NCBI GenBank assembly: GCA_963666975.2
Contig: CAXVYR010000004.1
Span: 1,248,001-1,312,000, forward strand
Direction: 5' to 3'
Length of the DNA: 64,000 bases
DNA from: Terriglobia bacterium
Lineage (GTDB): Bacteria; Acidobacteriota; Terriglobia; 2-12-FULL-54-10
The position numbers and the translations under genes are program-made. Position 1 is the stretch's first letter; every line of letters begins with the position of its first letter. Positions 1 to 64,000 of this stretch are shown here, in pieces. The notes below the pieces were generated by a model. It made no database searches. It was not told the DNA's origin and saw only the letters and a program-made list of their open reading frames with translations.

Positions 1-727
1 CCTTGACGCCTAACTCTTGCTGGCCGCGCGGGCGCACGCTGACGTTGGCGTCGCAGCGCAGGCTGCCTTCCTCCATATTGCAATCGGAGACGTCGAGGTA
101 CTCCAGTATCTGCTTCAGCCGCGTCACATAATCGTAGGCCTCGGCCGAGCTGCGCATGTCGGGCTCGCTGACGATCTCGGCCAGCGGCGTGCCGCTGCGG
201 TTCAGGTCCACGTAGCTTTTGTCCTTCGAGTCAGGGAAGCCGTCGTGGATGCTCTTCCCGGCGTCCTCTTCCATATGCAGGCGTGTGATGCCGATTCGCT
301 TTGTACCCTTTTCCTGAGGGCCGCCCTCAGCCTGTCCATCTCCGGAACGAATCTCAATCCAGCCGTGCTCGGCGAGCGGCTGGTCGAACTGGGAAATTTG
401 ATAGCCCTTGGGGAGGTCGGGATAAAAATAATTCTTGCGGGCGAAGCGGGAAAACGGGTTTACGCGGCAGTTTAGCGCCAGCGCCGCTTTGACGGCCATC
501 GCCACCGCTTCCCGGTTCAGCACCGGAAGCGCGCCGGGCAGTCCCAAGCACACCGGACAGGAGTTGGTGTTGGGCGGATCGCCGAAACGGGTGGAGCAGC
601 CGCAGAAAATCTTGGAGCGCGTCCGCAGTTGGACGTGAACTTCGAGGCCGATTACCGGCTCGTATTTCCCCTTCAGGGCCTCCGGAATTTCCAGCGCGTC
701 CCTAGTTAGTTCCATAGTTAGTTCCAT
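1..727 (-). CDS. gatB: Asp-tRNA(Asn)/Glu-tRNA(Gln) amidotransferase subunit B, 5' part (runs off the window edge)
   Basis: Manual minus-strand translation gives MELT(MELT)[36 protein letters not shown]...[15 protein letters not shown]...[19 protein letters not shown], the hallmark GatB N-terminus. Start is 727 or 715 (12-bp duplication). Not in the ORF track because no stop lies in the window. Confidence 0.95.
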
Positions 728-877
728 AAGAAGTTAGTGCCGTAACCAGTTAAACCCATCACAAGCGAATCCCACAACAGGCCACGCCTTTCAGAAACCA
801 TGCCCAGCAAAGGCATCCGCTACGGCAGCCGGGATTCTGCAAGCCCGTTGCGCCGGAGGGAATTTCCGGTCTCGCTC

Positions 878-1168
878 CTAATAAGGGGGATTCAAGAGGG
901 TCAACTCGAACTCCGCCGGGTCGAGATTCCGGCTGCGGAGCTGGGAGTGGCACTCCTCGAAACTGCTTCCGGCAGCCTCGATCTTTCGCAGGCGCACGTC
1001 CACGTACTCCACTCCCTCCCGGCTCACCTTTCCCGGAGGAGTGTACATCCGAAAGGCCACCCACTTCCCGGCGTGTTCCAAACGCTCCGAAAGGCTCAAT
1101 TCATCCACAGCCCGGCCCACCGGTTCGGGAGCGTTGCTTGCAACTTCGTTCGATTTCTTGCCAACCAT
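878..1168 (-). CDS. Small hypothetical protein
   Basis: ORF MVGKKSNE...GKWVAFRMYTP...LDPAEFELTLLNPPY, co-oriented upstream of gatB, with a purine-rich AGAAGGAGA just before the ATG. Confidence 0.6.
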   Translation of the reverse strand: MVGKKSNEVASNAPEPVGRAVDELSLSERLEHAGKWVAFRMYTPPGKVSREGVEYVDVRLRKIEAAGSSFEECHSQLRSRNLDPAEFELTLLNPPY

Positions 1169-1534
1169 GTCTCTCCTTCTACAGCCAAGCCTCTTCTCCA
1201 GCAAGAAACCGTCTTAAGCTGGCAGCAGGCAGATTCGTTGTCCTTCTAACCCTCAGATTATCCTGATGTGCGGCGGGAACTGCAAGGGGTTTTGGCGGGA
1301 TCGTTTATTTTGCTCTTCTTACCTACCAAGTTGCGGTCCTGCGCCTCCTCAATACACTGGGAGGATATACGCCGAAATCACTTTATGCCAGCAATGATCC
1401 AATCCCCGGGCCGGTGGCGGCATTTCTTTACAATTGCACCTCAGTGCACTACGCTATCGGCCAGATTGGACCGGTTTTCTTCGGCCATATTCCCAGGACT
1501 TCGGTAGCTGCTGCCTTATGATAAGGATACCATC

Positions 1535-2960
1535 ATGGCAAAGATCACAGTTGGGCCCGTCATCGGAAAGGTGACCCATAACCGTGGAAGGGTACTGCTT
1601 GAATTGAATGAAAACGCCGAAGTGACCTGTGTCGCAACTCCCCTCAAAGGAAAACGAGTGCGGCAAACCATGTCGTTCAGGAAAAATCGCGCTTCCGTTT
1701 TTCATCTGACCGGGCTTAAGCCTGACACCAGATACGAAATCAAATTCGATGGCGTTAATACGCCTCTGACAGGTACCTTGAAGACATTTGAGCTAAACCC
1801 CAGCCGAATGAACGTGGGAGCGGTAAGTTGCAACTATACCACCAAGCGAGGCGACACTGACCTCTGGGCGGACTTAAGAGACCGATATGTCAAGCAGGGC
1901 GAGATCGATTTGCTTCTCCATATACGCGGCCTTTGCCAAGCGGAGGTCTACGGCGATCAGGTTTACGGAGATATTGCATTTGCCGAAGCTCAGTTAATTC
2001 TGAACGGCAAGACTCCGGGCAACAGAGCGTCAGGAGGAGCAGATATTGGAACTCTATCGGCGACTCTACCGATGGGCCTGGAACGACACCGCCACGCAAG
2101 AAGTTCTGGCCAGCGTGCCTAACCTGATGATTTGGGACGATCACGAAATTCGCGATGACTGGGGCAGCCTGGAGTCTGACAAAAAATCCTCCGCTGTGGA
2201 ATACTACATTGGAACGTTGGCCCGACGCGTGTACCGAGAGTACCAACGGCAACTCTGGGACGATTTTGACCCTGACACAGGGCCTGCTTCTGAACTTGAT
2301 CACCACTTTCATATTTGGGGGCCAATTGGCGTTCTGTTCTTGGACCAACGAGGGCCGAGATCATTCCAAACTGACTCGGCTAGGCCTTACCTTGGAACAA
2401 AACAGTGGGACGAAATAAAGAACGCCCTTAGCGGGTCTAAAGGTATTTTTGCTAATCCATCGGTCCGGGCTCTACTGGTTGTTACTCCAGTACCCTTAGT
2501 TTTTCTAAGCGGCAAGATTTCGGGCGTCGGCAGTCACCTGATGGACGACCTCATGGACCACTGGTCTTACGGGTCACACAGGAAAGAACAAGTAGAGATG
2601 ATTAGACTGCTTAGATACTGGAAAGAAGCCAGGAAGAACGAAAGAGAACTCTTGGTGCTTGGAGGGGATGTTCACATCGGTGGGCACACGGATATCAAGC
2701 GCCGGGGCAACACAATTTTCAAGCAACTGATCACCAGTCCCATCACCAATCGCCCTCCCAAATCGTACGAATTCTATGGGGTCCGAATGCTTATGGAAGC
2801 CCAACAGAGGCTTGGAGAGAGGTACTCATTCGAGCATCACGACTTCACGAATCGGAGAAACTATGGGGTTGTTCTTGTCAGAATCCCACCCAAGGGATTG
2901 CCTAAAGTTGATGGTGTTCTGGTTGAGGCGGTTGCCGATAGGAAGACCGCGAGAAACTAA
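1535..2960 (+). pseudogene. PhoD-like (alkaline phosphatase D family) metallophosphatase, split by a frameshift near 2030
   Basis: ORF 1535..2122 has the FN3-like N-domain, VSCN and GDQVYGD. ORF 2046..2960 has IWDDHEI, DHW, GGDVH and ITSPI. Removing one base (aga gcg T cag gag) joins them. Could be a sequencing error. Confidence 0.75.
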
Positions 2961-3026
2961 CCATCCTTAATTGCGGATCGCATAATGTAGTGACGGGTTC
3001 TACCCGTCAGGATCGTCAACCCGATT

Positions 3027-3051
3027 CCGAGCCGCGCGCGTAAGCAAGCGG
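3027..3051. repeat. REP-like palindromic repeat, family A (ccgagccgcgcgcgtaagcaagcgg)
   Basis: Exact reverse-complement copy at 51290..51314, variant at 51231..51255, interrupted copy at 49539..49610. Confidence 0.8.
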
Positions 3052-3114
3052 CACCAAACGCTGGTCCATGGAGCCAAGTTGCGGGGTTGCTCCCTCACGC
3101 TCGCAGCGCGGCTT

Positions 3115-3594
3115 TTACATGGGGACGACGATGCGCGGCAGCAGCTTGCCAAATCGCGGGGCGGAGCGCTCCGCATCTCCATTCCCCCGTTCGCTTTCCA
3201 ACTGTTCTATCTCCATCCGCCGCATTTCCAGCTCCCGGCGAATCTGTTCGCTCTCCATCAGGTTTCTCTCCGCCCGTCCAATCACCTGATGCACGCTCTC
3301 CAGCAGCTTGATCTCTAGTCGCTCCAACTCCCGCTCCCTCGCCTCCAGTTCCTGGCGAAACTGTTCGCATTCCAGTCGCTCCTGTTGCAGCCGCTCGCCT
3401 TCCACTCGCACTTTCTCTACCAGCTCTCTTTCCAAACGCACTTTTTCCAGATGCACCCTCTGGAGCATTTCGTTCTCCATCCGCTCCCGCTCCCTCTGCC
3501 GCGTTTCCATCGCCCGGCGGCGACTGTACCGAAGCAGGGAGAATACGGAAAAGGCCGCGACGATCCCAGCGACGAGGATGACCCAGTTGTCCGT
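3115..3594 (-). CDS. Single-TM membrane-anchored coiled-coil hypothetical protein downstream of smc
   Basis: DNWVILVAGIVAAFSVFSLL TM followed by E/R-rich heptads. The best SD (GGAGG) lies 6 nt before an ACG codon at 3594, so the start is uncertain. Confidence 0.6.
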   Translation of the reverse strand, partial: TDNWVILVAGIVAAFSVFSLLRYSRRRAMETRQRERERMENEMLQRVHLEKVRLERELVEKVRVEGERLQQERLECEQFRQELEARERELERLEIKLLESVHQVIGRAERNLMESEQIRRELEMRRMEIEQLESERGNGDAERSAPRFGKLLPRIVVPM

Positions 3595-3614
3595 AGTTAC
3601 CCTCCACTCCGCGT

Positions 3615-6600
3615 TCAGTGAGCTGCGGCGACCGCTTTCTGCTCCGGAACGGGCGTCGCGGCTGCGCCGTTGAACTGGACGGAGACGATCTTGGAGACGC
3701 CCGCCTCTTCCATGGTGACGCCGTAGAGAACCGGAGCGACGCGCATGGTCTTTCTGCTGTGGGTGATAATGATGAACTGCGTCTCCCGGCTCATCTCCTG
3801 CAGCAGATTGGTGAAGCGACCGATATTGGCGTCGTCCAGAGGAGCATCCACCTCGTCCAAAATGCAAAACGGGCTGGGCCGGTAGCGAAAGACTCCCACC
3901 AGTAGCGCCAGGGCCGTCAGCGCCTTTTCCCCGCCGGAGAGCAGCAGGACATTTTGCAGACGCTTACCGGGCGGCTGCGCCACGATCTCGATTCCGCAAT
4001 CGGCGATATTTTCCGCGTCCGTCAGGCGCAGAAAACCCTGGCCGCCGTTGAAGAGAACTTCAAAGGTTTGCTGGAAATGCGTGTTGATCTGCTCGAAGGC
4101 TTCCAAGAACTGTTTGCTGGAGATGGCGTCGATCTCCGCAATCGCCTGGGTGGTGTCGCGGATGGAGTCGAACAAATCCTGCTTCTGGAGGTTTAGAAAA
4201 TCGTACCGCTGCTGGGACTCCTCCAATTCTTCCAGAGCCATCATGTTGACCGGCCCGAGCGCCTCGATCTTGCCCTTCAGTTGCCGGTAATTCTCATCGG
4301 CAGCGGCCATCTCCTCCGCATTCAACCGGGGCAACTCTTCCGCCGTCAGCTCCTCCACCTCCATCTGCAGCTCATTGCGGCAGGCCTCCTTCACGTGCGC
4401 CATCTCCGATTCCACGCGGGCCAACTGGACCTCCGCCGCCGTTTTTTCGTTCCTTGTCTCCTCCAGTTTCTGGCGGTGTTGTTCGAGCTCCTGCTCCAAA
4501 ACCGCCAGTCGCTCCCGGTACTGTTCACAATTTTTCTCAAGCTCTGACAGCCGGACGCCCCACTGCTCGGCGCGCTGCTCGGCCTGCGCGGCTTTCTGCT
4601 CCAGACGGGAATTCTCCTCGGCGGCGCTGTCCCGCCGCTGCCGCCACTCCTCCCGTTGCCGGCTGACTTCTTCGGCGCGAACGGAAATTTCCTCGATGGT
4701 ATGCTCCACACGCTCCAACGCGCTGGCCGTCGCCCGGTGACGCTCCTGAAACGCGGCCAGCCGGCTTTTGATCTCCATCGCGTTCGTATTGGCCTGCTCC
4801 CGGGCAGCCTCCAGATCGGCCATGGTCCGGGCCAAGTGGCCGGTTTCAGTTTCAATCTCCACCCGTCTTTGCTCGCGAAGGGAAATTTCCTGCGTGTCCT
4901 GGGCATGCTGCTGGCGGGCGCGCCCGGCTTCGCGGCGCAACCGCTCCACCTCCAAGTTGAATATGGAAAGGCGCTCCGCAGCGCGCTCCAGCCCTTCCTG
5001 TGCCTCTTTCCAATCCCGTTCCGCAACGACCGCGCTCTTCTCCGCCTCGCCCTGCTGCTGGGCCAGCGACTGCACAGCGGCCTGCAACCGGTCGATCTCC
5101 TCCGTCGTCCGGGCCATCTCTTCGCTGGTCCGGGCCATGGTCTGTTCGCGCTCCGCCAAGCTGCGCGTGATTTCGCGGAGCTCCCGCTTCAGGGCCAGGG
5201 GGCCGCCAAGATCGGCTTTACCCGTCGTGACGAGGCCGCCATGGAACCAGTCTCCCTCGGGTGTCAAAAAATACGAGTCCCGGTGCTGCTGGGCGAGAGC
5301 CCGGCCAGCCTCCACATCGGCGACCAGGTAGCTGTGGCGAAGCTTCGGCAGCAACGCGCTCGCCTGCCCGGAAAGCCCGTTTGAAAAACGCAGGTGGGCT
5401 TCCAAAGGCCCCAGCACTCCGGGCAGGGACTCGCAGCTTTCCGCCACGGCGGTTCCGTTTCCGCTGGAAGGCGCCGAGGATGAGGATGCGGAGTGCAGCA
5501 GAAAAGTGGCGCGTCCCGGAATCTCCGTCCGCAGCAGGTGCATGGCTTCGCTCACCGAATCCCAATCCTTCACTACAATGTAGTCGAGCTCCTCCCGCAG
5601 GAATTCCTCTACGATGTGCTCGCAGGCGGTTTCGACTTCGATGAAGTCCGCCAGAACCCCGACGGGCTCGAAGCCGCGCCGTTGCGCTATTTCACTGTTA
5701 TGCTCCGGGCTGTTTTGTTCCTGCATTGCCAACGGCTGCCCGTCTGTGCCGTTGCCGTTGCCCGCCGGAGCCTGCTTCTCGAACAGGCGGCGCACCGTCT
5801 CGGTGCTGTAGGCGCGGCGGGCCAGAATCTCTTCCAGCGAGGAACGGCGCGCGCGCTGGCCCGAAAGCTCCACGCGCAGTTGTTCGAGTTCCGCTCGTTG
5901 CCGCGACTCTTTTTCCCGGGCGTCGCGCAAACTTTCCCCCGACGAGGCGCGCCGGGCAGCGATGGATTCCAGTTCCGCTTGCTGGCGGTTCATGCCCGCG
6001 CTGAGGTCTCCCTGCCGGGAGGAGGCGGCTTCGCACTCCGCCTGCGCCGCCGAGCAGCCGTTTTCTTCTTGCAGGATCTGCCGCTCGGTTTCGCCGAGGA
6101 ATTTTTCCAGTTGAACCACTTGATTGCGGAGCGTGGCGCACTGGTCCACGGTTTCGAGCATCTCCTGGCGCAACTGCCCGACCCTCGCCTCTTTCTCCTT
6201 CATCTCGTTCTGACAGGCTTGCGACTGGCTTTCACATTCGCGCAACCGTCCGGCTGCTGCCTCCGCCTCCGTGTCGATCTCCGTTAAAGAGGCTGCGTGC
6301 AGGTCCCGCTCCGACTTCAAATGCTCCAACCGGGAACGCAACTGGCGCTGCTCCTCCAGCGCCTCCTCCATCCTGCTCTCCAGGTGGGTGATCTCTTGTG
6401 TCTGTGAGGTGACCTGGCTGCGGGCCCGTTCGGCGGCCAGGCGCAGCCCGGACCGCTCCTCGACACCCCGGCGCAGCTCGGCCTCATCGCGCTCGGAGAT
6501 GTGATGCAGCTCCCGCTGCTGCGTCTCCCGGCTCCGGGTCAGCTCGATCTGTTCCTGGAGAGAGCTGTTCCGCATGCTCAACTCCAGGGCAACCCGCACC

Positions 6601-7379
6601 GCCTCCTGCTCGCTTTCCTGGAAGCGCGTCGCCAGCAGAATCCGGAGCTGGCGCCGCATCTCTTCCTGCATCTCCCGGAAACGGCGCGCCCGCCCGGCTT
6701 GCCGCTTGAGCGAATTCACCTGGCGTGTGACCTCCTCCAGAATGTCCTGCACCCGCGCCAGGTTTTGCCGCGAGGCTTCCAGCTTCGCCCATGCCAGTTT
6801 TCGCTTGGCTTTGAATTTGGTGACTCCCGCCGCCTCTTCGATCAAGGCTCTGCGCTCATGCGGCTTGGAGCTGAGGATTTGTCCGATCCGGCCCTGCTCG
6901 ATAATGGCATAGGAGTCCGCGCCCAGGCCGGTTCCCAGAAAAAGCTCCTGAATGTCACGCAACCGGCAGAGCCGTCCGTTCATCAAGTATTCACTCTCGC
7001 CCGAATGGAACAGACGGCGGGAGACCAAAATCTCACCAGGCCGGGAGGCCTTCGAATGTCCGTTCGTCGGGGACTGCCCGGCCGAGTCGGAGGGAGCCGC
7101 TGCGGCGGCCTGCGGGTCGACGATGGTCAGCCGAACTTCCGCCATGCCGGTGGCCTTGCGGCCAGGAGTCCCATTGAAGATGACATCCTGCATGCGGTCG
7201 CTGCGCAACTGCTTGGCGGATTGCTCCCCCAGCACCCAGCTGATCGCATCGCTGATGTTGCTCTTGCCGCAACCATTCGGGCCTACGATGGCTGCAATGC
7301 CGGCACCGTCAAAACTGATCCGGGTACGATCCGCAAACGACTTAAATCCAAACAACTCTATTTGTTGGAGTCTTAACAA
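3615..7379 (-). CDS. smc: Chromosome segregation protein SMC
   Basis: GFKSF, Walker A GPNGCGKSN, long coiled coils, hinge, LSGGE signature, Walker B ILDEVD, ITH. TTG start at 7379. Confidence 0.97.
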   Translation of the reverse strand: MLRLQQIELFGFKSFADRTRISFDGAGIAAIVGPNGCGKSNISDAISWVLGEQSAKQLRSDRMQDVIFNGTPGRKATGMAEVRLTIVDPQAAAAAPSDSAGQSPTNGHSKASRPGEILVSRRLFHSGESEYLMNGRLCRLRDIQELFLGTGLGADSYAIIEQGRIGQILSSKPHERRALIEEAAGVTKFKAKRKLAWAKLEASRQNLARVQDILEEVTRQVNSLKRQAGRARRFREMQEEMRRQLRILLATRFQESEQEAVRVALELSMRNSSLQEQIELTRSRETQQRELHHISERDEAELRRGVEERSGLRLAAERARSQVTSQTQEITHLESRMEEALEEQRQLRSRLEHLKSERDLHAASLTEIDTEAEAAAGRLRECESQSQACQNEMKEKEARVGQLRQEMLETVDQCATLRNQVVQLEKFLGETERQILQEENGCSAAQAECEAASSRQGDLSAGMNRQQAELESIAARRASSGESLRDAREKESRQRAELEQLRVELSGQRARRSSLEEILARRAYSTETVRRLFEKQAPAGNGNGTDGQPLAMQEQNSPEHNSEIAQRRGFEPVGVLADFIEVETACEHIVEEFLREELDYIVVKDWDSVSEAMHLLRTEIPGRATFLLHSASSSSAPSSGNGTAVAESCESLPGVLGPLEAHLRFSNGLSGQASALLPKLRHSYLVADVEAGRALAQQHRDSYFLTPEGDWFHGGLVTTGKADLGGPLALKRELREITRSLAEREQTMARTSEEMARTTEEIDRLQAAVQSLAQQQGEAEKSAVVAERDWKEAQEGLERAAERLSIFNLEVERLRREAGRARQQHAQDTQEISLREQRRVEIETETGHLARTMADLEAAREQANTNAMEIKSRLAAFQERHRATASALERVEHTIEEISVRAEEVSRQREEWRQRRDSAAEENSRLEQKAAQAEQRAEQWGVRLSELEKNCEQYRERLAVLEQELEQHRQKLEETRNEKTAAEVQLARVESEMAHVKEACRNELQMEVEELTAEELPRLNAEEMAAADENYRQLKGKIEALGPVNMMALEELEESQQRYDFLNLQKQDLFDSIRDTTQAIAEIDAISSKQFLEAFEQINTHFQQTFEVLFNGGQGFLRLTDAENIADCGIEIVAQPPGKRLQNVLLLSGGEKALTALALLVGVFRYRPSPFCILDEVDAPLDDANIGRFTNLLQEMSRETQFIIITHSRKTMRVAPVLYGVTMEEAGVSKIVSVQFNGAAATPVPEQKAVAAAH

Positions 7380-7466
7380 CTTGCACCTCTCCTGGGAAAA
7401 TCCGGAAGTCCCAATCAGCCACAGGACGCCGGAAATCACATGTCCTTAATTAGTACAACTAATAAA

Positions 7467-8187
7467 GGGGCTGTCCTAGCTAAGGGTGATTCTGTCTCGA
7501 TTTGATCCATGTCTTCAATTGGTTAAGCAGTGTCCGGTGGTTACCGCCATTGAAGCGCCATTCGCACTCCTTCAGGAAGAGGTGAAAACTCTGTTTGGGC
7601 ACCCCGTTGAAGCGCCGAAGATGCCGCTTTGCCTGGTTCCAGAAGTTCTCGATCCCATTGATGTGGTTCCGTTCGTCGACGAACCGTTCCGAGTGGTTGA
7701 TCCGAACATGGTGGAAGTCCGACACATCCAGAGCATCGTAGCTCGAAAAGCCATCCGTGTAGACGATGCTGTCGGGCTGGATCAGGCGCTCCATGATCGG
7801 CATCAACGTGTCCGTACGGGCATTGGGGATCATCACCGTGTAGACCCTTCCTCCACGCTTCAAAAGCCCGAAAACCGGGACTTTCCCGCCAGCACCACGA
7901 CCGCGTTTGCCCTTGCGGCGACCACCGAAGTAACTCTCGTCCACTTCGATTTCGCCGCAAACCGAAGAGGCTTTCTGGGTCTCCTCGGCAATCACCGTGC
8001 GAATCCGTGTATAGAACGAAGCGGCCGTGTTCCGATGAACCCCGACAAGCTCAGCCGCCGCCCGTGCCGTCGTCCCGGCAACGAAGTGCTCCACCAACCG
8101 ATCCCGCTTCGCCTTGCTCAGCCGACTACGCCGTTCGTACATATCGCCATCCTATCCCTAAGCAATCTGCTTAGCTAGGACAGCCCC
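7467..8187 (-). mobile_element. IS1595-family insertion sequence, IS1016-like, complete (721 bp)
   Basis: Perfect 18-bp TIRs ggggctgtcctagctaag (7467) and cttagctaggacagcccc (ends 8187). 8-bp TSD ctaataaa at 7459-7466 and 8188-8195. Confidence 0.95.
7480..8142 (-). CDS. IS1595-family DDE transposase
   Basis: EVDESYFGG, GKRGRGA, VYTDG, HINGIENFW, ECEWRFN motifs. Confidence 0.95.
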   Translation of the reverse strand: MYERRSRLSKAKRDRLVEHFVAGTTARAAAELVGVHRNTAASFYTRIRTVIAEETQKASSVCGEIEVDESYFGGRRKGKRGRGAGGKVPVFGLLKRGGRVYTVMIPNARTDTLMPIMERLIQPDSIVYTDGFSSYDALDVSDFHHVRINHSERFVDERNHINGIENFWNQAKRHLRRFNGVPKQSFHLFLKECEWRFNGGNHRTLLNQLKTWIKSRQNHP

Positions 8188-8504
8188 CTAATAAATTGAC
8201 CCGCTCCGAGCGGTCTGCTGCCAGAAAGAAAATACAGTATATAGATCAGCTACAAATAAATACACAAGATTTTGGGGTTCTCTATCGGCTAAGACCCGCT
8301 TGAAGAGCCAGTCTGGGGAGCTGCTTTCATTATAGCTCACCTCCCGATCTCCCCTATTGCTTTCCTCTTTCACCACGCACTGAGTGACAATGTACCATTA
8401 TGGTCACCCCCTCCAGGCCACCAAGCAAGAAGAAAAAACTTTCATTTCTGATCGCTTCTGCGGTCTAGCATAGGCTTATAGCTGGATCAGCATCGAGGAG
8501 AGAA

Positions 8505-9491
8505 ATGCCCGCAACGATTTTGCTCGCCGACGACGATGCAGCCATGCGCGAATTTTTGGCTGAGCTGCTGACCGCGCAGGGAATGGAAGTAGTGACCGCG
8601 GGCGATGGCATTGCTGCCCTGGAAGCATTCACGTCTCGCCATCCCGACCTGGTGTTGCTGGACGTACAAATGCCCCGCCTGAATGGTCTCGAGGTTTGCT
8701 GGCGGCTCAAGTCCGATCCGGAAAGCCGCCTGACCCCGGTGGTATTGGTCACCGCGCTTACGGACACAGAAGACCGGATTCGGGGAATCGAAGCCGGCGC
8801 TGACGATTTTTTAAGCAAACCCGTGGACCGGAATGAACTCCTGGCCCGCGTGCGCTCCCTGCTCAAGCTGAAATCCTACACGGATGAACTGGAGCGGGCT
8901 GAATCGGTCCTGTTCTCCCTGGCGCACAGCATCGAAGGCAAAGACCCCTACACTGAGGGTCATTGTGAGCGGTTGTCGGGTTACTCGGCCAGCCTGGGCG
9001 AACGCATAGGATTGCCGCCCGACCAGATCACCGCCTTGCGCCGGGCCGGCATCGTGCACGACCTCGGCAAGGTGGCCGTCCCCGACGCAATTCTTCTGAA
9101 GCCGGGACCGCTCTCGCCGGAGGAATGGAAGATTATGCGGGAGCATCCCGTCGTGGGCGAGCGCATCTGCGCGCCGCTGAAATCGTTTCGCCTGGTGCTG
9201 CCTAGCATTCGCCATCACCACGAGCGGTTCGACGGGTCGGGCTATCCGGACGGGCTCCGGGGGGAGGAGATTCCCCTGACGGCGCGCGTGCTGCAGCTAG
9301 TGGATATCTACGACGCGCTGACCACGAACCGCCCGTACCGGCGCGCGCTGTCGCTGGAGGAGGCGCTGGCGACGATGGAGCAGGAGGTCCGCAAGGGCTG
9401 GTGGGACCCGCACAGCTTCGCCGAACTGCGGCAGATGTTCGCGCAGAGGCCCGCAGTGATGCGTGTACCCGCGCCAGCAGGGCCGAAATAG
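8505..9491 (+). CDS. REC + HD-GYP c-di-GMP phosphodiesterase response regulator (RpfG-like)
   Basis: ILLADDD...LLDVQMP receiver; KDPYTEGH, HDLGK, HHHERFDGSGYPDG. Confidence 0.93.
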   Translation: MPATILLADDDAAMREFLAELLTAQGMEVVTAGDGIAALEAFTSRHPDLVLLDVQMPRLNGLEVCWRLKSDPESRLTPVVLVTALTDTEDRIRGIEAGADDFLSKPVDRNELLARVRSLLKLKSYTDELERAESVLFSLAHSIEGKDPYTEGHCERLSGYSASLGERIGLPPDQITALRRAGIVHDLGKVAVPDAILLKPGPLSPEEWKIMREHPVVGERICAPLKSFRLVLPSIRHHHERFDGSGYPDGLRGEEIPLTARVLQLVDIYDALTTNRPYRRALSLEEALATMEQEVRKGWWDPHSFAELRQMFAQRPAVMRVPAPAGPK

Positions 9492-9559
9492 GTTCAGGAA
9501 ACCTCACTCGAATCGGTTTCGTTTTCGATCAGTATATTGACTGAGATCGGAGGAGCACA

Positions 9560-11575
9560 TTGGAACAGGAGTCGCGTATAGAGGCCGCCGAGGCCAGCCT
9601 GCGAGAGATTCAGGAAAAGCTGCAACAAGTGGAACGGAAGGATTGGTGGCTCTGGCTGACGGCCATCTTTGTGATCCTGCTGCTGACCCTGGCAGTCCTT
9701 TCCTTCTCCCTGCCCTCCCTGTTTGTGGGAGGAGGAGACTCATTCTTTCGGTTCCACCTCCAGCAAGGCGCGCGCGGGTTATTGGCTCTCATCCTGGTGT
9801 TCTGCATCTATACCATCTACCAGCAGGCGCTGGTCAAACGGCTCCGTGTCCAAACGGCCGAGCACATTGCCGCAAGGTCCCAGCTCGAAATCCAAGCGGA
9901 ACGGGCTCGCCGGCTGGCCATGCTCGATCCCCTCACCGGCATCTACAACCGTCGTTTTCTCGAGCAATACATGGAGACGGAACTGGCCCGTACCCAGCGG
10001 CAGGGCTACCACCTCACCGTGCTGATGCTCGACCTCAACGATTTCAAGCGGATCAACGACCAGCACGGCCACCTTGCCGGCGACTTGGTGTTGCAGGAAT
10101 TCACGAACCTGCTGAAAAAAGCGATCCGCAACTCGGACATGCTGGTCCGCATGGGCGGCGATGAATTTCTCTTGTTGCTTCCCGAATGCAGCCCCGAGCA
10201 GGTGGGACACATGCTGGCCCGCCTGACGGGACAGGAAGTGGAATTCCACGGACAAAAGATTCCGGTCGCCTTCGCGGCCGGTTGGACCTCCTACCAGTCC
10301 CAGGATACACCCGCACAACTGCTGGAACGGGCCGACCAGGCGCTCTATGCCGACAAGCTTACCGGCAAAGCCAAGGAGGCCATCCGCGAGGCGCAGGTGC
10401 ATACCCAGCAAATACAGAAGATGGAGACGGTGGGACGGCTGGCTGGGGGAATCGTACACGATTTTAACAACCTGCTGACATTGGTCAAGGGTTACAGCGA
10501 ATTGACGCTGGATCGTCTCGGCGGAAGCGACCCGCTGCGCCGCTACATTGAGCAAATCCACCAGACGGCGGAGCGCGCCGGCTCACTGACCCGGCAACTG
10601 CTGACCTTCAGCCGCAAGCGGCAACTGGCTTCTGAGGCAATAGATTTGAACGTGCTGATAGCCGAGATGGAGACGATGCTGCGACGGCTGATCGGCGAGC
10701 ACATCAGCATCGTAACCATTCCGGGAAAGGAACTGGGGCAGGTGGAGGCACACCGGGGGCAGATGGAGCAGGTTATTCTGAATCTCGCAGTCAATGCCCG
10801 CGACTTCATGCCCCAGGGCGGCAAACTCACGCTGGAAACAGCCAACCTTGAGCCATATGAAATCGCTCCCAGCCGGAGCAGCGGAGTCTTCCCGGGACCT
10901 TACGTCATGCTATCGGTAAGCGACACCGGAGCCGGCATGGATGAGAAGACGAAAGCACGCATCTTCGAACCCTTTTTCACCACGAAAGAGAAAGACAGCG
11001 GCACCGGCCTGGGGCTGGCGACCGTCTATAGGGTGGTTCAGCAGAGCGGCGGCTCCATCTGGGTGGACAGCACGCCGGGCCAGGGCACAAACTTCACAAT
11101 CTACTGGCCGCGGGCGGAAAAGAAAACGGAGACGGACCAGCCGGGCGAAAGCAACGCCACGTCTTCCGGGGTGGTTGACGCCATTGCCGGCACTATCGCC
11201 GACACTATTCTGGTGGTGGAAGAAGCCAAGAACGTCCGGCAATCAACTCGCGAGCTTTTGGAGACGAGCGGTTATAGCGTCCTGGAGGCGAGCAACGCCA
11301 CCGAAGCCATTCAGATTGCAGATCAACATCAAGGACCGATCCACCTGCTGCTGACCGATGTGGTGTTGCTGGCGATGAAGGGGCAGGAACTGGCACGGCG
11401 CCTGGCGTCCGAGCGCCCCGAGATGAAGGTTCTCTACATGTGGAGCTGCACCGAAAATGGCACAGCCTACTTCAGCATCTCCGAGTCGGGAACGGACGCT
11501 CTTCCCATGCCGCTCACCCGGGATGCGCTGAGAAGCAAGGTGAGTGAGATGCTCGCCACGGCAGAGAAACAATAA
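9560..11575 (+). CDS. Membrane hybrid protein: 2TM-GGDEF diguanylate cyclase-HisKA-HATPase_c-REC
   Basis: DPLTG, DLNDFKRIND, RNSD I-site, RMGGDEF; then GIVHDFNNLL, NLAVNARD, DTGAGM, FEPFFTTK, GTGLGL; C-terminal REC with LLTDVV. Confidence 0.9.
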   Translation: MEQESRIEAAEASLREIQEKLQQVERKDWWLWLTAIFVILLLTLAVLSFSLPSLFVGGGDSFFRFHLQQGARGLLALILVFCIYTIYQQALVKRLRVQTAEHIAARSQLEIQAERARRLAMLDPLTGIYNRRFLEQYMETELARTQRQGYHLTVLMLDLNDFKRINDQHGHLAGDLVLQEFTNLLKKAIRNSDMLVRMGGDEFLLLLPECSPEQVGHMLARLTGQEVEFHGQKIPVAFAAGWTSYQSQDTPAQLLERADQALYADKLTGKAKEAIREAQVHTQQIQKMETVGRLAGGIVHDFNNLLTLVKGYSELTLDRLGGSDPLRRYIEQIHQTAERAGSLTRQLLTFSRKRQLASEAIDLNVLIAEMETMLRRLIGEHISIVTIPGKELGQVEAHRGQMEQVILNLAVNARDFMPQGGKLTLETANLEPYEIAPSRSSGVFPGPYVMLSVSDTGAGMDEKTKARIFEPFFTTKEKDSGTGLGLATVYRVVQQSGGSIWVDSTPGQGTNFTIYWPRAEKKTETDQPGESNATSSGVVDAIAGTIADTILVVEEAKNVRQSTRELLETSGYSVLEASNATEAIQIADQHQGPIHLLLTDVVLLAMKGQELARRLASERPEMKVLYMWSCTENGTAYFSISESGTDALPMPLTRDALRSKVSEMLATAEKQ

Positions 11576-11730
11576 CAACGCTATCGATCCACAGTCTTCC
11601 TGAAGCCTGGAACCGGTGCAGCACGCGACCGCACGACCCATTTCAGGGACCAGTACGAAAGCACCATACAAAAAATGACCTTTCCGCTATGGAGCGGGGC
11701 CCGGGGAAACCGTATCTTTGACATAGCCAC

Positions 11731-12156
11731 ATGGAATATCAGATGGCTTCCCTCCCGAACCATTTCCCCCGTTACTTGAGGACGCGCATGCCACCAAGAA
11801 GAAGCCGCAGCCAAAAAACCAGCAGACGCAGTTCCCTTCGTTTTCCCCTGGAGCTACCCACTCGAGTCCGCTGGGTGGAAGACAATCAGACCCGCACCCT
11901 GCATACGCAAACCAGGAATATGAGCAGTTCCGGCCTGTACCTGCTGGCGGAGTCTCAGAACCAGCCAGGCGCAAGGATCGAGTTTGAAATAAAGCTGCCT
12001 GCCGAGATCGTTGAGGGAGCCGGGGTTGTGTTGCGCGGGAAAGGGCATTTGGTCCGGCGTGAAGAACTGGAAAACCGGCGCGTTGGCTTCGCAGCGGTGA
12101 TCGACCAATACCAGATTTCTCCAATAGACTCGCCGGCCGGAGACTCCACGCCTTGA
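11731..12156 (+). CDS. PilZ-domain c-di-GMP receptor
   Basis: RxxxR (RRSSLR) followed by NxSxxG (NMSSSG). The start may lie further downstream. Confidence 0.85.
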   Translation: MEYQMASLPNHFPRYLRTRMPPRRSRSQKTSRRSSLRFPLELPTRVRWVEDNQTRTLHTQTRNMSSSGLYLLAESQNQPGARIEFEIKLPAEIVEGAGVVLRGKGHLVRREELENRRVGFAAVIDQYQISPIDSPAGDSTP

Positions 12157-12303
12157 GGGCATTGGGTGTACGGGCCAGCCCCAGCCCTTCCGAAGTTTCC
12201 CGCCTTCGTTTTCATCCTCCATCCGCTGACAGCCCGGCCTCCGTGTTGACTTAGCCCTTTCCTCCGCATACCATCGTCCTAGAGCCGCTTTGGCAGTTTT
12301 TCT

Positions 12304-12984
12304 ATGAAGTCTTCTTCCCAGGTCCAAATCACAATCCTGGTTGCCGAGGCTCAGCCTATCTACCGGTTGGGGCTCAAACGGCTGCTGGGGGTGGAAGAAG
12401 ATTTCCGCGTGGTGGCCGCAGTAGCGAGCGGACCGGAAGTCTCCGAAGCGGTCCGGAAATTCCGCCCGGACCTGCTTTTGCTGGACTGGGAGCTTTCCAA
12501 TCGCCATCCGTTTGACATCATGCGGGAGGTGCGGAAGATTCATCCGCAGACTCGCGCCGTGCTGCTCAGCGAAGCCACAACCGATGAAGAGATGATAGCG
12601 GCAATCCGGAATGGCGTGCGGGTCGTCCTGCCCAAAGAAGCGCCGCCGGAGACGTTGATCTCCGTACTGCACAAAGCTCACCGGGGCGAAACCTACCTGG
12701 AGGCCCGCCCGCGCGCGCCGGGGGCGGATTCACTCCGCTCCCCGCCGCCGCAGGAGGCGGAAGGGAGCTTGACGGCCCGTGAGATGGAGATCATCAGCCT
12801 GATCGCCCAGGGGTTTCCCAACAAAGAGATTGCCGCGCGCCTGTACCTCAGCGAGCAGACGATCAAAAACAAGCTGCGGATTATTTTTGACAAGCTGGGC
12901 GTCAGCGACCGGCTGGAACTGGCGCTCTACGCCATCCACCACCGCTTGTTTTCCCCTTCCGGTAGCGGCTCGGCCAGCCATTGA
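12304..12984 (+). CDS. NarL/LuxR-family DNA-binding response regulator
   Basis: REC (DLLLLD) and HTH LTAREMEII...NKEIAARLYLSEQTIKN...KLGV. Confidence 0.92.
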   Translation: MKSSSQVQITILVAEAQPIYRLGLKRLLGVEEDFRVVAAVASGPEVSEAVRKFRPDLLLLDWELSNRHPFDIMREVRKIHPQTRAVLLSEATTDEEMIAAIRNGVRVVLPKEAPPETLISVLHKAHRGETYLEARPRAPGADSLRSPPPQEAEGSLTAREMEIISLIAQGFPNKEIAARLYLSEQTIKNKLRIIFDKLGVSDRLELALYAIHHRLFSPSGSGSASH

Positions 12985-13029
12985 GCCGCAGGCGGCCTGA
13001 ACAGCATGGTCCAGAGAATTTTGTCGTTA

Positions 13030-13107
13030 GCCACAGAGTCGCAGAGTCCACAGAGAAAAAATAGGGGCGTGTCCCTCTGGCTCCGCGTTCTCTGTGGCTC
13101 TGTGGCT
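13030..13107. repeat. Palindromic intergenic repeat or bidirectional terminator
   Basis: agccacagag...ccacagagaa versus ttctctgtgg...ctctgtggct, between the convergent luxR-type and xerC genes. Confidence 0.6.
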
Positions 13108-13115
13108 GCCGACAC

Positions 13116-14084
13116 CTACGCCCTGGGATGAGTCTTGTCGTAGACTTCCATCAGTTGGCGGATGGAAATACGGGTGTATTTCTGGGTGCTCGACAGGCTG
13201 CTGTGCCCCAGCAGCTCCTGGATGGCGCGCAGGTCGGCTCCCTCGCCCAGCAGGTGCGTGGCAAAGGCGTGGCGCAAGGAGTGCGGGTGCAGCGTGGAAT
13301 CGCCCCGAAGCAGGATGGAATACTTTTTTACGATGCGGAGCACGGAGCGCGTGGTGAGCCTGCTGCAGCGAGCGTTCACCAACAGCGCCTCGGTCTCGAT
13401 GCCGTTTTTATCGAGCAACTCCCGGCGCAGAGGGGCGTAGTCCTCCAGCGCTGCCGAGGCCTTGGAGCCGAACGGAACGATGCGCTCCTTCTTTCCTTTT
13501 CCCCGCACCAGCAGCACGGTCTCCGCCATGTCCACTTGGTCCTGGTTCAAACCCACTAGCTCGCTCACGCGCAACCCGGACCCGTAGAGAAGCTCCAGGA
13601 TCAGCCGGTCGCGTGCCACGAGCGCCGCCGCGCCGGGTTTGCTGGATGCGGCGATTTTGCCCACGGCGTCAATGAGCTGGTTTGTTTCCTCCGCCGTCAT
13701 GACGTCCGGAAGCGTCTGCGGCAGGCGCGGACTCGCCACCAGTTTGGCGGGGTTCTCCTTCGCCAGACCTTCCCGGCATGCGTACCGATAAAAGGAACGC
13801 AGAGCGGCCAGCTTGCGGGCAACGGTGGCCGGCTTCCGCCGCTGTGCGTACATCTGCCCCAGGTATTCTCTGATCTTTAGATAATCAACTGCGAGATAAT
13901 CGACCGAAATCGAAGACCGCGACTTTTGGGAGGCAGCGGCGCCCTCAGCTCCGGAAGATTTCACGCTGCGAAAAAAAGCTTCCAGGTCGCTGCGATAGTT
14001 TCGCAGCGTGTGAACCGAATAGTTGCGCTCGGCGCGCAGGTGTTCCAGGAATTGTTCGGCAGCGGGATGCAGCGTCTGGCTCAT
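13116..14084 (-). CDS. xerC: Tyrosine recombinase XerC
   Basis: ERNYSVHTLRNY, ARKLAALRSF, GLRVSE, GKGKKER, HPHSLRHAFATHLL, LLGH, TQKY, HPRA. Adjacent to trmFO. Confidence 0.9.
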   Translation of the reverse strand: MSQTLHPAAEQFLEHLRAERNYSVHTLRNYRSDLEAFFRSVKSSGAEGAAASQKSRSSISVDYLAVDYLKIREYLGQMYAQRRKPATVARKLAALRSFYRYACREGLAKENPAKLVASPRLPQTLPDVMTAEETNQLIDAVGKIAASSKPGAAALVARDRLILELLYGSGLRVSELVGLNQDQVDMAETVLLVRGKGKKERIVPFGSKASAALEDYAPLRRELLDKNGIETEALLVNARCSRLTTRSVLRIVKKYSILLRGDSTLHPHSLRHAFATHLLGEGADLRAIQELLGHSSLSSTQKYTRISIRQLMEVYDKTHPRA

Positions 14085-14252
14085 GGATTTATTGATTCAC
14101 CGATTCATTGATTCGCGCAGAACCGACAGGCAAGCATGCCTGTGCTACTCTATTCCAGAATTTCCCGGAGTAGGAGACGATTCAGTCCTGAAATCCAAAA
14201 TGAAGTCCAAAAAAAGTTACGAGGAGATATTGGGCGAGTCGGTGCCGGCCTC

Positions 14253-15698
14253 TCATACGGCTGTTTCCCGTTGCGCGCCCAGCCACTGCTCGAACTCCCG
14301 CAAGGCAAACTGGCACTGGCGGGCGCGGCGTTCCTTCTTGCCGAGCTTGGCAGGGCTTGTGTCACTCAGGTTTGTATCACTCAGGTTTGTATCGCTCCAA
14401 GGCGGTAGCAGGTCGAAGGCGATATTGGCAGGTTGATAGCCGCGCGGATTGGCATGAGAGATGTAATGGCAAAGAGACCCAAAAGCAGTGGCACGGGGCG
14501 GAGCCGCTGGAGCTTCTTCCGCAAGCGCCATCCGGACCGCGTGGATTCCGGCCATCAGGCCCGTGGCGATCGATTCCACGTAACCCTCGACGCCCGAAAG
14601 CTGCCCGGCGAAAAAAATCCTGGGCTGCGCGCGCAACTGGAGCGTGGGAGCCAGCAGCGCCGGAGCGTTGATGTAGGTGTTGCGATGCATCTGGCCGTAG
14701 CGTGTGAACTCGGCGGCCTCCAGGCCGGGGATCATCCGCAGGATGCGCTTCTGCTCGCCGAACTTCAGATGGTTCTGAAAGCCCACTAGGTTGTAGCTGT
14801 CGGCGCGGAGGTTTTCCCGCCGCAACTGAACTGCGGCGTAAGGCATCCTGCCCGTGCGGGGGTCGCGCAGGCCCACGGGCTTCATCGGGCCGAACCGCAG
14901 CGTGTCCGGGCCGCGACGGGCCAGCTCCTCAATCGGCAGGCAGCTTTCAAAGTAATTCAAGTTCTCAAACTCGTGCGTCGCCACCGACTCAGCCGAGACG
15001 AGCGCCTCATAAAAACATTGGTACTCTAGCTTGCTCATCGGGCAGTTCAGATAGTCGCCTTCACCTTCTCCTTTACCTTCTTGATCGCCATTCTGCCCGG
15101 CGGAGTTGCCGCCGCTGCCGGAGGAATCCGCCGCGCGGATTCCCTTGCCGTAGCGGGAGGCGGCGAACACCTTGCCGGAATCAATCGTGTCGGCCTCGAC
15201 AATGGGGCTGATGGAGTCATAGAAAAACAGCCGCTCGCTGCCGGTCAACTGCTGGATGGAGTGCGCCAGCGCGTCGGAGGTCAGCGGGCCGGTGGCTACG
15301 ATCACGACAGCCTCGGTGGGAATGGCGTGCGCCTCTTCTCTGCGAATTTCGATCAGAGGCTCTGCTTCAATGGCCGCCGTGACGCCTGCAGCGAACCGTT
15401 CGCGGTCAACCGCCAGCGCCTGGCCTGCCGGAACGGAGCACTCCCTGGCGACCTCCAGCAACAAGGAGCCGGCCCGCCGCAGTTCTTCTTTCAGCAGCCA
15501 GGGGGCGGAGCCTTCGCGGTCGCTTTTCAGGGAGTTGCTGCAGACCAGTTCGCCAAGCTGGCCGGTCGTGTGGGCCGGGGTCGGGACCGACGGGCGCATC
15601 TCATAAAGTTCCACCGGCACTCCGCGGCGCGCCGCCTGCCAGGCCGCCTCGGAGCCTGCCAGCCCTCCTCCCAAAACTATGATCCTCTGTTGTCCCAT
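14253..15698 (-). CDS. trmFO: tRNA m5U54 methyltransferase TrmFO (Gid)
   Basis: GGGLAGSEAAWQ, ELVCSNS, FESCLPIE, FGPMKPVGL, HRNTYI, GVEGY. Confidence 0.96.
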   Translation of the reverse strand: MGQQRIIVLGGGLAGSEAAWQAARRGVPVELYEMRPSVPTPAHTTGQLGELVCSNSLKSDREGSAPWLLKEELRRAGSLLLEVARECSVPAGQALAVDRERFAAGVTAAIEAEPLIEIRREEAHAIPTEAVVIVATGPLTSDALAHSIQQLTGSERLFFYDSISPIVEADTIDSGKVFAASRYGKGIRAADSSGSGGNSAGQNGDQEGKGEGEGDYLNCPMSKLEYQCFYEALVSAESVATHEFENLNYFESCLPIEELARRGPDTLRFGPMKPVGLRDPRTGRMPYAAVQLRRENLRADSYNLVGFQNHLKFGEQKRILRMIPGLEAAEFTRYGQMHRNTYINAPALLAPTLQLRAQPRIFFAGQLSGVEGYVESIATGLMAGIHAVRMALAEEAPAAPPRATAFGSLCHYISHANPRGYQPANIAFDLLPPWSDTNLSDTNLSDTSPAKLGKKERRARQCQFALREFEQWLGAQRETAV

Positions 15699-15807
15699 GC
15701 TGGATTCATTCTAGCAAACAGAAATAGCAGGCAAGAATCCCGGTCGCTGTCTGATGGTGGATTCGTTCCCGTTAGGCACGGAGAAGACATTCTCTTGAGG
15801 GGGAAAA

Positions 15808-16101
15808 CTAATGGGGATCGACATTACCGCTCTGCCTCTCGCTGGTCCCGTTAGGGTTCTGTGCCCCGCGGCGAGAGCGCTCCAGGATTTGGCGTTCTAG
15901 TCGCTCGAGGGTAGACGGGTCCTGAGCGGGAGGGCCGCAGAGTTCCCGGGTCGCAGCGCCGATGGCGCGCAGTTGCGCCGCGTAGCGCCGGCAGAGGCGG
16001 CACAACAGCAGATGGAAACGGACTGAGAGCCGTTCTCTCCACCCTACCTCTCGAAACTCACCGCTAGCGATCTTACGTGTGACGTCTTTACAGTTGAGCA
16101 T
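15808..16101 (-). CDS. Zinc-finger (zf-HC2) anti-sigma factor
   Basis: MLNCKDV...HLLLCRLC (HxxxCxxC), directly downstream of the ECF sigma gene. Confidence 0.85.
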   Translation of the reverse strand: MLNCKDVTRKIASGEFREVGWRERLSVRFHLLLCRLCRRYAAQLRAIGAATRELCGPPAQDPSTLERLERQILERSRRGAQNPNGTSERQSGNVDPH

Positions 16102-16105
16102 CAGG

Positions 16106-16690
16106 CTACCCCCTTACACCCTTGGTTTCCAGGCACTCCCGGAGACGGTTCCGTGCCCGGTACAGGAGCACTCCTATGTTAGTGCGCGTCACTTCCAGAA
16201 TCTTACAGATTTCATCAGTGTCGAGGTCCTCCACTTCGCGCAGGATAAAGGCCATCCTCTGCTGGATGGGGACGACTTCAAGACAGTCCCCGATATGTTT
16301 ATTGACTTCCGTGCGGTAAAACTGCTCGTCGGCGGGCTCGGGTGGGCGGACCCAGGTCCCATCGGGTTTGAACCGTTGCTCGACAACGTCGTCGATGTCA
16401 TCCATCTTCCCCTCTCGCTGCAATTCGCGGCGAGCCTCAGCGATCTTTTTGTAAAGGATGCCGAACAACCATGTCCGGACATGGGACCTCCCCTCGAACT
16501 GTCCCGCTTTCTCGATGAAGGTGGCGAAGGTAGCCTGGGTCACATCTTCGGCACGCTGGGGGTCCAGACCGGCAGCCCGTGCGGCGCGAAGGATCTGGCC
16601 CAGGTACGCGTGCACAACGGCTTGGAGCGCGGCGGGCTCGCCCGCCTGAATCCGAGCTGCGAATTGAGGATCGTCCACTGTCATAAGCAA
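16106..16690 (-). CDS. ECF RNA polymerase sigma-70 factor
   Basis: Region 2 AEDVTQ...FEGRSHVRTWLFGIL; region 4 EICKIL...LLYRARNRLRECL. Confidence 0.92.
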   Translation of the reverse strand: MLMTVDDPQFAARIQAGEPAALQAVVHAYLGQILRAARAAGLDPQRAEDVTQATFATFIEKAGQFEGRSHVRTWLFGILYKKIAEARRELQREGKMDDIDDVVEQRFKPDGTWVRPPEPADEQFYRTEVNKHIGDCLEVVPIQQRMAFILREVEDLDTDEICKILEVTRTNIGVLLYRARNRLRECLETKGVRG

Positions 16691-16742
16691 GTCTTAGAGA
16701 GCGTTGTTCCGGATGATATCTGGGCCAGTTGTCCGTTCAAGG

Positions 16743-16827
16743 TGTAATAGGTCGGCTCCTTGGTGCACTCACTAACGAAGCCGGGACCAGATCCTACCCG
16801 GAATTCCGATCTTAACGGGCAAACGGG
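16743..16827 (+). promoter_or_regulatory. Putative ECF promoter TGTAA-N16-TGCACTCACTA plus conserved leader, copy 1
   Basis: Same motif with identical spacing at 17686; divergent from the ECF sigma gene. Confidence 0.7.
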
Positions 16828-16873
16828 TGGGCTCACAAGTCCCGAATGATCTAACACAAGAAAGGAAACAACC

Positions 16874-17455
16874 ATGACGAGGTACATTCGACAATTAGTG
16901 TTAAGTTTCGTCGTCGGGTTCGTCACGTTATCTGCCGTCGCATCAGCAGCCATGAACACTGAGGGCTCGGAGGCGTTCCAACTGGCGACCAAAATCCGCC
17001 GTGAATTGGTGACTCAGCCTTACTACAGCATTTTCGACAACCTGGCCTACCGGATCGATGGTCCTAAGGTCATCCTTTTGGGAGAGGTCTGGTGGCCGAA
17101 CCTGAAGAACACCGCTGAGCGAGTCGTGGCCAACATCGAGGGTGTCACGAGCGTCGAAAACCAGATCGAGGTCTTACCGACCTCCTTCTACGACGACCGC
17201 CTTCGCCTGGCTACGGCGAGGACCCTGTTCTCCCATCCGGTATTGCGTAAATACGTGCGGCCGGGGGTTTCTTTCGGCCTGCTCTCTAACCGATCCGATA
17301 TCCACGTCATCATGAAGAATGGACATTTGACCCTCGAGGGCGTCGTTCTCCGGAAGTCAGATAGTGACGTCGCCTACATCGTGGCAAGAACTGTCCCCGG
17401 CATCTTCTCGGTGACCAACAACCTGCGTGTAGAGAACACGACGAAGGAGGGCTAA
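16874..17455 (+). CDS. Secreted double-BON-domain protein
   Basis: Signal peptide; VILLGEV...IEGVTSVENQI and GHLTLEGVV...VPGIFSVTNNLRV. Confidence 0.9.
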   Translation: MTRYIRQLVLSFVVGFVTLSAVASAAMNTEGSEAFQLATKIRRELVTQPYYSIFDNLAYRIDGPKVILLGEVWWPNLKNTAERVVANIEGVTSVENQIEVLPTSFYDDRLRLATARTLFSHPVLRKYVRPGVSFGLLSNRSDIHVIMKNGHLTLEGVVLRKSDSDVAYIVARTVPGIFSVTNNLRVENTTKEG

Positions 17456-17685
17456 ATCCATCCAAACAGTAGACTCCTCATCGAACTCGACCCAGGCAAT
17501 CCGCATCTGAAAACGACGTCCCCGGGTTGCTTGGGTCGTTCTTTCCCGCCCACGAGAGGTTGATGTGGACGCGATACTAAACAGAACCCCTCTCCATCCG
17601 CCGCGGAGACCAGAGACGGTCTTCGCTTAGCGACGTTTTTGCCCATTTGCTCTCGGTGGTTCCCCGCATCTTTCCCCATTCCGGG

Positions 17686-17779
17686 TGTAACAATTCGCCT
17701 CCTCGCTGCACTCACTACCGAGGCCGGAAAAGGATCAGGCCTCCCGGTGGAGACGCCCGGATCTTAAAGGCAAAACGGG
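17686..17779 (+). promoter_or_regulatory. Putative ECF promoter TGTAA-N16-TGCACTCACTA plus conserved leader, copy 2
   Basis: Matches the 16743 copy. Confidence 0.7.
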
Positions 17780-17902
17780 TCGGCCTGCAACGGTCAGGCA
17801 GCTAGGCTGTGCAGCGAGCCAAGGATGAGTCCACAGCCCGCTGGATCTGAGTGCGGTGTGAACTGACCCAAAACCAGAAACCTGAAAAAGGAGAAATTTA
17901 AC

Positions 17903-18367
17903 ATGAACGTAAAAAACATCAAACTTGGCGCCTACGGTGGTTTAGCCGGCGGTGTGGTCTTCGGAGCAATGATGGCAGTGATGGGTATGCTGCCCATGAT
18001 CGGCCAGATGGTCGGACATCCCTCGGCGATCACTGGCTTCCTCGTTCACCTCGGCAATAGCGCCCTGATCGGCGCAGCGTTTGCGACCCTTTTCGATCGC
18101 TTCGTCCACGGCAAAAGCAGCGGGCTGGGCTACGGCCTGCTCTACGGTGGAGTCTGGTGGCTTCTAGGACCGCTGACGCTGATGCCGTTGATGATGGGCA
18201 TGGGCCTGGGTGTGAATTGGAATGCCACTGCGGCAACCCAAATGCTTCCCAGCTTGTTCGGTCATCTCATCTACGGTGCGATCCTGGGAATCAGCTACAC
18301 GTGGCTCCGAAGCCGGACGCGCGGGCACCACTCAGCACCTGCGACAGAGGCAATTCCCACGGCTTAA
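17903..18367 (+). CDS. Met-rich 4-TM membrane protein of unknown function
   Basis: SD AGGAG; four hydrophobic helices; GAMMAVMGMLPM, LMPLMMGM, VHL, GHLIYG. Confidence 0.8.
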   Translation: MNVKNIKLGAYGGLAGGVVFGAMMAVMGMLPMIGQMVGHPSAITGFLVHLGNSALIGAAFATLFDRFVHGKSSGLGYGLLYGGVWWLLGPLTLMPLMMGMGLGVNWNATAATQMLPSLFGHLIYGAILGISYTWLRSRTRGHHSAPATEAIPTA

Positions 18368-18515
18368 TGTGTAATGAGAACCCCTGGCGCTGATGTCCAA
18401 CGATCTAAAAACCCACGGTGGTGAAGCAGTTGGTCGTAAGCCCAATTCCACCTAACTGAAACCGAAGGCCAGTCCGCTTCGACCGACACCTTCACAAAAC
18501 CTTAAGGAGGTTACT

Positions 18516-19031
18516 ATGAAAAAGCAAGCTCTAACGGTTGTTTCGATGGCGAGTCTCTTTGTCCTGCTGGCAGTTGGCTCCGCCTATGCAGACCCTGGCA
18601 GCGAAGTCCGGGCGGATGTCCCCTTCGATTTCATAGTCGGGAATAAAACGTATCCGGCCGGCAGCTACGCGGTTGAGTACACCCAGCCGCAGGGTGCGTT
18701 CTTGATACACATTGCAGAAGACGAAAGCCGACGGACGTTGCTCTGGTCCAACACCGTGCCCGCCAAATCGATAGTGGATCATTCTCCGAAGCTCATCTTT
18801 AACCGTTATGGGGATGAGTATTTCCTCACCCAGGTATGGGGTGGAGGAGACATCGATGGACGTGAACTCCGGAAGTTTCACCGGGAGCGTGAGCAGTCCA
18901 GGGAGTATTTTGCTAAGAATGTGTCGGTAGCTGAAATAGTCTACGTCGCCGCTCTGCCATCAGCAGCGGTTGGATCAGCAGCGGTTGCGCCAGAGCGAAT
19001 GAGCGATCCTATCAAGGCAGACCGTTCCTGA
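18516..19031 (+). CDS. Secreted hypothetical protein (ADVPFDFIVGNKTYPAGSY type)
   Basis: Strong SD AAGGAGG, signal peptide, KLIFNRYGDEYFLTQVW motif. Confidence 0.8.
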   Translation: MKKQALTVVSMASLFVLLAVGSAYADPGSEVRADVPFDFIVGNKTYPAGSYAVEYTQPQGAFLIHIAEDESRRTLLWSNTVPAKSIVDHSPKLIFNRYGDEYFLTQVWGGGDIDGRELRKFHREREQSREYFAKNVSVAEIVYVAALPSAAVGSAAVAPERMSDPIKADRS

Positions 19032-19040
19032 AACCCGCCG

Positions 19041-19087
19041 ACGGCAACCCGGGCATGTGCCCTCTTGGGGTTGCCGTTTTGCTTTTT
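19041..19087 (+). terminator. Intrinsic terminator
   Basis: acggcaaccc/gggttgccgt stem followed by a T-rich tail. Confidence 0.65.
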
Positions 19088-19274
19088 GGGCCCGCACGGT
19101 GCCGAAGTAGTCGGCTGCAAGAGCAACTCTACCCCGGCAGGAGAAGGCAGCCAGTCAGCTTCGAACATCTTACGCAATAGCCCTTCCAGACAAGAATTCA
19201 GTTCCTAGCTAATGCCCTTTTCCGAAATTGAGTGGCAGAATTTCCGGCGGGGCGGGGCTGCGGGCAAGCAGCCC

Positions 19275-20249
19275 TCAAAAGTGCTGAAAGCCCCGCACCG
19301 GCAGAGGGTGTGCTTTTTCTCCCCGCACCAGCAATAGTTTGCGGCCGGAGATAATATGCCCGACGAGGGTAAGCTGCACGCCGCCTATGCTGCCGGGAAG
19401 CCGGCGCGACCGCCGTGCGGGAACTGTGAACAGTAGCTCTAAATCCTCGCCGCCGTGCAGGGCGCAATCCATCGATGTCCGGGAAGAGCGGGGAAGCGAT
19501 GCTTCTATAATGCTCGCACCCACCCGGCTTTCTTCGCACAAGCGCGCCAAGTCGATTGAGAGGCCATCACTCATGTCGATCATGGCGGAGGGCAGCTTTC
19601 GCTCGCGCAGGTATTGTCCGGCGCGCAGACGCGGCTGAGGGTAAAAGAAAGCTTGCAGAAACTCCTTCCGAACCGGCGATTTTTTTCCTTGCAGGGCGCG
19701 CAAGCCGCTGGCCGCCATCCCGAGTTTTCCGGTCACCCAGATTTCATCTCCTGGGCGGGCGCCGCTGCGCAGGATGGCGCGGTGGCGCGGCGTCTCCCCC
19801 ATCACCATGATGTCGGCGACAACGCCGCTTGCGGAAGCCCCGGTATCTCCGCCGGCCAGGATCACCTTCGCCGCTGCCGCGAGGCGAAAAAAGCCGCGCC
19901 AAAAACCGTCCACCCAGCCTGAGGGCAATCGCCGAGGTAGCCCCAAGGAGAGAAAGGCATACCGGGGCACGCCCCCCATGGCTGCAATGTCGCTGAGCCC
20001 GCGGGCCAGCACCTTGTAGCCCACCGATTCCGCCTCCTGCCATTGCCGCCGAAAGTGCACGCCTTCCAGAAACAGGTCGGTGGTAATCAGGAGGTCCTTC
20101 TGCCGGGAGGCGGCGATAACGGCGCAATCCTCCCCGATGCCACGGCGCAGCGCGGAGGATTTCCCTAGGCGGGCGGCGTGTTGCGCTGCCCGTCGCCGCA
20201 GAAGGTTTACGAATTGTCTTTCGCTGCTAGGTTCTCTTTTCACTGGCAA
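19275..20249 (-). CDS. thiL: Thiamine-monophosphate kinase
   Basis: GIGEDCA, TTD.FLEGVHF, LSDIAAMGG, GGDT, RSGARPGD, IDMSDGL, GGEDLELLFT. Confidence 0.93.
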   Translation of the reverse strand: MPVKREPSSERQFVNLLRRRAAQHAARLGKSSALRRGIGEDCAVIAASRQKDLLITTDLFLEGVHFRRQWQEAESVGYKVLARGLSDIAAMGGVPRYAFLSLGLPRRLPSGWVDGFWRGFFRLAAAAKVILAGGDTGASASGVVADIMVMGETPRHRAILRSGARPGDEIWVTGKLGMAASGLRALQGKKSPVRKEFLQAFFYPQPRLRAGQYLRERKLPSAMIDMSDGLSIDLARLCEESRVGASIIEASLPRSSRTSMDCALHGGEDLELLFTVPARRSRRLPGSIGGVQLTLVGHIISGRKLLLVRGEKAHPLPVRGFQHF

Positions 20250-20343
20250 CTATCTGCTACTGATGATTGGGTAATGACGCTGCGCGGAGCACGGTTGACC
20301 AAGATGGACTAAAGATGGACTATAAAGACGGACTAAAGACGGG

Positions 20344-21399
20344 CTACGGCGAGCTTGGCGGGGAAGCGTCCGGCTCCAGGAAGCTCAAAACGCTCTCATC
20401 CCACTCCCACCGCAAAAAGACCGACTCCTGCTGATGCTCGACCGATATCCCTGCCAGCAGCGACGAGAAATTTTTCTCCGGCTCCCCGGACTCGCCGGAG
20501 GGTAAAAATCTGAGCAGCGCCAGGATTCCTTCGACCGAATTGGCAATTCGCTCGGCAGCGGCGACGCTGTCGCATTGAGCTTCCACCTGAAAGCGAAGCT
20601 GCGCAGGGCCGTTTTCGTCCGGCAGATAAACCGGATCAACCGGATAAACCGATAGATAAAGCGTCTTGCTTCCTTCGAGGAACCTCCCTCCCAGCTCAAA
20701 CGACCCAATCGGCGGCGGCTCTCCCTCCGCATTCAGCAGCTTTTTCAGTCTTCCCACTGCCCAAACGCCGCTCCCGGCCAGTATGTGGTCGAGGTCATGG
20801 GCCTCCTCGATCTCGGCGGCGGCGGAAGCGGCTGTGTCTCCTGAATGCCTTTGCAAAACCTGCCGGATGGCGTTGATGTCTCCTCCGACAGAAAAGCCGA
20901 CCAAATCAGGATCGAGGTCATGATCGAGCAAGACAAGACGAAAGGGCCTCGACTGCCCGAAGGTAAACACGGTTTGTCCCAGCTCTTTTGCTGCAACGGC
21001 GCCCTGCGACTCGATGTAAGCGGTGATTTGGGGACGGTCCAAAGCGACCTGCGCTACGCCCACCCAGTCCGGTCCCGATTTTGCCAGAGCCAGCCGCTTC
21101 AGGTCCCGTCCATAACTGAATCCGGTGGCGCGCACAAAGTCCTCGTACTCCTGTTCGCGGGGCATCCGGGGCGCTTGGGTCAGCAGTTTTCTGACAACCG
21201 GGCTTGCCTGGAGGGATTCCAGATCGGCCACCGCGTATAGGTCCGACTCTGCGGGCAAGAGCCGCAGCAGGGCTAGACGCGGGTCCAGGTCCGTGCGTGC
21301 GGGCCTGCTGCCGGGAACCAAAAACAGCACCGCTGCCGCGGCAGCCAGCAATCCGGCCAGCAGACCAATGAGCCATATCTTCCTCCTTTTCATGTCCAT
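20344..21399 (-). CDS. Membrane-anchored hypothetical protein
   Basis: MDMKRRKIWLIGLLAGLLAAAAAVLFLV anchor followed by about 330 aa of soluble sequence. Confidence 0.65.
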   Translation of the reverse strand: MDMKRRKIWLIGLLAGLLAAAAAVLFLVPGSRPARTDLDPRLALLRLLPAESDLYAVADLESLQASPVVRKLLTQAPRMPREQEYEDFVRATGFSYGRDLKRLALAKSGPDWVGVAQVALDRPQITAYIESQGAVAAKELGQTVFTFGQSRPFRLVLLDHDLDPDLVGFSVGGDINAIRQVLQRHSGDTAASAAAEIEEAHDLDHILAGSGVWAVGRLKKLLNAEGEPPPIGSFELGGRFLEGSKTLYLSVYPVDPVYLPDENGPAQLRFQVEAQCDSVAAAERIANSVEGILALLRFLPSGESGEPEKNFSSLLAGISVEHQQESVFLRWEWDESVLSFLEPDASPPSSP

Positions 21400-21614
21400 G
21401 CTGCTTTGCTCATCTTCATATTGCTGTATCCGGTTTCGTGCTGCTTTGCCTTGAGAAAATCGCAAATCCCTGGACAATTCATAGCTTTCGGTCATAGCTC
21501 CCGGCTGCTATAATAGTCGAAGTGTGGAGAGCTGGGCCGTAAATGTCAAAATATTCTGCGACAATTCGTCTTCCCTTTCTGTTACTATTGGAAAGGTTAA
21601 GATAATTCTTTCGA

Positions 21615-21643
21615 TTGCTGACAGCTCTCTTTTGTGATACTTT
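21615..21643 (+). promoter_or_regulatory. Sigma70 promoter of the tRNA-tuf operon
   Basis: TTGCTG-N17-TACTTT with extended TG, 16 nt before the first tRNA. Confidence 0.6.
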
Positions 21644-21659
21644 ATAGGTTTTTGAGAAG

Positions 21660-21735
21660 GCTGGCGTAGCTCAGTTGGCAGAGCATCTGATTTGTAATCA
21701 GAGGGTCAGGGGTTCAAATCCCTTCGCCAGCTCCA
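21660..21735 (+). tRNA. tRNA-Thr(TGT)
   Basis: Cloverleaf; anticodon arm ctgat-tTGTaa-tcag; encoded CCA. Confidence 0.95.
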
Positions 21736-21835
21736 GTTGATTGGTGCCGCCGGGCAGGCGTTGCGCCGGGAGTGTCTCCTTCTCGACCGGAAGGCGCAGC
21801 AGGATTGTCGGCGCGCCTTGGAGTGATACCGATGA

Positions 21836-21911
<76 letters not shown>

Positions 21912-21928
21912 GAAATTTTTTGATGTCT

Positions 21929-22003
21929 GCGGGAGTAACTCAGTGGTAGAGTCACAGCCTTCCAAGCTGTTGGTCGCGGGTTCGATCCCCGTCTCCCGCT
22001 CCA
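21929..22003 (+). tRNA. tRNA-Gly(TCC)
   Basis: gcgggag/ctcccgc acceptor stem; cagc-ctTCCaa-gctg; CCA. Confidence 0.95.
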
Positions 22004-22185
22004 AGACCGATTTAGTTTTCAGGCAGGCTCTTGGCCCGGCCAGTGGAGGCTGGCTGGCAGCGTAGCGAAAAGGATTTTTTGCTTTACCCGCGTGGAGTGA
22101 TTCAGCAGCGCCCCGGGAAAGTCGCGACGAACTGTAAGGACGGCTTGATCTGGGCGGCATCGACATCCAGTGGTTCGCATTGAGG

Positions 22186-22274
22186 GGACAGGTGGCCGAG
22201 TGGTTAATGGCAGCAGACTGTAAATCTGCCGCTCCTTGCGAGCTACGGAGGTTCGAATCCTCCCCTGTCCACCA
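22186..22274 (+). tRNA. tRNA-Tyr(GTA)
   Basis: ggacagg/cctgtcc acceptor stem; gcaga-ctGTAaa-tctgc; long variable arm; CCA. Confidence 0.95.
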
Positions 22275-22506
22275 GCTTTTGATCTGAATGACAGCTTTCC
22301 AGGTCGTCCCAACGGTTGCCGTAAGGTCCTTTCGAGTGATGTTCAGGAATGGCGATACATAGCTGCAACAAGACAGCGAGAGGCATCTGAATGAAATGGG
22401 ATTTCCTGGACATGATTCTTTCTTAGGTTCCCGCCGCCGAACCAGCCGCAAAGCGAAGCGGTGACCTCCAGGCGACGGACTTCAGGAACAGGGAGCAGGA
22501 ATAGCG

Positions 22507-23694
<1,188 letters not shown>

Positions 23695-23772
23695 CGCGGA
23701 GCGCAGACGGCGATATTTTCCGAATCGAAAGAGCTGTTTCCCAAGACGAAACCTTATTTCCAGAGTTGAAGC

Positions 23773-23922
23773 ATGCGTGATATAATCACCTTACAGTGTT
23801 CGGACTGCAAAAACAGAAATTATTCGACCACTAAGAACAAGAAAAAGACCACCGCCCGACTGGAACAGAAGAAGTTTTGCAAGACTTGTCGGCACCACAC
23901 CCTGCACCGCGAGGTGAAGTAG
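23773..23922 (+). CDS. rpmG: 50S ribosomal protein L33 (Zn-ribbon form)
   Basis: Manual translation: [49 protein letters not shown]. Confidence 0.95.
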
Positions 23923-24143
23923 GCTGGTCAGTTCGTTATTCCTCTCCGGCAGGATGAGAGAAGGCAGGAAAGCGGCACGGGCCGGGACGAGTGCTGGACC
24001 AAAGTGCCAGACCAAAGTGTTGCTCCAAAGCGAGACACTAGACGAAGGGCACGGGACCAAGAGCACGGGAAAACAGGTGTTATGCCGGGCTCAAGGCGCA
24101 GGGCTGGTTTCCGGACCAGCCCGTCGCGCCAAGCCCCAAATCA

Positions 24144-24218
24144 AGGGGTGTAGGTTTAACGGCAGACCGCCGGTCTCCAAAACCGGATGTGGGGGTTCGA
24201 ATCCCTCCACCCCTGCCA
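24144..24218 (+). tRNA. tRNA-Trp(CCA)
   Basis: aggggtg/cacccct acceptor stem; ccggt-ctCCAaa-accgg; canonical position before secE. Confidence 0.93.
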
Positions 24219-24297
24219 ATTCTTCTCCTGGTGAAGCTTGGCCCTAACGGAGCCCTGGCATGGAAAGAGAAATCAGAGGGCGTGGATTGAGTTTTTT

Positions 24298-24579
24298 ATG
24301 AAGGAAGCGAATGTCGAAAGCAGGCCCGTCGGCAGAACCGGCAAAGCCAGTGATGCCGGGGGGGCCCTCGCCTCCATCCGGTCCTTTCCGGGCCAAACGA
24401 AGGTCTTCCTCGGAGACGTTCGGTCGGAGCTCAGACGGGTCACTTGGCCGAGCCAGCAGCAGATCCAGGCCACCACGGTGGTGGTAATCCTGACGGTATT
24501 TTTCTTCGGTGTCTACTTCTGGATTCTGGACGGGATTGTCAGCGCCGCGGTCAGCCGCTTATTCCGCTTCTTAGGGTAA
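24298..24579 (+). CDS. secE: Preprotein translocase subunit SecE
   Basis: [16 protein letters not shown] followed by a TM helix; synteny. Confidence 0.93.
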
Positions 24580-24637
24580 GCGTGGCGGGTTAAGAACGGC
24601 GGCTGGGAACAGCCATTCGCGCACGAGCAGGCAGGAC

Positions 24638-25168
24638 ATGACAAAGAATTGGTACATCATTCACACCTATTCCGGCTTTGAGCGCAAAGTCAAGGAGAGC
24701 CTGGAAAGCCGCGTCAAAGCGTTCGGGTTGGAGGAAAAAATCGGGCAAATCCTGATCCCCACCGAGACCGTGGTGGAGATGCGGGGCGGGAAAAAGGTGG
24801 AGTCATCCCGCTTGTTTTATCCCGGCTACGTGCTGGTGGAAATCGAGATGGATGACAACGTCTGGCACGTGGTAAAGGCCACCCCGAGGGTCACCGGTTT
24901 TGTCGGCGGCGCTCAGAACCCCTCGCCTCTGTCGGAAGCGGAAGTGGATCAGATCATCAACCGGATAGCCACGGCGGGGGAAAGGACCACGCCCAAGCTG
25001 AGCTTTGAAAGAAACGAGACTGTCAAGATTGTAGACGGCCCCTTCAACAATTTCACCGGCGTGGTGGACGAAATCAATATGGACCGGAACACTCTGAAGG
25101 TGATGGTCACCATCTTCGGGCGCTCGACCCCGGTGGAGCTGGACTTTTTGCAGGTGGAGAAACTGTAA
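24638..25168 (+). CDS. nusG: Transcription elongation factor NusG
   Basis: [17 protein letters not shown] domain with GPF...[10 protein letters not shown]. Confidence 0.98.
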
Positions 25169-25243
25169 GCCGTGCGCTGAAGCTCTCGGGCTGCGGTTTC
25201 ACCCAGGGCCTGTATAGCGAGTTTTGGGACTGAGGAGTCGAAC

Positions 25244-25693
25244 ATGGCAAATCCCGCGCCGAGAGGCAAACGGGTTGTAGGACAGATCAAACTCCAGATC
25301 ACGGCCGGCAAAGCAACTCCGGCGCCTCCCGTAGGGCCCGCGCTGGGACAGCACGGCGTGAACATCATGGACTTCTGCAAGACCTATAACGCCAAGACGG
25401 ATGGGAAAGAACTGGAAGGTCTCATCATCCCGGTGGTGATCACCGTCTATGGGGACCGCAGCTACAGCTTTATCACGAAAACTCCGCCGGCGGCGGTGCT
25501 GCTGAAACGCGCGGCGGGGATCGCAAAAGGTTCCGGAGTGCCCAACCGCGACAAAGTGGGAAAGGTGACGGCGAAACAGGTGGAAGAGATTGCCCGCACC
25601 AAACTGCCGGACCTGAACGCAAGCTCGCTGGAGACCGCGGCGCGCAGCATCACCGGCACGGCCCGCAGCATGGGGATCGAGGTCGTCAACTAG
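25244..25693 (+). CDS. rplK: 50S ribosomal protein L11
   Basis: [21 protein letters not shown]. Confidence 0.98.
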
Positions 25694-25715
25694 CGAAGCG
25701 AACAAGGAAAAGCGA

Positions 25716-26417
25716 ATGGCTCAAAAAAAAGGGAAAAATATCGATCACGCGCGGAAAGCCGTGGAAGAGAGGCCCTACGATCTCGCCGAAGCGGTCCCGC
25801 TCCTCCAGAAGGTTCGCTATGCCAAGTTTGACGAAACGGTGGAGGTCGTCATTCGGCTGGGGGTGGACCCCCGGCAAGCCGACCAGATGGTTCGCGGAAC
25901 GCTGGTTTTGCCTCACGGACTCGGCAAGTCCAAGAAGGTGCTGGTGATCGCGGCTGGCGAGAAAGTTCGTGAGGCCGAAGAGGCCGGCGCCGAACTGGTC
26001 GGCGGCGAGGAGATGGTAAAAAAGATTCAGGATGGCTGGACGGATTTCGAGGCCGTGATTGCCACGCCGGACATGATGAAACTGGTAGGCCGTTTGGGTA
26101 AGATTCTCGGCCCGCGCGGCCTGATGCCAAACCCCAAGGCCGGGACGGTCACCTTTGAGGTGAAAAACGCCGTTCAGGAGATCAAAGCCGGCAAGGTGGA
26201 ATTCCGCGTTGACAAGACGGCGTTGATTCACGTCCCGCTCGGCAAGCTCAGTTTCTCCGCCGAACACTTGGTAGAAAACGCGCAGGCGCTGCTGGATTCC
26301 GTGGCCAAGGCCAAGCCTGCGGCGGCCAAGGGAAAGTATGTGAAAGGCATTACGCTTTCTTCCACGATGGGGCCCGGAATTGCGATCCATCTGGCTGCCG
26401 TTGAAGCGTACGTCTAA
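25716..26417 (+). CDS. rplA: 50S ribosomal protein L1
   Basis: [24 protein letters not shown]. Confidence 0.98.
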
Positions 26418-26436
26418 AAAGAGAGTGGAGGAACGA

Positions 26437-26961
26437 TTGAATCGAGACGAAAAGAAACAAGAGGTCGAACGGCTCCAGCAGGACTTGGCCGCGGCTCAGA
26501 ACGTCTTTTTCCTGAATTTTCAGAAAGTGCCCGTGGTAGAGGATTTTGAGCTCCGCAAGCAGGTGCGGGCCGCCGGGGGCCAGTATCGCGTGGTGAAAAA
26601 CACTCTGGTTCGGAGGGGCGGAAAGGGAACGCCAGCCGAGCCGATTCTGGAGTCGCTGGAGGGTCCCACAGCCATGGCTCTGACGGATGACAATCCAGTC
26701 GCCCTGGCCAAGGCCCTCACCACCTATGCCAAGGCCAATCCGAATTTCACCTTCCGTGCCGGCATCGTGGAAGGCCGCGTTGTCTCCCTGCAAGAGTTTG
26801 CGGAACTAGCCCTTCTCCCGAGCAAGGAAGAGTTGCTGGCGAAGGTGATGTACCTGGTCAATGCTCCGGCCCGCGGCATTGCCTCCGCGATGCAAGCGGT
26901 GATGCGCAACATCGCTTCGGTGGTGGATCAGGCGGCAAAGGAAAATAAATTCAAATCATAA
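26437..26961 (+). CDS. rplJ: 50S ribosomal protein L10
   Basis: TTG start after GGAGG; [15 protein letters not shown]. Confidence 0.95.
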
Positions 26962-27019
26962 ACCGGCCGATTGCGGAACAGGGTTTTCGGCTGTCCGAGA
27001 GAGAAGGAGTGGAACCGAT

Positions 27020-27394
27020 ATGTCTGAAAAGGTCGCTACTATTTTGGAAGAGATCAAAGGCCTGACGCTGCTTGAGGCGGCGGAACTGGTCAAGGAAATG
27101 GAAACCGCCTTCGGCGTCAGCGCCGCCGCCCCCATGATGGTGGCGGGAGCGGCAGCGGCCGCAGCGGCGCCCGTCGAAGAGCAAACGGAGTTTAATGTCG
27201 TGTTGACGGCTATTGGTGGCAACAAGATCAACGTCATCAAAGCAGTCCGGGAAGTAACCAGCCTGGGGTTGAAAGAGGCCAAAGACTTGGTCGACAACGC
27301 TCCCAAACCGATCAAAGAGGGAGTTTCCAAGGCTGAGGCAGAATCGCTTCAGAAAAAATTCTCCGAGGCAGGAGCAACGGTCGAGGTCAAATAA
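27020..27394 (+). CDS. rplL: 50S ribosomal protein L7/L12
   Basis: FGVSAAA...[16 protein letters not shown]. Confidence 0.98.
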
Positions 27395-27686
27395 AACCGC
27401 CGGACCGGCGCCGGGAATCTAAAACGCGCCCCGAGAGGCGTCGTGTCCACGCGGTGATTCCCCGGCAGAATCTCTCTTCCGCGCTGTTCCAGCAAGGAAG
27501 AGGACCCGCAAGAAAGAGGAAAAGTCTCTTGCGAAGCACCTGTTTTTCAGCGGGCATCCCGAGCCTCAACTTCCGCCCGCATTCTGAGGGAACAATCTAG
27601 GGGAAAGCCGCCTCGGTGGTTCTTTATCTTGACTCGGAGAGAGTCGCCGGAGCGCCCTTCTCTCCAGAAACAATCAGGAGCACTTG

Positions 27687-30600
27687 ATGGATCAGAAAGT
27701 GAACGGAGCCGAGCGGGAACGAATTGATTTCTCCAAGATTCGCACCCCGCTTAAAATCCCCAATCTCATTGAGGTGCAGAAACAGTCCTACGACCAATTT
27801 CTGCAAATGAATCTGCTGCCGAGCGAGCGGGAGGATGTGGGCCTGCGGGCCGTCTTCAATTCCATCTTTCCCATCACGGACTTCCGGGGAGTTTCCCAGC
27901 TGGACTTCGTGGATTACTCCATTGGGAACTGGGAATGCAAGTGCGGAAATCTGAAGGGACTGCACCACCTGCGCACCCCCTGCCGGCAGTGCGGCGCGGG
28001 GATCATCACCAGCCCGTATCACACGGGCGAGATCCTGTGCGGCAAGTGCGGCTCTCCCAACCGCAGTCAGGTGGATTTTTGCAACAAGTGCGGCGACCCG
28101 GTCGACCTGCAACTGAAATACGACGTTGCCGAGTGCCAGGAGCGCGGCATGACCTATGCGGCGCCTCTGAAGGTGACCATCCGGCTGACCCTCTACGAAA
28201 AAGACCCTGAGACCGGCGCCAAGGCCATTCGCGACATCAAAGAACAGGAAGTGTTCTTCGGCGAGGTCCCTCTGATGACGGAGAACGGAACGTTCATCAT
28301 CAACGGCACCGAGCGGGTCATCGTGAGCCAGCTGCACCGCTCGCCCGGGGCCTTTTTCGAGACCGCAAAGCAACGAACGTATTTCCTGGGCAAGATCATT
28401 CCCTACCGCGGCTCCTGGGTTGAATTTGAGTACGATGCCAAGAACCTACTCTACGTGCGGATCGACCGCAAACGGAAGTTCCTGGGGAGCATTTTTCTGC
28501 GCGCCCTGGGACTGAAGAACGAAGAGGAAATCCTGCAAAAATTCTACCGCTCGGAGACCATTCATCTCCAGAACAAGAAGCTCTACTGGGAAATCTCCGA
28601 AGGGCTGATCGGGCTGAAGGTTTCCCATCACATCGTGCACCCCAAGACGAAGGAAGAACTGGTTCACGCCGGCCGGAAAATCACTCCTTCTCTCTACAAA
28701 GATATTACCAAGGCGCGCGTGGAGCGGGTGGAGGTGTCTCCGCACGACCTGGAGGGGGCCTGGCTGATGGCCGACGTTGTGGACATGCAGAGCGGCGAGG
28801 TGCTGGCCGAGGCCAACAACGAACTCTCCCCCGCCCTGATCGAACGCTTTATTGAAGCCGGCATCCAGCAGATCCGCGTCACGTTTCCGGAGCGGGAAGA
28901 CGTCGGGATCGTGCTGAATCAAACGTTGAAGAAGGACAGCGTCAAGACTTCCCAGGAAGCATTGATTGAGATTTACCGGAAGTTGCGGCCCGGCGATCCG
29001 CCCACGCTCGACACAGCCACCAACTTGTTCCAGGGCATGTTCTTTGATCCCCGCAAGTACGATTTTTCCCGGGTGGGCCGGATGAAGTTCAACATCAAAC
29101 TGGAGCGGGATACCTCGTTCGATCAGCGGACCCTGGACATGGAAGACTTCTGTGCCGTGCTGCGGTACTTGCTCCAGCTCCGCAAGAACATCGGCTCGGT
29201 GGATGACATCGATCATCTGGGAAACCGCCGCGTCCGGGCGGTGGGCGAGCTGCTGGAAAACCAGTTCCGAATCGGCTTGGTGCGCATGGAGCGGGCCATC
29301 AAGGAAAAGATGTCGGTCTATCAGGAGATGTCCACCGCGATGCCGCACGACTTGGTCAACGCCAAGCCGGCGATGGCGGCGATCCGCGAATTTTTCGGCT
29401 CCAGCCAGCTTTCCCAGTTCATGGATCAGACGAATCCGCTTTCCGAGATCACCCACAAACGCCGTCTCTCGGCTCTGGGACCGGGAGGCCTGAGCCGCGA
29501 GCGGGCGGGTTTTGAGGTGCGCGACGTGCATCCCACCCATTACGGCCGCATCTGCCCGATTGAGACCCCGGAGGGCCCCAACATCGGCCTGATTTCTTCG
29601 CTCTCCTGCTATGCGCGCATCAATGAGTTCGGCTTTATCGAAAGCCCCTACCGCAAGGTGATTAAAGGACGGGCGGTCGATTACGTGACCATCACCCATC
29701 CCGGCGACACGCAGCTCAAAACCGGCGACCATATGGAACTATCCGAGTGGGAAAGCGTCAATCAAGAAATCAAGTCCCGTCACAAGAAGCCGGCGGAGAC
29801 CGAGCCCCATTCCTTTTATCTGTCGGCTTGGGAAGAGGATAAACACGTCATCGCGCAGGCGAACGTGGAGCTGGACGACCGCGGCCGCATTATTCCGGAC
29901 CTGGTGAATACGCGCCAGGCCGGCAACTTTGTGCTGAAACAACGGGATCAGGTCGACTACATCGACGTCTCTCCCAAGCAATTGGTCAGCGTGGCAGCCT
30001 CGTTGATTCCTTTCCTGGAAAACGACGATGCCAACCGCGCTCTGATGGGTTCCAATATGCAGCGGCAGTCCGTTCCTTTGCTCCAGTCCGAGGCGCCTTT
30101 GGTGGGAACGGGCATGGAAAAGGTTGCGGCGCGCGATTCCGGAGCCGTGGCGATCTGCCGCCGCAACGGACAGGTGGAGAAGGTGGACAGCGAACGGATT
30201 ATCGTGCGGGCCGCAGGAGAGGGCGAGCCGGGAACCATGTCGGCCGGCATCCATGCCGATGTGTACACGCTGACCAAGTTCAAACGCTCGAACCAGAACA
30301 CCTGCATCAACCAGCGGCCCATCGTTCGGGAAGGGGATGTGGTGCAGAAGGGACAGGTGCTGGCCGACGGTCCTTGCACGGACCGGGGCGAGCTGGCCCT
30401 GGGCCGCAACGTTCTGGTGGCCTTTATGCCCTGGCGCGGCTACAACTTTGAGGACGCTATTCTGGTGAGCGAAACGATGGTCAAAGAGGACTATTTCACC
30501 TCGATCCACATTGAAGAGCTGGATATCGAATCGCGCGACACCAAGCTGGGGCCCGAAGAGATTACCCGGGACATTCCGAACGTGAGCGAATCTTTCCTCC

Positions 30601-31979
30601 GGGACTTGGATGAGAGCGGCATCATTCGCATCGGCGCCGCGGTCACCCCGGGCGACGTGCTGGTGGGAAAGGTGACGCCGAAGGGCGAAACGCAGCTCAC
30701 CCCGGAGGAAAAACTGCTGCGCGCCATCTTCGGGGAAAAGGCGGGCGATGTCCGCGACGCTTCGCTCGTCTGCCCGCCGGGCATTGAGGGCACGGTGGTC
30801 GACGTGAAAATCTTCTCCCGCAAGGGCCAGGAAAAAGACGAGCGCGCCAAAAGTATTGAGGCCGGGCAGGTCCGGAGGCTCGAGAAAAATCTGGAATACC
30901 AGATCCAGATCCTCGATGACGAGCGGGTCAAACGCCTCTCAGCCATTTTGAGCGGAAAGGCGCTGCAAGCCGACCTGCATGACGAACGCACCAACAAACG
31001 GCTGCTCACCAAGGGGACGGTTCTCTCTCCGGAGACCATCCGTCACCTGAAAGCTCGCGACCTGAAACGGATGCGTCTGGAGGAGAAACGCGATCCGCGC
31101 TTGAACGAGCAGATCGACGAGATTGAGGAAATGACATCCCGCCAGATCGACGTGCTGCGCAAGATCACAGACGAGAAGGTGGGCAAGCTGAAAAAGGGAG
31201 ACGAACTCCCTCCCGGCGTGATCAAGCTGGTGAAGGTCTATATCGCTATGAAACGGAAGCTTTCGGTGGGCGACAAGATGGCCGGACGGCACGGAAACAA
31301 GGGCGTCATCGCCCGGATCCTTCCGCAGGAGGACATGCCGTACCTGCCCGACGGGACGCCCGTGGAGATTGTGCTGAACCCGCTCGGGGTGCCCTCGCGA
31401 ATGAACGTAGGGCAGATTCTGGAAACCCACCTGGGTTGGGCCGCCCGGGTCCTGGGGCTGCATTTTGCCTCCCCGGTCTTTGACGGCGCCACCGAACCCG
31501 AGATCAAGGAAATGCTCCAGCAGGCCGGCCTGCCGCTCTCCGGCAAAACCACTCTCTATGACGGCATGACCGGGGAGAAGTTCGAGCAACAGGTGACGGT
31601 CGGCTACATCTACATGCTGAAACTTTCGCACTTGGTCGACGACAAGATTCACGCGCGCTCCATCGGCCCTTATTCCTTGATTACGCAGCAACCGCTGGGA
31701 GGCAAGGCGCAATTCGGCGGGCAGCGCTTCGGAGAAATGGAGGTGTGGGCGCTGGAAGCATACGGGGCCGCCCACATTCTGCAAGAACTGCTGACGGCCA
31801 AATCCGACGATGTTTCCGGACGGGCCAAAATCTACGAAGCGATCGTGAAAGGCGAGGCGGCCGTGGAGCCCGGCATCCCGGAGTCGTTCAACGTGCTCAT
31901 CCGGGAACTGCAAAGCCTCTGTCTGGATGTCGAGTTGCTTAAGAAATCGAAAGACGTATTAGAAGCGGCCGCGGATTAA
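27687..31979 (+). CDS. rpoB: RNA polymerase beta subunit
   Basis: [49 protein letters not shown]. Confidence 0.99.
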
Positions 31980-32077
31980 CCGCCGGCCCGCAGGAGAATG
32001 CGGGCCAGCTCATCAGGAAAACAGCGCTGCCGCTCCCAAACTAACCAACAGATTCTGCACCTCCCGAGGAGGATATT

Positions 32078-35000
32078 TTGTACCGAAGCAGTCCTTATGA
32101 CCGGTCCCAACCCAACGTGGACTTTGACAGCATTCGTATTAGTTTAGCCTCGCCGGAAAAAATCCGTTCCTGGTCCCGGGGCGAGGTCATCAAACCGGAG
32201 ACCATCAATTACCGGACCTTCAAGCCGGAACGCGACGGGCTGTTCTGTGCCCGCATTTTCGGCCCGGTGACGGACTGGGAATGTCTCTGCGGGAAGTACA
32301 AGCGCATGAAGCACCGCGGGGTGATCTGCGACAAGTGCGGCGTCGAGGTCACGCTTTCGCACGTCCGCCGCGAGCGCATGGGCCACATTGAGCTGGCCGC
32401 CCCCTGCTCGCACGTTTGGTTCTTCAAAGGGTTGCCCAGCCGCATCGGCCAATTGCTCGATCTGTCGTTGCGCGAGTTGGAGCGCATCCTGTACTTCGAG
32501 GCCTACGTGGTCCTGGACCCGGGAGAAGCTCCGCTGAAGGAATGCGAGATTCTTTTGGAAGAAAAATACCGCCAGTTGCAGCAGGAGTATCCCGGAAAGT
32601 TTTCGGCCACGATGGGCGCCGAGGGCATCAAGAAACTGCTGAAGGGGCTCGACATCGAGCAGATGTGCATCGATCTGCGCGAGAAGATGATAACGGAGAC
32701 CTCCCAGCAGAAGAAGCTGAAGTTCGCCAAGCGGCTGAAGGTGGCCGAGTCTTTCCGCAAATCGGGCAACCGGCCGGAATGGATGATTCTCGACGTGATT
32801 CCCGTTATTCCGCCCGAGTTGCGCCCGCTGGTGCCGCTCGACGGCGGCCGCTTCGCCACCTCGGACCTGAATGATCTGTACCGCCGCGTGATTAACCGGA
32901 ATAACCGGCTCAAGAAGCTGATGGAGCTGCATGCGCCCGATGTCATCGTCCGCAACGAAAAACGGATGCTGCAGGAAGCGGTCGATGCCTTGTTTGACAA
33001 CGGACGCCGCGGACGCGTGCTGCGGGGCGCCAATAACCGCCCGCTGAAGTCGCTGTCAGACACCCTGAAGGGAAAGCAGGGACGGTTCCGCCAGAATCTG
33101 CTGGGCAAGCGCGTAGACTACTCCGGCCGCTCGGTGATCGTGGTGGGCCCGGAATTGAAACTGCACCAATGCGGGCTGCCCAAGAAGATGGCGCTCGAAC
33201 TATTCAAGCCGTTCATCTACCACAGGCTCGAACAGAAGGGTCTGTGCACCACCATCAAGCAGGCCAAAGAGATGGTGGAGCAGCAGGACCCGCTGGTGTG
33301 GGACATCCTGGAGGAGGTGATTCGCGACCACCCCGTCCTGCTTAACCGGGCTCCGACCCTCCACCGTTTGGGAATCCAGGCTTTTGAGCCGGTTCTGGTT
33401 GAGGGCAAGGCCATCAAGATTCACCCGCTGGTCTGCACGGCTTTCAACGCCGATTTTGACGGCGACCAGATGGCGGTCCACATCCCGCTGTCGCCGGAGG
33501 CTCAGATTGAGGCCAGCGTGCTGATGCTCAGCGCCAATAATATCCTCTCCCCCTCCAACGGGCAGCCGGTCACGGTTCCCACGCAAGACATCGTGCTGGG
33601 ATGCTACTACCTGACCAAGGCCAAGCATGGCACCCGGGGAGAAGGCCGGGCGTTTGCCACGCCCGAGGAGGTGATGCTGGCGCTCGAGGCCCAAGAGGTG
33701 GAGACCCTCACGCCGATTCGCCTCCGGCTTTCCGGCCCTGTGATTGACCTGACCAAAGCTTATGACGATCAAGATATCATGCGCACGCAACCGGTGACCT
33801 TCCAGAGCCAGATGCTGGAAACCACGGTGGGCCGGGTGATTTTGAACGATCATCTCCCGAAAGAAATGCCGTACATCAACGGCCTGATGAAAAAGAAAGG
33901 CTTGGGCCAGTTGGTTAATTATTGCTACCTCAGCTTCGGCTTGGCTACGACGGTTGAGTTGCTGGATGAGATCAAGCAGCTCGGCTTCCTCTACGCCACG
34001 AAGGCGGGCATCTCCATCGGGATCGACGACATGATCATTCCGTCCGGCAAGGCGCAGTTGGTCAACCAGGCTCAGAAGGAAGTGATCTCCGTGCAGCAGC
34101 AATACCTGGACGGCGCCATCACCAACGGCGAGCGGTATAACAAGGTGATTGCGATCTGGTCGAACATCACCGAAAAAGTCGCCGATGAAATGTTCCATGC
34201 CATGCAGGAGATGGATCAGAAAGGCGGAAGTTTCAATCCGATTTACATCATGGCCGATTCCGGCTCCCGCGGCTCCAAGCAGCAGATCCGGCAGCTCAGC
34301 GGCATGCGCGGCCTGATGGCGAAACCCTCCGGCGAGATCATCGAAACGCCGATCACCGCCAATTTCCGCGAGGGCCTCACCGTGCTGCAATACTTTATCT
34401 CCACCCACGGGGCCCGCAAAGGGCTGGCCGACACGGCGCTGAAGACCGCCGACTCCGGCTATCTGACCCGCCGTCTGGTCGATGTCGCCCAGGACGTCAT
34501 CATCAGCAGGATGGACTGCGGGACGGTGGACGGCATCTACGTGGGGTCGATCGTGGAAAGCGGCGAGATCATCGAACCGCTGCGGGACCGCATTGTCGGA
34601 AGGGTGTCTCTGGAGAAGATCAAAGACTACGAAGGCAACCTGATCGTGGATATCAACAACGAGATCACCGAAGACCTCGCCAGCGCGATTCAAGGAGCCG
34701 GCATTGAACGGGTGAAGATCCGTTCGGTGCTGACCTGCGAAGCCAGGCGGGGCGTTTGCGTCATGTGCTACGGGCGGAACCTCGCTTCCGGTCGCCTGGT
34801 GGAGCTGGGCGAGGCGGTGGGCGTGATCGCGGCGCAGTCGATCGGCGAGCCCGGCACGCAGCTGACCATGAGGACCTTCCACATCGGCGGCACGGCCAGC
34901 CGCATCTCCGAGCAGTCCACCCTGGACGCCAAAAACAACGGTTTTGTGAAGTTAATCAACGTCACGACCGTCCGCAACAAGCAGGGCGATCACATTGTCA

Positions 35001-36253
35001 TGAACCGCAACGGCGACCTGGCGGTGGTCGACGAAAAGGGACGCGAGCGCGAGCGGTATTCGGTGGTGTATGGAGCGCGCCTCAAGGTGAGCGAGGGCCA
35101 GCCGGTTACGGTGGGGCAAATCCTGGTCGAGTGGGACCCCTACACCTTCTCCATCCTGACCGAGGTGGGCGGCACCGTGCAGTTCAAAGACCTCGAGAAG
35201 GACATGACCTTGAAAGAAGAGGTGGACGAGATCACCGGACTGTCCCGGTGGGTGGTGACGGACCCGTCAGACGAAAAGCGCCAGCCCGCCATCGTCATCC
35301 GCGATGAGAAGGCCGGCGGACGCCATGCCGCGAAGAAGTATCTCATGCCCACGCGGGCCCACTTAATGGTGAGCGAGGATGATGAGATATTCCCTGGAGA
35401 CGTGCTGGCCAAAATCCCCCGGGAAACCACCAAGACCAAAGACATCACCGGCGGGCTGCCGCGCGTGGTGGAGCTGTTTGAGGCCCGCAGGCCGCGCGCG
35501 ACCGCGGTTATTACCGAGATTGACGGAACCGTAAAATACGGGGATGTCGCCAAAGGACAGCGCAAGGTTTTCGTCACCAATGAAAACGGCACTGAACGGG
35601 AATACTCGCTGCCGCGCGGCGTCCACCTGAGCGTGCAGGAAGGGGAGCTCGTCCGCGCCGGTGAGCCGCTGATGGACGGCCCCCGCAACCCGCACGACAT
35701 TCTGGCCGTGCTCGGTGAAAAAGAACTCCAGTCTTACCTGGTGAATGAGATCCAGGAGGTGTACCGGCTGCAGGGCGTCAATATCAACGACAAACACATC
35801 GAGGTCATCGTCCGCCAGATGATGCGCTGGATGAAGGTGGAACAAGTGGGGGACACGACCTTCCTGCTGGACGAGCAGATGGACAAGTTCCGGTTCCGGG
35901 AAGAAAACGAGCGGGTGCTCGCGGAGGGCGGCAAGGCCGCCACGGGCGTTCCGCTGCTGCTCGGAATCACCAAAGCCTCGCTCTCCACCGACTCGTTCAT
36001 CTCGGCGGCTTCCTTCCAGGAAACCACGCGCGTGCTGACCGAAGCGGCCATCAGCGGCAAGGTGGACCACCTGCGCGGGCTGAAAGAAAACGTGATCATG
36101 GGCCGGTTGATTCCCGCCGGCACGGGCATGGAACATTACCGCGACTTCCGCCTGCTGACCGCAGAATCCCAGCCGGAGGAAGAAACGCTGCCGCAGCCCT
36201 TCGAGGAACCCTCTGCAGAAGAGTTTGTGGAGGAAAAAAGGCCGCTGGCGTGA
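32078..36253 (+). CDS. rpoC: RNA polymerase beta' subunit
   Basis: [31 protein letters not shown]. Confidence 0.99.
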
Positions 36254-36352
36254 GCCGCCGGAGAAGGAGCGCGGTTCTATTGGGGCTTGCAAGATTTTTT
36301 CAGGCCCCTCGCCGTTAGACCGAACTGTTGATCAAAATGCGAGGGTTCACCA

Positions 36353-37081
36353 ATGGCTACCGACGCTGAGATTCAGAAATTCGATTTGAACGACCCGATG
36401 CCGGAAGACTACCGCAAGCTTCTGGTGAAGCTGTGCTGCGTGGAGCACGGCATCGAGATGATCTCGCGCACGGCCATCCTGGACTTCTTGAGCAAGGTTT
36501 GGACGGTGGGAACCTACCAGGCTCCTTCGCCCTTCGAGCGGGTGCGGACGGCGAGCTATTGCTGGCAGGAGGTCGGCCACAGCGAGATGTTTTACAACAT
36601 CGCCTATGATCTGGACCCGGAGCTGGCCAACGAAGACTTGCCGGTCACGCAATACGCCTTTCAAATGGACTTTCCCACCTGGACCGAGCTCGCCGCCGTG
36701 AACTTCCTGACCGACCGCGTGGGCATGTACCAGGCCAACGAGTGGGTCAACTCAAGCTACGTTGTTCTGGCAAAGATAGCTCCCCTGGTGGTCAAGGACG
36801 AACGGGGCCACACCACTATGGGTCATGACCGGCTGGAGCGGGTCTGCGAATCGGCCAAAGGCAGGGAGGAAGCGCAGCGGGCCATGGAGAAGTGGTACCC
36901 GGCGGCGCTCGATATGTTCGGGCGGTCCGAATCCAGACGCCAGCACGAATACATCCGCTGGGGCCTCAAAAAACGGCAGAACGGCGAGCTGCGCCGGCAG
37001 TTCATCGACGACGTCAACCCGCTGGTCGCCAAGCTCGGCCTCGATGTCCCCGACGAAAACAAGAACCGGCGGTTCTTTTAG
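36353..37081 (+). CDS. PaaA/PaaC-family ferritin-like diiron protein (phenylacetyl-CoA epoxidase-like subunit), orphan
   Basis: MPEDYRK, QAPS, QEVGH and DERGH (two ExxH), SSY, WYPAALDMFG, IRWGLK. Confidence 0.8.
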   Translation: MATDAEIQKFDLNDPMPEDYRKLLVKLCCVEHGIEMISRTAILDFLSKVWTVGTYQAPSPFERVRTASYCWQEVGHSEMFYNIAYDLDPELANEDLPVTQYAFQMDFPTWTELAAVNFLTDRVGMYQANEWVNSSYVVLAKIAPLVVKDERGHTTMGHDRLERVCESAKGREEAQRAMEKWYPAALDMFGRSESRRQHEYIRWGLKKRQNGELRRQFIDDVNPLVAKLGLDVPDENKNRRFF

Positions 37082-37384
37082 GCGGGCCGTTGCAACTGTG
37101 CGTTTGGAACCCCAACCAACATTCTGAAAGCGGCGCCGCGCCAGAGTTCAACGTTTAGGCCGGACCGTCGCCGCGAGCGTCATCACGGTTTTAGCATTTG
37201 CTCACCCACTCCGTTGTCCGTTCCAGTTTCGCTCTCAGGAGCATGTCGCGCAATGAGAAGTTTCCTCCACGCTCATGGCAGTTGGCCAGAACCCATCGCT
37301 TACCATTGAAATTCTAACAACTACACAGAGCAGATGGAGTAAATCCGGTAGCCATCTACAACGCCGACGCCGTTATAGATGGTC

Positions 37385-37598
37385 TAGATGAGAGGGCAGA
37401 ACCTGGATGGCTACTGTGCGGTCCAGGCGGGTGTCTCTGGCCTTGTACTACCCTTCACCCTATGCCGCGCGCGCCCACACCTAGCGGGCTGAGGGCCTCG
37501 CACGAGCCAAGACGGGCACCTGGGGATACGGGCACAGATTATCCCCGCATGATTGAACAGAATGGAGAAAGATTACACGAGGGGAGAGGGAAAAGCAA
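37385..37598 (-). pseudogene. Ser/Thr protein kinase 5' relic with its promoter (copy A)
   Basis: Frameshifted (V)PVSPGARLGSCE..LSPLGVG..YKARDTRLDRTVAIQVLPSH from GTG at 37535; TTGCTT-N17-TAATCT upstream. Confidence 0.75.
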
Positions 37599-37803
37599 TT
37601 GTGGACAGGAGGCGTCTTAATAGCTCTGCCGCTGCCAGACGGCTAGCGACCCAGCAGAGAGGGGAATTTAGCTCTTCAGAAGTGGTCAGACGGATAAGTG
37701 TCAGCGGCGAGGCAGGCTAGGCGGCCAAAACCCGCACAGCGACTCCACTGAACAACCAAAACGAGCCGCACTACCACCTCAAAGAGGCCAGAGCGATTTG
37801 CCA

Positions 37804-37943
37804 TTGACACGACAGGGTAGGAGGCATAGGTTTTCGGGTCAAAGGAAGCTCAAAATGGATATTCCGGTTTAGTTCGTAACGCTGCGGATTCGGATGGGCC
37901 ATTGCCCGCAGCCCTCCCGTGGATCTCTCTCACGGAACCGGGA
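37804..37943 (+). promoter_or_regulatory. Sigma70 promoter TTGACA-N17-TAGGTT plus structured leader, shared with 42869
   Basis: About 65-bp near-identity with 42869-42935; closing stem ttccggtt/aaccggga. Confidence 0.7.
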
Positions 37944-37995
37944 CTTGTGGGATCAGCCGAAGGTGTTTTTTAAGAATCACGAGAAGGTGAGGTTT

Positions 37996-39069
37996 ATGTT
38001 CAAAGGAGCGTCATCGATTTTCTTCGCTATTTTTATTGCCGTGGCTGGGGCCTTTGCAGACCAGGTCAGCCTGAGAAACGGTGATCGATTGTCCGGCAGC
38101 ATCGTGAGTTCGAATCGCGAAAGCATGACGATGAAAACGGAGTTTTTGGGGGATGTGACCATTCAGTGGGATGCGATTGAGGAGATTACCTCTGAGGAGC
38201 AGTTGTTCGTCACCTCCTCAGACGGGCAAGTCCTGGTTGGATCCGTATCGACCAGTGGCGGCGAATTCATCGTCCGAACCGCTCCAGGCAGCACGGTTCC
38301 CGTCGGCAAGGCCGCCGTTGCGTCTGTCCGGTCCCCAGAAGAGCAGGCCTCCTATGAGGCCAAAATCGAACGCTTGCGCAACCCCAATTTGCTCGATTTC
38401 TGGAGCGGCTTTGTCGATGTTGGACTCAGCTTCTCCGAGGGCAACGCGGAGACGAATAACTTCTCGGCAGCGGTGAAAACAGAACGGAAGACCTCAAGAG
38501 ACAAAATCAGTGTCTATGCGAACTCGCTGTTTGCACACAACAGCACGACGGGCGTATCGGAGACTACGGCAAACGCGATCCGTGGCGGGACCCGGTACGA
38601 TATCAACCTGAACGGAAATCTGTTCACCTTCGGCTTCCTCGATCTGGAGTTTGACGAATTTCAGAACCTGGATCTTCGCAATGTGATCGGGGGCGGGCTT
38701 GGCTGGCACGTCAAAGACTCCGGACGAGTCATCTTTGACTTTTACTCCGGCGGCTCGTTCAATCAGGAGTTCTTCTCCACGGATGTCACTCGCAGATCGG
38801 GTGAGGTCGTATTCGGCGAGGAGTTGACTTACAAGATCTTAGAATCCACATCGATTTCAGAGAAGCTCTCCTTTTATCCCAATCTGAGTGAAACCGGTGA
38901 ATATCGTGTTCAGTTCGACTCCACCCTCAGTACGGAGCTGAGCCGCTGGCTGGCGTGGCATTTCACCCTCAGCGACCGCTTTTTGAGCAATCCCATCCCT
39001 ACAGTAAAAAAGAACGATGTTCTGCTGACTACGGGTATCCGTATTAGTTTTGGTGAAGCCGGTTTGTAA
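37996..39069 (+). CDS. DUF481-family outer-membrane beta-barrel protein
   Basis: Signal peptide, DQVSLRNGDRLSG N-domain, amphipathic beta strands, DEFQNLDLR, TGIRISF near the C-terminus. Confidence 0.82.
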   Translation: MFKGASSIFFAIFIAVAGAFADQVSLRNGDRLSGSIVSSNRESMTMKTEFLGDVTIQWDAIEEITSEEQLFVTSSDGQVLVGSVSTSGGEFIVRTAPGSTVPVGKAAVASVRSPEEQASYEAKIERLRNPNLLDFWSGFVDVGLSFSEGNAETNNFSAAVKTERKTSRDKISVYANSLFAHNSTTGVSETTANAIRGGTRYDINLNGNLFTFGFLDLEFDEFQNLDLRNVIGGGLGWHVKDSGRVIFDFYSGGSFNQEFFSTDVTRRSGEVVFGEELTYKILESTSISEKLSFYPNLSETGEYRVQFDSTLSTELSRWLAWHFTLSDRFLSNPIPTVKKNDVLLTTGIRISFGEAGL

Positions 39070-39209
39070 TTCACGGGCCGGCATCGTGTCAATATCGGAG
39101 GCAGCGTCATCGTCACCGAGGACGGCAATGTTGATGATCGAACCCGCATCAATATTGACGTTGGAGTCATTCAGAAGATTGCCGCTTCATCTTCAAAATG
39201 GAAATGCGG

Positions 39210-39331
39210 GCCAAGCCCTAAGCGGCGACGTTGTGCGGTGGAGCATACACGAGAGAACCAGTCTATCGGAACGGCATGCCTGCCGGCTGCTGGGGCTATG
39301 GAGGGGAACACAACGGTATGAGCGGGAATGA
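39210..39331 (+). mobile_element. IS3-family OrfB N-terminal relic
   Basis: LSERHACRLLGLWRGTQRYE, typical of an IS3/IS407-group OrfB start. Confidence 0.6.
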
Positions 39332-39350
39332 CTCTTTCACAATACGCTGA

Positions 39351-39794
39351 CTACTCGCAGCCGGGTTTACCGGCGTGCGGATCATCGGGGGGGATCATAG
39401 GCCAGTCGGCACGGCAACCATCCACCTGACCTGCCACCCGCCGTTCATCCGGATCGCGCTCCAGCTTGTTTGCGCCCTTCTTGGGAGGATGATACCGCAA
39501 TCGCTCGACAGGACGACCGCCGATCAGATGATCTTCGATGATTACCGGCACATCTTCTACCGTCAGATGAGAGTACCAGACGCCTTCAGGGTAGACGACT
39601 ACATTCGGGCCATGACCGCATTGATCTAAGCAGCCGCTGTTGTTGACGCGAACCCTCCCCTTGAGCCCAGCTTGAGCAACTTGCTCTTTGAAAGCCTTGT
39701 GAATCTTCTTGGAATCGCCGTCGAGCATTGGACAATACTCACCCGATGTGCAAACAAACACATGTTTTTCAAAAGGTGTCGTCAAATCACTCAC
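39351..39794 (-). CDS. Thioredoxin-like [2Fe-2S] ferredoxin
   Basis: HVFVC..C, SGCLDQCGHGPNVVVYPEGVWY. Confidence 0.88.
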   Translation of the reverse strand: MSDLTTPFEKHVFVCTSGEYCPMLDGDSKKIHKAFKEQVAQAGLKGRVRVNNSGCLDQCGHGPNVVVYPEGVWYSHLTVEDVPVIIEDHLIGGRPVERLRYHPPKKGANKLERDPDERRVAGQVDGCRADWPMIPPDDPHAGKPGCE

Positions 39795-40008
39795 TGCCTT
39801 TCCACCCCGAAGCCATATCGACTAAATGAATCGCCTTGACTGGGCAGAGCTTGACCGCTGCTTTCGCTCTTTCCAGGCGCTCTGGCTTCAAGTCACTGTC
39901 AATGAGCACGTATGCAACCCCCCCTTCATCCATCTTAAAGAGGTCCGGCGCTATTCGCTCACATTTGCCGTATCCCTCGCACGCTAATTTATCGATAACC
40001 ACTCTCAA
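39787..40008 (-). CDS. Single-cluster ferredoxin ([3Fe-4S]-type motif)
   Basis: CEGYGKC...APDLF...CPVKAI (CxxYxxC, second Cys replaced by Tyr). Confidence 0.85.
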   Translation of the reverse strand: MRVVIDKLACEGYGKCERIAPDLFKMDEGGVAYVLIDSDLKPERLERAKAAVKLCPVKAIHLVDMASGWKGSE

Positions 40009-40072
40009 GGGGAATATCCTGGGCGACCAAACCGATCTTTTGTACCAGAGTGACTGAGAGAGTCTACACCAC

Positions 40073-40488
40073 TGAGGGGCCCTGGATTTTTGTACCAGAG
40101 TCAGAGTGAGTTTTGGGCTGTTTCCAGGCCTTTCCGATTGCAGCTAGCTGCAATCGGAAAGGCGAACTCGTTCGGCGTCCTCTCCCCAGGGCTCTGTGAG
40201 GACGGCTCTCATTGTACTCCCTCCGCCAAGCCTCGATGATCTGCCTGGCTTCTCCCAGTGTTCTGAACCAATGTACATTCAGGCACTCCTCCCGAAACGT
40301 CTGCTCCGAGATCCCTACCTTCCGGATCAGTTCCCCCACCGGCGCCCCCACCTCAGCCTGCTTCAGTATCCCTACAATCTGCTCCACGCTGAATCGCTTC
40401 TGTTTCACGGCATATCCCCCTTCTTTTGGTATTAGATTCTGCTGCAAAACTCACTCTCAACTTGGATCAAAAAACCGGGGGCCGGTCA
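40073..40488 (-). mobile_element. Internally deleted IS3-family element (416 bp) retaining both ends
   Basis: Ends tgaggggccctggatttttgtaccagagtcagagtgag and tgaccggcccccggttttttgatccaagttgagagtgag. OrfA start KRFSVEQIVGILKQAE is fused to OrfB end REECLNVHWF...WRREYNESRPHRALG. Confidence 0.85.
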
Positions 40489-40676
40489 GGGGGGGATACC
40501 CTGGAGGACCCAGGCCAGGTCGCCTCTGGCCCTTCCTCTCATACCGCTCACAAGTCACTGCACCCACTACAGGGTCTGCGGAGACGAAGCTTTCAAATTG
40601 CTGATCGTTTGTCCCAGCAGATCCCTATTTGTCAGATGGCCTACCCCACGAAGGAAGCGGAAACTCGGCGCATCTT

Positions 40677-42603
40677 TTACCATTGAGCCGCTGGTCCGCC
40701 GAGTTCCACCTGGGCCCCGGTCGGTTGCATCCCGATTTCGCGGGCCAGGGAGGGAACCAGATGGACTACACTGCCGCCCACCATGGTCATCAACACCCGG
40801 ATATTCAGAATGTCATCCACGGGAATGGTCAAGTAGTCTCGGTCTAGAACCGTAAGGTCTGCCAATTTGCCGGGTTCCAGCGAACCCATCTTATTCTCTC
40901 GCATGGCATAATGGGCACCCCAAATGGTTGCGGCTTTCAGCATAGCTTCCCGACTGACCGACTGTCTGGCTCCCCAAACTTTCCCGTCTGCGTCCTTTCG
41001 AGTGATTCCAGTGTACAGAACGTGGAAATAGGTTAGGTTCGTGTAGCCAATGGGGCGATCGATTTCAACGCTATTCATCACCCCAGCATCAAGGAGATTT
41101 TTCCGGGGCACTACCCATTCCACTGCCTGTTCCCCATAATTCCGGAATACCTGCTCAGTGCCACCCTCCCAAGTCCGAAGATCGGTTCCGCCCGTCATCA
41201 TGCCGAGGTTCTTGATGCGAGGAATTTGGTCCGGGCGGGGGCTTAATGCCATGTGGTCGTACGCGTGCCGTTTGGCCCTAATTTCCTCCATAGTCATGCC
41301 CGCTTCCTTGCTTGCATGCTCAATTACATCCATCATGTAGTCAACGTCGGCGTCCCCGCCGGTGTGGTCTCCGGCAAAACGACCGCCTGCCCGGATCCAA
41401 TTGGCTAGAATTTCCCGATTTCGTTCCTGGTCGGGAGCAAAAATGCACTTCCCTCGCCTCTCCCTTTCTTTTATCTCTGGCGAAGTCCCTGGCAACGTGG
41501 TGCACGCTCCCAAGTTCGAAACTGGATTTACTCCAATGAACCAAAATTTATCGGACCCTTGGCCCACAAGCCCTGCTAAGAAGGTGCTCAGAAAGGTGTC
41601 TTAAAATAGGTCTTTTCCTGGAGGCCAGTACCAAGTGTATGCAAACCGAATCGGTAGCAGACCCAATCGATCCAGTCGGGTGTATGCTGCCATCGATCCG
41701 GCTGTGTACATATTGGAGGCATTGAGAGTTTGCCCGTAGCCTGCGAGCCATGATAGACCTTGGCGGTAAATTTCGGAAAGTACCTGGGTGGGATAGATTA
41801 CATCCATTTCAAAATACCGATAGCAGACACTGCACACCCCGGTCCTCAAAGTTCGCTCTGCCGTATCCCCCACACCCGCTTCCAAGGGGTTGGAATCCGC
41901 CCCGAACCGATCCCACTCTTTTCCATAATGTTTTCTTAATTCGTCCAGAGCCCGCTGATTCACCACCGCCCCCGTAAAACCGCCTCGAACAATCACTGGA
42001 TTGTCAGGAGCTGCCAGATTTAACGTATCCTTTGTAATCTGACGTCCGAAAAACGCCATAATTTCGTCTCCCCACCTATATTCCTTTCCAAAAAGCATAC
42101 TAATCCGAATCCATTGCCCAGGCTTGGCCTTCCTTACCGCCTCGTCCAGGACTCTGGGAAACTGCTGGATCTGCTGGTTTGGGGGATCATTCAGGAACCG
42201 CTCTATGTGTATATCATCCGTCACCACTTTTGGTACGATGTACGGATTGATGAGGTTCCACTGATCCGGATGATCGTGGGTAGCCGCAAAGCCCGGAGTC
42301 ACCATCCGGCCCTTCAGGTCAATGTTCTTTGTATTAGGGCCGGCCAATGCTCGAACTTGGGCGTTGGTTCCCACGGCCAGGATTGTATTGCCTCCGATAG
42401 CCAGAGCCTGAGCGAGGGTGCCTAAATCCTCATTAACCTCATGGTTGTCCACCGTAACGATCTTCCCATTATAGAGAATGGTATCCGGGGCTTGTTGCCC
42501 AAAGCCCACAGGAGGTCCATTATAGAGAATGGTATCCGGGGCTTGTTGCAGCCCAAATGACACATACCATCAGCACAACTCGCAAAACACAATGCCTTTT
42601 CAT
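40677..42603 (-). pseudogene. Amidohydrolase_3 (YtcJ-like) exported hydrolase, disrupted
   Basis: IDLKGRMVTPGFAATHDH, HTGGD, GSLEPGKLADLTVLDRD, TMVGG. In-frame TAA at 41601-41603; a 33-bp duplication shifts the signal peptide (ATG 42603) out of frame. Confidence 0.8.
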
Positions 42604-42729
42604 GATTCGCCCCCTCGACTATTGTTAGCAGGTTAATCCAGAAGCTCCGAGTACAAAGTATACGCTCCCCCGTTATCGGTTCCATCTCTTTTCGCCTCTC
42701 TTGTTGCAAGGCCTCAATCCTGTCCCTAA

Positions 42730-42820
42730 TTGATTTCCCCTCTCCCCTCGTGTAATCTCTCGCTGATATTTCCTTCCAAGCGGGGGCAACAATGTGGCGG
42801 TTTCCCAGGGTATAAATCTT
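42730..42820 (+). pseudogene. Kinase-type promoter and minimal 5' relic (copy B)
   Basis: TTGATT-N17-TAATCT, then gcggggg..GTG GCG GTT TCC, matching copies A and C. Confidence 0.5.
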
Positions 42821-42868
42821 CCTAATTGAACCGCCATACCACACCAAACTAGCCCGGGCGATTTGCGG

Positions 42869-42945
42869 TTGACACGACAGAGTAGGAGGCATAAGTTTTC
42901 TGGTAAAGGGAAAGCTCCAAATGGAAGTTCCGGTTAAAACCGGGA
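42869..42945 (+). promoter_or_regulatory. Sigma70 promoter TTGACA-N17-TAAGTT plus leader hairpin, shared with 37804
   Basis: Homologous to the 37804 copy; hairpin ttccggtt-aa-aaccggga. Confidence 0.7.
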
Positions 42946-43341
42946 CGGAGGAATCCGTGGACGACCCCTTAGTGAATACCCTCCCGAATGCCACGATCAC
43001 TGCGGTGTAGATCGAGCTCCAACAGAGCCAGCCAACAGAGATGCTTCTTAAAGTGGACCTCATTATTGATGTTATAGTAGATCGTCGAAAAGGCACGCTC
43101 TCTCGGCGGTGAAGATTGCCATGGCCACCCGTTCGGCGGGGAGCGGACACTAGGCCGGGAAGGCCGACTCAGCGGGAATTCTTTTGGTGGGGGTGATCCT
43201 TTGTATCCGGCGTTTGTGGAGTTTATGATGGATCGGCTATCCGGCGGCGCCAAGCAAAACAACCCAAGCGAAACCCGGAACCTGAAGAAACATCCTAATC
43301 GCGAGTTGCTCCAGGGCCTCCCGCTCGATGGGTATACTTTC

Positions 43342-46300
43342 ATGAGATTGTTCTGGAGGCGGGTTGCAGCAGAAGTGGAACGGCCAGGTTTGACTTTGCC
43401 GGCAGCAATTTTGGTCACGCTGCTTTTCTTGCCAACGACAGGGTTACCGGCACAGGAGACCGCTGCGACGGTGCGCGGCAGGGTGCAGACTCCCATGGGG
43501 GCCCCCATTCCTGAAACGACAGTGACGGCAAAAAACCTTGAGACGGGGCAGAACTACACAGTTACCAGCGACACGGAAGGACAGTTTGAAATTCTGCAGC
43601 TGGCCACCGGCAGCTATGAAGTCCAGGTTTCCCGGCCCGGCTTTGCCAGCCGGACGCAGAAAGGATTGCAACTGCGGGCTGGGCAGCCGGTCAGCCTGGA
43701 CTTTGTCCTGGAACGAGGTCCCGGACCCCAAGAGCGGATGGCCCAAGCTACTGGCGAGGGAACAGCAGAGCCTTCCTCCACCGCCACGGCGAACCGAATC
43801 AGCGAGAGCCAGCTGGCGGGACTGCCTCTCAACGGCCGGAGTTACAGCCAACTGGCCACCCTCCAAAGCGGGATCAGCGATCCATTTGGCGGTTCGGCCC
43901 AACGAGGGGGCGGCAGCGGGGGCCTGACTGTCGCCGGGGGACGCTCCACCTCAAACGTATTCTTGCTGGATGGGACCAACATTATGAATGTCGAGAATCG
44001 GGTCCCGCGCAGTGCGGCAGGCGGGCAACTGGGCTCGGATGCGGTATTCCAGGTTCAGATATTCAGCAGCAACTATGCGGCCGAGTATGGCCGTGGCAGC
44101 GGCGGCATCCTGAATTCTATTACCCGCTCCGGAACCCCGGAGTTCCACGGCACCTTTTTCGAGTTCTTTCGCAACAGCAAGCTCGATGCCCGTAATTTTT
44201 TTGACCCTGGGCCGGAGCCGACTCCCTTCAAACGCAACCAGTTCGGATTCACGCTCACCGGCCCGGTGATGAAAGATCGGACCTTTTTTATGGGGAGCTT
44301 TGAGGGGCTGCGCGACCGGCTGGCCAAGACGGAGATCGACTTCTTTCCAGACGAACTGGCCCGGCAGGGGATCATCACGGACAAAGCCGGAAAGCAGATT
44401 CGGACCGTCCCGGTGGCCCCGAGCGTGAAACCCTACCTGGCGCTTTATCCTCTACCCAACTCGGTCCCGCTGGGGGGGGGAGTCGGTGTAAACGCCGCCC
44501 CCCAGTTCCTGCCGTCCGATGAAAGCTATTTCACGGTTCGTGTGGATCACCAGGTCTCGGACCGGAACAGCCTTTTCGCTCGCTATACCTTTGATGACGC
44601 CAGCAGCCGGAGCGGATCGCCCTCCGTTGTCTTCTCAACGCTGACCAACAGCCGCCAGCAGTATCTGACCCTGGTGGACACACACATTTTTAATTCCCGT
44701 CTTTTGAACTCGCTCCGCCTGGGGTACACCCGGCCGGTGGATGCCTCCGAGAGTCTCTCCTCTATTGAGATTCCGCGTTCGCTGTTCTTTCTGCCTGATG
44801 CTCCCCAGTTTGGGTGGATTGATGTTCCCGGCATGACTGCTTTCGGTCCTTTTTTCGTCCAACCGGATATGAATATTATGAACACCTTTCAATTTGCAGA
44901 CGATATGGTGGTCCAGCGGGGAGCCCACGCGCTAAAGTTCGGATTCGAAGTCCATCGCTATCGCTGGGACATGGTCTCGAACTTTCTGACATCCGGCCAA
45001 TGGTCTTTCAACAGTTTGGACAGCTTTCTCCAGGCGGGACCGAGCGGGACCACCTTGCAGGTTGCTTTGCCCGGATCCGACAACAGGCGGAATTACCGCC
45101 AGACCCTGGCAGGCTTTTATGTTCAGGATGCCTATACGGTCAACCCCCATCTCCAGCTCAACCTGGGCCTTCGCTATGAATTTGCCACGGTCATCAGTGA
45201 TAAATTCGGCAAAACCGTTTTCCTCCGCGACCCGGTGCGGGACTCAGCGATTGAGGTCGGACGCCTTCTGGAGAACAATCCTTCGCTGCGCAATATTTCT
45301 CCCCGCCTGGGCATTCGCTGGTCTCCCGGCAGCAGCGGGAATACGGTGCTGAGTGGAGGCTTTGGGATTTACTACGATGAATTGCTCGAGCATGTGGTGG
45401 ATCGGCAGAAAAGCACGGCTCCTTTTTCCCAGATAGCAGTGAAACCCAACTTTGATTCCTCCGGGACGTTCCCTGACGCGGTGGCGGCCGGCACTGGAAC
45501 ACCCCTCCTGGCTCAGTCCCTGGACCGGAACACGACCACCCCGATGGTGCTGCGCTACAACTTCACGCTCCAACAGCAGCTCCCCGGAGACTGGCGAGCT
45601 CGAGCATCCTATGTGGGGGCCAGGGGCAACCATTTGTTTCGTGGCTACGAAGCCAACCTGTTTCCTGTTCCCATCACCCGGGACGACGGGTCGCTCTTCT
45701 TCTCCCCGAATTCCGGTCCGGTGAATCCCGCTTTCGGAGGGATTAATATTGTCAGCAGTGATGCGCAGTCCTTTTATAACTCTTTGCAGCTTTCCGCCAA
45801 CAAGAGCCTCAGCCAGGGAATTTCTTTGCAGGCCAGCTATACGTACAGCAAATCCGTGGATGACGCCTCCGTTCCCTTTTCGGATTCGGGTTCCGGCCAG
45901 TACGGGTTGTTGCGCGCTTTGGACCGGAGCCTATCGAATTTCGACATCCGCCACCGCCTGGTGCTGAACTACTTTTACACTCTCCCCTTGGGTAGTGGGC
46001 AGCAATGGTGGAATTCCGGGGTCCTTTCGCACATTTTTGGAGGCTGGCGGCTGGGAGGCATCCTGTCGTTTCGCACTGGGATCCCTTTCATCCCGCTGAC
46101 CAAAGTCCGCACTCCCGGGTTCCTGTTCGCCGCCAACCGGCCTGATTTGCTTTCCGGTCGGAGCAATAACCCCATAAAGGGCGTTACTGCCGGCTGCGGT
46201 TTTGATCCGATAACCGGCAAGTTTGTGGTAGAGCCAGGTCGGGAGTTGGGAACTCCGGAGCTGTATTTTGATCCCTGCGTGTATAAAGTGCCTGAGGAGG

Positions 46301-46581
46301 GCACCCTTGGCAATGCCGGGCGCAACACCCTGATCGCACCGAACGTGTTCAACGTCGATGTTTCCCTACAGCGGGAATTTTCCCTGGATGCCAAGCGGCG
46401 GCTTCAATTTCGAGCGGAATTTTTCAATCTGCCGAATCATACAAGTTTTGATCGCATTATCGGGGGTTCCAACCTGATCTTCTCGGGTGCGTCTGGCCGC
46501 CTCAATCCCAGCGCGGGAAGGCTTCATGGCACCGCCACCACCGCGCGCCAGATCCAGTTTGCCCTGCGATTTTCCTTCTAG
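43342..46581 (+). CDS. TonB-dependent receptor, Acidobacteria type (carboxypeptidase-regulatory N-domain)
   Basis: LPLNGRSY, AEYGR, TRSGT.EFHG, LDARNFFD, RNQFG, LQFRAEFFN, RQIQFALRFSF. Start uncertain (43201 to about 43400). Confidence 0.92.
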   Translation: MRLFWRRVAAEVERPGLTLPAAILVTLLFLPTTGLPAQETAATVRGRVQTPMGAPIPETTVTAKNLETGQNYTVTSDTEGQFEILQLATGSYEVQVSRPGFASRTQKGLQLRAGQPVSLDFVLERGPGPQERMAQATGEGTAEPSSTATANRISESQLAGLPLNGRSYSQLATLQSGISDPFGGSAQRGGGSGGLTVAGGRSTSNVFLLDGTNIMNVENRVPRSAAGGQLGSDAVFQVQIFSSNYAAEYGRGSGGILNSITRSGTPEFHGTFFEFFRNSKLDARNFFDPGPEPTPFKRNQFGFTLTGPVMKDRTFFMGSFEGLRDRLAKTEIDFFPDELARQGIITDKAGKQIRTVPVAPSVKPYLALYPLPNSVPLGGGVGVNAAPQFLPSDESYFTVRVDHQVSDRNSLFARYTFDDASSRSGSPSVVFSTLTNSRQQYLTLVDTHIFNSRLLNSLRLGYTRPVDASESLSSIEIPRSLFFLPDAPQFGWIDVPGMTAFGPFFVQPDMNIMNTFQFADDMVVQRGAHALKFGFEVHRYRWDMVSNFLTSGQWSFNSLDSFLQAGPSGTTLQVALPGSDNRRNYRQTLAGFYVQDAYTVNPHLQLNLGLRYEFATVISDKFGKTVFLRDPVRDSAIEVGRLLENNPSLRNISPRLGIRWSPGSSGNTVLSGGFGIYYDELLEHVVDRQKSTAPFSQIAVKPNFDSSGTFPDAVAAGTGTPLLAQSLDRNTTTPMVLRYNFTLQQQLPGDWRARASYVGARGNHLFRGYEANLFPVPITRDDGSLFFSPNSGPVNPAFGGINIVSSDAQSFYNSLQLSANKSLSQGISLQASYTYSKSVDDASVPFSDSGSGQYGLLRALDRSLSNFDIRHRLVLNYFYTLPLGSGQQWWNSGVLSHIFGGWRLGGILSFRTGIPFIPLTKVRTPGFLFAANRPDLLSGRSNNPIKGVTAGCGFDPITGKFVVEPGRELGTPELYFDPCVYKVPEEGTLGNAGRNTLIAPNVFNVDVSLQREFSLDAKRRLQFRAEFFNLPNHTSFDRIIGGSNLIFSGASGRLNPSAGRLHGTATTARQIQFALRFSF

Positions 46582-46613
46582 ACCAATTTCAGAGTTGGTG
46601 TAGAGTGCTTCAT

Positions 46614-46829
46614 AGCCCTGCAAGGGCAGCAGAATCTAGCCCGGGGCGTAAGCCCTGGGACAACGGAGATCGGTATTACCCCAAGCCCCGGAGGGGCGCA
46701 AGACGCTCCGGCCCTCTTCTTTCGCCCCCTTCGGCAAGCTCAGGGCAGGCTCTTCCGGGGCTGATCCGGCGTGGCCTTTCCTACCCACGGCTGGCGCCGT
46801 GGGCTAAACTCTTGCGCCCCTCTGGGGCT
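46614..46829. repeat. Long composite palindromic repeat with a nested 27-bp repeat (46727-46753)
   Basis: agccctgcaagggc..tagcccggggcgtaagccctggg..agccccggaggggcg / cgcccc..ccggggct..cccacggctggcgccgtgggcta..cgcccctctggggct. Confidence 0.75.
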
Positions 46830-46859
46830 TCACGAGCGTTCTGGAAAGCTATACAGCAA

Positions 46860-47045
46860 CTATGAATTTGCTCTAAACTCTTCAAAGCCTTCTGGAGTGG
46901 CGCTTTCCAGCGGCGTGTAAGCAAAGTCGTGCATAAGGGTCTTCTGAGAAGTAGCCGTTACTTGCCCGGCCATGCGTCCTGTCAAAAACAGCACAGTTCC
47001 CGCCACGAACAGCGTGAGCCTTCTCATGAGTAATTCCGACATATG
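46860..47045 (-). pseudogene. Truncated secreted protein (possible Dabb-type N-terminal fragment)
   Basis: SD GGAGG, signal peptide and QKTLMHDFAYTP, ending abruptly beside the palindromic repeat. Confidence 0.4.
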
Positions 47046-47206
47046 GTCCCTCCTCGCACAATCCGACTGGTTCGAAAAGTTGCCAACAGTTGTGAGATTC
47101 CACCTCCTAGACAGAAGTTCCAATGAGTGATTGAGGTTAGGTAAATTCTAGGCGACAAGGGAGGACCGATCTGCCAAATCTGAGGTGCAATCACGTGACG
47201 TGCGGG

Positions 47207-47839
47207 CTACATCTGCGAGACCGCGAACCCGTCCACATGAACCTCAAGGTGGTGATTGACCCGGATGCCATAGATGCCGTCGGTCTTCGCCGTCGGCCCG
47301 GTCTTTGGCGTCGTGTGCACGATCTTGCCGTTGACGACGTAATCGATCTTGTCGCCCATGACGCGCACTTCTAGCGCGTTGGTAGACTTGCCACCAGCGT
47401 CGGGCGTCTTCACGGTGTCGCTGGCCGTTTTCGCCGTCACAGTTGGCGCTGAGGAGTCACCGTCTCGGCGTTTGATGAGCCATGTCCCATCCTGCGCTAC
47501 CATGAAATAGAGGTAGTTCTGCCCCGAACCTTCGAGATCGCTCCCGCCGAACACGAGGCCGTAGTAGTTTGTATGGTCGCTCGGCTTCATGAGAGTGAAT
47601 GTTCCCTTGAGCGAGTAATTCCCTGTGACCGTATGGGCCGGGTTCCAGTAGACGGCCGCCTGGGGGTTGGTCGCATGGAAGCCCGTGCCCATCGTGACGA
47701 ACTTGATGTCGCCCGCAGCGTCGGGGTCCGACGCGCTCGTGCTGCGATCGACGCGCAACATCCAGTCGACCGGGGTCTGAGCGACAAGTGGTACGACGGT
47801 GAGCAGCGCGAGCGCCGCAAAAGCAATATAACTTGTCAT
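47207..47839 (-). CDS. Secreted beta-sandwich (ConA/DUF1080-like) hypothetical protein
   Basis: SD GAGGAGG, signal peptide, YGLVFGG, NALEVRV...YVVNG, GIYGIRVNH. Confidence 0.75.
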   Translation of the reverse strand: MTSYIAFAALALLTVVPLVAQTPVDWMLRVDRSTSASDPDAAGDIKFVTMGTGFHATNPQAAVYWNPAHTVTGNYSLKGTFTLMKPSDHTNYYGLVFGGSDLEGSGQNYLYFMVAQDGTWLIKRRDGDSSAPTVTAKTASDTVKTPDAGGKSTNALEVRVMGDKIDYVVNGKIVHTTPKTGPTAKTDGIYGIRVNHHLEVHVDGFAVSQM

Positions 47840-48186
47840 TTGTATTCCTCCTCGGGCCTCAAACTAAGAGATTTCTGGATTAGGATATCATAACTACACA
47901 CCCGCTCTACCTGCGAGTTATGGCCACGGATCTCGCCGAACCAGTTCCCTTCCTTGGATGCCAACGAATACAGTCACCTAACGCCGCAGTTCTCTCCGGT
48001 CTGGCAGCTAATTCCTGTGGAGTCTTAGTGTAGTCTCCATCTCGGACACTGGCGGCATGGATCGGCGCCAGTCCCTCATCACTTGGCGGTGCGTGACCTT
48101 GAGCTGATTCAGGAACTGGCATAGATCGTCGTCAGGCGGAACCACCCATAATCACCTATAATGGGGCTGATCGCCGTGATGCTGGG

Positions 48187-49290
48187 ATGATCTACCGAAT
48201 CCACCGCCGGACGCGCCTCGTCGTTTTCACTATTTGTGTCGTCGCCGCAATGGCAGTGTCGGCCGTTCGGCTCCAAATCCAGCCGACTCCGGTGCCGTTC
48301 GCGAAGCTCGTCGAGGAACTCTCCGAGCCGAGCGGATATTTCGACACCGACAATCTCATTTCAAACGAAAAATCGTACCTGCACGTCATGCCGCATCTCG
48401 AGCAGCGCGGTATCATAGGCGGCATCTACATCGGCGTTGGCCCCGATCAGAACTTTTCCTACATCGCTCGCATCCGCCCCACAGTCGCGTTCATCGTCGA
48501 CATCCGGCGCGACAACTTGCTGCAGCACCTGCTGTTCAAGGCTCTATTCGCGACAGCGCGAAACCGCATGGAATACTTGAGCCTGCTGACCGGCAGGCCC
48601 GTTCCCGACGGTGTCGAGAGCTGGCGCGATGCCAGCATCGACCGGATCGTCGCCTACATTGATGGCACAAGGCCGTCGGCCACGCTCGCGCTCGACCGGC
48701 GGCTCCATGACGTCATCCAGCGGTTCGGCATCCCGGTATCGGTCAAGGAGTATGCGACCATCGACCAGTTTCATGCGGCTTTTGTCAACTCGGGACTGTC
48801 GCTTCGGTTTCAGTCTTTTGGGAGACCAACGCAAAGCTACAACCCAACCTATCGCGAGCTGCTGACCGAGACCGACCAGGAGGGTCGCCAGTTGAGCTAC
48901 CTCGCGTCAGAAGACGACTTCCAGTTTGTCCGCTCCCTGCAGCGACGCGACGGCGTAATTCCGGTTGTGGGCGATTTCGGCGGGACGCACGCCTTGGCTG
49001 CGATTGGGCGCTGGATGACGGAGCACGATGAGCGCCTGTCGGCCTTCTACGTATCGAACGTGGAGAATTATCTGTTCCGCAACGGCAACTTTGGGCGGTA
49101 TATGGAAAACCTGAACCGCTTCCCTCATACCGATCGAAGCGTGATTATCCGGTCGATCTTCGGCCGGTTGGCGCGGTCCGTGTCGGCGCCCGGCTACTAT
49201 AGCGCGTCGATCGTGCAGGATCTCGATGAATTGCTCGCGAACTTCTCAGCCGGGAAGTATCGAACCTACTCAGATCTCTTGCGCCGATGA
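48187..49290 (+). CDS. Conserved exported hypothetical protein (SEPxGYFDTDNLISNE / YIGVGPDQNF family)
   Basis: N-terminal TM/signal; motifs GVGPDQNFSYI, VDIRRDN, PVVGDF, FYVSNVE. Confidence 0.75.
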   Translation: MIYRIHRRTRLVVFTICVVAAMAVSAVRLQIQPTPVPFAKLVEELSEPSGYFDTDNLISNEKSYLHVMPHLEQRGIIGGIYIGVGPDQNFSYIARIRPTVAFIVDIRRDNLLQHLLFKALFATARNRMEYLSLLTGRPVPDGVESWRDASIDRIVAYIDGTRPSATLALDRRLHDVIQRFGIPVSVKEYATIDQFHAAFVNSGLSLRFQSFGRPTQSYNPTYRELLTETDQEGRQLSYLASEDDFQFVRSLQRRDGVIPVVGDFGGTHALAAIGRWMTEHDERLSAFYVSNVENYLFRNGNFGRYMENLNRFPHTDRSVIIRSIFGRLARSVSAPGYYSASIVQDLDELLANFSAGKYRTYSDLLRR

Positions 49291-49538
49291 ACTCCACCGA
49301 TTCAACAGAAGAGCGAACACGAGCGATGGATAGGTGCGGCCGTTGTACGTCCAGTGGTCGACCCCTGAGGCCAGAGAACCATTCCTAAACAGTAGGCGAC
49401 TGGGGGGGAGTGATCTGGGACTAGACCTGTTTTAGAGTTCATGTATCCCATATTGAGTTCTTGTCAGGGCGCGGTTTGACGGGGACCCCGTGAGGCAGCG
49501 GTAAACCCAGCTTTGGTTGCCCCCCTAGCGTTCGGGGA

Positions 49539-49610
49539 CCGCTTGCTAGAGCCTGCCCTGAGCCATGTCCCGAGCGAAGCCGAGGGATTGCCGAAGGGCG
49601 CGCGGCTCTG
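49539..49610. repeat. Triple-nested palindromic repeats
   Basis: Family A halves (ccgcttgct / cgcgcggctctg) enclose agagcctgccctgagc|ttgccgaaggg (reverse complement of 46727-46753), which is itself split by catgtcccgagcgaagccgaggga. Confidence 0.75.
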
Positions 49611-49632
49611 ACTATGCACGAACCGTGAAAGT

Positions 49633-51114
49633 CTAGAACGTCACCAAAGTTTGCAAGTAACCGAACTGCGAGGCCTGTGACCCCTGGGTGCCGCGGGCAA
49701 ACTCTCCCGGCAGAAACACCGAGTACCCTGCCAGCATCCTGACCTGCTCATAAAGAGGAAAGGCAAGCGTCAGGTCAATTTCGTGTCCCAGGTCGGTGCC
49801 GAGCAGGCCGGTGGGATCAATTCCCAGCACCTTGCCGCCTGCGTTCTTCCAAGCGCCTCGCTCCTCGGCGAGCAGCAGGCGGTGATAGCTTACCTGAGTG
49901 CGGACGTTGGCCCGAGGCAGGAAGGCGAAGTAGGGTTTGAAATCCTGCATGTTCCGCCACCCCATGTAATCCCCATAGCCATAGTGAAGATGGTTGGTGG
50001 GGAAAAGGTTGTGGAACTCCCCAGAACGGCCGTCCTGCGGGTCGCTGTCTCCGGTGGCAAAGTCATACTCAAAACCAAACTCCGGCGAGAAGCGCGCAGC
50101 AAACCGGTAACGGGCGCTGGCAGCCACCGCTGCGGCACGGTGCGTATCGGGACCCCGCTGGCCCGCTTGGTAGGCGCTCTCCATGTCGTACCTAAAACCG
50201 CTTTGAAAAGCGGCAAAGTGCCGGAACCCGAGCGTGACGATTCGTGTTGCTTCCGGGAGAGACGCAGATGCTTCGCCGCCAATCTCCCGCCCATCCCGGA
50301 GATACAACACATAGGGTTCCAAACCCATTCCGGAGGCGCTGGGACCGATTCGGGTATACAAGCCGATCAAATCCTGGCTGCCGTCGCCACGGTTCGAGTT
50401 GCGGCGGTCGGTCACGCGGCTGAAAAGAAACTCCGAGGACCACTGCGGCGCGGCATAGGTCAGCTTCAAGGCGTCAAATGACCGGCCGATATTGTTCCAG
50501 CCAAACGCCCCGATGAGCCGCTGGTTGCCGTAGCTCACCTCCTGGCGGCCCAGCCGCAGGCTCAGCCGCGGATGCAGAAACTCGTCCACCTGGAAGTATG
50601 CCTGATGCAGGTCGATGTTGGACTCGTTCGACGCCGTAGAGCCCTCCTGACCCCAGAGGCGCGAGTCCTGCAACTGAACCAGGCCGGAGAGGTTCTCGCT
50701 CAGCCGGAGGCGGGCATTCAGCCGGATGCGTTGCAGCACGACGTTATTCACCGGATTGGTTTCCGTGAAGTTGCTGCGGGACTCGGGACGAAACCTGATT
50801 TGCGCGCCGAAAGTGACCCGCTGCGGAGGAGCTTCCGTCGGCGCGGCTGGGGCGGTTGCGGCTGCCTGCAGCGGCGGAGACCCGCTCCCGGCAGGGCCGG
50901 CGCTTTCGAGACTTGCCAGGCGGTCCCTCAGGCTCTGGTTCTCCTGTTCGAGCGCAGCCTGCCGCTGTTCCAATTGGGCGAGCCTTTGGATCAGGGATTC
51001 CATATCGTTCTCGTTGCCCTGCGCCAGCCCGGAGGTGGTAAACAAACCAGTGACCGGGATAAATATAAAGATGCTAAAAATCGCAAATTGCTTCCAGCAG
51101 GTTGGGTGATTCAT
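49633..51114 (-). CDS. Alginate-export-family (AlgE-like) outer-membrane porin with N-terminal coiled coil
   Basis: Signal peptide, LQDSRLWG, DLHQAY, LGRQEVSYGNQRLIG..W..RSFDA, FHNLFPTNH, C-terminal F. Confidence 0.85.
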   Translation of the reverse strand: MNHPTCWKQFAIFSIFIFIPVTGLFTTSGLAQGNENDMESLIQRLAQLEQRQAALEQENQSLRDRLASLESAGPAGSGSPPLQAAATAPAAPTEAPPQRVTFGAQIRFRPESRSNFTETNPVNNVVLQRIRLNARLRLSENLSGLVQLQDSRLWGQEGSTASNESNIDLHQAYFQVDEFLHPRLSLRLGRQEVSYGNQRLIGAFGWNNIGRSFDALKLTYAAPQWSSEFLFSRVTDRRNSNRGDGSQDLIGLYTRIGPSASGMGLEPYVLYLRDGREIGGEASASLPEATRIVTLGFRHFAAFQSGFRYDMESAYQAGQRGPDTHRAAAVAASARYRFAARFSPEFGFEYDFATGDSDPQDGRSGEFHNLFPTNHLHYGYGDYMGWRNMQDFKPYFAFLPRANVRTQVSYHRLLLAEERGAWKNAGGKVLGIDPTGLLGTDLGHEIDLTLAFPLYEQVRMLAGYSVFLPGEFARGTQGSQASQFGYLQTLVTF

Positions 51115-51230
51115 TTTCGCCTCATTCTTAGGATGGATCAAGTTGGAATGGAGCATCCCCCACAGGCGCAAGTTTCCAGGCGAAGCTGCCTGGGACACTA
51201 GAGCGGATCCCCAGTTGTTATAGACCGGTT

Positions 51231-51314
51231 CCGAGCCGCGACCGTGAGGGAGCGGGTCCAAAAATAACTCAACCGACCAGCATTTGTGACCGCTTGCTTA
51301 CGCGCGCGGCTCGG
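51231..51314. repeat. Inverted doublet of family A repeats (REPIN-like)
   Basis: ccgagccgcgaccgtgagggagcgg ... ccgcttgcttacgcgcgcggctcgg. Confidence 0.7.
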
Positions 51315-51449
51315 ATTGGCTCGGCTTCCGGTGAACCTTGGTCTACACTATCGCGAGAACCGCTCTAGTCAGGTTCCTATGGGAACAGGGCTGGGCACCG
51401 GTTCAAGACCGGGTTCCGTATTTTCGCATTTATATTTCCTCCAGCGAGT

Positions 51450-52661
51450 TTAATTATGATATTGGAGGCTTTCCCTTAAATAGGGATCATTTACCGGAAC
51501 CAGGGGCGCTTGCCGCACGGCGCGAAGAAACACAATTAAGAACAGCCCCACTGCTCCTAGAATCGCGCCTACCTCCCAAACTCCAAAAACCGGAACCGGA
51601 CCCACCGTCGGAGGAAAAATCATGAGATAAACATCCAGCCACCGGCCCGCCAGGATGACGATGGCGACCTTGCCCAATACCGCTGGATTTCGCTTGGCCG
51701 ACCGGGGCAGAAGCACCAGGAAAGGAATAACCCAGTTGAGAAATATATTCAGAAGGAAAACAGGTTCCCAGAACTTGTGGAGCCGGTGAACGAAGTAGAT
51801 GGTCTCCTCGGGAATGTTCGCATACCAAACCAGCATGTACTGGCAGAACCAGATGTACATCCAAAAGGTGCTGAAGACGAACAGAAGTTTGCCCAGATCA
51901 TGAAAATGTTCCTCGTTCACAAAGTCCCGCAGCGGACCGGAGCTTCTTAACCAGATCAGCAAAAGAATCAGCGCGGCCAATCCTCCCGAGAACAGGCCGG
52001 CAAAGTTATACACGCCGAAAATGGTGCTGTACCAGTCTGGCTCGAGCGACATGATCCAATCGAAACTGGCCAGCGAGAACGTCACCGCAAAAACAACCAG
52101 AAACAGCGCAGAAAAACGCACGTTCCTGCGGGTGTGGCTGAAATCGCCGTCGCGGTCCTGACGCCGGGAGGTACGAACAATCACATAGGCCAGCGCGATC
52201 CAAAGAAGCAGATACACGGCGGAACGAATCCAAAAAAATGGAAGAGTCAGCCAGGCTGCCTTAAAGCCCGCCAAAGGTTCCGCGCCTTCCGATCCTCCAA
52301 CCCAGGAATACATCGACGGCTGGAGGAGGAAAACCGTTGCCAGTCCCAAAGCGGCCACGGGCAGCACCGCCGACATCGCCTCCGGCACCCGCCGCAGGGC
52401 CACGCTCCAACTGGCGCCGATGACGTATTGCAAGGCCACGAAGAATACGGCAGACAACCCGATTCCCACCAGAAGGTACCAGCCCAGAAGAAAGTTCGGC
52501 CAAAAGCGGTCCGGGGCGAGAATGGCGCCTGCCAAAAGAATCGCGCCTCCCAGGATGGCCACAGATTGAATCTGGCGCACCGTCTTTGCGGAGGGCCGAA
52601 AGTCGCTGAGGTTCGCCGTGTCTAGGTTCCTGGTCTCTAGGTTCCTGATCTCTGGATTCAT
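51450..52661 (-). CDS. actF: Alternative complex III subunit ActF
   Basis: Polytopic; LRRVPEA, FDWIMSLEPDWYSTIFG, HDLGK, WYANIPEE. Confidence 0.88.
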   Translation of the reverse strand: MNPEIRNLETRNLDTANLSDFRPSAKTVRQIQSVAILGGAILLAGAILAPDRFWPNFLLGWYLLVGIGLSAVFFVALQYVIGASWSVALRRVPEAMSAVLPVAALGLATVFLLQPSMYSWVGGSEGAEPLAGFKAAWLTLPFFWIRSAVYLLLWIALAYVIVRTSRRQDRDGDFSHTRRNVRFSALFLVVFAVTFSLASFDWIMSLEPDWYSTIFGVYNFAGLFSGGLAALILLLIWLRSSGPLRDFVNEEHFHDLGKLLFVFSTFWMYIWFCQYMLVWYANIPEETIYFVHRLHKFWEPVFLLNIFLNWVIPFLVLLPRSAKRNPAVLGKVAIVILAGRWLDVYLMIFPPTVGPVPVFGVWEVGAILGAVGLFLIVFLRAVRQAPLVPVNDPYLRESLQYHN

Positions 52662-53248
52662 CGTGTCTCTGCTTCTTCCGCGCTCTGCTGCTGTAGCGAA
52701 CGAACGTACAAGATAGTTTTCCAACGGTCTTCCCGGGAAAGCTGCGAGGCATAAGAAGGCATGTTGCCCTGGCCAAAGCTGAGAATTTGAAACATCTGGC
52801 CGTCCTTCATGCGGACGGCTTTTTCTTCCATCAACGACGCCGGCGGAGGAAAGCCCCGCAAGACAACCAGCCCGTCGCCCTTTCCCGAAACGCCGTGGCA
52901 GGGCACGCAGAAAGTAGCGTACATCCGGGCTCCCCGCTCCACGGAGGGTTCTTCTTCTAAAGAAAATGGGTTCACCAATTCTTGTCCTGCCCGGAGGGCG
53001 TCCTCCAGCGTGGGCGCGTATTGCAGGGGAAGCGCACCGCGCGGGATGGTGCCCGGCACCGGCATCTGCAGGGTTTTCCCGTCCGCAAAGTTCAGGTTGG
53101 GCGAGAAGGCGTCGTAGGGGATGGAATGGACCATCTCGGGCAGAAATTCGCGATTGGGTTGCGAAGCGTCCTGCCCGGCGCCGAAGTTCAAACCGAAGGA
53201 GGCGATGAGGGCGCAGAGAAGCAATATGTTTACACCGCGAAGCGACAT
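52658..53248 (-). CDS. actE: Alternative complex III monoheme cytochrome c ActE
   Basis: PVPGTIPRG, CVPCH, MPSYA, DRW. Confidence 0.88.
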   Translation of the reverse strand: MSLRGVNILLLCALIASFGLNFGAGQDASQPNREFLPEMVHSIPYDAFSPNLNFADGKTLQMPVPGTIPRGALPLQYAPTLEDALRAGQELVNPFSLEEEPSVERGARMYATFCVPCHGVSGKGDGLVVLRGFPPPASLMEEKAVRMKDGQMFQILSFGQGNMPSYASQLSREDRWKTILYVRSLQQQSAEEAETR

Positions 53249-53300
53249 CCGAAAATCTCCTGTGATTCAGCTTTTCATTCGATTCCTATTCGATCGATTC

Positions 53301-53819
53301 CTATTCGACGCGTTCTTCAATTGCAACAGCGTTGAAGTTTCCCAGTAACTGTTGCACCTTGGCCAAGTCAAAATCGCCGCCGGTTTGTTCCAGGATGAGC
53401 GCAAAGCGGTCGTTGGTCACCCGGGGCGCGGCCAGCACTGCCTTTCTTCCGGGAAGCAGCCGGCTCACTGCGAAAAATGCGATCACGGTGCTCACGCCGG
53501 CAAACAGCACCATAATCTCAAAGGTCAGCGGGACGAACGCCGGAAGGGAGTCCCAAGGCTTGCCTCCGACGTTAACAGGCCAGTCCATCGCCGAGGCCCA
53601 GTATTCGAACCCTACCTTGGCGGCGGCGCCGAACAATCCCAACAGGAAACAGACCCAGGGCAACCGCGAGGGCGACAGGCCCATCGCTTTGTCCAGGCCG
53701 TGCACGGCGTAGGGAGCGTAGACATCCACAATTTTCAAGCTCCGGAGCCGCACCGCGCGGGTTGCGCCCAAGATGTCTTCTTCGTGTTCAAAGGTTGCGG
53801 CCAGCAGTCGGCGACTCAT
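53301..53819 (-). CDS. actD: Alternative complex III subunit ActD (DUF3341)
   Basis: YAPYAVHGLD, DWPVNVGGKP, PAFVPLTFE. Confidence 0.9.
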   Translation of the reverse strand: MSRRLLAATFEHEEDILGATRAVRLRSLKIVDVYAPYAVHGLDKAMGLSPSRLPWVCFLLGLFGAAAKVGFEYWASAMDWPVNVGGKPWDSLPAFVPLTFEIMVLFAGVSTVIAFFAVSRLLPGRKAVLAAPRVTNDRFALILEQTGGDFDLAKVQQLLGNFNAVAIEERVE

Positions 53820-55189
53820 CCCTGTGCTCCCTTCTTGGGCTTGCCGTCGTTCAACACTCCCTTCACCTCGCCCATGGCGATGACTGGCAGGAAGCGGCAG
53901 AAGAGCAAAAAACAAGTAAAAAACAGTCCGAAGCTGCCCGCCAGAGTCGCCAATTCAATCGATGTGGGAACATATCCGCTCCAGTTCGATGGCAGATAAT
54001 CCCGCTGCAACGATCCGGCGATGATGACAAACCGCTCGAACCACATCCCCACGTTGATCAAAATTGAAATGACAAACACGATCCCCAGGTGGGAGCGGAC
54101 TCGCTTTGACCATAGCAACTGCGGGATGAGCACGTTGCATCCCACCATGATCCAGTACCCCCAGCCCAGCGGGCCCAGGGCGCGGTTCATAAACGCAAAC
54201 TGTTCATATTGGTTGCCGGAGTAGAGCGCGGTAAAAAACTCCGTCAAGTAGGCGAGCCCCACCATGCCGCTGGTGGCAATCACGATTTTGCACATCGCGC
54301 CGACGTGGCGATGGGTGATGTAGTCCTCCAACCGCATCAGCTTCCTGGCGAGGATCATCAGCGTCAGGACCATCGCCATGCCGGAGAAGATGGCTCCCGC
54401 CACAAAGTAGGGCGGGAAGAGGGTCGTATGCCAGCCGGGAATCATCGACGTGGCAAAGTCGAAGCTGCCGATGGTGTGCACGGAGACCACCAAGGGTGTG
54501 GCCAAACCCGCCAGGAGCAGATAGACCGTTTCATAGTGCTGGCACGTCCTGTAGGAGCCGTTCCAGCCCAAACTGAAAAAAGCAAAGAGGCGGCGGCGCA
54601 ATCCGGGTTTCAGACGGTCGCGGACCGTCGCCAAATCCGGGACCATCCCCACGTACCAGAACATCAGTGAGATGATGAAATAGACGGAGATGGCGAATGC
54701 ATCCCAGGCCAGAGGCGAGCGGAAATTAATCCACAGGGGGCTCCGGAAGTTGGGGTAGGGGAAAACCCAGTAGGCCAGCCAGGGACGCCCCATATGAATG
54801 AGAGGGAAAATCCCGGCGCACATTACGGCAATCAGCGTCATTGCTTCAGCGGACCGGTTGACCGAGGTGCGCCACCTCTGGCGCAATAGGAACAGGATGG
54901 CGGAGATCAGCGTTCCGGCATGCCCGATGCCGATCCAGAACACAAAATTTGTAATATCGAAAGCCCAGCCAACGGTGTTGTTGAGCCCCCAGGTTCCGAT
55001 CCCTGTAGACACCTGGTAGGTGACGGCAGCCATCCCCACCAAAAGAACCGTAACCGAAGCGAGAAATGCCGCCCACCATAGCGCCGTCGGCCTGCGCTCC
55101 ATCGGCACGCAGATGTCCTCCGTCACCTCCGAAAGCTGCTTGTTTCCCTGAATCAGGGGTTGCTGAAGCACCACGTCGGCACTAGCCAT
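53816..55189 (-). CDS. actC: Alternative complex III subunit ActC (NrfD family)
   Basis: ITNFVFWIGIGHAGTLISAIL, RSAEAMT, HMGRPW, GMWFERF. Confidence 0.93.
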   Translation of the reverse strand: MASADVVLQQPLIQGNKQLSEVTEDICVPMERRPTALWWAAFLASVTVLLVGMAAVTYQVSTGIGTWGLNNTVGWAFDITNFVFWIGIGHAGTLISAILFLLRQRWRTSVNRSAEAMTLIAVMCAGIFPLIHMGRPWLAYWVFPYPNFRSPLWINFRSPLAWDAFAISVYFIISLMFWYVGMVPDLATVRDRLKPGLRRRLFAFFSLGWNGSYRTCQHYETVYLLLAGLATPLVVSVHTIGSFDFATSMIPGWHTTLFPPYFVAGAIFSGMAMVLTLMILARKLMRLEDYITHRHVGAMCKIVIATSGMVGLAYLTEFFTALYSGNQYEQFAFMNRALGPLGWGYWIMVGCNVLIPQLLWSKRVRSHLGIVFVISILINVGMWFERFVIIAGSLQRDYLPSNWSGYVPTSIELATLAGSFGLFFTCFLLFCRFLPVIAMGEVKGVLNDGKPKKGAQG

Positions 55190-56124
55190 GGTGATTTCCA
55201 TCCTCGCTTTCAGGCCGGTTGCGAACCAACCGCAGATACCCGACCGCAGGCCGGACATTAATCTCTTCCAGCACCCGGTAGACGCGCTCGCTTTGCAGCA
55301 GCAGCGACACCTTGCTGGCCGGATCGTTCACATCACCGAAAACAATGGCCTTCGTTGGGCAGGATTGCTGGCAAGCCGCCTGCACATCACCATCTGCTAA
55401 GGGTCGCCCCTCCCGTTTCGCTTCGCTCTTGGCATCCTGAATTCTCTGGATACAGAAAGAGCACTTTTCCATTACGCCACGGGATCGCACAGTGACGTCC
55501 GGATTGAGCACCAAGTTCGCCATGCGGTCCTCGCGCGGGTAATCGAACCAGTTAAAGCGGCGCACTTTGTACGGACAGTTGTTGGCGCAATAGCGCGTGC
55601 CGACACAGCGGTTGTAGATCTGGTGATTGAGCCCCTCTTCGGTATGGACCGTCGCCAGCACCGGGCAGACGGTCTCGCAGGGAGCATGCTCGCAATGCTG
55701 GCAGAGCATCGGCTGGTGCACTATATCCACTTCAGCTTCATCGGCGTCCACTGAGTAATAGCGGTCGATACGAATCCAGTGCATCGCGCGCTTTCGCCGC
55801 ACCTCGTCCTTGCCGACCACGGGGACGTTGTTCTCCACCTGGCAGGCGATGACGCAACCGGAGCAGCCGGTGCATGCATTCAGGTCAATCGCCATGCCCC
55901 AGCGATGGCCGGGGAAGGGATGATCCCGTGGCCAGAGATCTTCTTCCTGGACGTGATGTTTGTGCCCCCCGGCGGCGGGGTCCTTCAGAAACTCCGGCAA
56001 GGTGGTTTCCTGAACGATGGGTCGGGGCTCGGCATTCCCGATGGCGAGGTGGTGCGGAACGCTCAATGTGTGATGACTCTGCGTGCTTGCCAGCTCGTGC
56101 CTCTTGCCGGTTTTGGCGACGGAC
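55182..56124 (-). pseudogene. actB: ActB C-terminal Fe-S domain; 5' part removed at an IS3 end
   Basis: KTGKRHELASTQSHH, CTGCSGC, MHWIRIDRYY, CQHCEHAPC, CVGTRYCANNCPY, CSFC. The frame runs into the IS end at 56125; no molybdopterin-like domain and no actA. Confidence 0.85.
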
Positions 56125-56425
56125 TGTGCCCCGTCAGGGCTTGTTGGACAGGTAGAGGGTAATAGTTAAGGTGATGTTTTTGGCTCATCGTAGAGACTGA
56201 AAGGAACGAAGATGAGACAAAAACAAGACGACAGGGGGGCGGTCGAGAAGGCCGTCCGGGAGATCAAACGCAGGACGCGGCGCAGGTTCAGCCCGGAAGA
56301 CAAAATCCGCATTGTATTGCAGGGACTTCGCGGCGAGGACAGCATCGCGGAGCTGTGCCGCCGCGAGGGGCTGCACCAGAACCAGTATTACCACTGGAGC
56401 AAGGAGTTTCTGGAGGCTGGCCGGC
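56125..56425 (+). mobile_element. IS3-family left end with truncated OrfA
   Basis: TG end tgtgccccgtcagggcttgttggaca; OrfA from 56212 RRRFSPEDKIRIVL..IAELCRREGL..YYHWSKEFLEAG. Confidence 0.8.
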
Positions 56426-56793
56426 AATCCATGCGGAAGGGGAGCGACCCGCGAACCACAGTAACCCGGCGAATCAGTTCGTGATGCCCGTGCCCGCTGG
56501 CAGGCCGGCCAATCGGCATATAATCGGTAACCTCGCCGACTCCCTCAGGGCAAAGGAACCGCGTCACGAGGACGTTGGTACCCGGCCAGTAATAACTGCT
56601 TCTGGGTGACTTTACCCACAGTGGGAGCAATATGAAATCGCCCGCCTTTCTTGTCATCGAGGATAGCCGCAAACACGCTGGGTGAATCGAAATGGGGATA
56701 ACAAAGCCAGTCAATCGAACCGTTCATCCCCACCAGAGCCACAGTATGCATGTCACCGATCATCCCGTAGTTTTCGATTGGTTGATATGGCAT
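56415..56793 (-). pseudogene. GH15 glucoamylase/trehalase N-terminal fragment, frameshifted and truncated
   Basis: [32 protein letters not shown], then a frameshift, then [16 protein letters not shown]. Confidence 0.82.
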
Positions 56794-56984
56794 CACAGCA
56801 CTCCAGGGTCACGTTTCAGCAGAACGCTCAGGTCCCGAGAACGCTTAAAGTCGAGAGTGAAATTTAACAGGTACTTGGTCATTTGAGACTCCGTGCTTCC
56901 TAACACCCGCCTGATCAGCTAATTTGTTCCGGCTCGGCGGGCACCAATTCGCTATAGCAGCAGTTGAAGATACAACGCTTCGAA

Positions 56985-57872
56985 TCAGGTGCGGTCGCTG
57001 ATGCGCGCCGCCTGGCGATTGCCCCGGTGCGCATAAAGAAGCTCGCTGAGTTTGTGGTGATGCAGCTTGGCACAGAGAACGGCTTGGACCCCCATCGCCC
57101 GGGTGTAGACTTCCGCCGCCAGAAGCATTCCCAGCGGAGGAGCGGTGAAATAGAGCCAGAGCGCGTTCCACAGCTGCGGGGGCAGTGCCGATCCGAGCGA
57201 ACGTGCCGGGTTCATACTCATCCCGGAAATCGGCGCTTCTACAGTAATGTAAGTGGCTACCAACAAGCCTGCAAACAAGCCGGTGAACCGTGCAACGGAC
57301 CGCCGGTTGGATACCACAAGGACCGTAAGCATGAGTCCGAAGGAAATGACCGCCTCGGCCACAAATGCTATCTCTATGCCTCGTGAACCTGGAACGGTTG
57401 CTACAAAGTTAACCGCCGGGTGGGAAAGCCACGTCCCGAGCAGGCCCCTAACGAGCAATACGCCTCCGACGGCGCCAAAAAACTGAGCCGCCACGTAGAA
57501 GAAGGCATCGGGTAGTTTCACCTTTCCCAACCGGAAAAAGGCCAAGGTAATGGCAGGATTGATATGCGCCCCGGATCGTTGGCCCCACGGAGAATAAATA
57601 ACGCCGATGGCGGTTAACCCCATTGCCAGTCCCATCAGGACGCGGCGCGCTACCGGGTTCTCAATCGATTCGTACAGGGGTGATTGTGGGTATTCCAACA
57701 AGGCGCCGAACACGCAGGCGGCGACCATAAATATACCGAGCCCGGCTGCCTCCATCAGATACTCCGGCCAATGCTGGGCCAATGCAACACGGAAGTTGTG
57801 AACCCCCCATTCCCCTGGGCCGGGGGAGCCGGTGGAATTCAAGATTTTATTCTTCCCGGCTTCTGTGTTCAT
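56985..57872 (-). CDS. MIP-family aquaporin
   Basis: SGAHINPAIT and SMNPARS (two NPA boxes), about six TM helices. Confidence 0.93.
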   Translation of the reverse strand: MNTEAGKNKILNSTGSPGPGEWGVHNFRVALAQHWPEYLMEAAGLGIFMVAACVFGALLEYPQSPLYESIENPVARRVLMGLAMGLTAIGVIYSPWGQRSGAHINPAITLAFFRLGKVKLPDAFFYVAAQFFGAVGGVLLVRGLLGTWLSHPAVNFVATVPGSRGIEIAFVAEAVISFGLMLTVLVVSNRRSVARFTGLFAGLLVATYITVEAPISGMSMNPARSLGSALPPQLWNALWLYFTAPPLGMLLAAEVYTRAMGVQAVLCAKLHHHKLSELLYAHRGNRQAARISDRT

Positions 57873-57972
57873 GCTTGTAGGGTGACAAACAAAGCTGCTC
57901 GTAAGAGCGGTGCTAACTAACTAATGATGTGAACTGAATTTCAGGTTGAGTTTCCCCGCCTCCCTGACAACT

Positions 57973-58166
57973 CTAGCTCGTTTTCGCAAATGGTGTAGAC
58001 CGCTCCGCCATCGGAACCAGGCAACCTCTTTGGCTGTCATCCTGAGCGAAGCGAAGGATCTGCTTTTGTACAAGGGGATTGGCCCTTACCCGGCGAAAAG
58101 CAGATTCCTCGCTGCGCTCGGAATGACAACGCGTTGTGGTTTACACCATTTGCGAAAACGCTCTAG
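57973..58166. mobile_element. MITE-like element with CTAG-bounded TIRs and an internal palindrome
   Basis: ctagctcgttttcgcaaatggtgtagacc / ggtttacaccatttgcgaaaacgctctag; internal tgtcatcctgagcgaagcgaaggatct...agattcctcgctgcgctcggaatgaca. Confidence 0.8.
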
Positions 58167-58330
58167 CTCGGATCACCGTGGCTACATTCGGATGTTGGAT
58201 GCCACCGAAACCAGAAGGACTCAGTATTTCGTAAGCGCCAAGTTGAGTTCCAGGAGAAACCGCCGCGCTATGGCCCCCGCCTGATTGAAAATAATGGGGA
58301 AAGATTACATGAGGAAAGAGGGTAAATCAA
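58167..58330 (-). pseudogene. Ser/Thr kinase 5' relic with promoter (copy C)
   Basis: AVSPGTQLGAYEILSPSGFGG joined to QHPNVATV; TTGATT-N17-TAATCT upstream; cut by the MITE. Confidence 0.72.
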
Positions 58331-58425
58331 TTGAGTGCAGGGAACTTCCTGGGCCTGTACCGAGCGCTGAGTGCGGTCGAATATGATTCATTTCATAGAA
58401 GAAATCCGCAAGGGAATTCATCTGC

Positions 58426-58455
58426 AAAAAAAAACGGCCCTGAATGCCGGGGCCG
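58426..58455 (-). terminator. Intrinsic terminator after iorB
   Basis: cggccccggcattcagggccg followed by T9 on the minus strand. Confidence 0.75.
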
Positions 58456-58483
58456 CAAGCATTCTTGCCAAGATGTAGCCGGA

Positions 58484-60649
58484 TCAGGCCGTGCTCAGTT
58501 CTGCCGGGCGGATGGGCAGCCGGCGTATGCGCTTGCCTGTTGCGGCGTAGATGGCGTTGACGACTGCTGAGAAGATCGGGGGCGTGCCTGGCTCGCCCAT
58601 GCCGCCGGGGGTTTCCGTGCTGGGCACGATGTGGACCTCGATCTCCGGCATCTCGTTCATCCGCAGCATCTGGTAGTCGTGAAAGTTGGACTGGACGACC
58701 CGGCCCCGGTCGATGAGTATCTCGCCCTTCAGAAGCGCGGTCAGCCCGTATACGATGCCGCTTTCCACCTGCGCCTTGATTGTGTCGGGGTTGATGATCC
58801 AGCCGCAGTCCACCGCCGCCGTGACACGGTGCACACGAACCTCGCCGTCCCGGCCGACGGAAACTTCCGCCACTTGGGCGATGATGCTGCCGAAGGATTC
58901 ATGCACGGAGATACCCCGTGCCCTGCCGCTGGGCAATGGCTTTCCCCAGCCGGCATTCTCGCCGGCTAATTCCAAAGCTGCTTTGTGGCGGGGAGCCTTG
59001 TCGAGCAGTTGCCGACGCAACTCCAAGGGGTCCTTGCCGGCCATGACGGCGATTTCGTCGAGGAAAGACTCCGTGACATAGCCGTTGACGGAATTACCGA
59101 CCGAGCGCCAGTAACCGACCGGAATGCCCGGTTCGAATCTCACATACTCGACGCGAACGTTGGGAATGTTGTAAGGCAGGTCGGCGGCGCCTTCCATAGA
59201 GTTGCGGTCAACGCCTCCCGCTGAATCCAGACCGCGAGGGTTGCCTCGGGCGCGCAGCGAGGGCTGCACGAGCCGCTGCATCCAGGCAACGGGCATGCCG
59301 GACTCATCCAGAGCAGCCCAAAAGCGTGCGTAAGAGACGGGGCGATAATAGTCATGCTGGATATCGTCCTCACGGGTCCAGATCACCTTCACCGGGCGGC
59401 CGACAGCCTTGGAGGATTCCACAGCGTCGGCGACAAAATCGGTCTGGCCGCGGCGGCCGAAGCCACCGCCCAGATAGAGAGTGTGGACCTTGACAGCGTC
59501 CGGCGGCAGACCGGTGATCTCGATCGCTGCGCGGTGAGTGCTGGTCTGGGATTGGGTGGAAACCCAAACATCGCAGCCATCTGCACGGACATCGGCGGTG
59601 CAGTTCATCGGTTCCATGCAGGCGTGCGCCAAGTAAGGGACTTCGTAGGTGGCCTCGAAAGTGCGGGAAGCCCCCGACATGGCAGCGGTGAAGTCGCCGT
59701 CGTTACGCGCCACGGCGCCCGTTTTCTGGCCGAGTTCTGCCAGTTGCTTGCTGATGTCGGAACTGCTCAATCCGGCCAGGGGGCCTTCGTCCCACTGAAT
59801 CTCCAGGGCCTGGACGCCCTTTGTGGCGGCCCAGTAATTGTCCGCGATGACGGAAATACCGGAGCTGATCTGGATGACATGACGGACGCCGGGAACGGCT
59901 TTGGCCTTGTCGGCGTTGAAGCTTTTGACCTTCCCTTCGAAGACGGGACAGCGGACGACCCGCGCCACGAGCATATTGGGCCGCGAGATGTCTATGCCGA
60001 AAACCGCGCTGCCGTTGACCTTCTCTGGAATATCGAGGCGCGCCAGGGGCTGGCCGAGCAGACGGAATTCGTCGAAGTCCTTGAGAGTGACCTGTTCGGG
60101 GACCGGCAGAGTCGAGGCCTTTTCGACGAGCTGGCCGTACTGCAGACGGCGGCCCGTGGAGGAGTGGATGACTTCTCCCTTTTCGGTGGAGCATTCATTT
60201 TCCGGGACGCCCCAGGTCTGGGATGCGGCAGCGACCAGCATGGCGCGGCCGGTAGCGCCGGCCTCGCGGAACAACTTCCACATACCCCGGACGCTGCGGC
60301 TGCCGGCGGTGGACTGCGATCCGCCAAAACCGGGATTGCCGTAGGCGGGGTCGGCAGGCGCCCAAACGGTATCCAGCTTCTGCCAGTCCATGTCGAGTTC
60401 TTCGGCGATCAACATCGGCATGGAGGTCATCACGCCCTGGCCCATCTCCAGTTGCGTGAGAGTGATCGTCACAGTATCGTCGGTGCCGATCTGGATCCAC
60501 ACGTTCGGCTCGAATACCTCCGAAGCAGCCGTCGTTTCCTCATTCATTCCGAGGTAGCCGGGCAAATAAAGCCCGATCAGGAGACCGCCGCCAGCGGCAG
60601 CCCCGACTTTCAAGAATGTGCGTCTGGTGAGATTCATTGCCTGTGCCAT
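58484..60649 (-). CDS. iorB: Xanthine dehydrogenase-family molybdopterin subunit (isoquinoline 1-oxidoreductase beta-like), Tat-exported
   Basis: TRRTFLK Tat motif, EMGQG, TAGS.S, HACMEP, LGGGFGRR, WRSV, GMGEPG. Confidence 0.9.
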   Translation of the reverse strand: MAQAMNLTRRTFLKVGAAAGGGLLIGLYLPGYLGMNEETTAASEVFEPNVWIQIGTDDTVTITLTQLEMGQGVMTSMPMLIAEELDMDWQKLDTVWAPADPAYGNPGFGGSQSTAGSRSVRGMWKLFREAGATGRAMLVAAASQTWGVPENECSTEKGEVIHSSTGRRLQYGQLVEKASTLPVPEQVTLKDFDEFRLLGQPLARLDIPEKVNGSAVFGIDISRPNMLVARVVRCPVFEGKVKSFNADKAKAVPGVRHVIQISSGISVIADNYWAATKGVQALEIQWDEGPLAGLSSSDISKQLAELGQKTGAVARNDGDFTAAMSGASRTFEATYEVPYLAHACMEPMNCTADVRADGCDVWVSTQSQTSTHRAAIEITGLPPDAVKVHTLYLGGGFGRRGQTDFVADAVESSKAVGRPVKVIWTREDDIQHDYYRPVSYARFWAALDESGMPVAWMQRLVQPSLRARGNPRGLDSAGGVDRNSMEGAADLPYNIPNVRVEYVRFEPGIPVGYWRSVGNSVNGYVTESFLDEIAVMAGKDPLELRRQLLDKAPRHKAALELAGENAGWGKPLPSGRARGISVHESFGSIIAQVAEVSVGRDGEVRVHRVTAAVDCGWIINPDTIKAQVESGIVYGLTALLKGEILIDRGRVVQSNFHDYQMLRMNEMPEIEVHIVPSTETPGGMGEPGTPPIFSAVVNAIYAATGKRIRRLPIRPAELSTA

Positions 60650-60650
60650 G

Positions 60651-61115
60651 TTACGCCTCCGCTCGGATCGTCTGCGCCGCGCGGTGAATGGCACGGCGGA
60701 TGCGCTGGTAGGTCCCGCACCGGCAGATGTTGCCCGACATGGCGCTGTTGATGTCCTCGTCGGTGGGGTTGGGGTTGCGGACCAGCAAGAAAGCCGCCGA
60801 CATGATCTGTCCAGACTGGCAATAGCCGCACTGGGGCACCTGCTCGGCGATCCATGCCAGTTGCAGGGCGTGCGTGGAATCGGCCGAGAGGCCTTCGATG
60901 GTCGTAATCTTCTTCCCGGCAGCCGCCGAGACTGGAGTGCTGCAAGAGCGGACCGGAGTGCCTTCCAGATGCACGGTGCAGGCGCCGCACTCCGCTATGC
61001 CGCAGCCGAACTTCGTTCCGGTCATTCCCAGCGTCTCCCGGATGACCCACAGCAAAGGGGTGTCCGGGCTGACGTCCACTTCGTGTTGCTTTCCATTGAC
61101 GTTCAGAAAAATCAT
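60651..61115 (-). CDS. iorA: 2x[2Fe-2S] small subunit (isoquinoline 1-oxidoreductase alpha-like)
   Basis: [32 protein letters not shown]. Confidence 0.92.
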
Positions 61116-61780
61116 GGCCAGCTCCTGAATGTGCGAATGCCCTGCGTGAATTTAAGTCGCCCCCGCAGAGACGGGATTTGATATGGCAAAGTTTATCCAT
61201 TTCCGGGGGCAAGAGCAAGGAAGAAAAGGAGGAAGATGATGGGGGTAGTGGGTAGTTTCCCATTTGCCGACTCTGCGGCCAAGTGACGCAGAAATCGGTA
61301 AATAAAGTGGCGTTACTCGCGGGTAATCGGTGAAGCGACTGTTTGCCAGTATGCTGGGGCGGATAGAAAGCTGCCGCTTCCGTCGGGATAGCCGAGACTG
61401 CGGCACCCAAGAAACGGATTTCGATATCCTCCAGGAATGGACAGATGTCTGAAAAAGCTGATTCTGGATGCCGGGGCGAAGGGTTTTCAGGACCCGGAAA
61501 AGGGCGGCTGAGAGTCTGTGGGACTGTCTGGGAAAAGAATCTTTCTTGGAGGAGTCGGTTGGAAGGAATCGTGTGTATACTGTCAACCGCCGGAGAGTCA
61601 AAAAACTAATTCCGGTTCATGTTCGTCTGCTCTGAGGCTTGTTTCTGCTGTCACCGCAGAGGAATCCGTAGGGGCAGCATATCACGAAACCGCCTCTAAT
61701 ACCTTTCCCGCCTGTGCGCGATATTGACTGCCTTCCAGGTGGTGGTATTCCTGATAGCGGTGGGGGGGGGTCTGAGTGGG

Positions 61781-61836
61781 AATCTATGGGTTCCTATAGA
61801 TTATTGTTTACAAACCGGGGTGTAGATGGTTATCAT
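61781..61836 (+). promoter_or_regulatory. Operator-like inverted repeat plus sigma70-like promoter before the HTH gene
   Basis: aatctatggg-tt-cctatagatt (61781-61802), then TTTACA-N18-TATCAT ending 11 nt before ATG 61848. Confidence 0.5.
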
Positions 61837-61847
61837 TGCTAACATTC

Positions 61848-62060
61848 ATGAAAACGATTACACCCGAACGTTGGTATACCGCAAGAGAGGCCGTCGAACT
61901 TCTGGAGCGCGAAGTCACCGAAGCGACGGTGAAAGAATACTGCAATTCAGGCAAGCTGAAAGGCAAGAAAATGGGACCCAAAAAGCGGTGGATGGCTCTT
62001 GGGTCCTCTATCCAAAAACTGCGACGAGATTGGGGCATCGACGATGCAAAGCGGAACTAG
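61848..62060 (+). CDS. Excisionase-like/HTH_17 small DNA-binding protein
   Basis: WYTAREAVELL..EVTEATVKEYCNSGKLKGKKMG..KRW pattern. Confidence 0.75.
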   Translation: MKTITPERWYTAREAVELLEREVTEATVKEYCNSGKLKGKKMGPKKRWMALGSSIQKLRRDWGIDDAKRN

Positions 62061-62118
62061 CACAGTTCGGCTGAACTGTGGCATCATTACTGCTTTGCCA
62101 ATACCAGAGAGGAGACGC

Positions 62119-62331
62119 ATGCCAGCACCGCAGAAAAAAAGAGGGAAGCGGCGCGCATACACTGACCCACAGGATGCGCTTGCCAGATTTGACAATCCGC
62201 AGGTTCAGCGGGAGTTTCGTAAGTCTATGGACCGGTGGGCAAAAAAAACCCAACCCCTAATTGACGCCGTCCAGTCAGCTGAGCGACTCGACGAGAACGA
62301 TTTCGCCATCAGGATCAATACCAAAGCGTAA
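62119..62331 (+). CDS. 70-aa hypothetical protein
   Basis: Strong SD GAGAGGAG; MPAPQKKRGKRR...SAERLDENDFAIRINTKA; ends 21 nt before the next gene. Confidence 0.7.
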   Translation: MPAPQKKRGKRRAYTDPQDALARFDNPQVQREFRKSMDRWAKKTQPLIDAVQSAERLDENDFAIRINTKA

Positions 62332-62352
62332 GTTTGGGCCAGGCCCACGCCC

Positions 62353-63879
62353 TTGGAAAAACTCGAACAAAAACTTGACTTTTGGAAGCTAGGTGAAAAG
62401 CCCCTCGCGGAACTCCTCCAGCTCGAATCGCCACCTTTCATGGAACGGGGGGAGGCGCACCGTCAGCTTTCGTTTGTCGAGAAGCACGTCCGCGAGCTAG
62501 GGGCAAAATTAACGGTTGTTGAGAATCGTTATGTGGACCGGGACTACATGGAGGAACACAGTGTTTTTTATTCCAAGAACTTAGTCCCGTATCACAACTG
62601 GTGCCAACGCCTGCACTTCTTTAGGATGGAAGGGAAAGACCTAAAAGGTGAATTTAGGCGGCTCCGGGGTATCCGTGATAAGGCAGATTTTCAGTCAGAG
62701 TGCGAAGAATTTTCCACGAGGCACTACTTAGGCTTTAGTGTTATCAAACCCTTACCAGGGTGTCCGGTGGGGCGCACGGTCTTGCGGCCTTTCCCAGAAG
62801 ATGCTTCACCGGACTATCAACGAGAATTCAAATGCGTTTGCCTAAGAAACAAAGCTCATTTGCTCGGCATTCCGCTCTCCGTAACCGGCCTTCCATTTCA
62901 GCAACAAGATCTTGGCGTTAGCGCCTGTGCTACAACGGCCCTCTGGTCCGCACTACAAAGAGCCCGGGAACTCGAAGAAAGTGGGACCGCAACTCCAGCG
63001 CAAATAACGCTTCGGGCTTCTCAGTTTACGCTTCCATCCGGCAGAGCCATGCCGTCAGAAGGATTATCTGTCGACCAGATGTGCCAGGCAGTGCATTCCT
63101 TTGGTTACGCGCCAATTCTCTTCCGTGCGGAAGATTTCGAGTCTTCGCGGGGCGTTCTGTACGCCACGGTTCGTTCGGGAATCTCTCCCGTTCTGATTTT
63201 GGAGCAATCAAAAAAGAGCCTTAAACATGCAGTTGCGGTGGCTGGCATAAAGCTTAGAAAACAGCATGAGCCGGATTTCCTTATAGAGCTGATCGATGCT
63301 CGGTCTAACGACATGGCGGGGCTGTACATCCATGACGACCGGTTCGGACCTTATCTCACCACTCAGATTGAGAAGCATGGGAATCGATTACTGCTTCATG
63401 TGCCGTTTCCACCTCCACTTAAATCCGAGACCTGGCTTCTCTCGCACATTCTCATCCCAATGCACGCCAAGATACGCCTGTCGTTTGGCGATCTTCGGAA
63501 AGCAGCCATTCATGTGGTCCGGTCAGTTCATTCATTCCGGGCCAATGTCATGAACGTTCCGGAAACCGTGATTTCCTGGGATTCTCGGATCATCAGAGCG
63601 CACAATTACGTAGAGGAGATTCTTTTGTTTGGTGAGCAAAGGGTGTCTGACCTGTTAGTCGAGAGACTTTGTGCCGCGGTTTGTTTCTCCCGGTATCTGG
63701 CTTTGGTCAGAATCCGGGCGGACGATCTAGACCCAATCGATGTCCTTCTCGACACGACGAGCACGGAAAGGAATCTCACTGCGCTTGCGGTTGTCCGGAT
63801 CGGAAACTCCCAGCCAAATACTGCTGCGATGGCCGCTCTTTTGGGAAAGCACTATGACTGCCCGGTGATAGTTAGCTAG
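62353..63879 (+). CDS. Uncharacterised 508-aa protein with a putative papain-like (C39-like) Cys-His-Asp domain
   Basis: FQQQDLGVSAC(192)ATTALWSAL, SPVLIL..H(292)AVAVAG, YIHD(328)DRFGPY. The fold assignment is an inference from motif order. Confidence 0.6.
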   Translation: MEKLEQKLDFWKLGEKPLAELLQLESPPFMERGEAHRQLSFVEKHVRELGAKLTVVENRYVDRDYMEEHSVFYSKNLVPYHNWCQRLHFFRMEGKDLKGEFRRLRGIRDKADFQSECEEFSTRHYLGFSVIKPLPGCPVGRTVLRPFPEDASPDYQREFKCVCLRNKAHLLGIPLSVTGLPFQQQDLGVSACATTALWSALQRARELEESGTATPAQITLRASQFTLPSGRAMPSEGLSVDQMCQAVHSFGYAPILFRAEDFESSRGVLYATVRSGISPVLILEQSKKSLKHAVAVAGIKLRKQHEPDFLIELIDARSNDMAGLYIHDDRFGPYLTTQIEKHGNRLLLHVPFPPPLKSETWLLSHILIPMHAKIRLSFGDLRKAAIHVVRSVHSFRANVMNVPETVISWDSRIIRAHNYVEEILLFGEQRVSDLLVERLCAAVCFSRYLALVRIRADDLDPIDVLLDTTSTERNLTALAVVRIGNSQPNTAAMAALLGKHYDCPVIVS

Positions 63880-64000
63880 GATTGAATATCGGAATTGCCG
63901 AGACTCTCATCGATTTCGACTTCAGTCTCCACGCCCCGAAGCCGTTTCGCATAGCGGTAAGATTCGAGTGCCTCATTAGCAGTGGCAAGTTTAGCGGTGG
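63876..64000 (-). CDS. 3' end of a convergent hypothetical gene (partial)
   Basis: Open frame TAKLATANEALESYRYAKRLRGVETEVEIDESLGNSDIQS* whose TAG overlaps the stop of the 508-aa gene within CTAG. Confidence 0.5.
   Translation of the reverse strand, partial: TAKLATANEALESYRYAKRLRGVETEVEIDESLGNSDIQS

Follow-up and report, generated by a model that had tools for sequence, protein, structure and literature searches.

A rare four-gene bacterial module pairs a papain-fold peptidase with a 70-aa protein predicted to reach its catalytic cleft

Introduction

Protease-activated effectors of bacteria have been described as pairing with several classes of protease (sections of PMC12642450). A second group of described systems, the Bub operons, is adjoined by the regulators CapH and CapP (parts of PMC11601596 and PMC13373217). 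Passages of PMC11601596 present BubE as universal to Bub operons, and give the biological output of Bub-like ubiquitin-type operons as still unknown. Here we describe a locus that shares features with both groups, at the end of a 64,000-nt window (the whole stretch of DNA analysed). It encodes a rare, mobile four-gene module consisting of an HTH regulator, a 70-aa partner, a 508-aa papain-type protease and a convergent 385-aa gene (Table 1), and the protein families of the module have so far not been named.

Table 1. Features of the locus, in window coordinates except for protein domains (residues)
Feature	Position	Strand	Description
Multicopy repeat, ~280 bp	61335..61620	.	left edge of the module, directly upstream; outside the system itself
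Operator-like inverted repeat AATCTATGGG tt CCTATAGATT	61781..61802	+	arms 61781-61790 / 61793-61802, 10 nt, 90% complementary
Sigma-70-like promoter candidate TTTACA-18-TATCAT	61807..61836	+	10/12 positions match
HTH regulator, 70 aa	61848..62060	+	MerR/excisionase-like HTH_17 type; ATG start
Two-tier stem-loop	62046..62098	+	-23.5 kcal/mol, z = -2.3; covers the stop codon of the HTH gene and intergenic DNA
70-aa partner (putative guard) protein	62119..62331	+	basic variable N-terminus, helical body, conserved C-terminal tail SAERLDENDFAIR followed by INTKA
508-aa cytoplasmic papain-fold cysteine peptidase	62353..63879	+	TTG start
Domains of the 508-aa protein	N-domain ~1-150; papain ~150-374; C-domain ~375-508		papain: Q183/Q185, C192, H292, D328/D329
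385-aa putative effector gene, 3' end	63876..64000	-	whole gene at window-equivalent 63876-65033 (L002 2876-4033)

Results

Genomic setting of the module

The genes, repeat, hairpin and residues named in the original prediction for this DNA were all found where it had placed them. It had counted three genes; there are four, the 385-aa gene extending past the end of the window. The module is an accessory, patchily distributed unit in lower-GC DNA at a synteny break: GC content is 0.50-0.54 over 61500-64000 against 0.62-0.64 in the molybdoenzyme genes at 58500-61000, which bears out the AT-richness proposed at the outset. The multicopy repeat at the left edge (L002 335-620) has more than 35 matches, at 77-78% identity, in a genome of the same genus (G001). 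The syntenic site of that genome lacks the module, and DNA in common with the locus begins only at window-equivalent 65336; the left flank is rearranged, so that no clean insertion site can be drawn. No recombinase, Phage_integrase or other, was present among the Pfam matches (E <= 1e-5) of nine large upstream ORFs (47207-61115, about 14 kb; two of the nine matchless), none stands out among the ORFs read across 17 kb downstream, and no tRNA lies near the module. The window holds no ubiquitin-like, E1, E2 or JAB gene.

Upstream of the genes, the inverted repeat that had been reported there is unique in the 20 kb of L002 when up to 3 mismatches are allowed (chance expectation 0), and we regard it as a putative operator; at the same tolerance no second copy was found upstream of the 385-aa gene. 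The promoter claimed beside it does exist as a motif, the sole promoter-like match in 61100-64000, but shuffles average 1.9 matches and the call is therefore not above chance. The HTH ORF opens at TTG 61836, its 70 aa being counted from ATG 61848. A resemblance of its product to HTH_17 (PF12728) is plausible from the sequence and lies below the membership cut-off (E 1.9e-4, 22 bits against the Pfam gathering cut-off of 27). The PADLOC models gave a single match to the four window proteins, a weak one between the HTH protein and mad1 (E 0.0013), and none to capH. The original prediction took the HTH_17 gene as the mark of an integrative element: the weak likeness stands, but with no recombinase among the up- and downstream ORFs covered the idea has no backing here. 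In 18 of 80 loci, drawn from several phyla, a homologue of the HTH gene precedes the protease gene by 300-670 nt, and in the window the protein probably autoregulates the operon. The perfect 8-bp hairpin noticed between the HTH gene and the 70-aa gene (62061-62080) proved to be the inner tier of the larger stem-loop, which is matched in folding by 6 of 200 shuffles and is not followed by a T-run.

A papain-fold peptidase family without a name

The 508-aa protein is confidently modelled as a papain fold, in which the Cys-His-Asp triad and a Gln are invariant. A papain-like Gln-Cys-His-Asp layout had been proposed from Q183, Q184, Q185, C192 (CATTALW), H292 (HAVAV) and D328, and three lines of evidence now support it. 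In the AF2 model (pLDDT 94.8, pTM 0.93), C192 begins helix 191-208, H292 is within strand 290-302 and D328 ends strand 321-328. All 17 Foldseek matches at E <= 1e-3 are bacterial cysteine proteases. Across 50 homologous sequences of 28-58% identity, F182, Q183, Q185, D186, C192, W198, H292, D328 and D329 are invariant, and the triad thus withstands the conservation check suggested for it. Homologues align from residues 5-6, so the TTG is likely the start of the ORF. On reading, the N-terminus has no hydrophobic signal-like stretch, in agreement with the lack of a signal peptide claimed earlier.

Flanking the papain domain are ~150 extra N-terminal and ~135 extra C-terminal residues, which the original prediction could not recognise. 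Whole-model fold searches were filled by matches of the papain domain, and an Atlas search with residues 1-155 returned only unnamed clusters at 0.79-0.84, which is chance level; both flanking domains are thus left unassigned, which does not speak for new folds. Nor did the proteins fall into any named family, as had been anticipated: Pfam, NCBIfam, PADLOC and PHROGs gave no credible match for the 508-aa or the 70-aa protein (the sole rows had E values of 0.03-0.16, far under the cut-offs), and single-sequence and profile searches of PDB sequences gave none for the 508-aa protein. The marks of Peptidase C39 (a C39 profile match, a Gly-Gly leader and an ABC transporter) were not found for it either. 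The family counts 3,473 cluster representatives (at 50% identity) in at least nine bacterial phyla. A weak search for relatives of at least 890 aa yielded one, of 1,043 aa and without a Pfam domain, and this result argues weakly against sensor-fused forms. No description of the family was found by a full-text search of the literature, which covered articles as distinct from supplementary tables such as Table S1 of PMC11601596 (Bub operon neighbourhoods).

The 70-aa partner and its predicted complex with the peptidase

The 70-aa gene is a near-universal upstream partner of the protease gene. The small ORF upstream ends in a tail motif (hydrophobic-x-hydrophobic-Arg/Lys-hydrophobic) in 55 of 75 loci, compared with 32 of 4,895 control ORFs, so that homologues do keep the small gene; by HMM (E < 1e-3), a homologue lies directly upstream of the protease in 46 of 80 loci. 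On all three plasmids inspected, annotated CDSs of 52-57 aa come before relatives with 25-29% identity. The motif itself is fixed and is followed by a variable number of residues, from 2 to ~13; three tails (L009, L015, L031) have Gln in place of Arg/Lys. The strong SD that had been claimed for the ORF of the window is GAGAGGAG, seen by direct reading 5 nt upstream of its start. The protein has neither a beta-grasp signature nor a terminal Gly-Gly.

We modelled the complex that the original prediction had suggested modelling. The peptidase and the 70-aa protein reached an ipSAE of 0.81 (runs 0.80, 0.84 and 0.81), compared with 0.00 for the best of 3 controls; 58 of 80 solved complexes clear the pass mark, as do 2 of 110 mismatched pairs, and these counts are only rough here, where our own alignments were used. 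The runs have at least 95% of contacts in common, with 164-175 contacts and a partner pLDDT of at least 82. On the peptidase, the interface comprises residues 188-193, 289-293 and 329-330, which form one contact patch in the triad region, together with 377-402 and 488-500; on the partner it comprises residues 11-57 and 61-70. The helices of the 70-aa protein are thus confidently predicted to wrap the C-terminal domain of the peptidase, with the conserved tail in the catalytic cleft. This model is compatible with a substrate and an inhibitor alike and does not distinguish them. Conserved synteny and predicted complex together uphold the functional tie between small protein and enzyme that had been claimed.

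The convergent 385-aa gene

The 385-aa gene overlaps the stop codon of the protease gene by 4 nt in convergent orientation. Of 79 genome loci, 27 have it next to the peptidase gene; the two are arranged in three different ways, and the adjacency extends across Acidobacteriota, Verrucomicrobiota, Planctomycetota and Gemmatimonadota. Seen from the 385-aa gene outward, which was done on metagenome loci, the gene being present in only 2 of 401 sampled genomes of the phylum, the peptidase is found in 40 of 80 loci and in 21 of the 35 with room on both sides; the other 14 well-flanked loci are without it. Among the 40 loci lacking the peptidase, 21 were examined and 12 have a caspase-like neighbour; the three neighbours tested are all Peptidase_C14, two of them fused to DEAD helicases. 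The 385-aa gene therefore behaves as a protease-linked effector, and its family adjoins more than one protease class (papain-fold and Peptidase_C14), one mark of a protease-effector module.

In 26 sequences of the 385-aa family, G338, G340 and R344 are invariant and form a hinge, G-x-G-x-x-[IV]-R, after which comes a disordered C-terminal tail (pLDDT < 50 for residues 327-374). All 17 homologues, caspase-linked or unlinked, whose sequence extends to the site retain the [IV]-R (an 18th, L098, ends earlier), and we consider G-x-G-x-x-[IV]-R344 a candidate cleavage site. The best fold match of the protein, a weak one, is AglA, a haem-thiolate protein that hydroxylates guanidine groups of arginine (described in part of PMC12866846). 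The 385-aa protein may thus be an enzyme akin to haem-thiolate oxygenases; one homologue has Trp instead of the candidate haem-ligand Cys. Pfam had no match for the protein or its 26 homologues at E <= 10, and PF08892 (YqcI/YcgG) was not found in the genome at that threshold, at which control genomes did register matches. Profile searches of PDB sequences gave no match and the Atlas search no usable one.

A sister clade linked to Bub-like operons

In a sister clade of the peptidase, the 385-aa gene is replaced by genes with ThiF and Prok-JAB (fused), Prok-E2_E and Multi_ubiq domains. The HTH protein of these loci matches PADLOC capH (E 2.9e-15), and the order is CapH-like HTH, then putative guard and peptidase, divergent from the Bub-like operon. 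Of five sister-clade genomes, one has DUF6527 (BubE), at a site remote from the locus. A P. aeruginosa plasmid carries a complete Bub operon with CapH/CapP-like genes of its own and, downstream of it, a distant relative of the pair, which in this case is not simply a regulator.

Distribution and neighbourhood

Matches to the module were found in 3 of 41 related genomes, that of the window included, and in neither of two genomes of the same genus; the peptidase gene is single-copy. There were no homologues in 50,697 phage records, a result uninformative on defence either way. About half of the peptidase loci have neither the 385-aa gene nor a Bub-like operon. At related loci, the nearest flanking ORFs, 124 in all, yielded 113 Pfam families, none of which occurs in more than three ORFs. 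They form a mixture with few restriction, integrase and transposase families (Phage_integrase in 3 of the 124), and a strong claim of enrichment in defence islands, which the original prediction had proposed checking, is unsupported.

Discussion

The papain layout, the link to the small protein and the absence of a named family have come through from the original interpretation, whereas the integrative element and the gene count have not. The 385-aa gene and the sister-clade contexts make the 70-aa protein look like a guard rather than an end product, with the neighbouring gene as the likely target. We tentatively favour, at somewhat short of even confidence, a protease that is guarded by a pseudo-substrate and that, once free, activates neighbouring stress or defence cargo or relieves its repression. 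The tail of the 70-aa protein would act as a pseudo-substrate, or slowly cut decoy, and keep the peptidase closed. Infection, stress or another trigger, perhaps through loss of the 70-aa protein, would free the peptidase, which would then activate the 385-aa protein by cutting it after the hinge arginine; the sister-clade peptidase would instead cut the CapH-like repressor, as CapP cuts CapH. This guard mechanism is drawn from structure prediction and gene context, and it has against it that the effector gene of the window is convergent and not co-transcribed. A further step is doubtful and considerably less probable than the guard itself: that the 385-aa protein is an AglA/NOS-like haem-thiolate oxygenase making a toxic N-oxygenated guanidine (N-hydroxy-arginine, a hydroxyurea-type compound or NO), which would make the module a chemical defence switched on by proteolysis. 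The defence or toxin-antitoxin flavour claimed at the outset is supported.

Tripartite regulator-antitoxin-toxin systems are known, omega-epsilon-zeta being one, and a rather unlikely but substantial alternative is that the module is another. As a toxin, the peptidase would cleave essential proteins of the host; the 70-aa protein would be a labile antitoxin blocking its cleft, and the HTH protein would regulate its own operon. Neither the 385-aa gene nor the Bub-like operon would then be more than a frequent neighbour. Such a system would be consistent with the small gene preceding the enzyme gene (with a 4-nt stop/start overlap in 13 loci), the predicted binding of the 70-aa protein and burial of the triad region, the patchy distribution of a single-copy gene and the VapBC and HicB genes 1-2 kb from the module. 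In the deep-branching loci L051-L079, moreover, the pair is accompanied by neither an HTH gene nor conserved cargo; with so many loci lacking cargo, the pair evidently functions by itself as well, and a self-contained toxin-antitoxin system would account for this equally well. However, adjacency to the 385-aa gene is kept over four phyla and three arrangements, the 385-aa family is protease-linked elsewhere too, and each cargo type tracks one peptidase clade, which argues for a functional tie rather than a chance neighbourhood.

The predicted position of the tail in the catalytic cleft would also suit, though we find it unlikely, a 70-aa protein that is the substrate or product, a ribosomal precursor or tag trimmed after Arg/Lys like ubiquitin-like or RiPP precursors, with an arginine guanidine that the 385-aa enzyme might modify. 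The variable residues past the fixed motif, the E1, E2 and JAB genes of the sister clade and the match of the 385-aa protein to AglA, an arginine guanidine hydroxylase, point that way. Against it, the family has no ligase or adenylating enzyme that occurs throughout, and the pair is alone in many loci; the sister clade has its own Multi_ubiq protein; the 70-aa protein lacks the beta-grasp signature and Gly-Gly; an interface of this size looks stable and is more typical of an inhibitor or adaptor than of a substrate bound in passing; and loci with the 385-aa gene and a caspase-like gene have no 70-aa homologue by a single tblastn query. Finally, the genes might have no joint function, the HTH protein being an excisionase and the rest cargo at an integrative-element edge. 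The weak HTH_17 and excisionase-type matches, the lower GC, the synteny break against G001 and the few Phage_integrase ORFs at related loci would agree with this, but we judge it very improbable: the flanks carry neither recombinase nor tRNA in the ORFs covered, the position of the HTH gene upstream of the small gene is fixed in the 18 loci, and in the sister clade a CapH-like repressor replaces it, as expected of an operon regulator.

If true, the guard mechanism would give a first functional frame to an unnamed family of thousands of representatives, add papain-fold enzymes with a trans-acting pseudo-substrate guard to the known protease-triggered responses of bacteria, and point to a missing piece of the BubE-less Bub-like ubiquitin-type operons. 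It predicts cuts after R65 of the 70-aa protein and after R344 of the 385-aa protein, no cutting with C192A, and a haem Soret band for the 385-aa protein.

Comparison with known systems

Among clan CA folds, the closest to the 508-aa protein are staphopain, the C39 double-glycine peptidases and UfSP/ZUFSP, which have in common with it the papain fold, the Cys at a helix start and the His on a strand. Staphopain has a co-encoded inhibitor, staphostatin, whose fold is a beta-barrel, unlike the helical 70-aa partner with its C-terminal tail. Staphostatin binds in a forward, substrate-like manner, according to the title of PDB entry 1pxv. Unlike these relatives, the 508-aa protein is cytoplasmic, carries extra residues at both ends and comes with no Gly-Gly leader and no ABC transporter. 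The 385-aa protein in turn differs from AglA and the YqcI/YcgG N-hydroxylases in being ~140 residues longer and in having no PF08892 match at E <= 10.

As in the protease-effector modules of PMC12642450, the effector gene adjoins the protease, one effector family goes with several protease classes, a conserved site sits at a disordered hinge or tail, occurrence is sporadic, and some related loci come with restriction-modification, TIR-like or helicase genes. A papain-fold protease is a point of difference, since that paper does not use the word 'papain' (0 occurrences); the protease has an obligate small partner predicted in the cleft and, as far as the weak search for longer relatives goes, no fused sensor; and the 385-aa family, known here from genes and models, is not among its ten named effector families.

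The sister-clade operons resemble type I Bub (6E.1) operons, as described by Ye et al. (PMC11601596), in having Multi_ubiq, Prok-E2_E and a JAB-E1 fusion; unlike them, they lack BubE/DUF6527, and the window has no ubiquitin-type gene at all. The CapH-like HTH followed by a protease, divergent from the Bub-like operon, also recalls CapH and CapP, described as controllers of adjacent pathways, and has the layout of the CapH/CapP-like pair on the P. aeruginosa plasmid. The HTH of the window, in contrast, is HTH_17-like rather than CapH-like, and its cargo is one convergent gene. CapP is an ImmA/IrrE zinc metallopeptidase, unlike the Cys-His-Asp papain-fold enzyme described here, which has a small protein encoded between the two genes. 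By analogy, the 508-aa protease, although outside the CapP family, may work like CapP.

Layout of the locus and its surroundings

The original prediction described three tightly linked, co-oriented genes in DNA more AT-rich than the core genes. Both points were borne out: the genes for an HTH protein, a small protein and a peptidase lie as listed in the table, and GC content is 0.50-0.54 at the module versus 0.62-0.64 in the adjacent upstream molybdoenzyme genes. The TTG start of the 508-aa ORF is likely, since homologues align from residues 5-6. The 70-aa and 508-aa ORFs are in the same reading frame, with one TAA and seven codons between them (window 62329-62355); this is probably chance, since the spacing varies at other loci. 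The predicted inverted repeat upstream and perfect hairpin are present, the latter as the inner tier of a bigger stem-loop (-23.5 kcal/mol, z = -2.3; equal folding in 6 of 200 shuffles). The promoter claimed upstream does correspond to a promoter-like site, the sole one in the region, but this is not above chance, since shuffles average 1.9.

Features of the module and its flanks (L002, the stretch that contains the module, continues past the window end; "eq." marks window-equivalent positions)
Feature	Position	Position in L002	Strand	Remarks
Overlapping ORFs	57900-58300		both	
Multicopy repeat	61335-61620	335-620		about 280 bp; adjoins the left side of the module
Inverted repeat	61781-61802			
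Promoter-like site	61807-61836			
HTH gene	61848-62060		+	70 aa; co-oriented with the next two genes
Stem-loop	62046-62098			
Perfect hairpin	62061-62080			
Small gene	62119-62331		+	70 aa
Peptidase gene	62353-63879		+	508 aa, TTG start
385-aa gene	63876-65033 (eq.)		-	ORF found by reading the genome beyond the window
Tandem unit	65066-65190 (eq.)	4066-4190		just upstream of the 385-aa start
TM2 to HicB-like genes	65449-67151 (eq.)	4449-6151		beside the module
Second multicopy repeat	68527-68720 (eq.)	7527-7720		short

The peptidase gene is single-copy in its genome and was found in three of 41 related genomes, this one included; it was not found in two same-genus genomes (95% and 83% complete). 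The 385-aa gene occurred in two of 401 genomes sampled across the phylum. A search of 50,697 phage records gave no match. In the same-genus genome G001, whose left flank is rearranged, common DNA starts only at the TM2-domain gene (window-equivalent 65336), so the four module genes are missing there. Beside the module lie genes for a membrane protein with TM2 and double-zinc-ribbon domains, for a VapC(PIN)/Phd-YefM pair and for a HicB-like antitoxin with no evident HicA. Since conservation in G001 extends to the TM2 gene and the VapBC pair, these at least are not module members; among the G001 matches listed, none is to the HicB gene.

The repeat abutting the module, with more than 35 copies in G001 at 77-78% identity and further copies in G002 (also same-genus), resembles a MITE or a REP-like element. 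The second multicopy repeat, between ArgJ-like and M20 peptidase-like genes, has many G002 copies at 73-86% identity. The tandem unit, of about 66 bp and in two copies (...GGTACTTCCCGCTATGATACCACGGGGAACGAGTACGCTGATTCAGC...), could be a regulatory element or an insertion remnant. The overlapping ORFs far to the left have low-complexity translations of the type "SLRMT...SEAKDLLL", which points to one more short repeat and not to genes.

A papain-fold peptidase from a large unnamed family

All residues that the original prediction named in the 508-aa protein stand where it placed them, and the papain-like Gln/Cys/His/Asp layout is upheld by the invariance of Q183, Q185, C192, H292 and D328 in 50 homologues and by a papain fold in the AlphaFold2 model and Foldseek searches. 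In the conservation alignment (50 members, 28-58% identity), invariant residues include F182, Q183, Q185, D186, C192, W198, H292, D328 and D329; two further invariant sets across the same 50 sequences are E57, D62, Y73, R86, F90, G127, G140, R141 and H169 in the N-terminal part, and R447, D467 and T469 in the C-terminal one. The model is confident (pLDDT 94.8, pTM 0.93); in it C192 falls at the head of helix 191-208, H292 within strand 290-302, and D328 ends strand 321-328. Foldseek ranks T. denticola C0362, IdeS and staphopains highest (best E 8e-7), and the fold searches agree on a predicted papain fold at about residues 150-374, with an N-terminal (about 1-150) and a C-terminal (about 375-508) part outside it.

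We found no credible family match for the protein in Pfam, NCBIfam, PADLOC or PHROGs, nor any match among PDB sequences, whether as a single query or as a 50-sequence profile. The peptidase is a member of a common, large, unnamed family, with 3,473 relatives among cluster representatives at E <= 1e-3, 2,533 at 1e-10 and 899 at 1e-30. Among the matches listed in a 90%-identity collection, 120 of 120 relatives are "hypothetical" or unnamed and carry no precomputed Pfam domain.

The small protein as a partner of the peptidase

Gene neighbourhoods were compared in 80 loci, comprising 79 related loci from species-representative genomes and the window's own. The record titles name Acidobacteriota, Verrucomicrobiota, Planctomycetota, Gemmatimonadota, Myxococcota, Pseudomonadota, Chloroflexota, Nitrospirota and Armatimonadota; additional candidate phyla and a single archaeal MAG are also represented. 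A homologue of the small protein is encoded immediately 5' of the peptidase gene in 46 of the 80 (profile search, E < 1e-3), and deeper-branching loci have a small ORF at the same place with the same kind of tail at its end. This tail was expressed as acidic-x(0-2)-hydrophobic-x-hydrophobic-[RK]-hydrophobic-x(0-12)-end and sought in ORFs ending <=140 nt from the enzyme ORF start. It was found at 55 of the 75 loci with enough upstream DNA versus 32 of 4,895 other ORF segments, a contrast that is somewhat flattering because the family had been inspected before the expression was drawn up. Among the loci missed are three whose tails have Gln instead of Arg/Lys and two with a frameshifted main gene. 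At 13 loci the two genes share a 4-nt overlap. Four plasmid records had a match, and in the three annotations inspected a hypothetical CDS of 52-57 aa precedes the relative (25-29% identity). Judged from these neighbourhoods, the 70-aa gene is an obligate partner of the peptidase gene.

The two proteins were also modelled as a complex, with an ipSAE of 0.81 (runs 0.80, 0.84 and 0.81); the best of three controls scored 0.00. Among solved complexes, 58 of 80 reach the pass mark, as against 2 of 110 among mismatched pairs; these rates are only approximate here, both chains having been modelled from custom alignments. At least 95% of contacts are common to the runs, and partner pLDDT is at least 82. 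In the modelled interface, partner residues 11-57 lie on peptidase helix 377-402 and residues 488-500, and the last ten residues (61-70, DFAIRINTKA) touch peptidase residues 188-193, 289-293 and 329-330, the triad region. The model supports binding of the 70-aa protein to the peptidase with its tail in the cleft; as predicted, the complex fits an inhibitor or a substrate alike and does not tell the two apart. The small protein-enzyme link originally proposed is thus sustained by upstream homologues, tails and a confident predicted complex.

A fourth gene with two kinds of protease neighbour

The 385-aa ORF, whose 3' end overlaps the protease gene by 4 nt, gave no family match in profile searches. 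In genomes, 27 of 79 loci have it next to the protease gene, mostly convergently, but co-directionally once (L007) and divergently upstream of the HTH gene twice (L011 and L017). Conversely, among 80 metagenome loci fetched with the 385-aa family, the protease is present at 40, and at 21 of the 35 where both flanks have room. Of the 40 protease-less loci, the 21 with most flanking DNA were examined, and 12 have a caspase-like neighbour. All three such neighbours tested are Peptidase_C14; two carry fused DEAD-box helicase domains, and one is encoded beside a ThsB-TIR-like gene. At the metagenome loci L119 and L132, Peptidase_C14 caspase-DEAD-box helicase fusions of about 1,050 aa lie directly upstream of the 385-aa homologues and overlap them, a second protease-effector architecture for this family.

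The family has an invariant G338-x-G340-x-x-[IV]-R344, located where the model turns disordered (pLDDT < 50 for residues 327-374). Among the homologues that lack a papain-fold neighbour, of which 12 are caspase-linked, the [IV]-R is retained in 17 of the 18 listed, the 17 being all that reach the motif. A local pattern of a hydrophobic residue followed by Arg/Lys is common to [IV]-R344 and the small-protein tail. Papain-type enzymes select for hydrophobic residues at P2, and cutting behind Arg/Lys is typical of metacaspase-type enzymes; cleavage after this arginine would fit both preferences.

The only outstanding structural match of the 385-aa model is AglA (PDB 9ub3; Foldseek E 7.8e-3, probability 0.97); nitric-oxide-synthase haem domains come next (E 0.016-0.1). 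AglA, a haem-thiolate guanidine N-hydroxylase in the YqcI/YcgG family, has Cys44 as its haem ligand (PMC12866846). In the 385-aa family a cysteine, Cys58, is almost invariant and stands in Q-P-C-L-F-G at a helix start. Against membership of the YqcI/YcgG family, Trp replaces Cys58 in one homologue, and PF08892 is not matched even at E <= 10. The protein may be an AglA-like haem-thiolate enzyme, which we regard as a lead, not an assignment.

A sister clade with a Bub-like operon

In 18 loci, a divergently transcribed operon stands in place of the 385-aa gene. It encodes a Prok-JAB + ThiF fusion, Prok-E2_E and Multi_ubiq, and corresponds to a type I Bub-like set (PMC11601596). BubE is absent from the operon; DUF6527 was found in one of five such genomes, about 0.5 Mb from the locus. 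Upstream of the small gene, 16 of the 18 loci have an XRE-type HTH gene, and the one tested matched PADLOC capH over nearly its whole length (E 2.9e-15). The CapH-like repressors mostly conserve F-L-R-A-S, with F[LA][RKQ]A[SA] in 12 of 12 sequences. Neighbours at two of these loci (L042, 980-2467 and 9142-10935; L033, 7745-11233) include an HD/dGTPase-like gene, a reverse-transcriptase-looking ORF (by eye) and a 1,162-aa RNase_H_2 + AAA_11/AAA_12 helicase, which gives the neighbourhood a defence-island flavour.

Possible roles of the module

The reading we favour, at somewhat under an even chance, is a guarded cytoplasmic cysteine protease acting on adjacent cargo. The small protein would be its pseudo-substrate guard and the HTH protein the regulator of the operon; the target would be the adjacent 385-aa effector in the window's clade and probably the CapH-like repressor of the Bub-like operon in the sister clade. 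The main rival, which we hold unlikely but a serious contender, is a self-contained regulator-antitoxin-toxin system; roughly half of the loci in the family have the pair without conserved cargo. Less probable still is a reading in which the small protein would be matured as a tag or peptide.

The module had also been taken for the excisionase-bearing edge of an integrative element. This claim gained no backing: the Pfam matches of the nine upstream ORFs tested contain no recombinase family (two ORFs matched nothing), no recombinase was seen among the downstream ORFs read, and there is no tRNA nearby. An excisionase at an island edge thus has little support and is very improbable. Some explanation outside those considered here retains a small chance.

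Comparison with known systems

The pairing of effector families with unrelated protease classes is a signature of protease-activated effectors, according to PMC12642450. The 385-aa family, paired with both papain-fold and caspase-like proteases, shows this signature; papain-fold enzymes, such as the peptidase here, are not mentioned in the paper (0 occurrences of the word). The sister-clade layout, in turn, matches one on a P. aeruginosa plasmid, where a CapH/CapP-like pair adjoins a complete Bub operon: the HTH gene lies at the divergent promoter and the protease is distal. The same plasmid has a distant relative of the small gene and protease pair downstream of BubE, which argues that the pair is not only a regulator.
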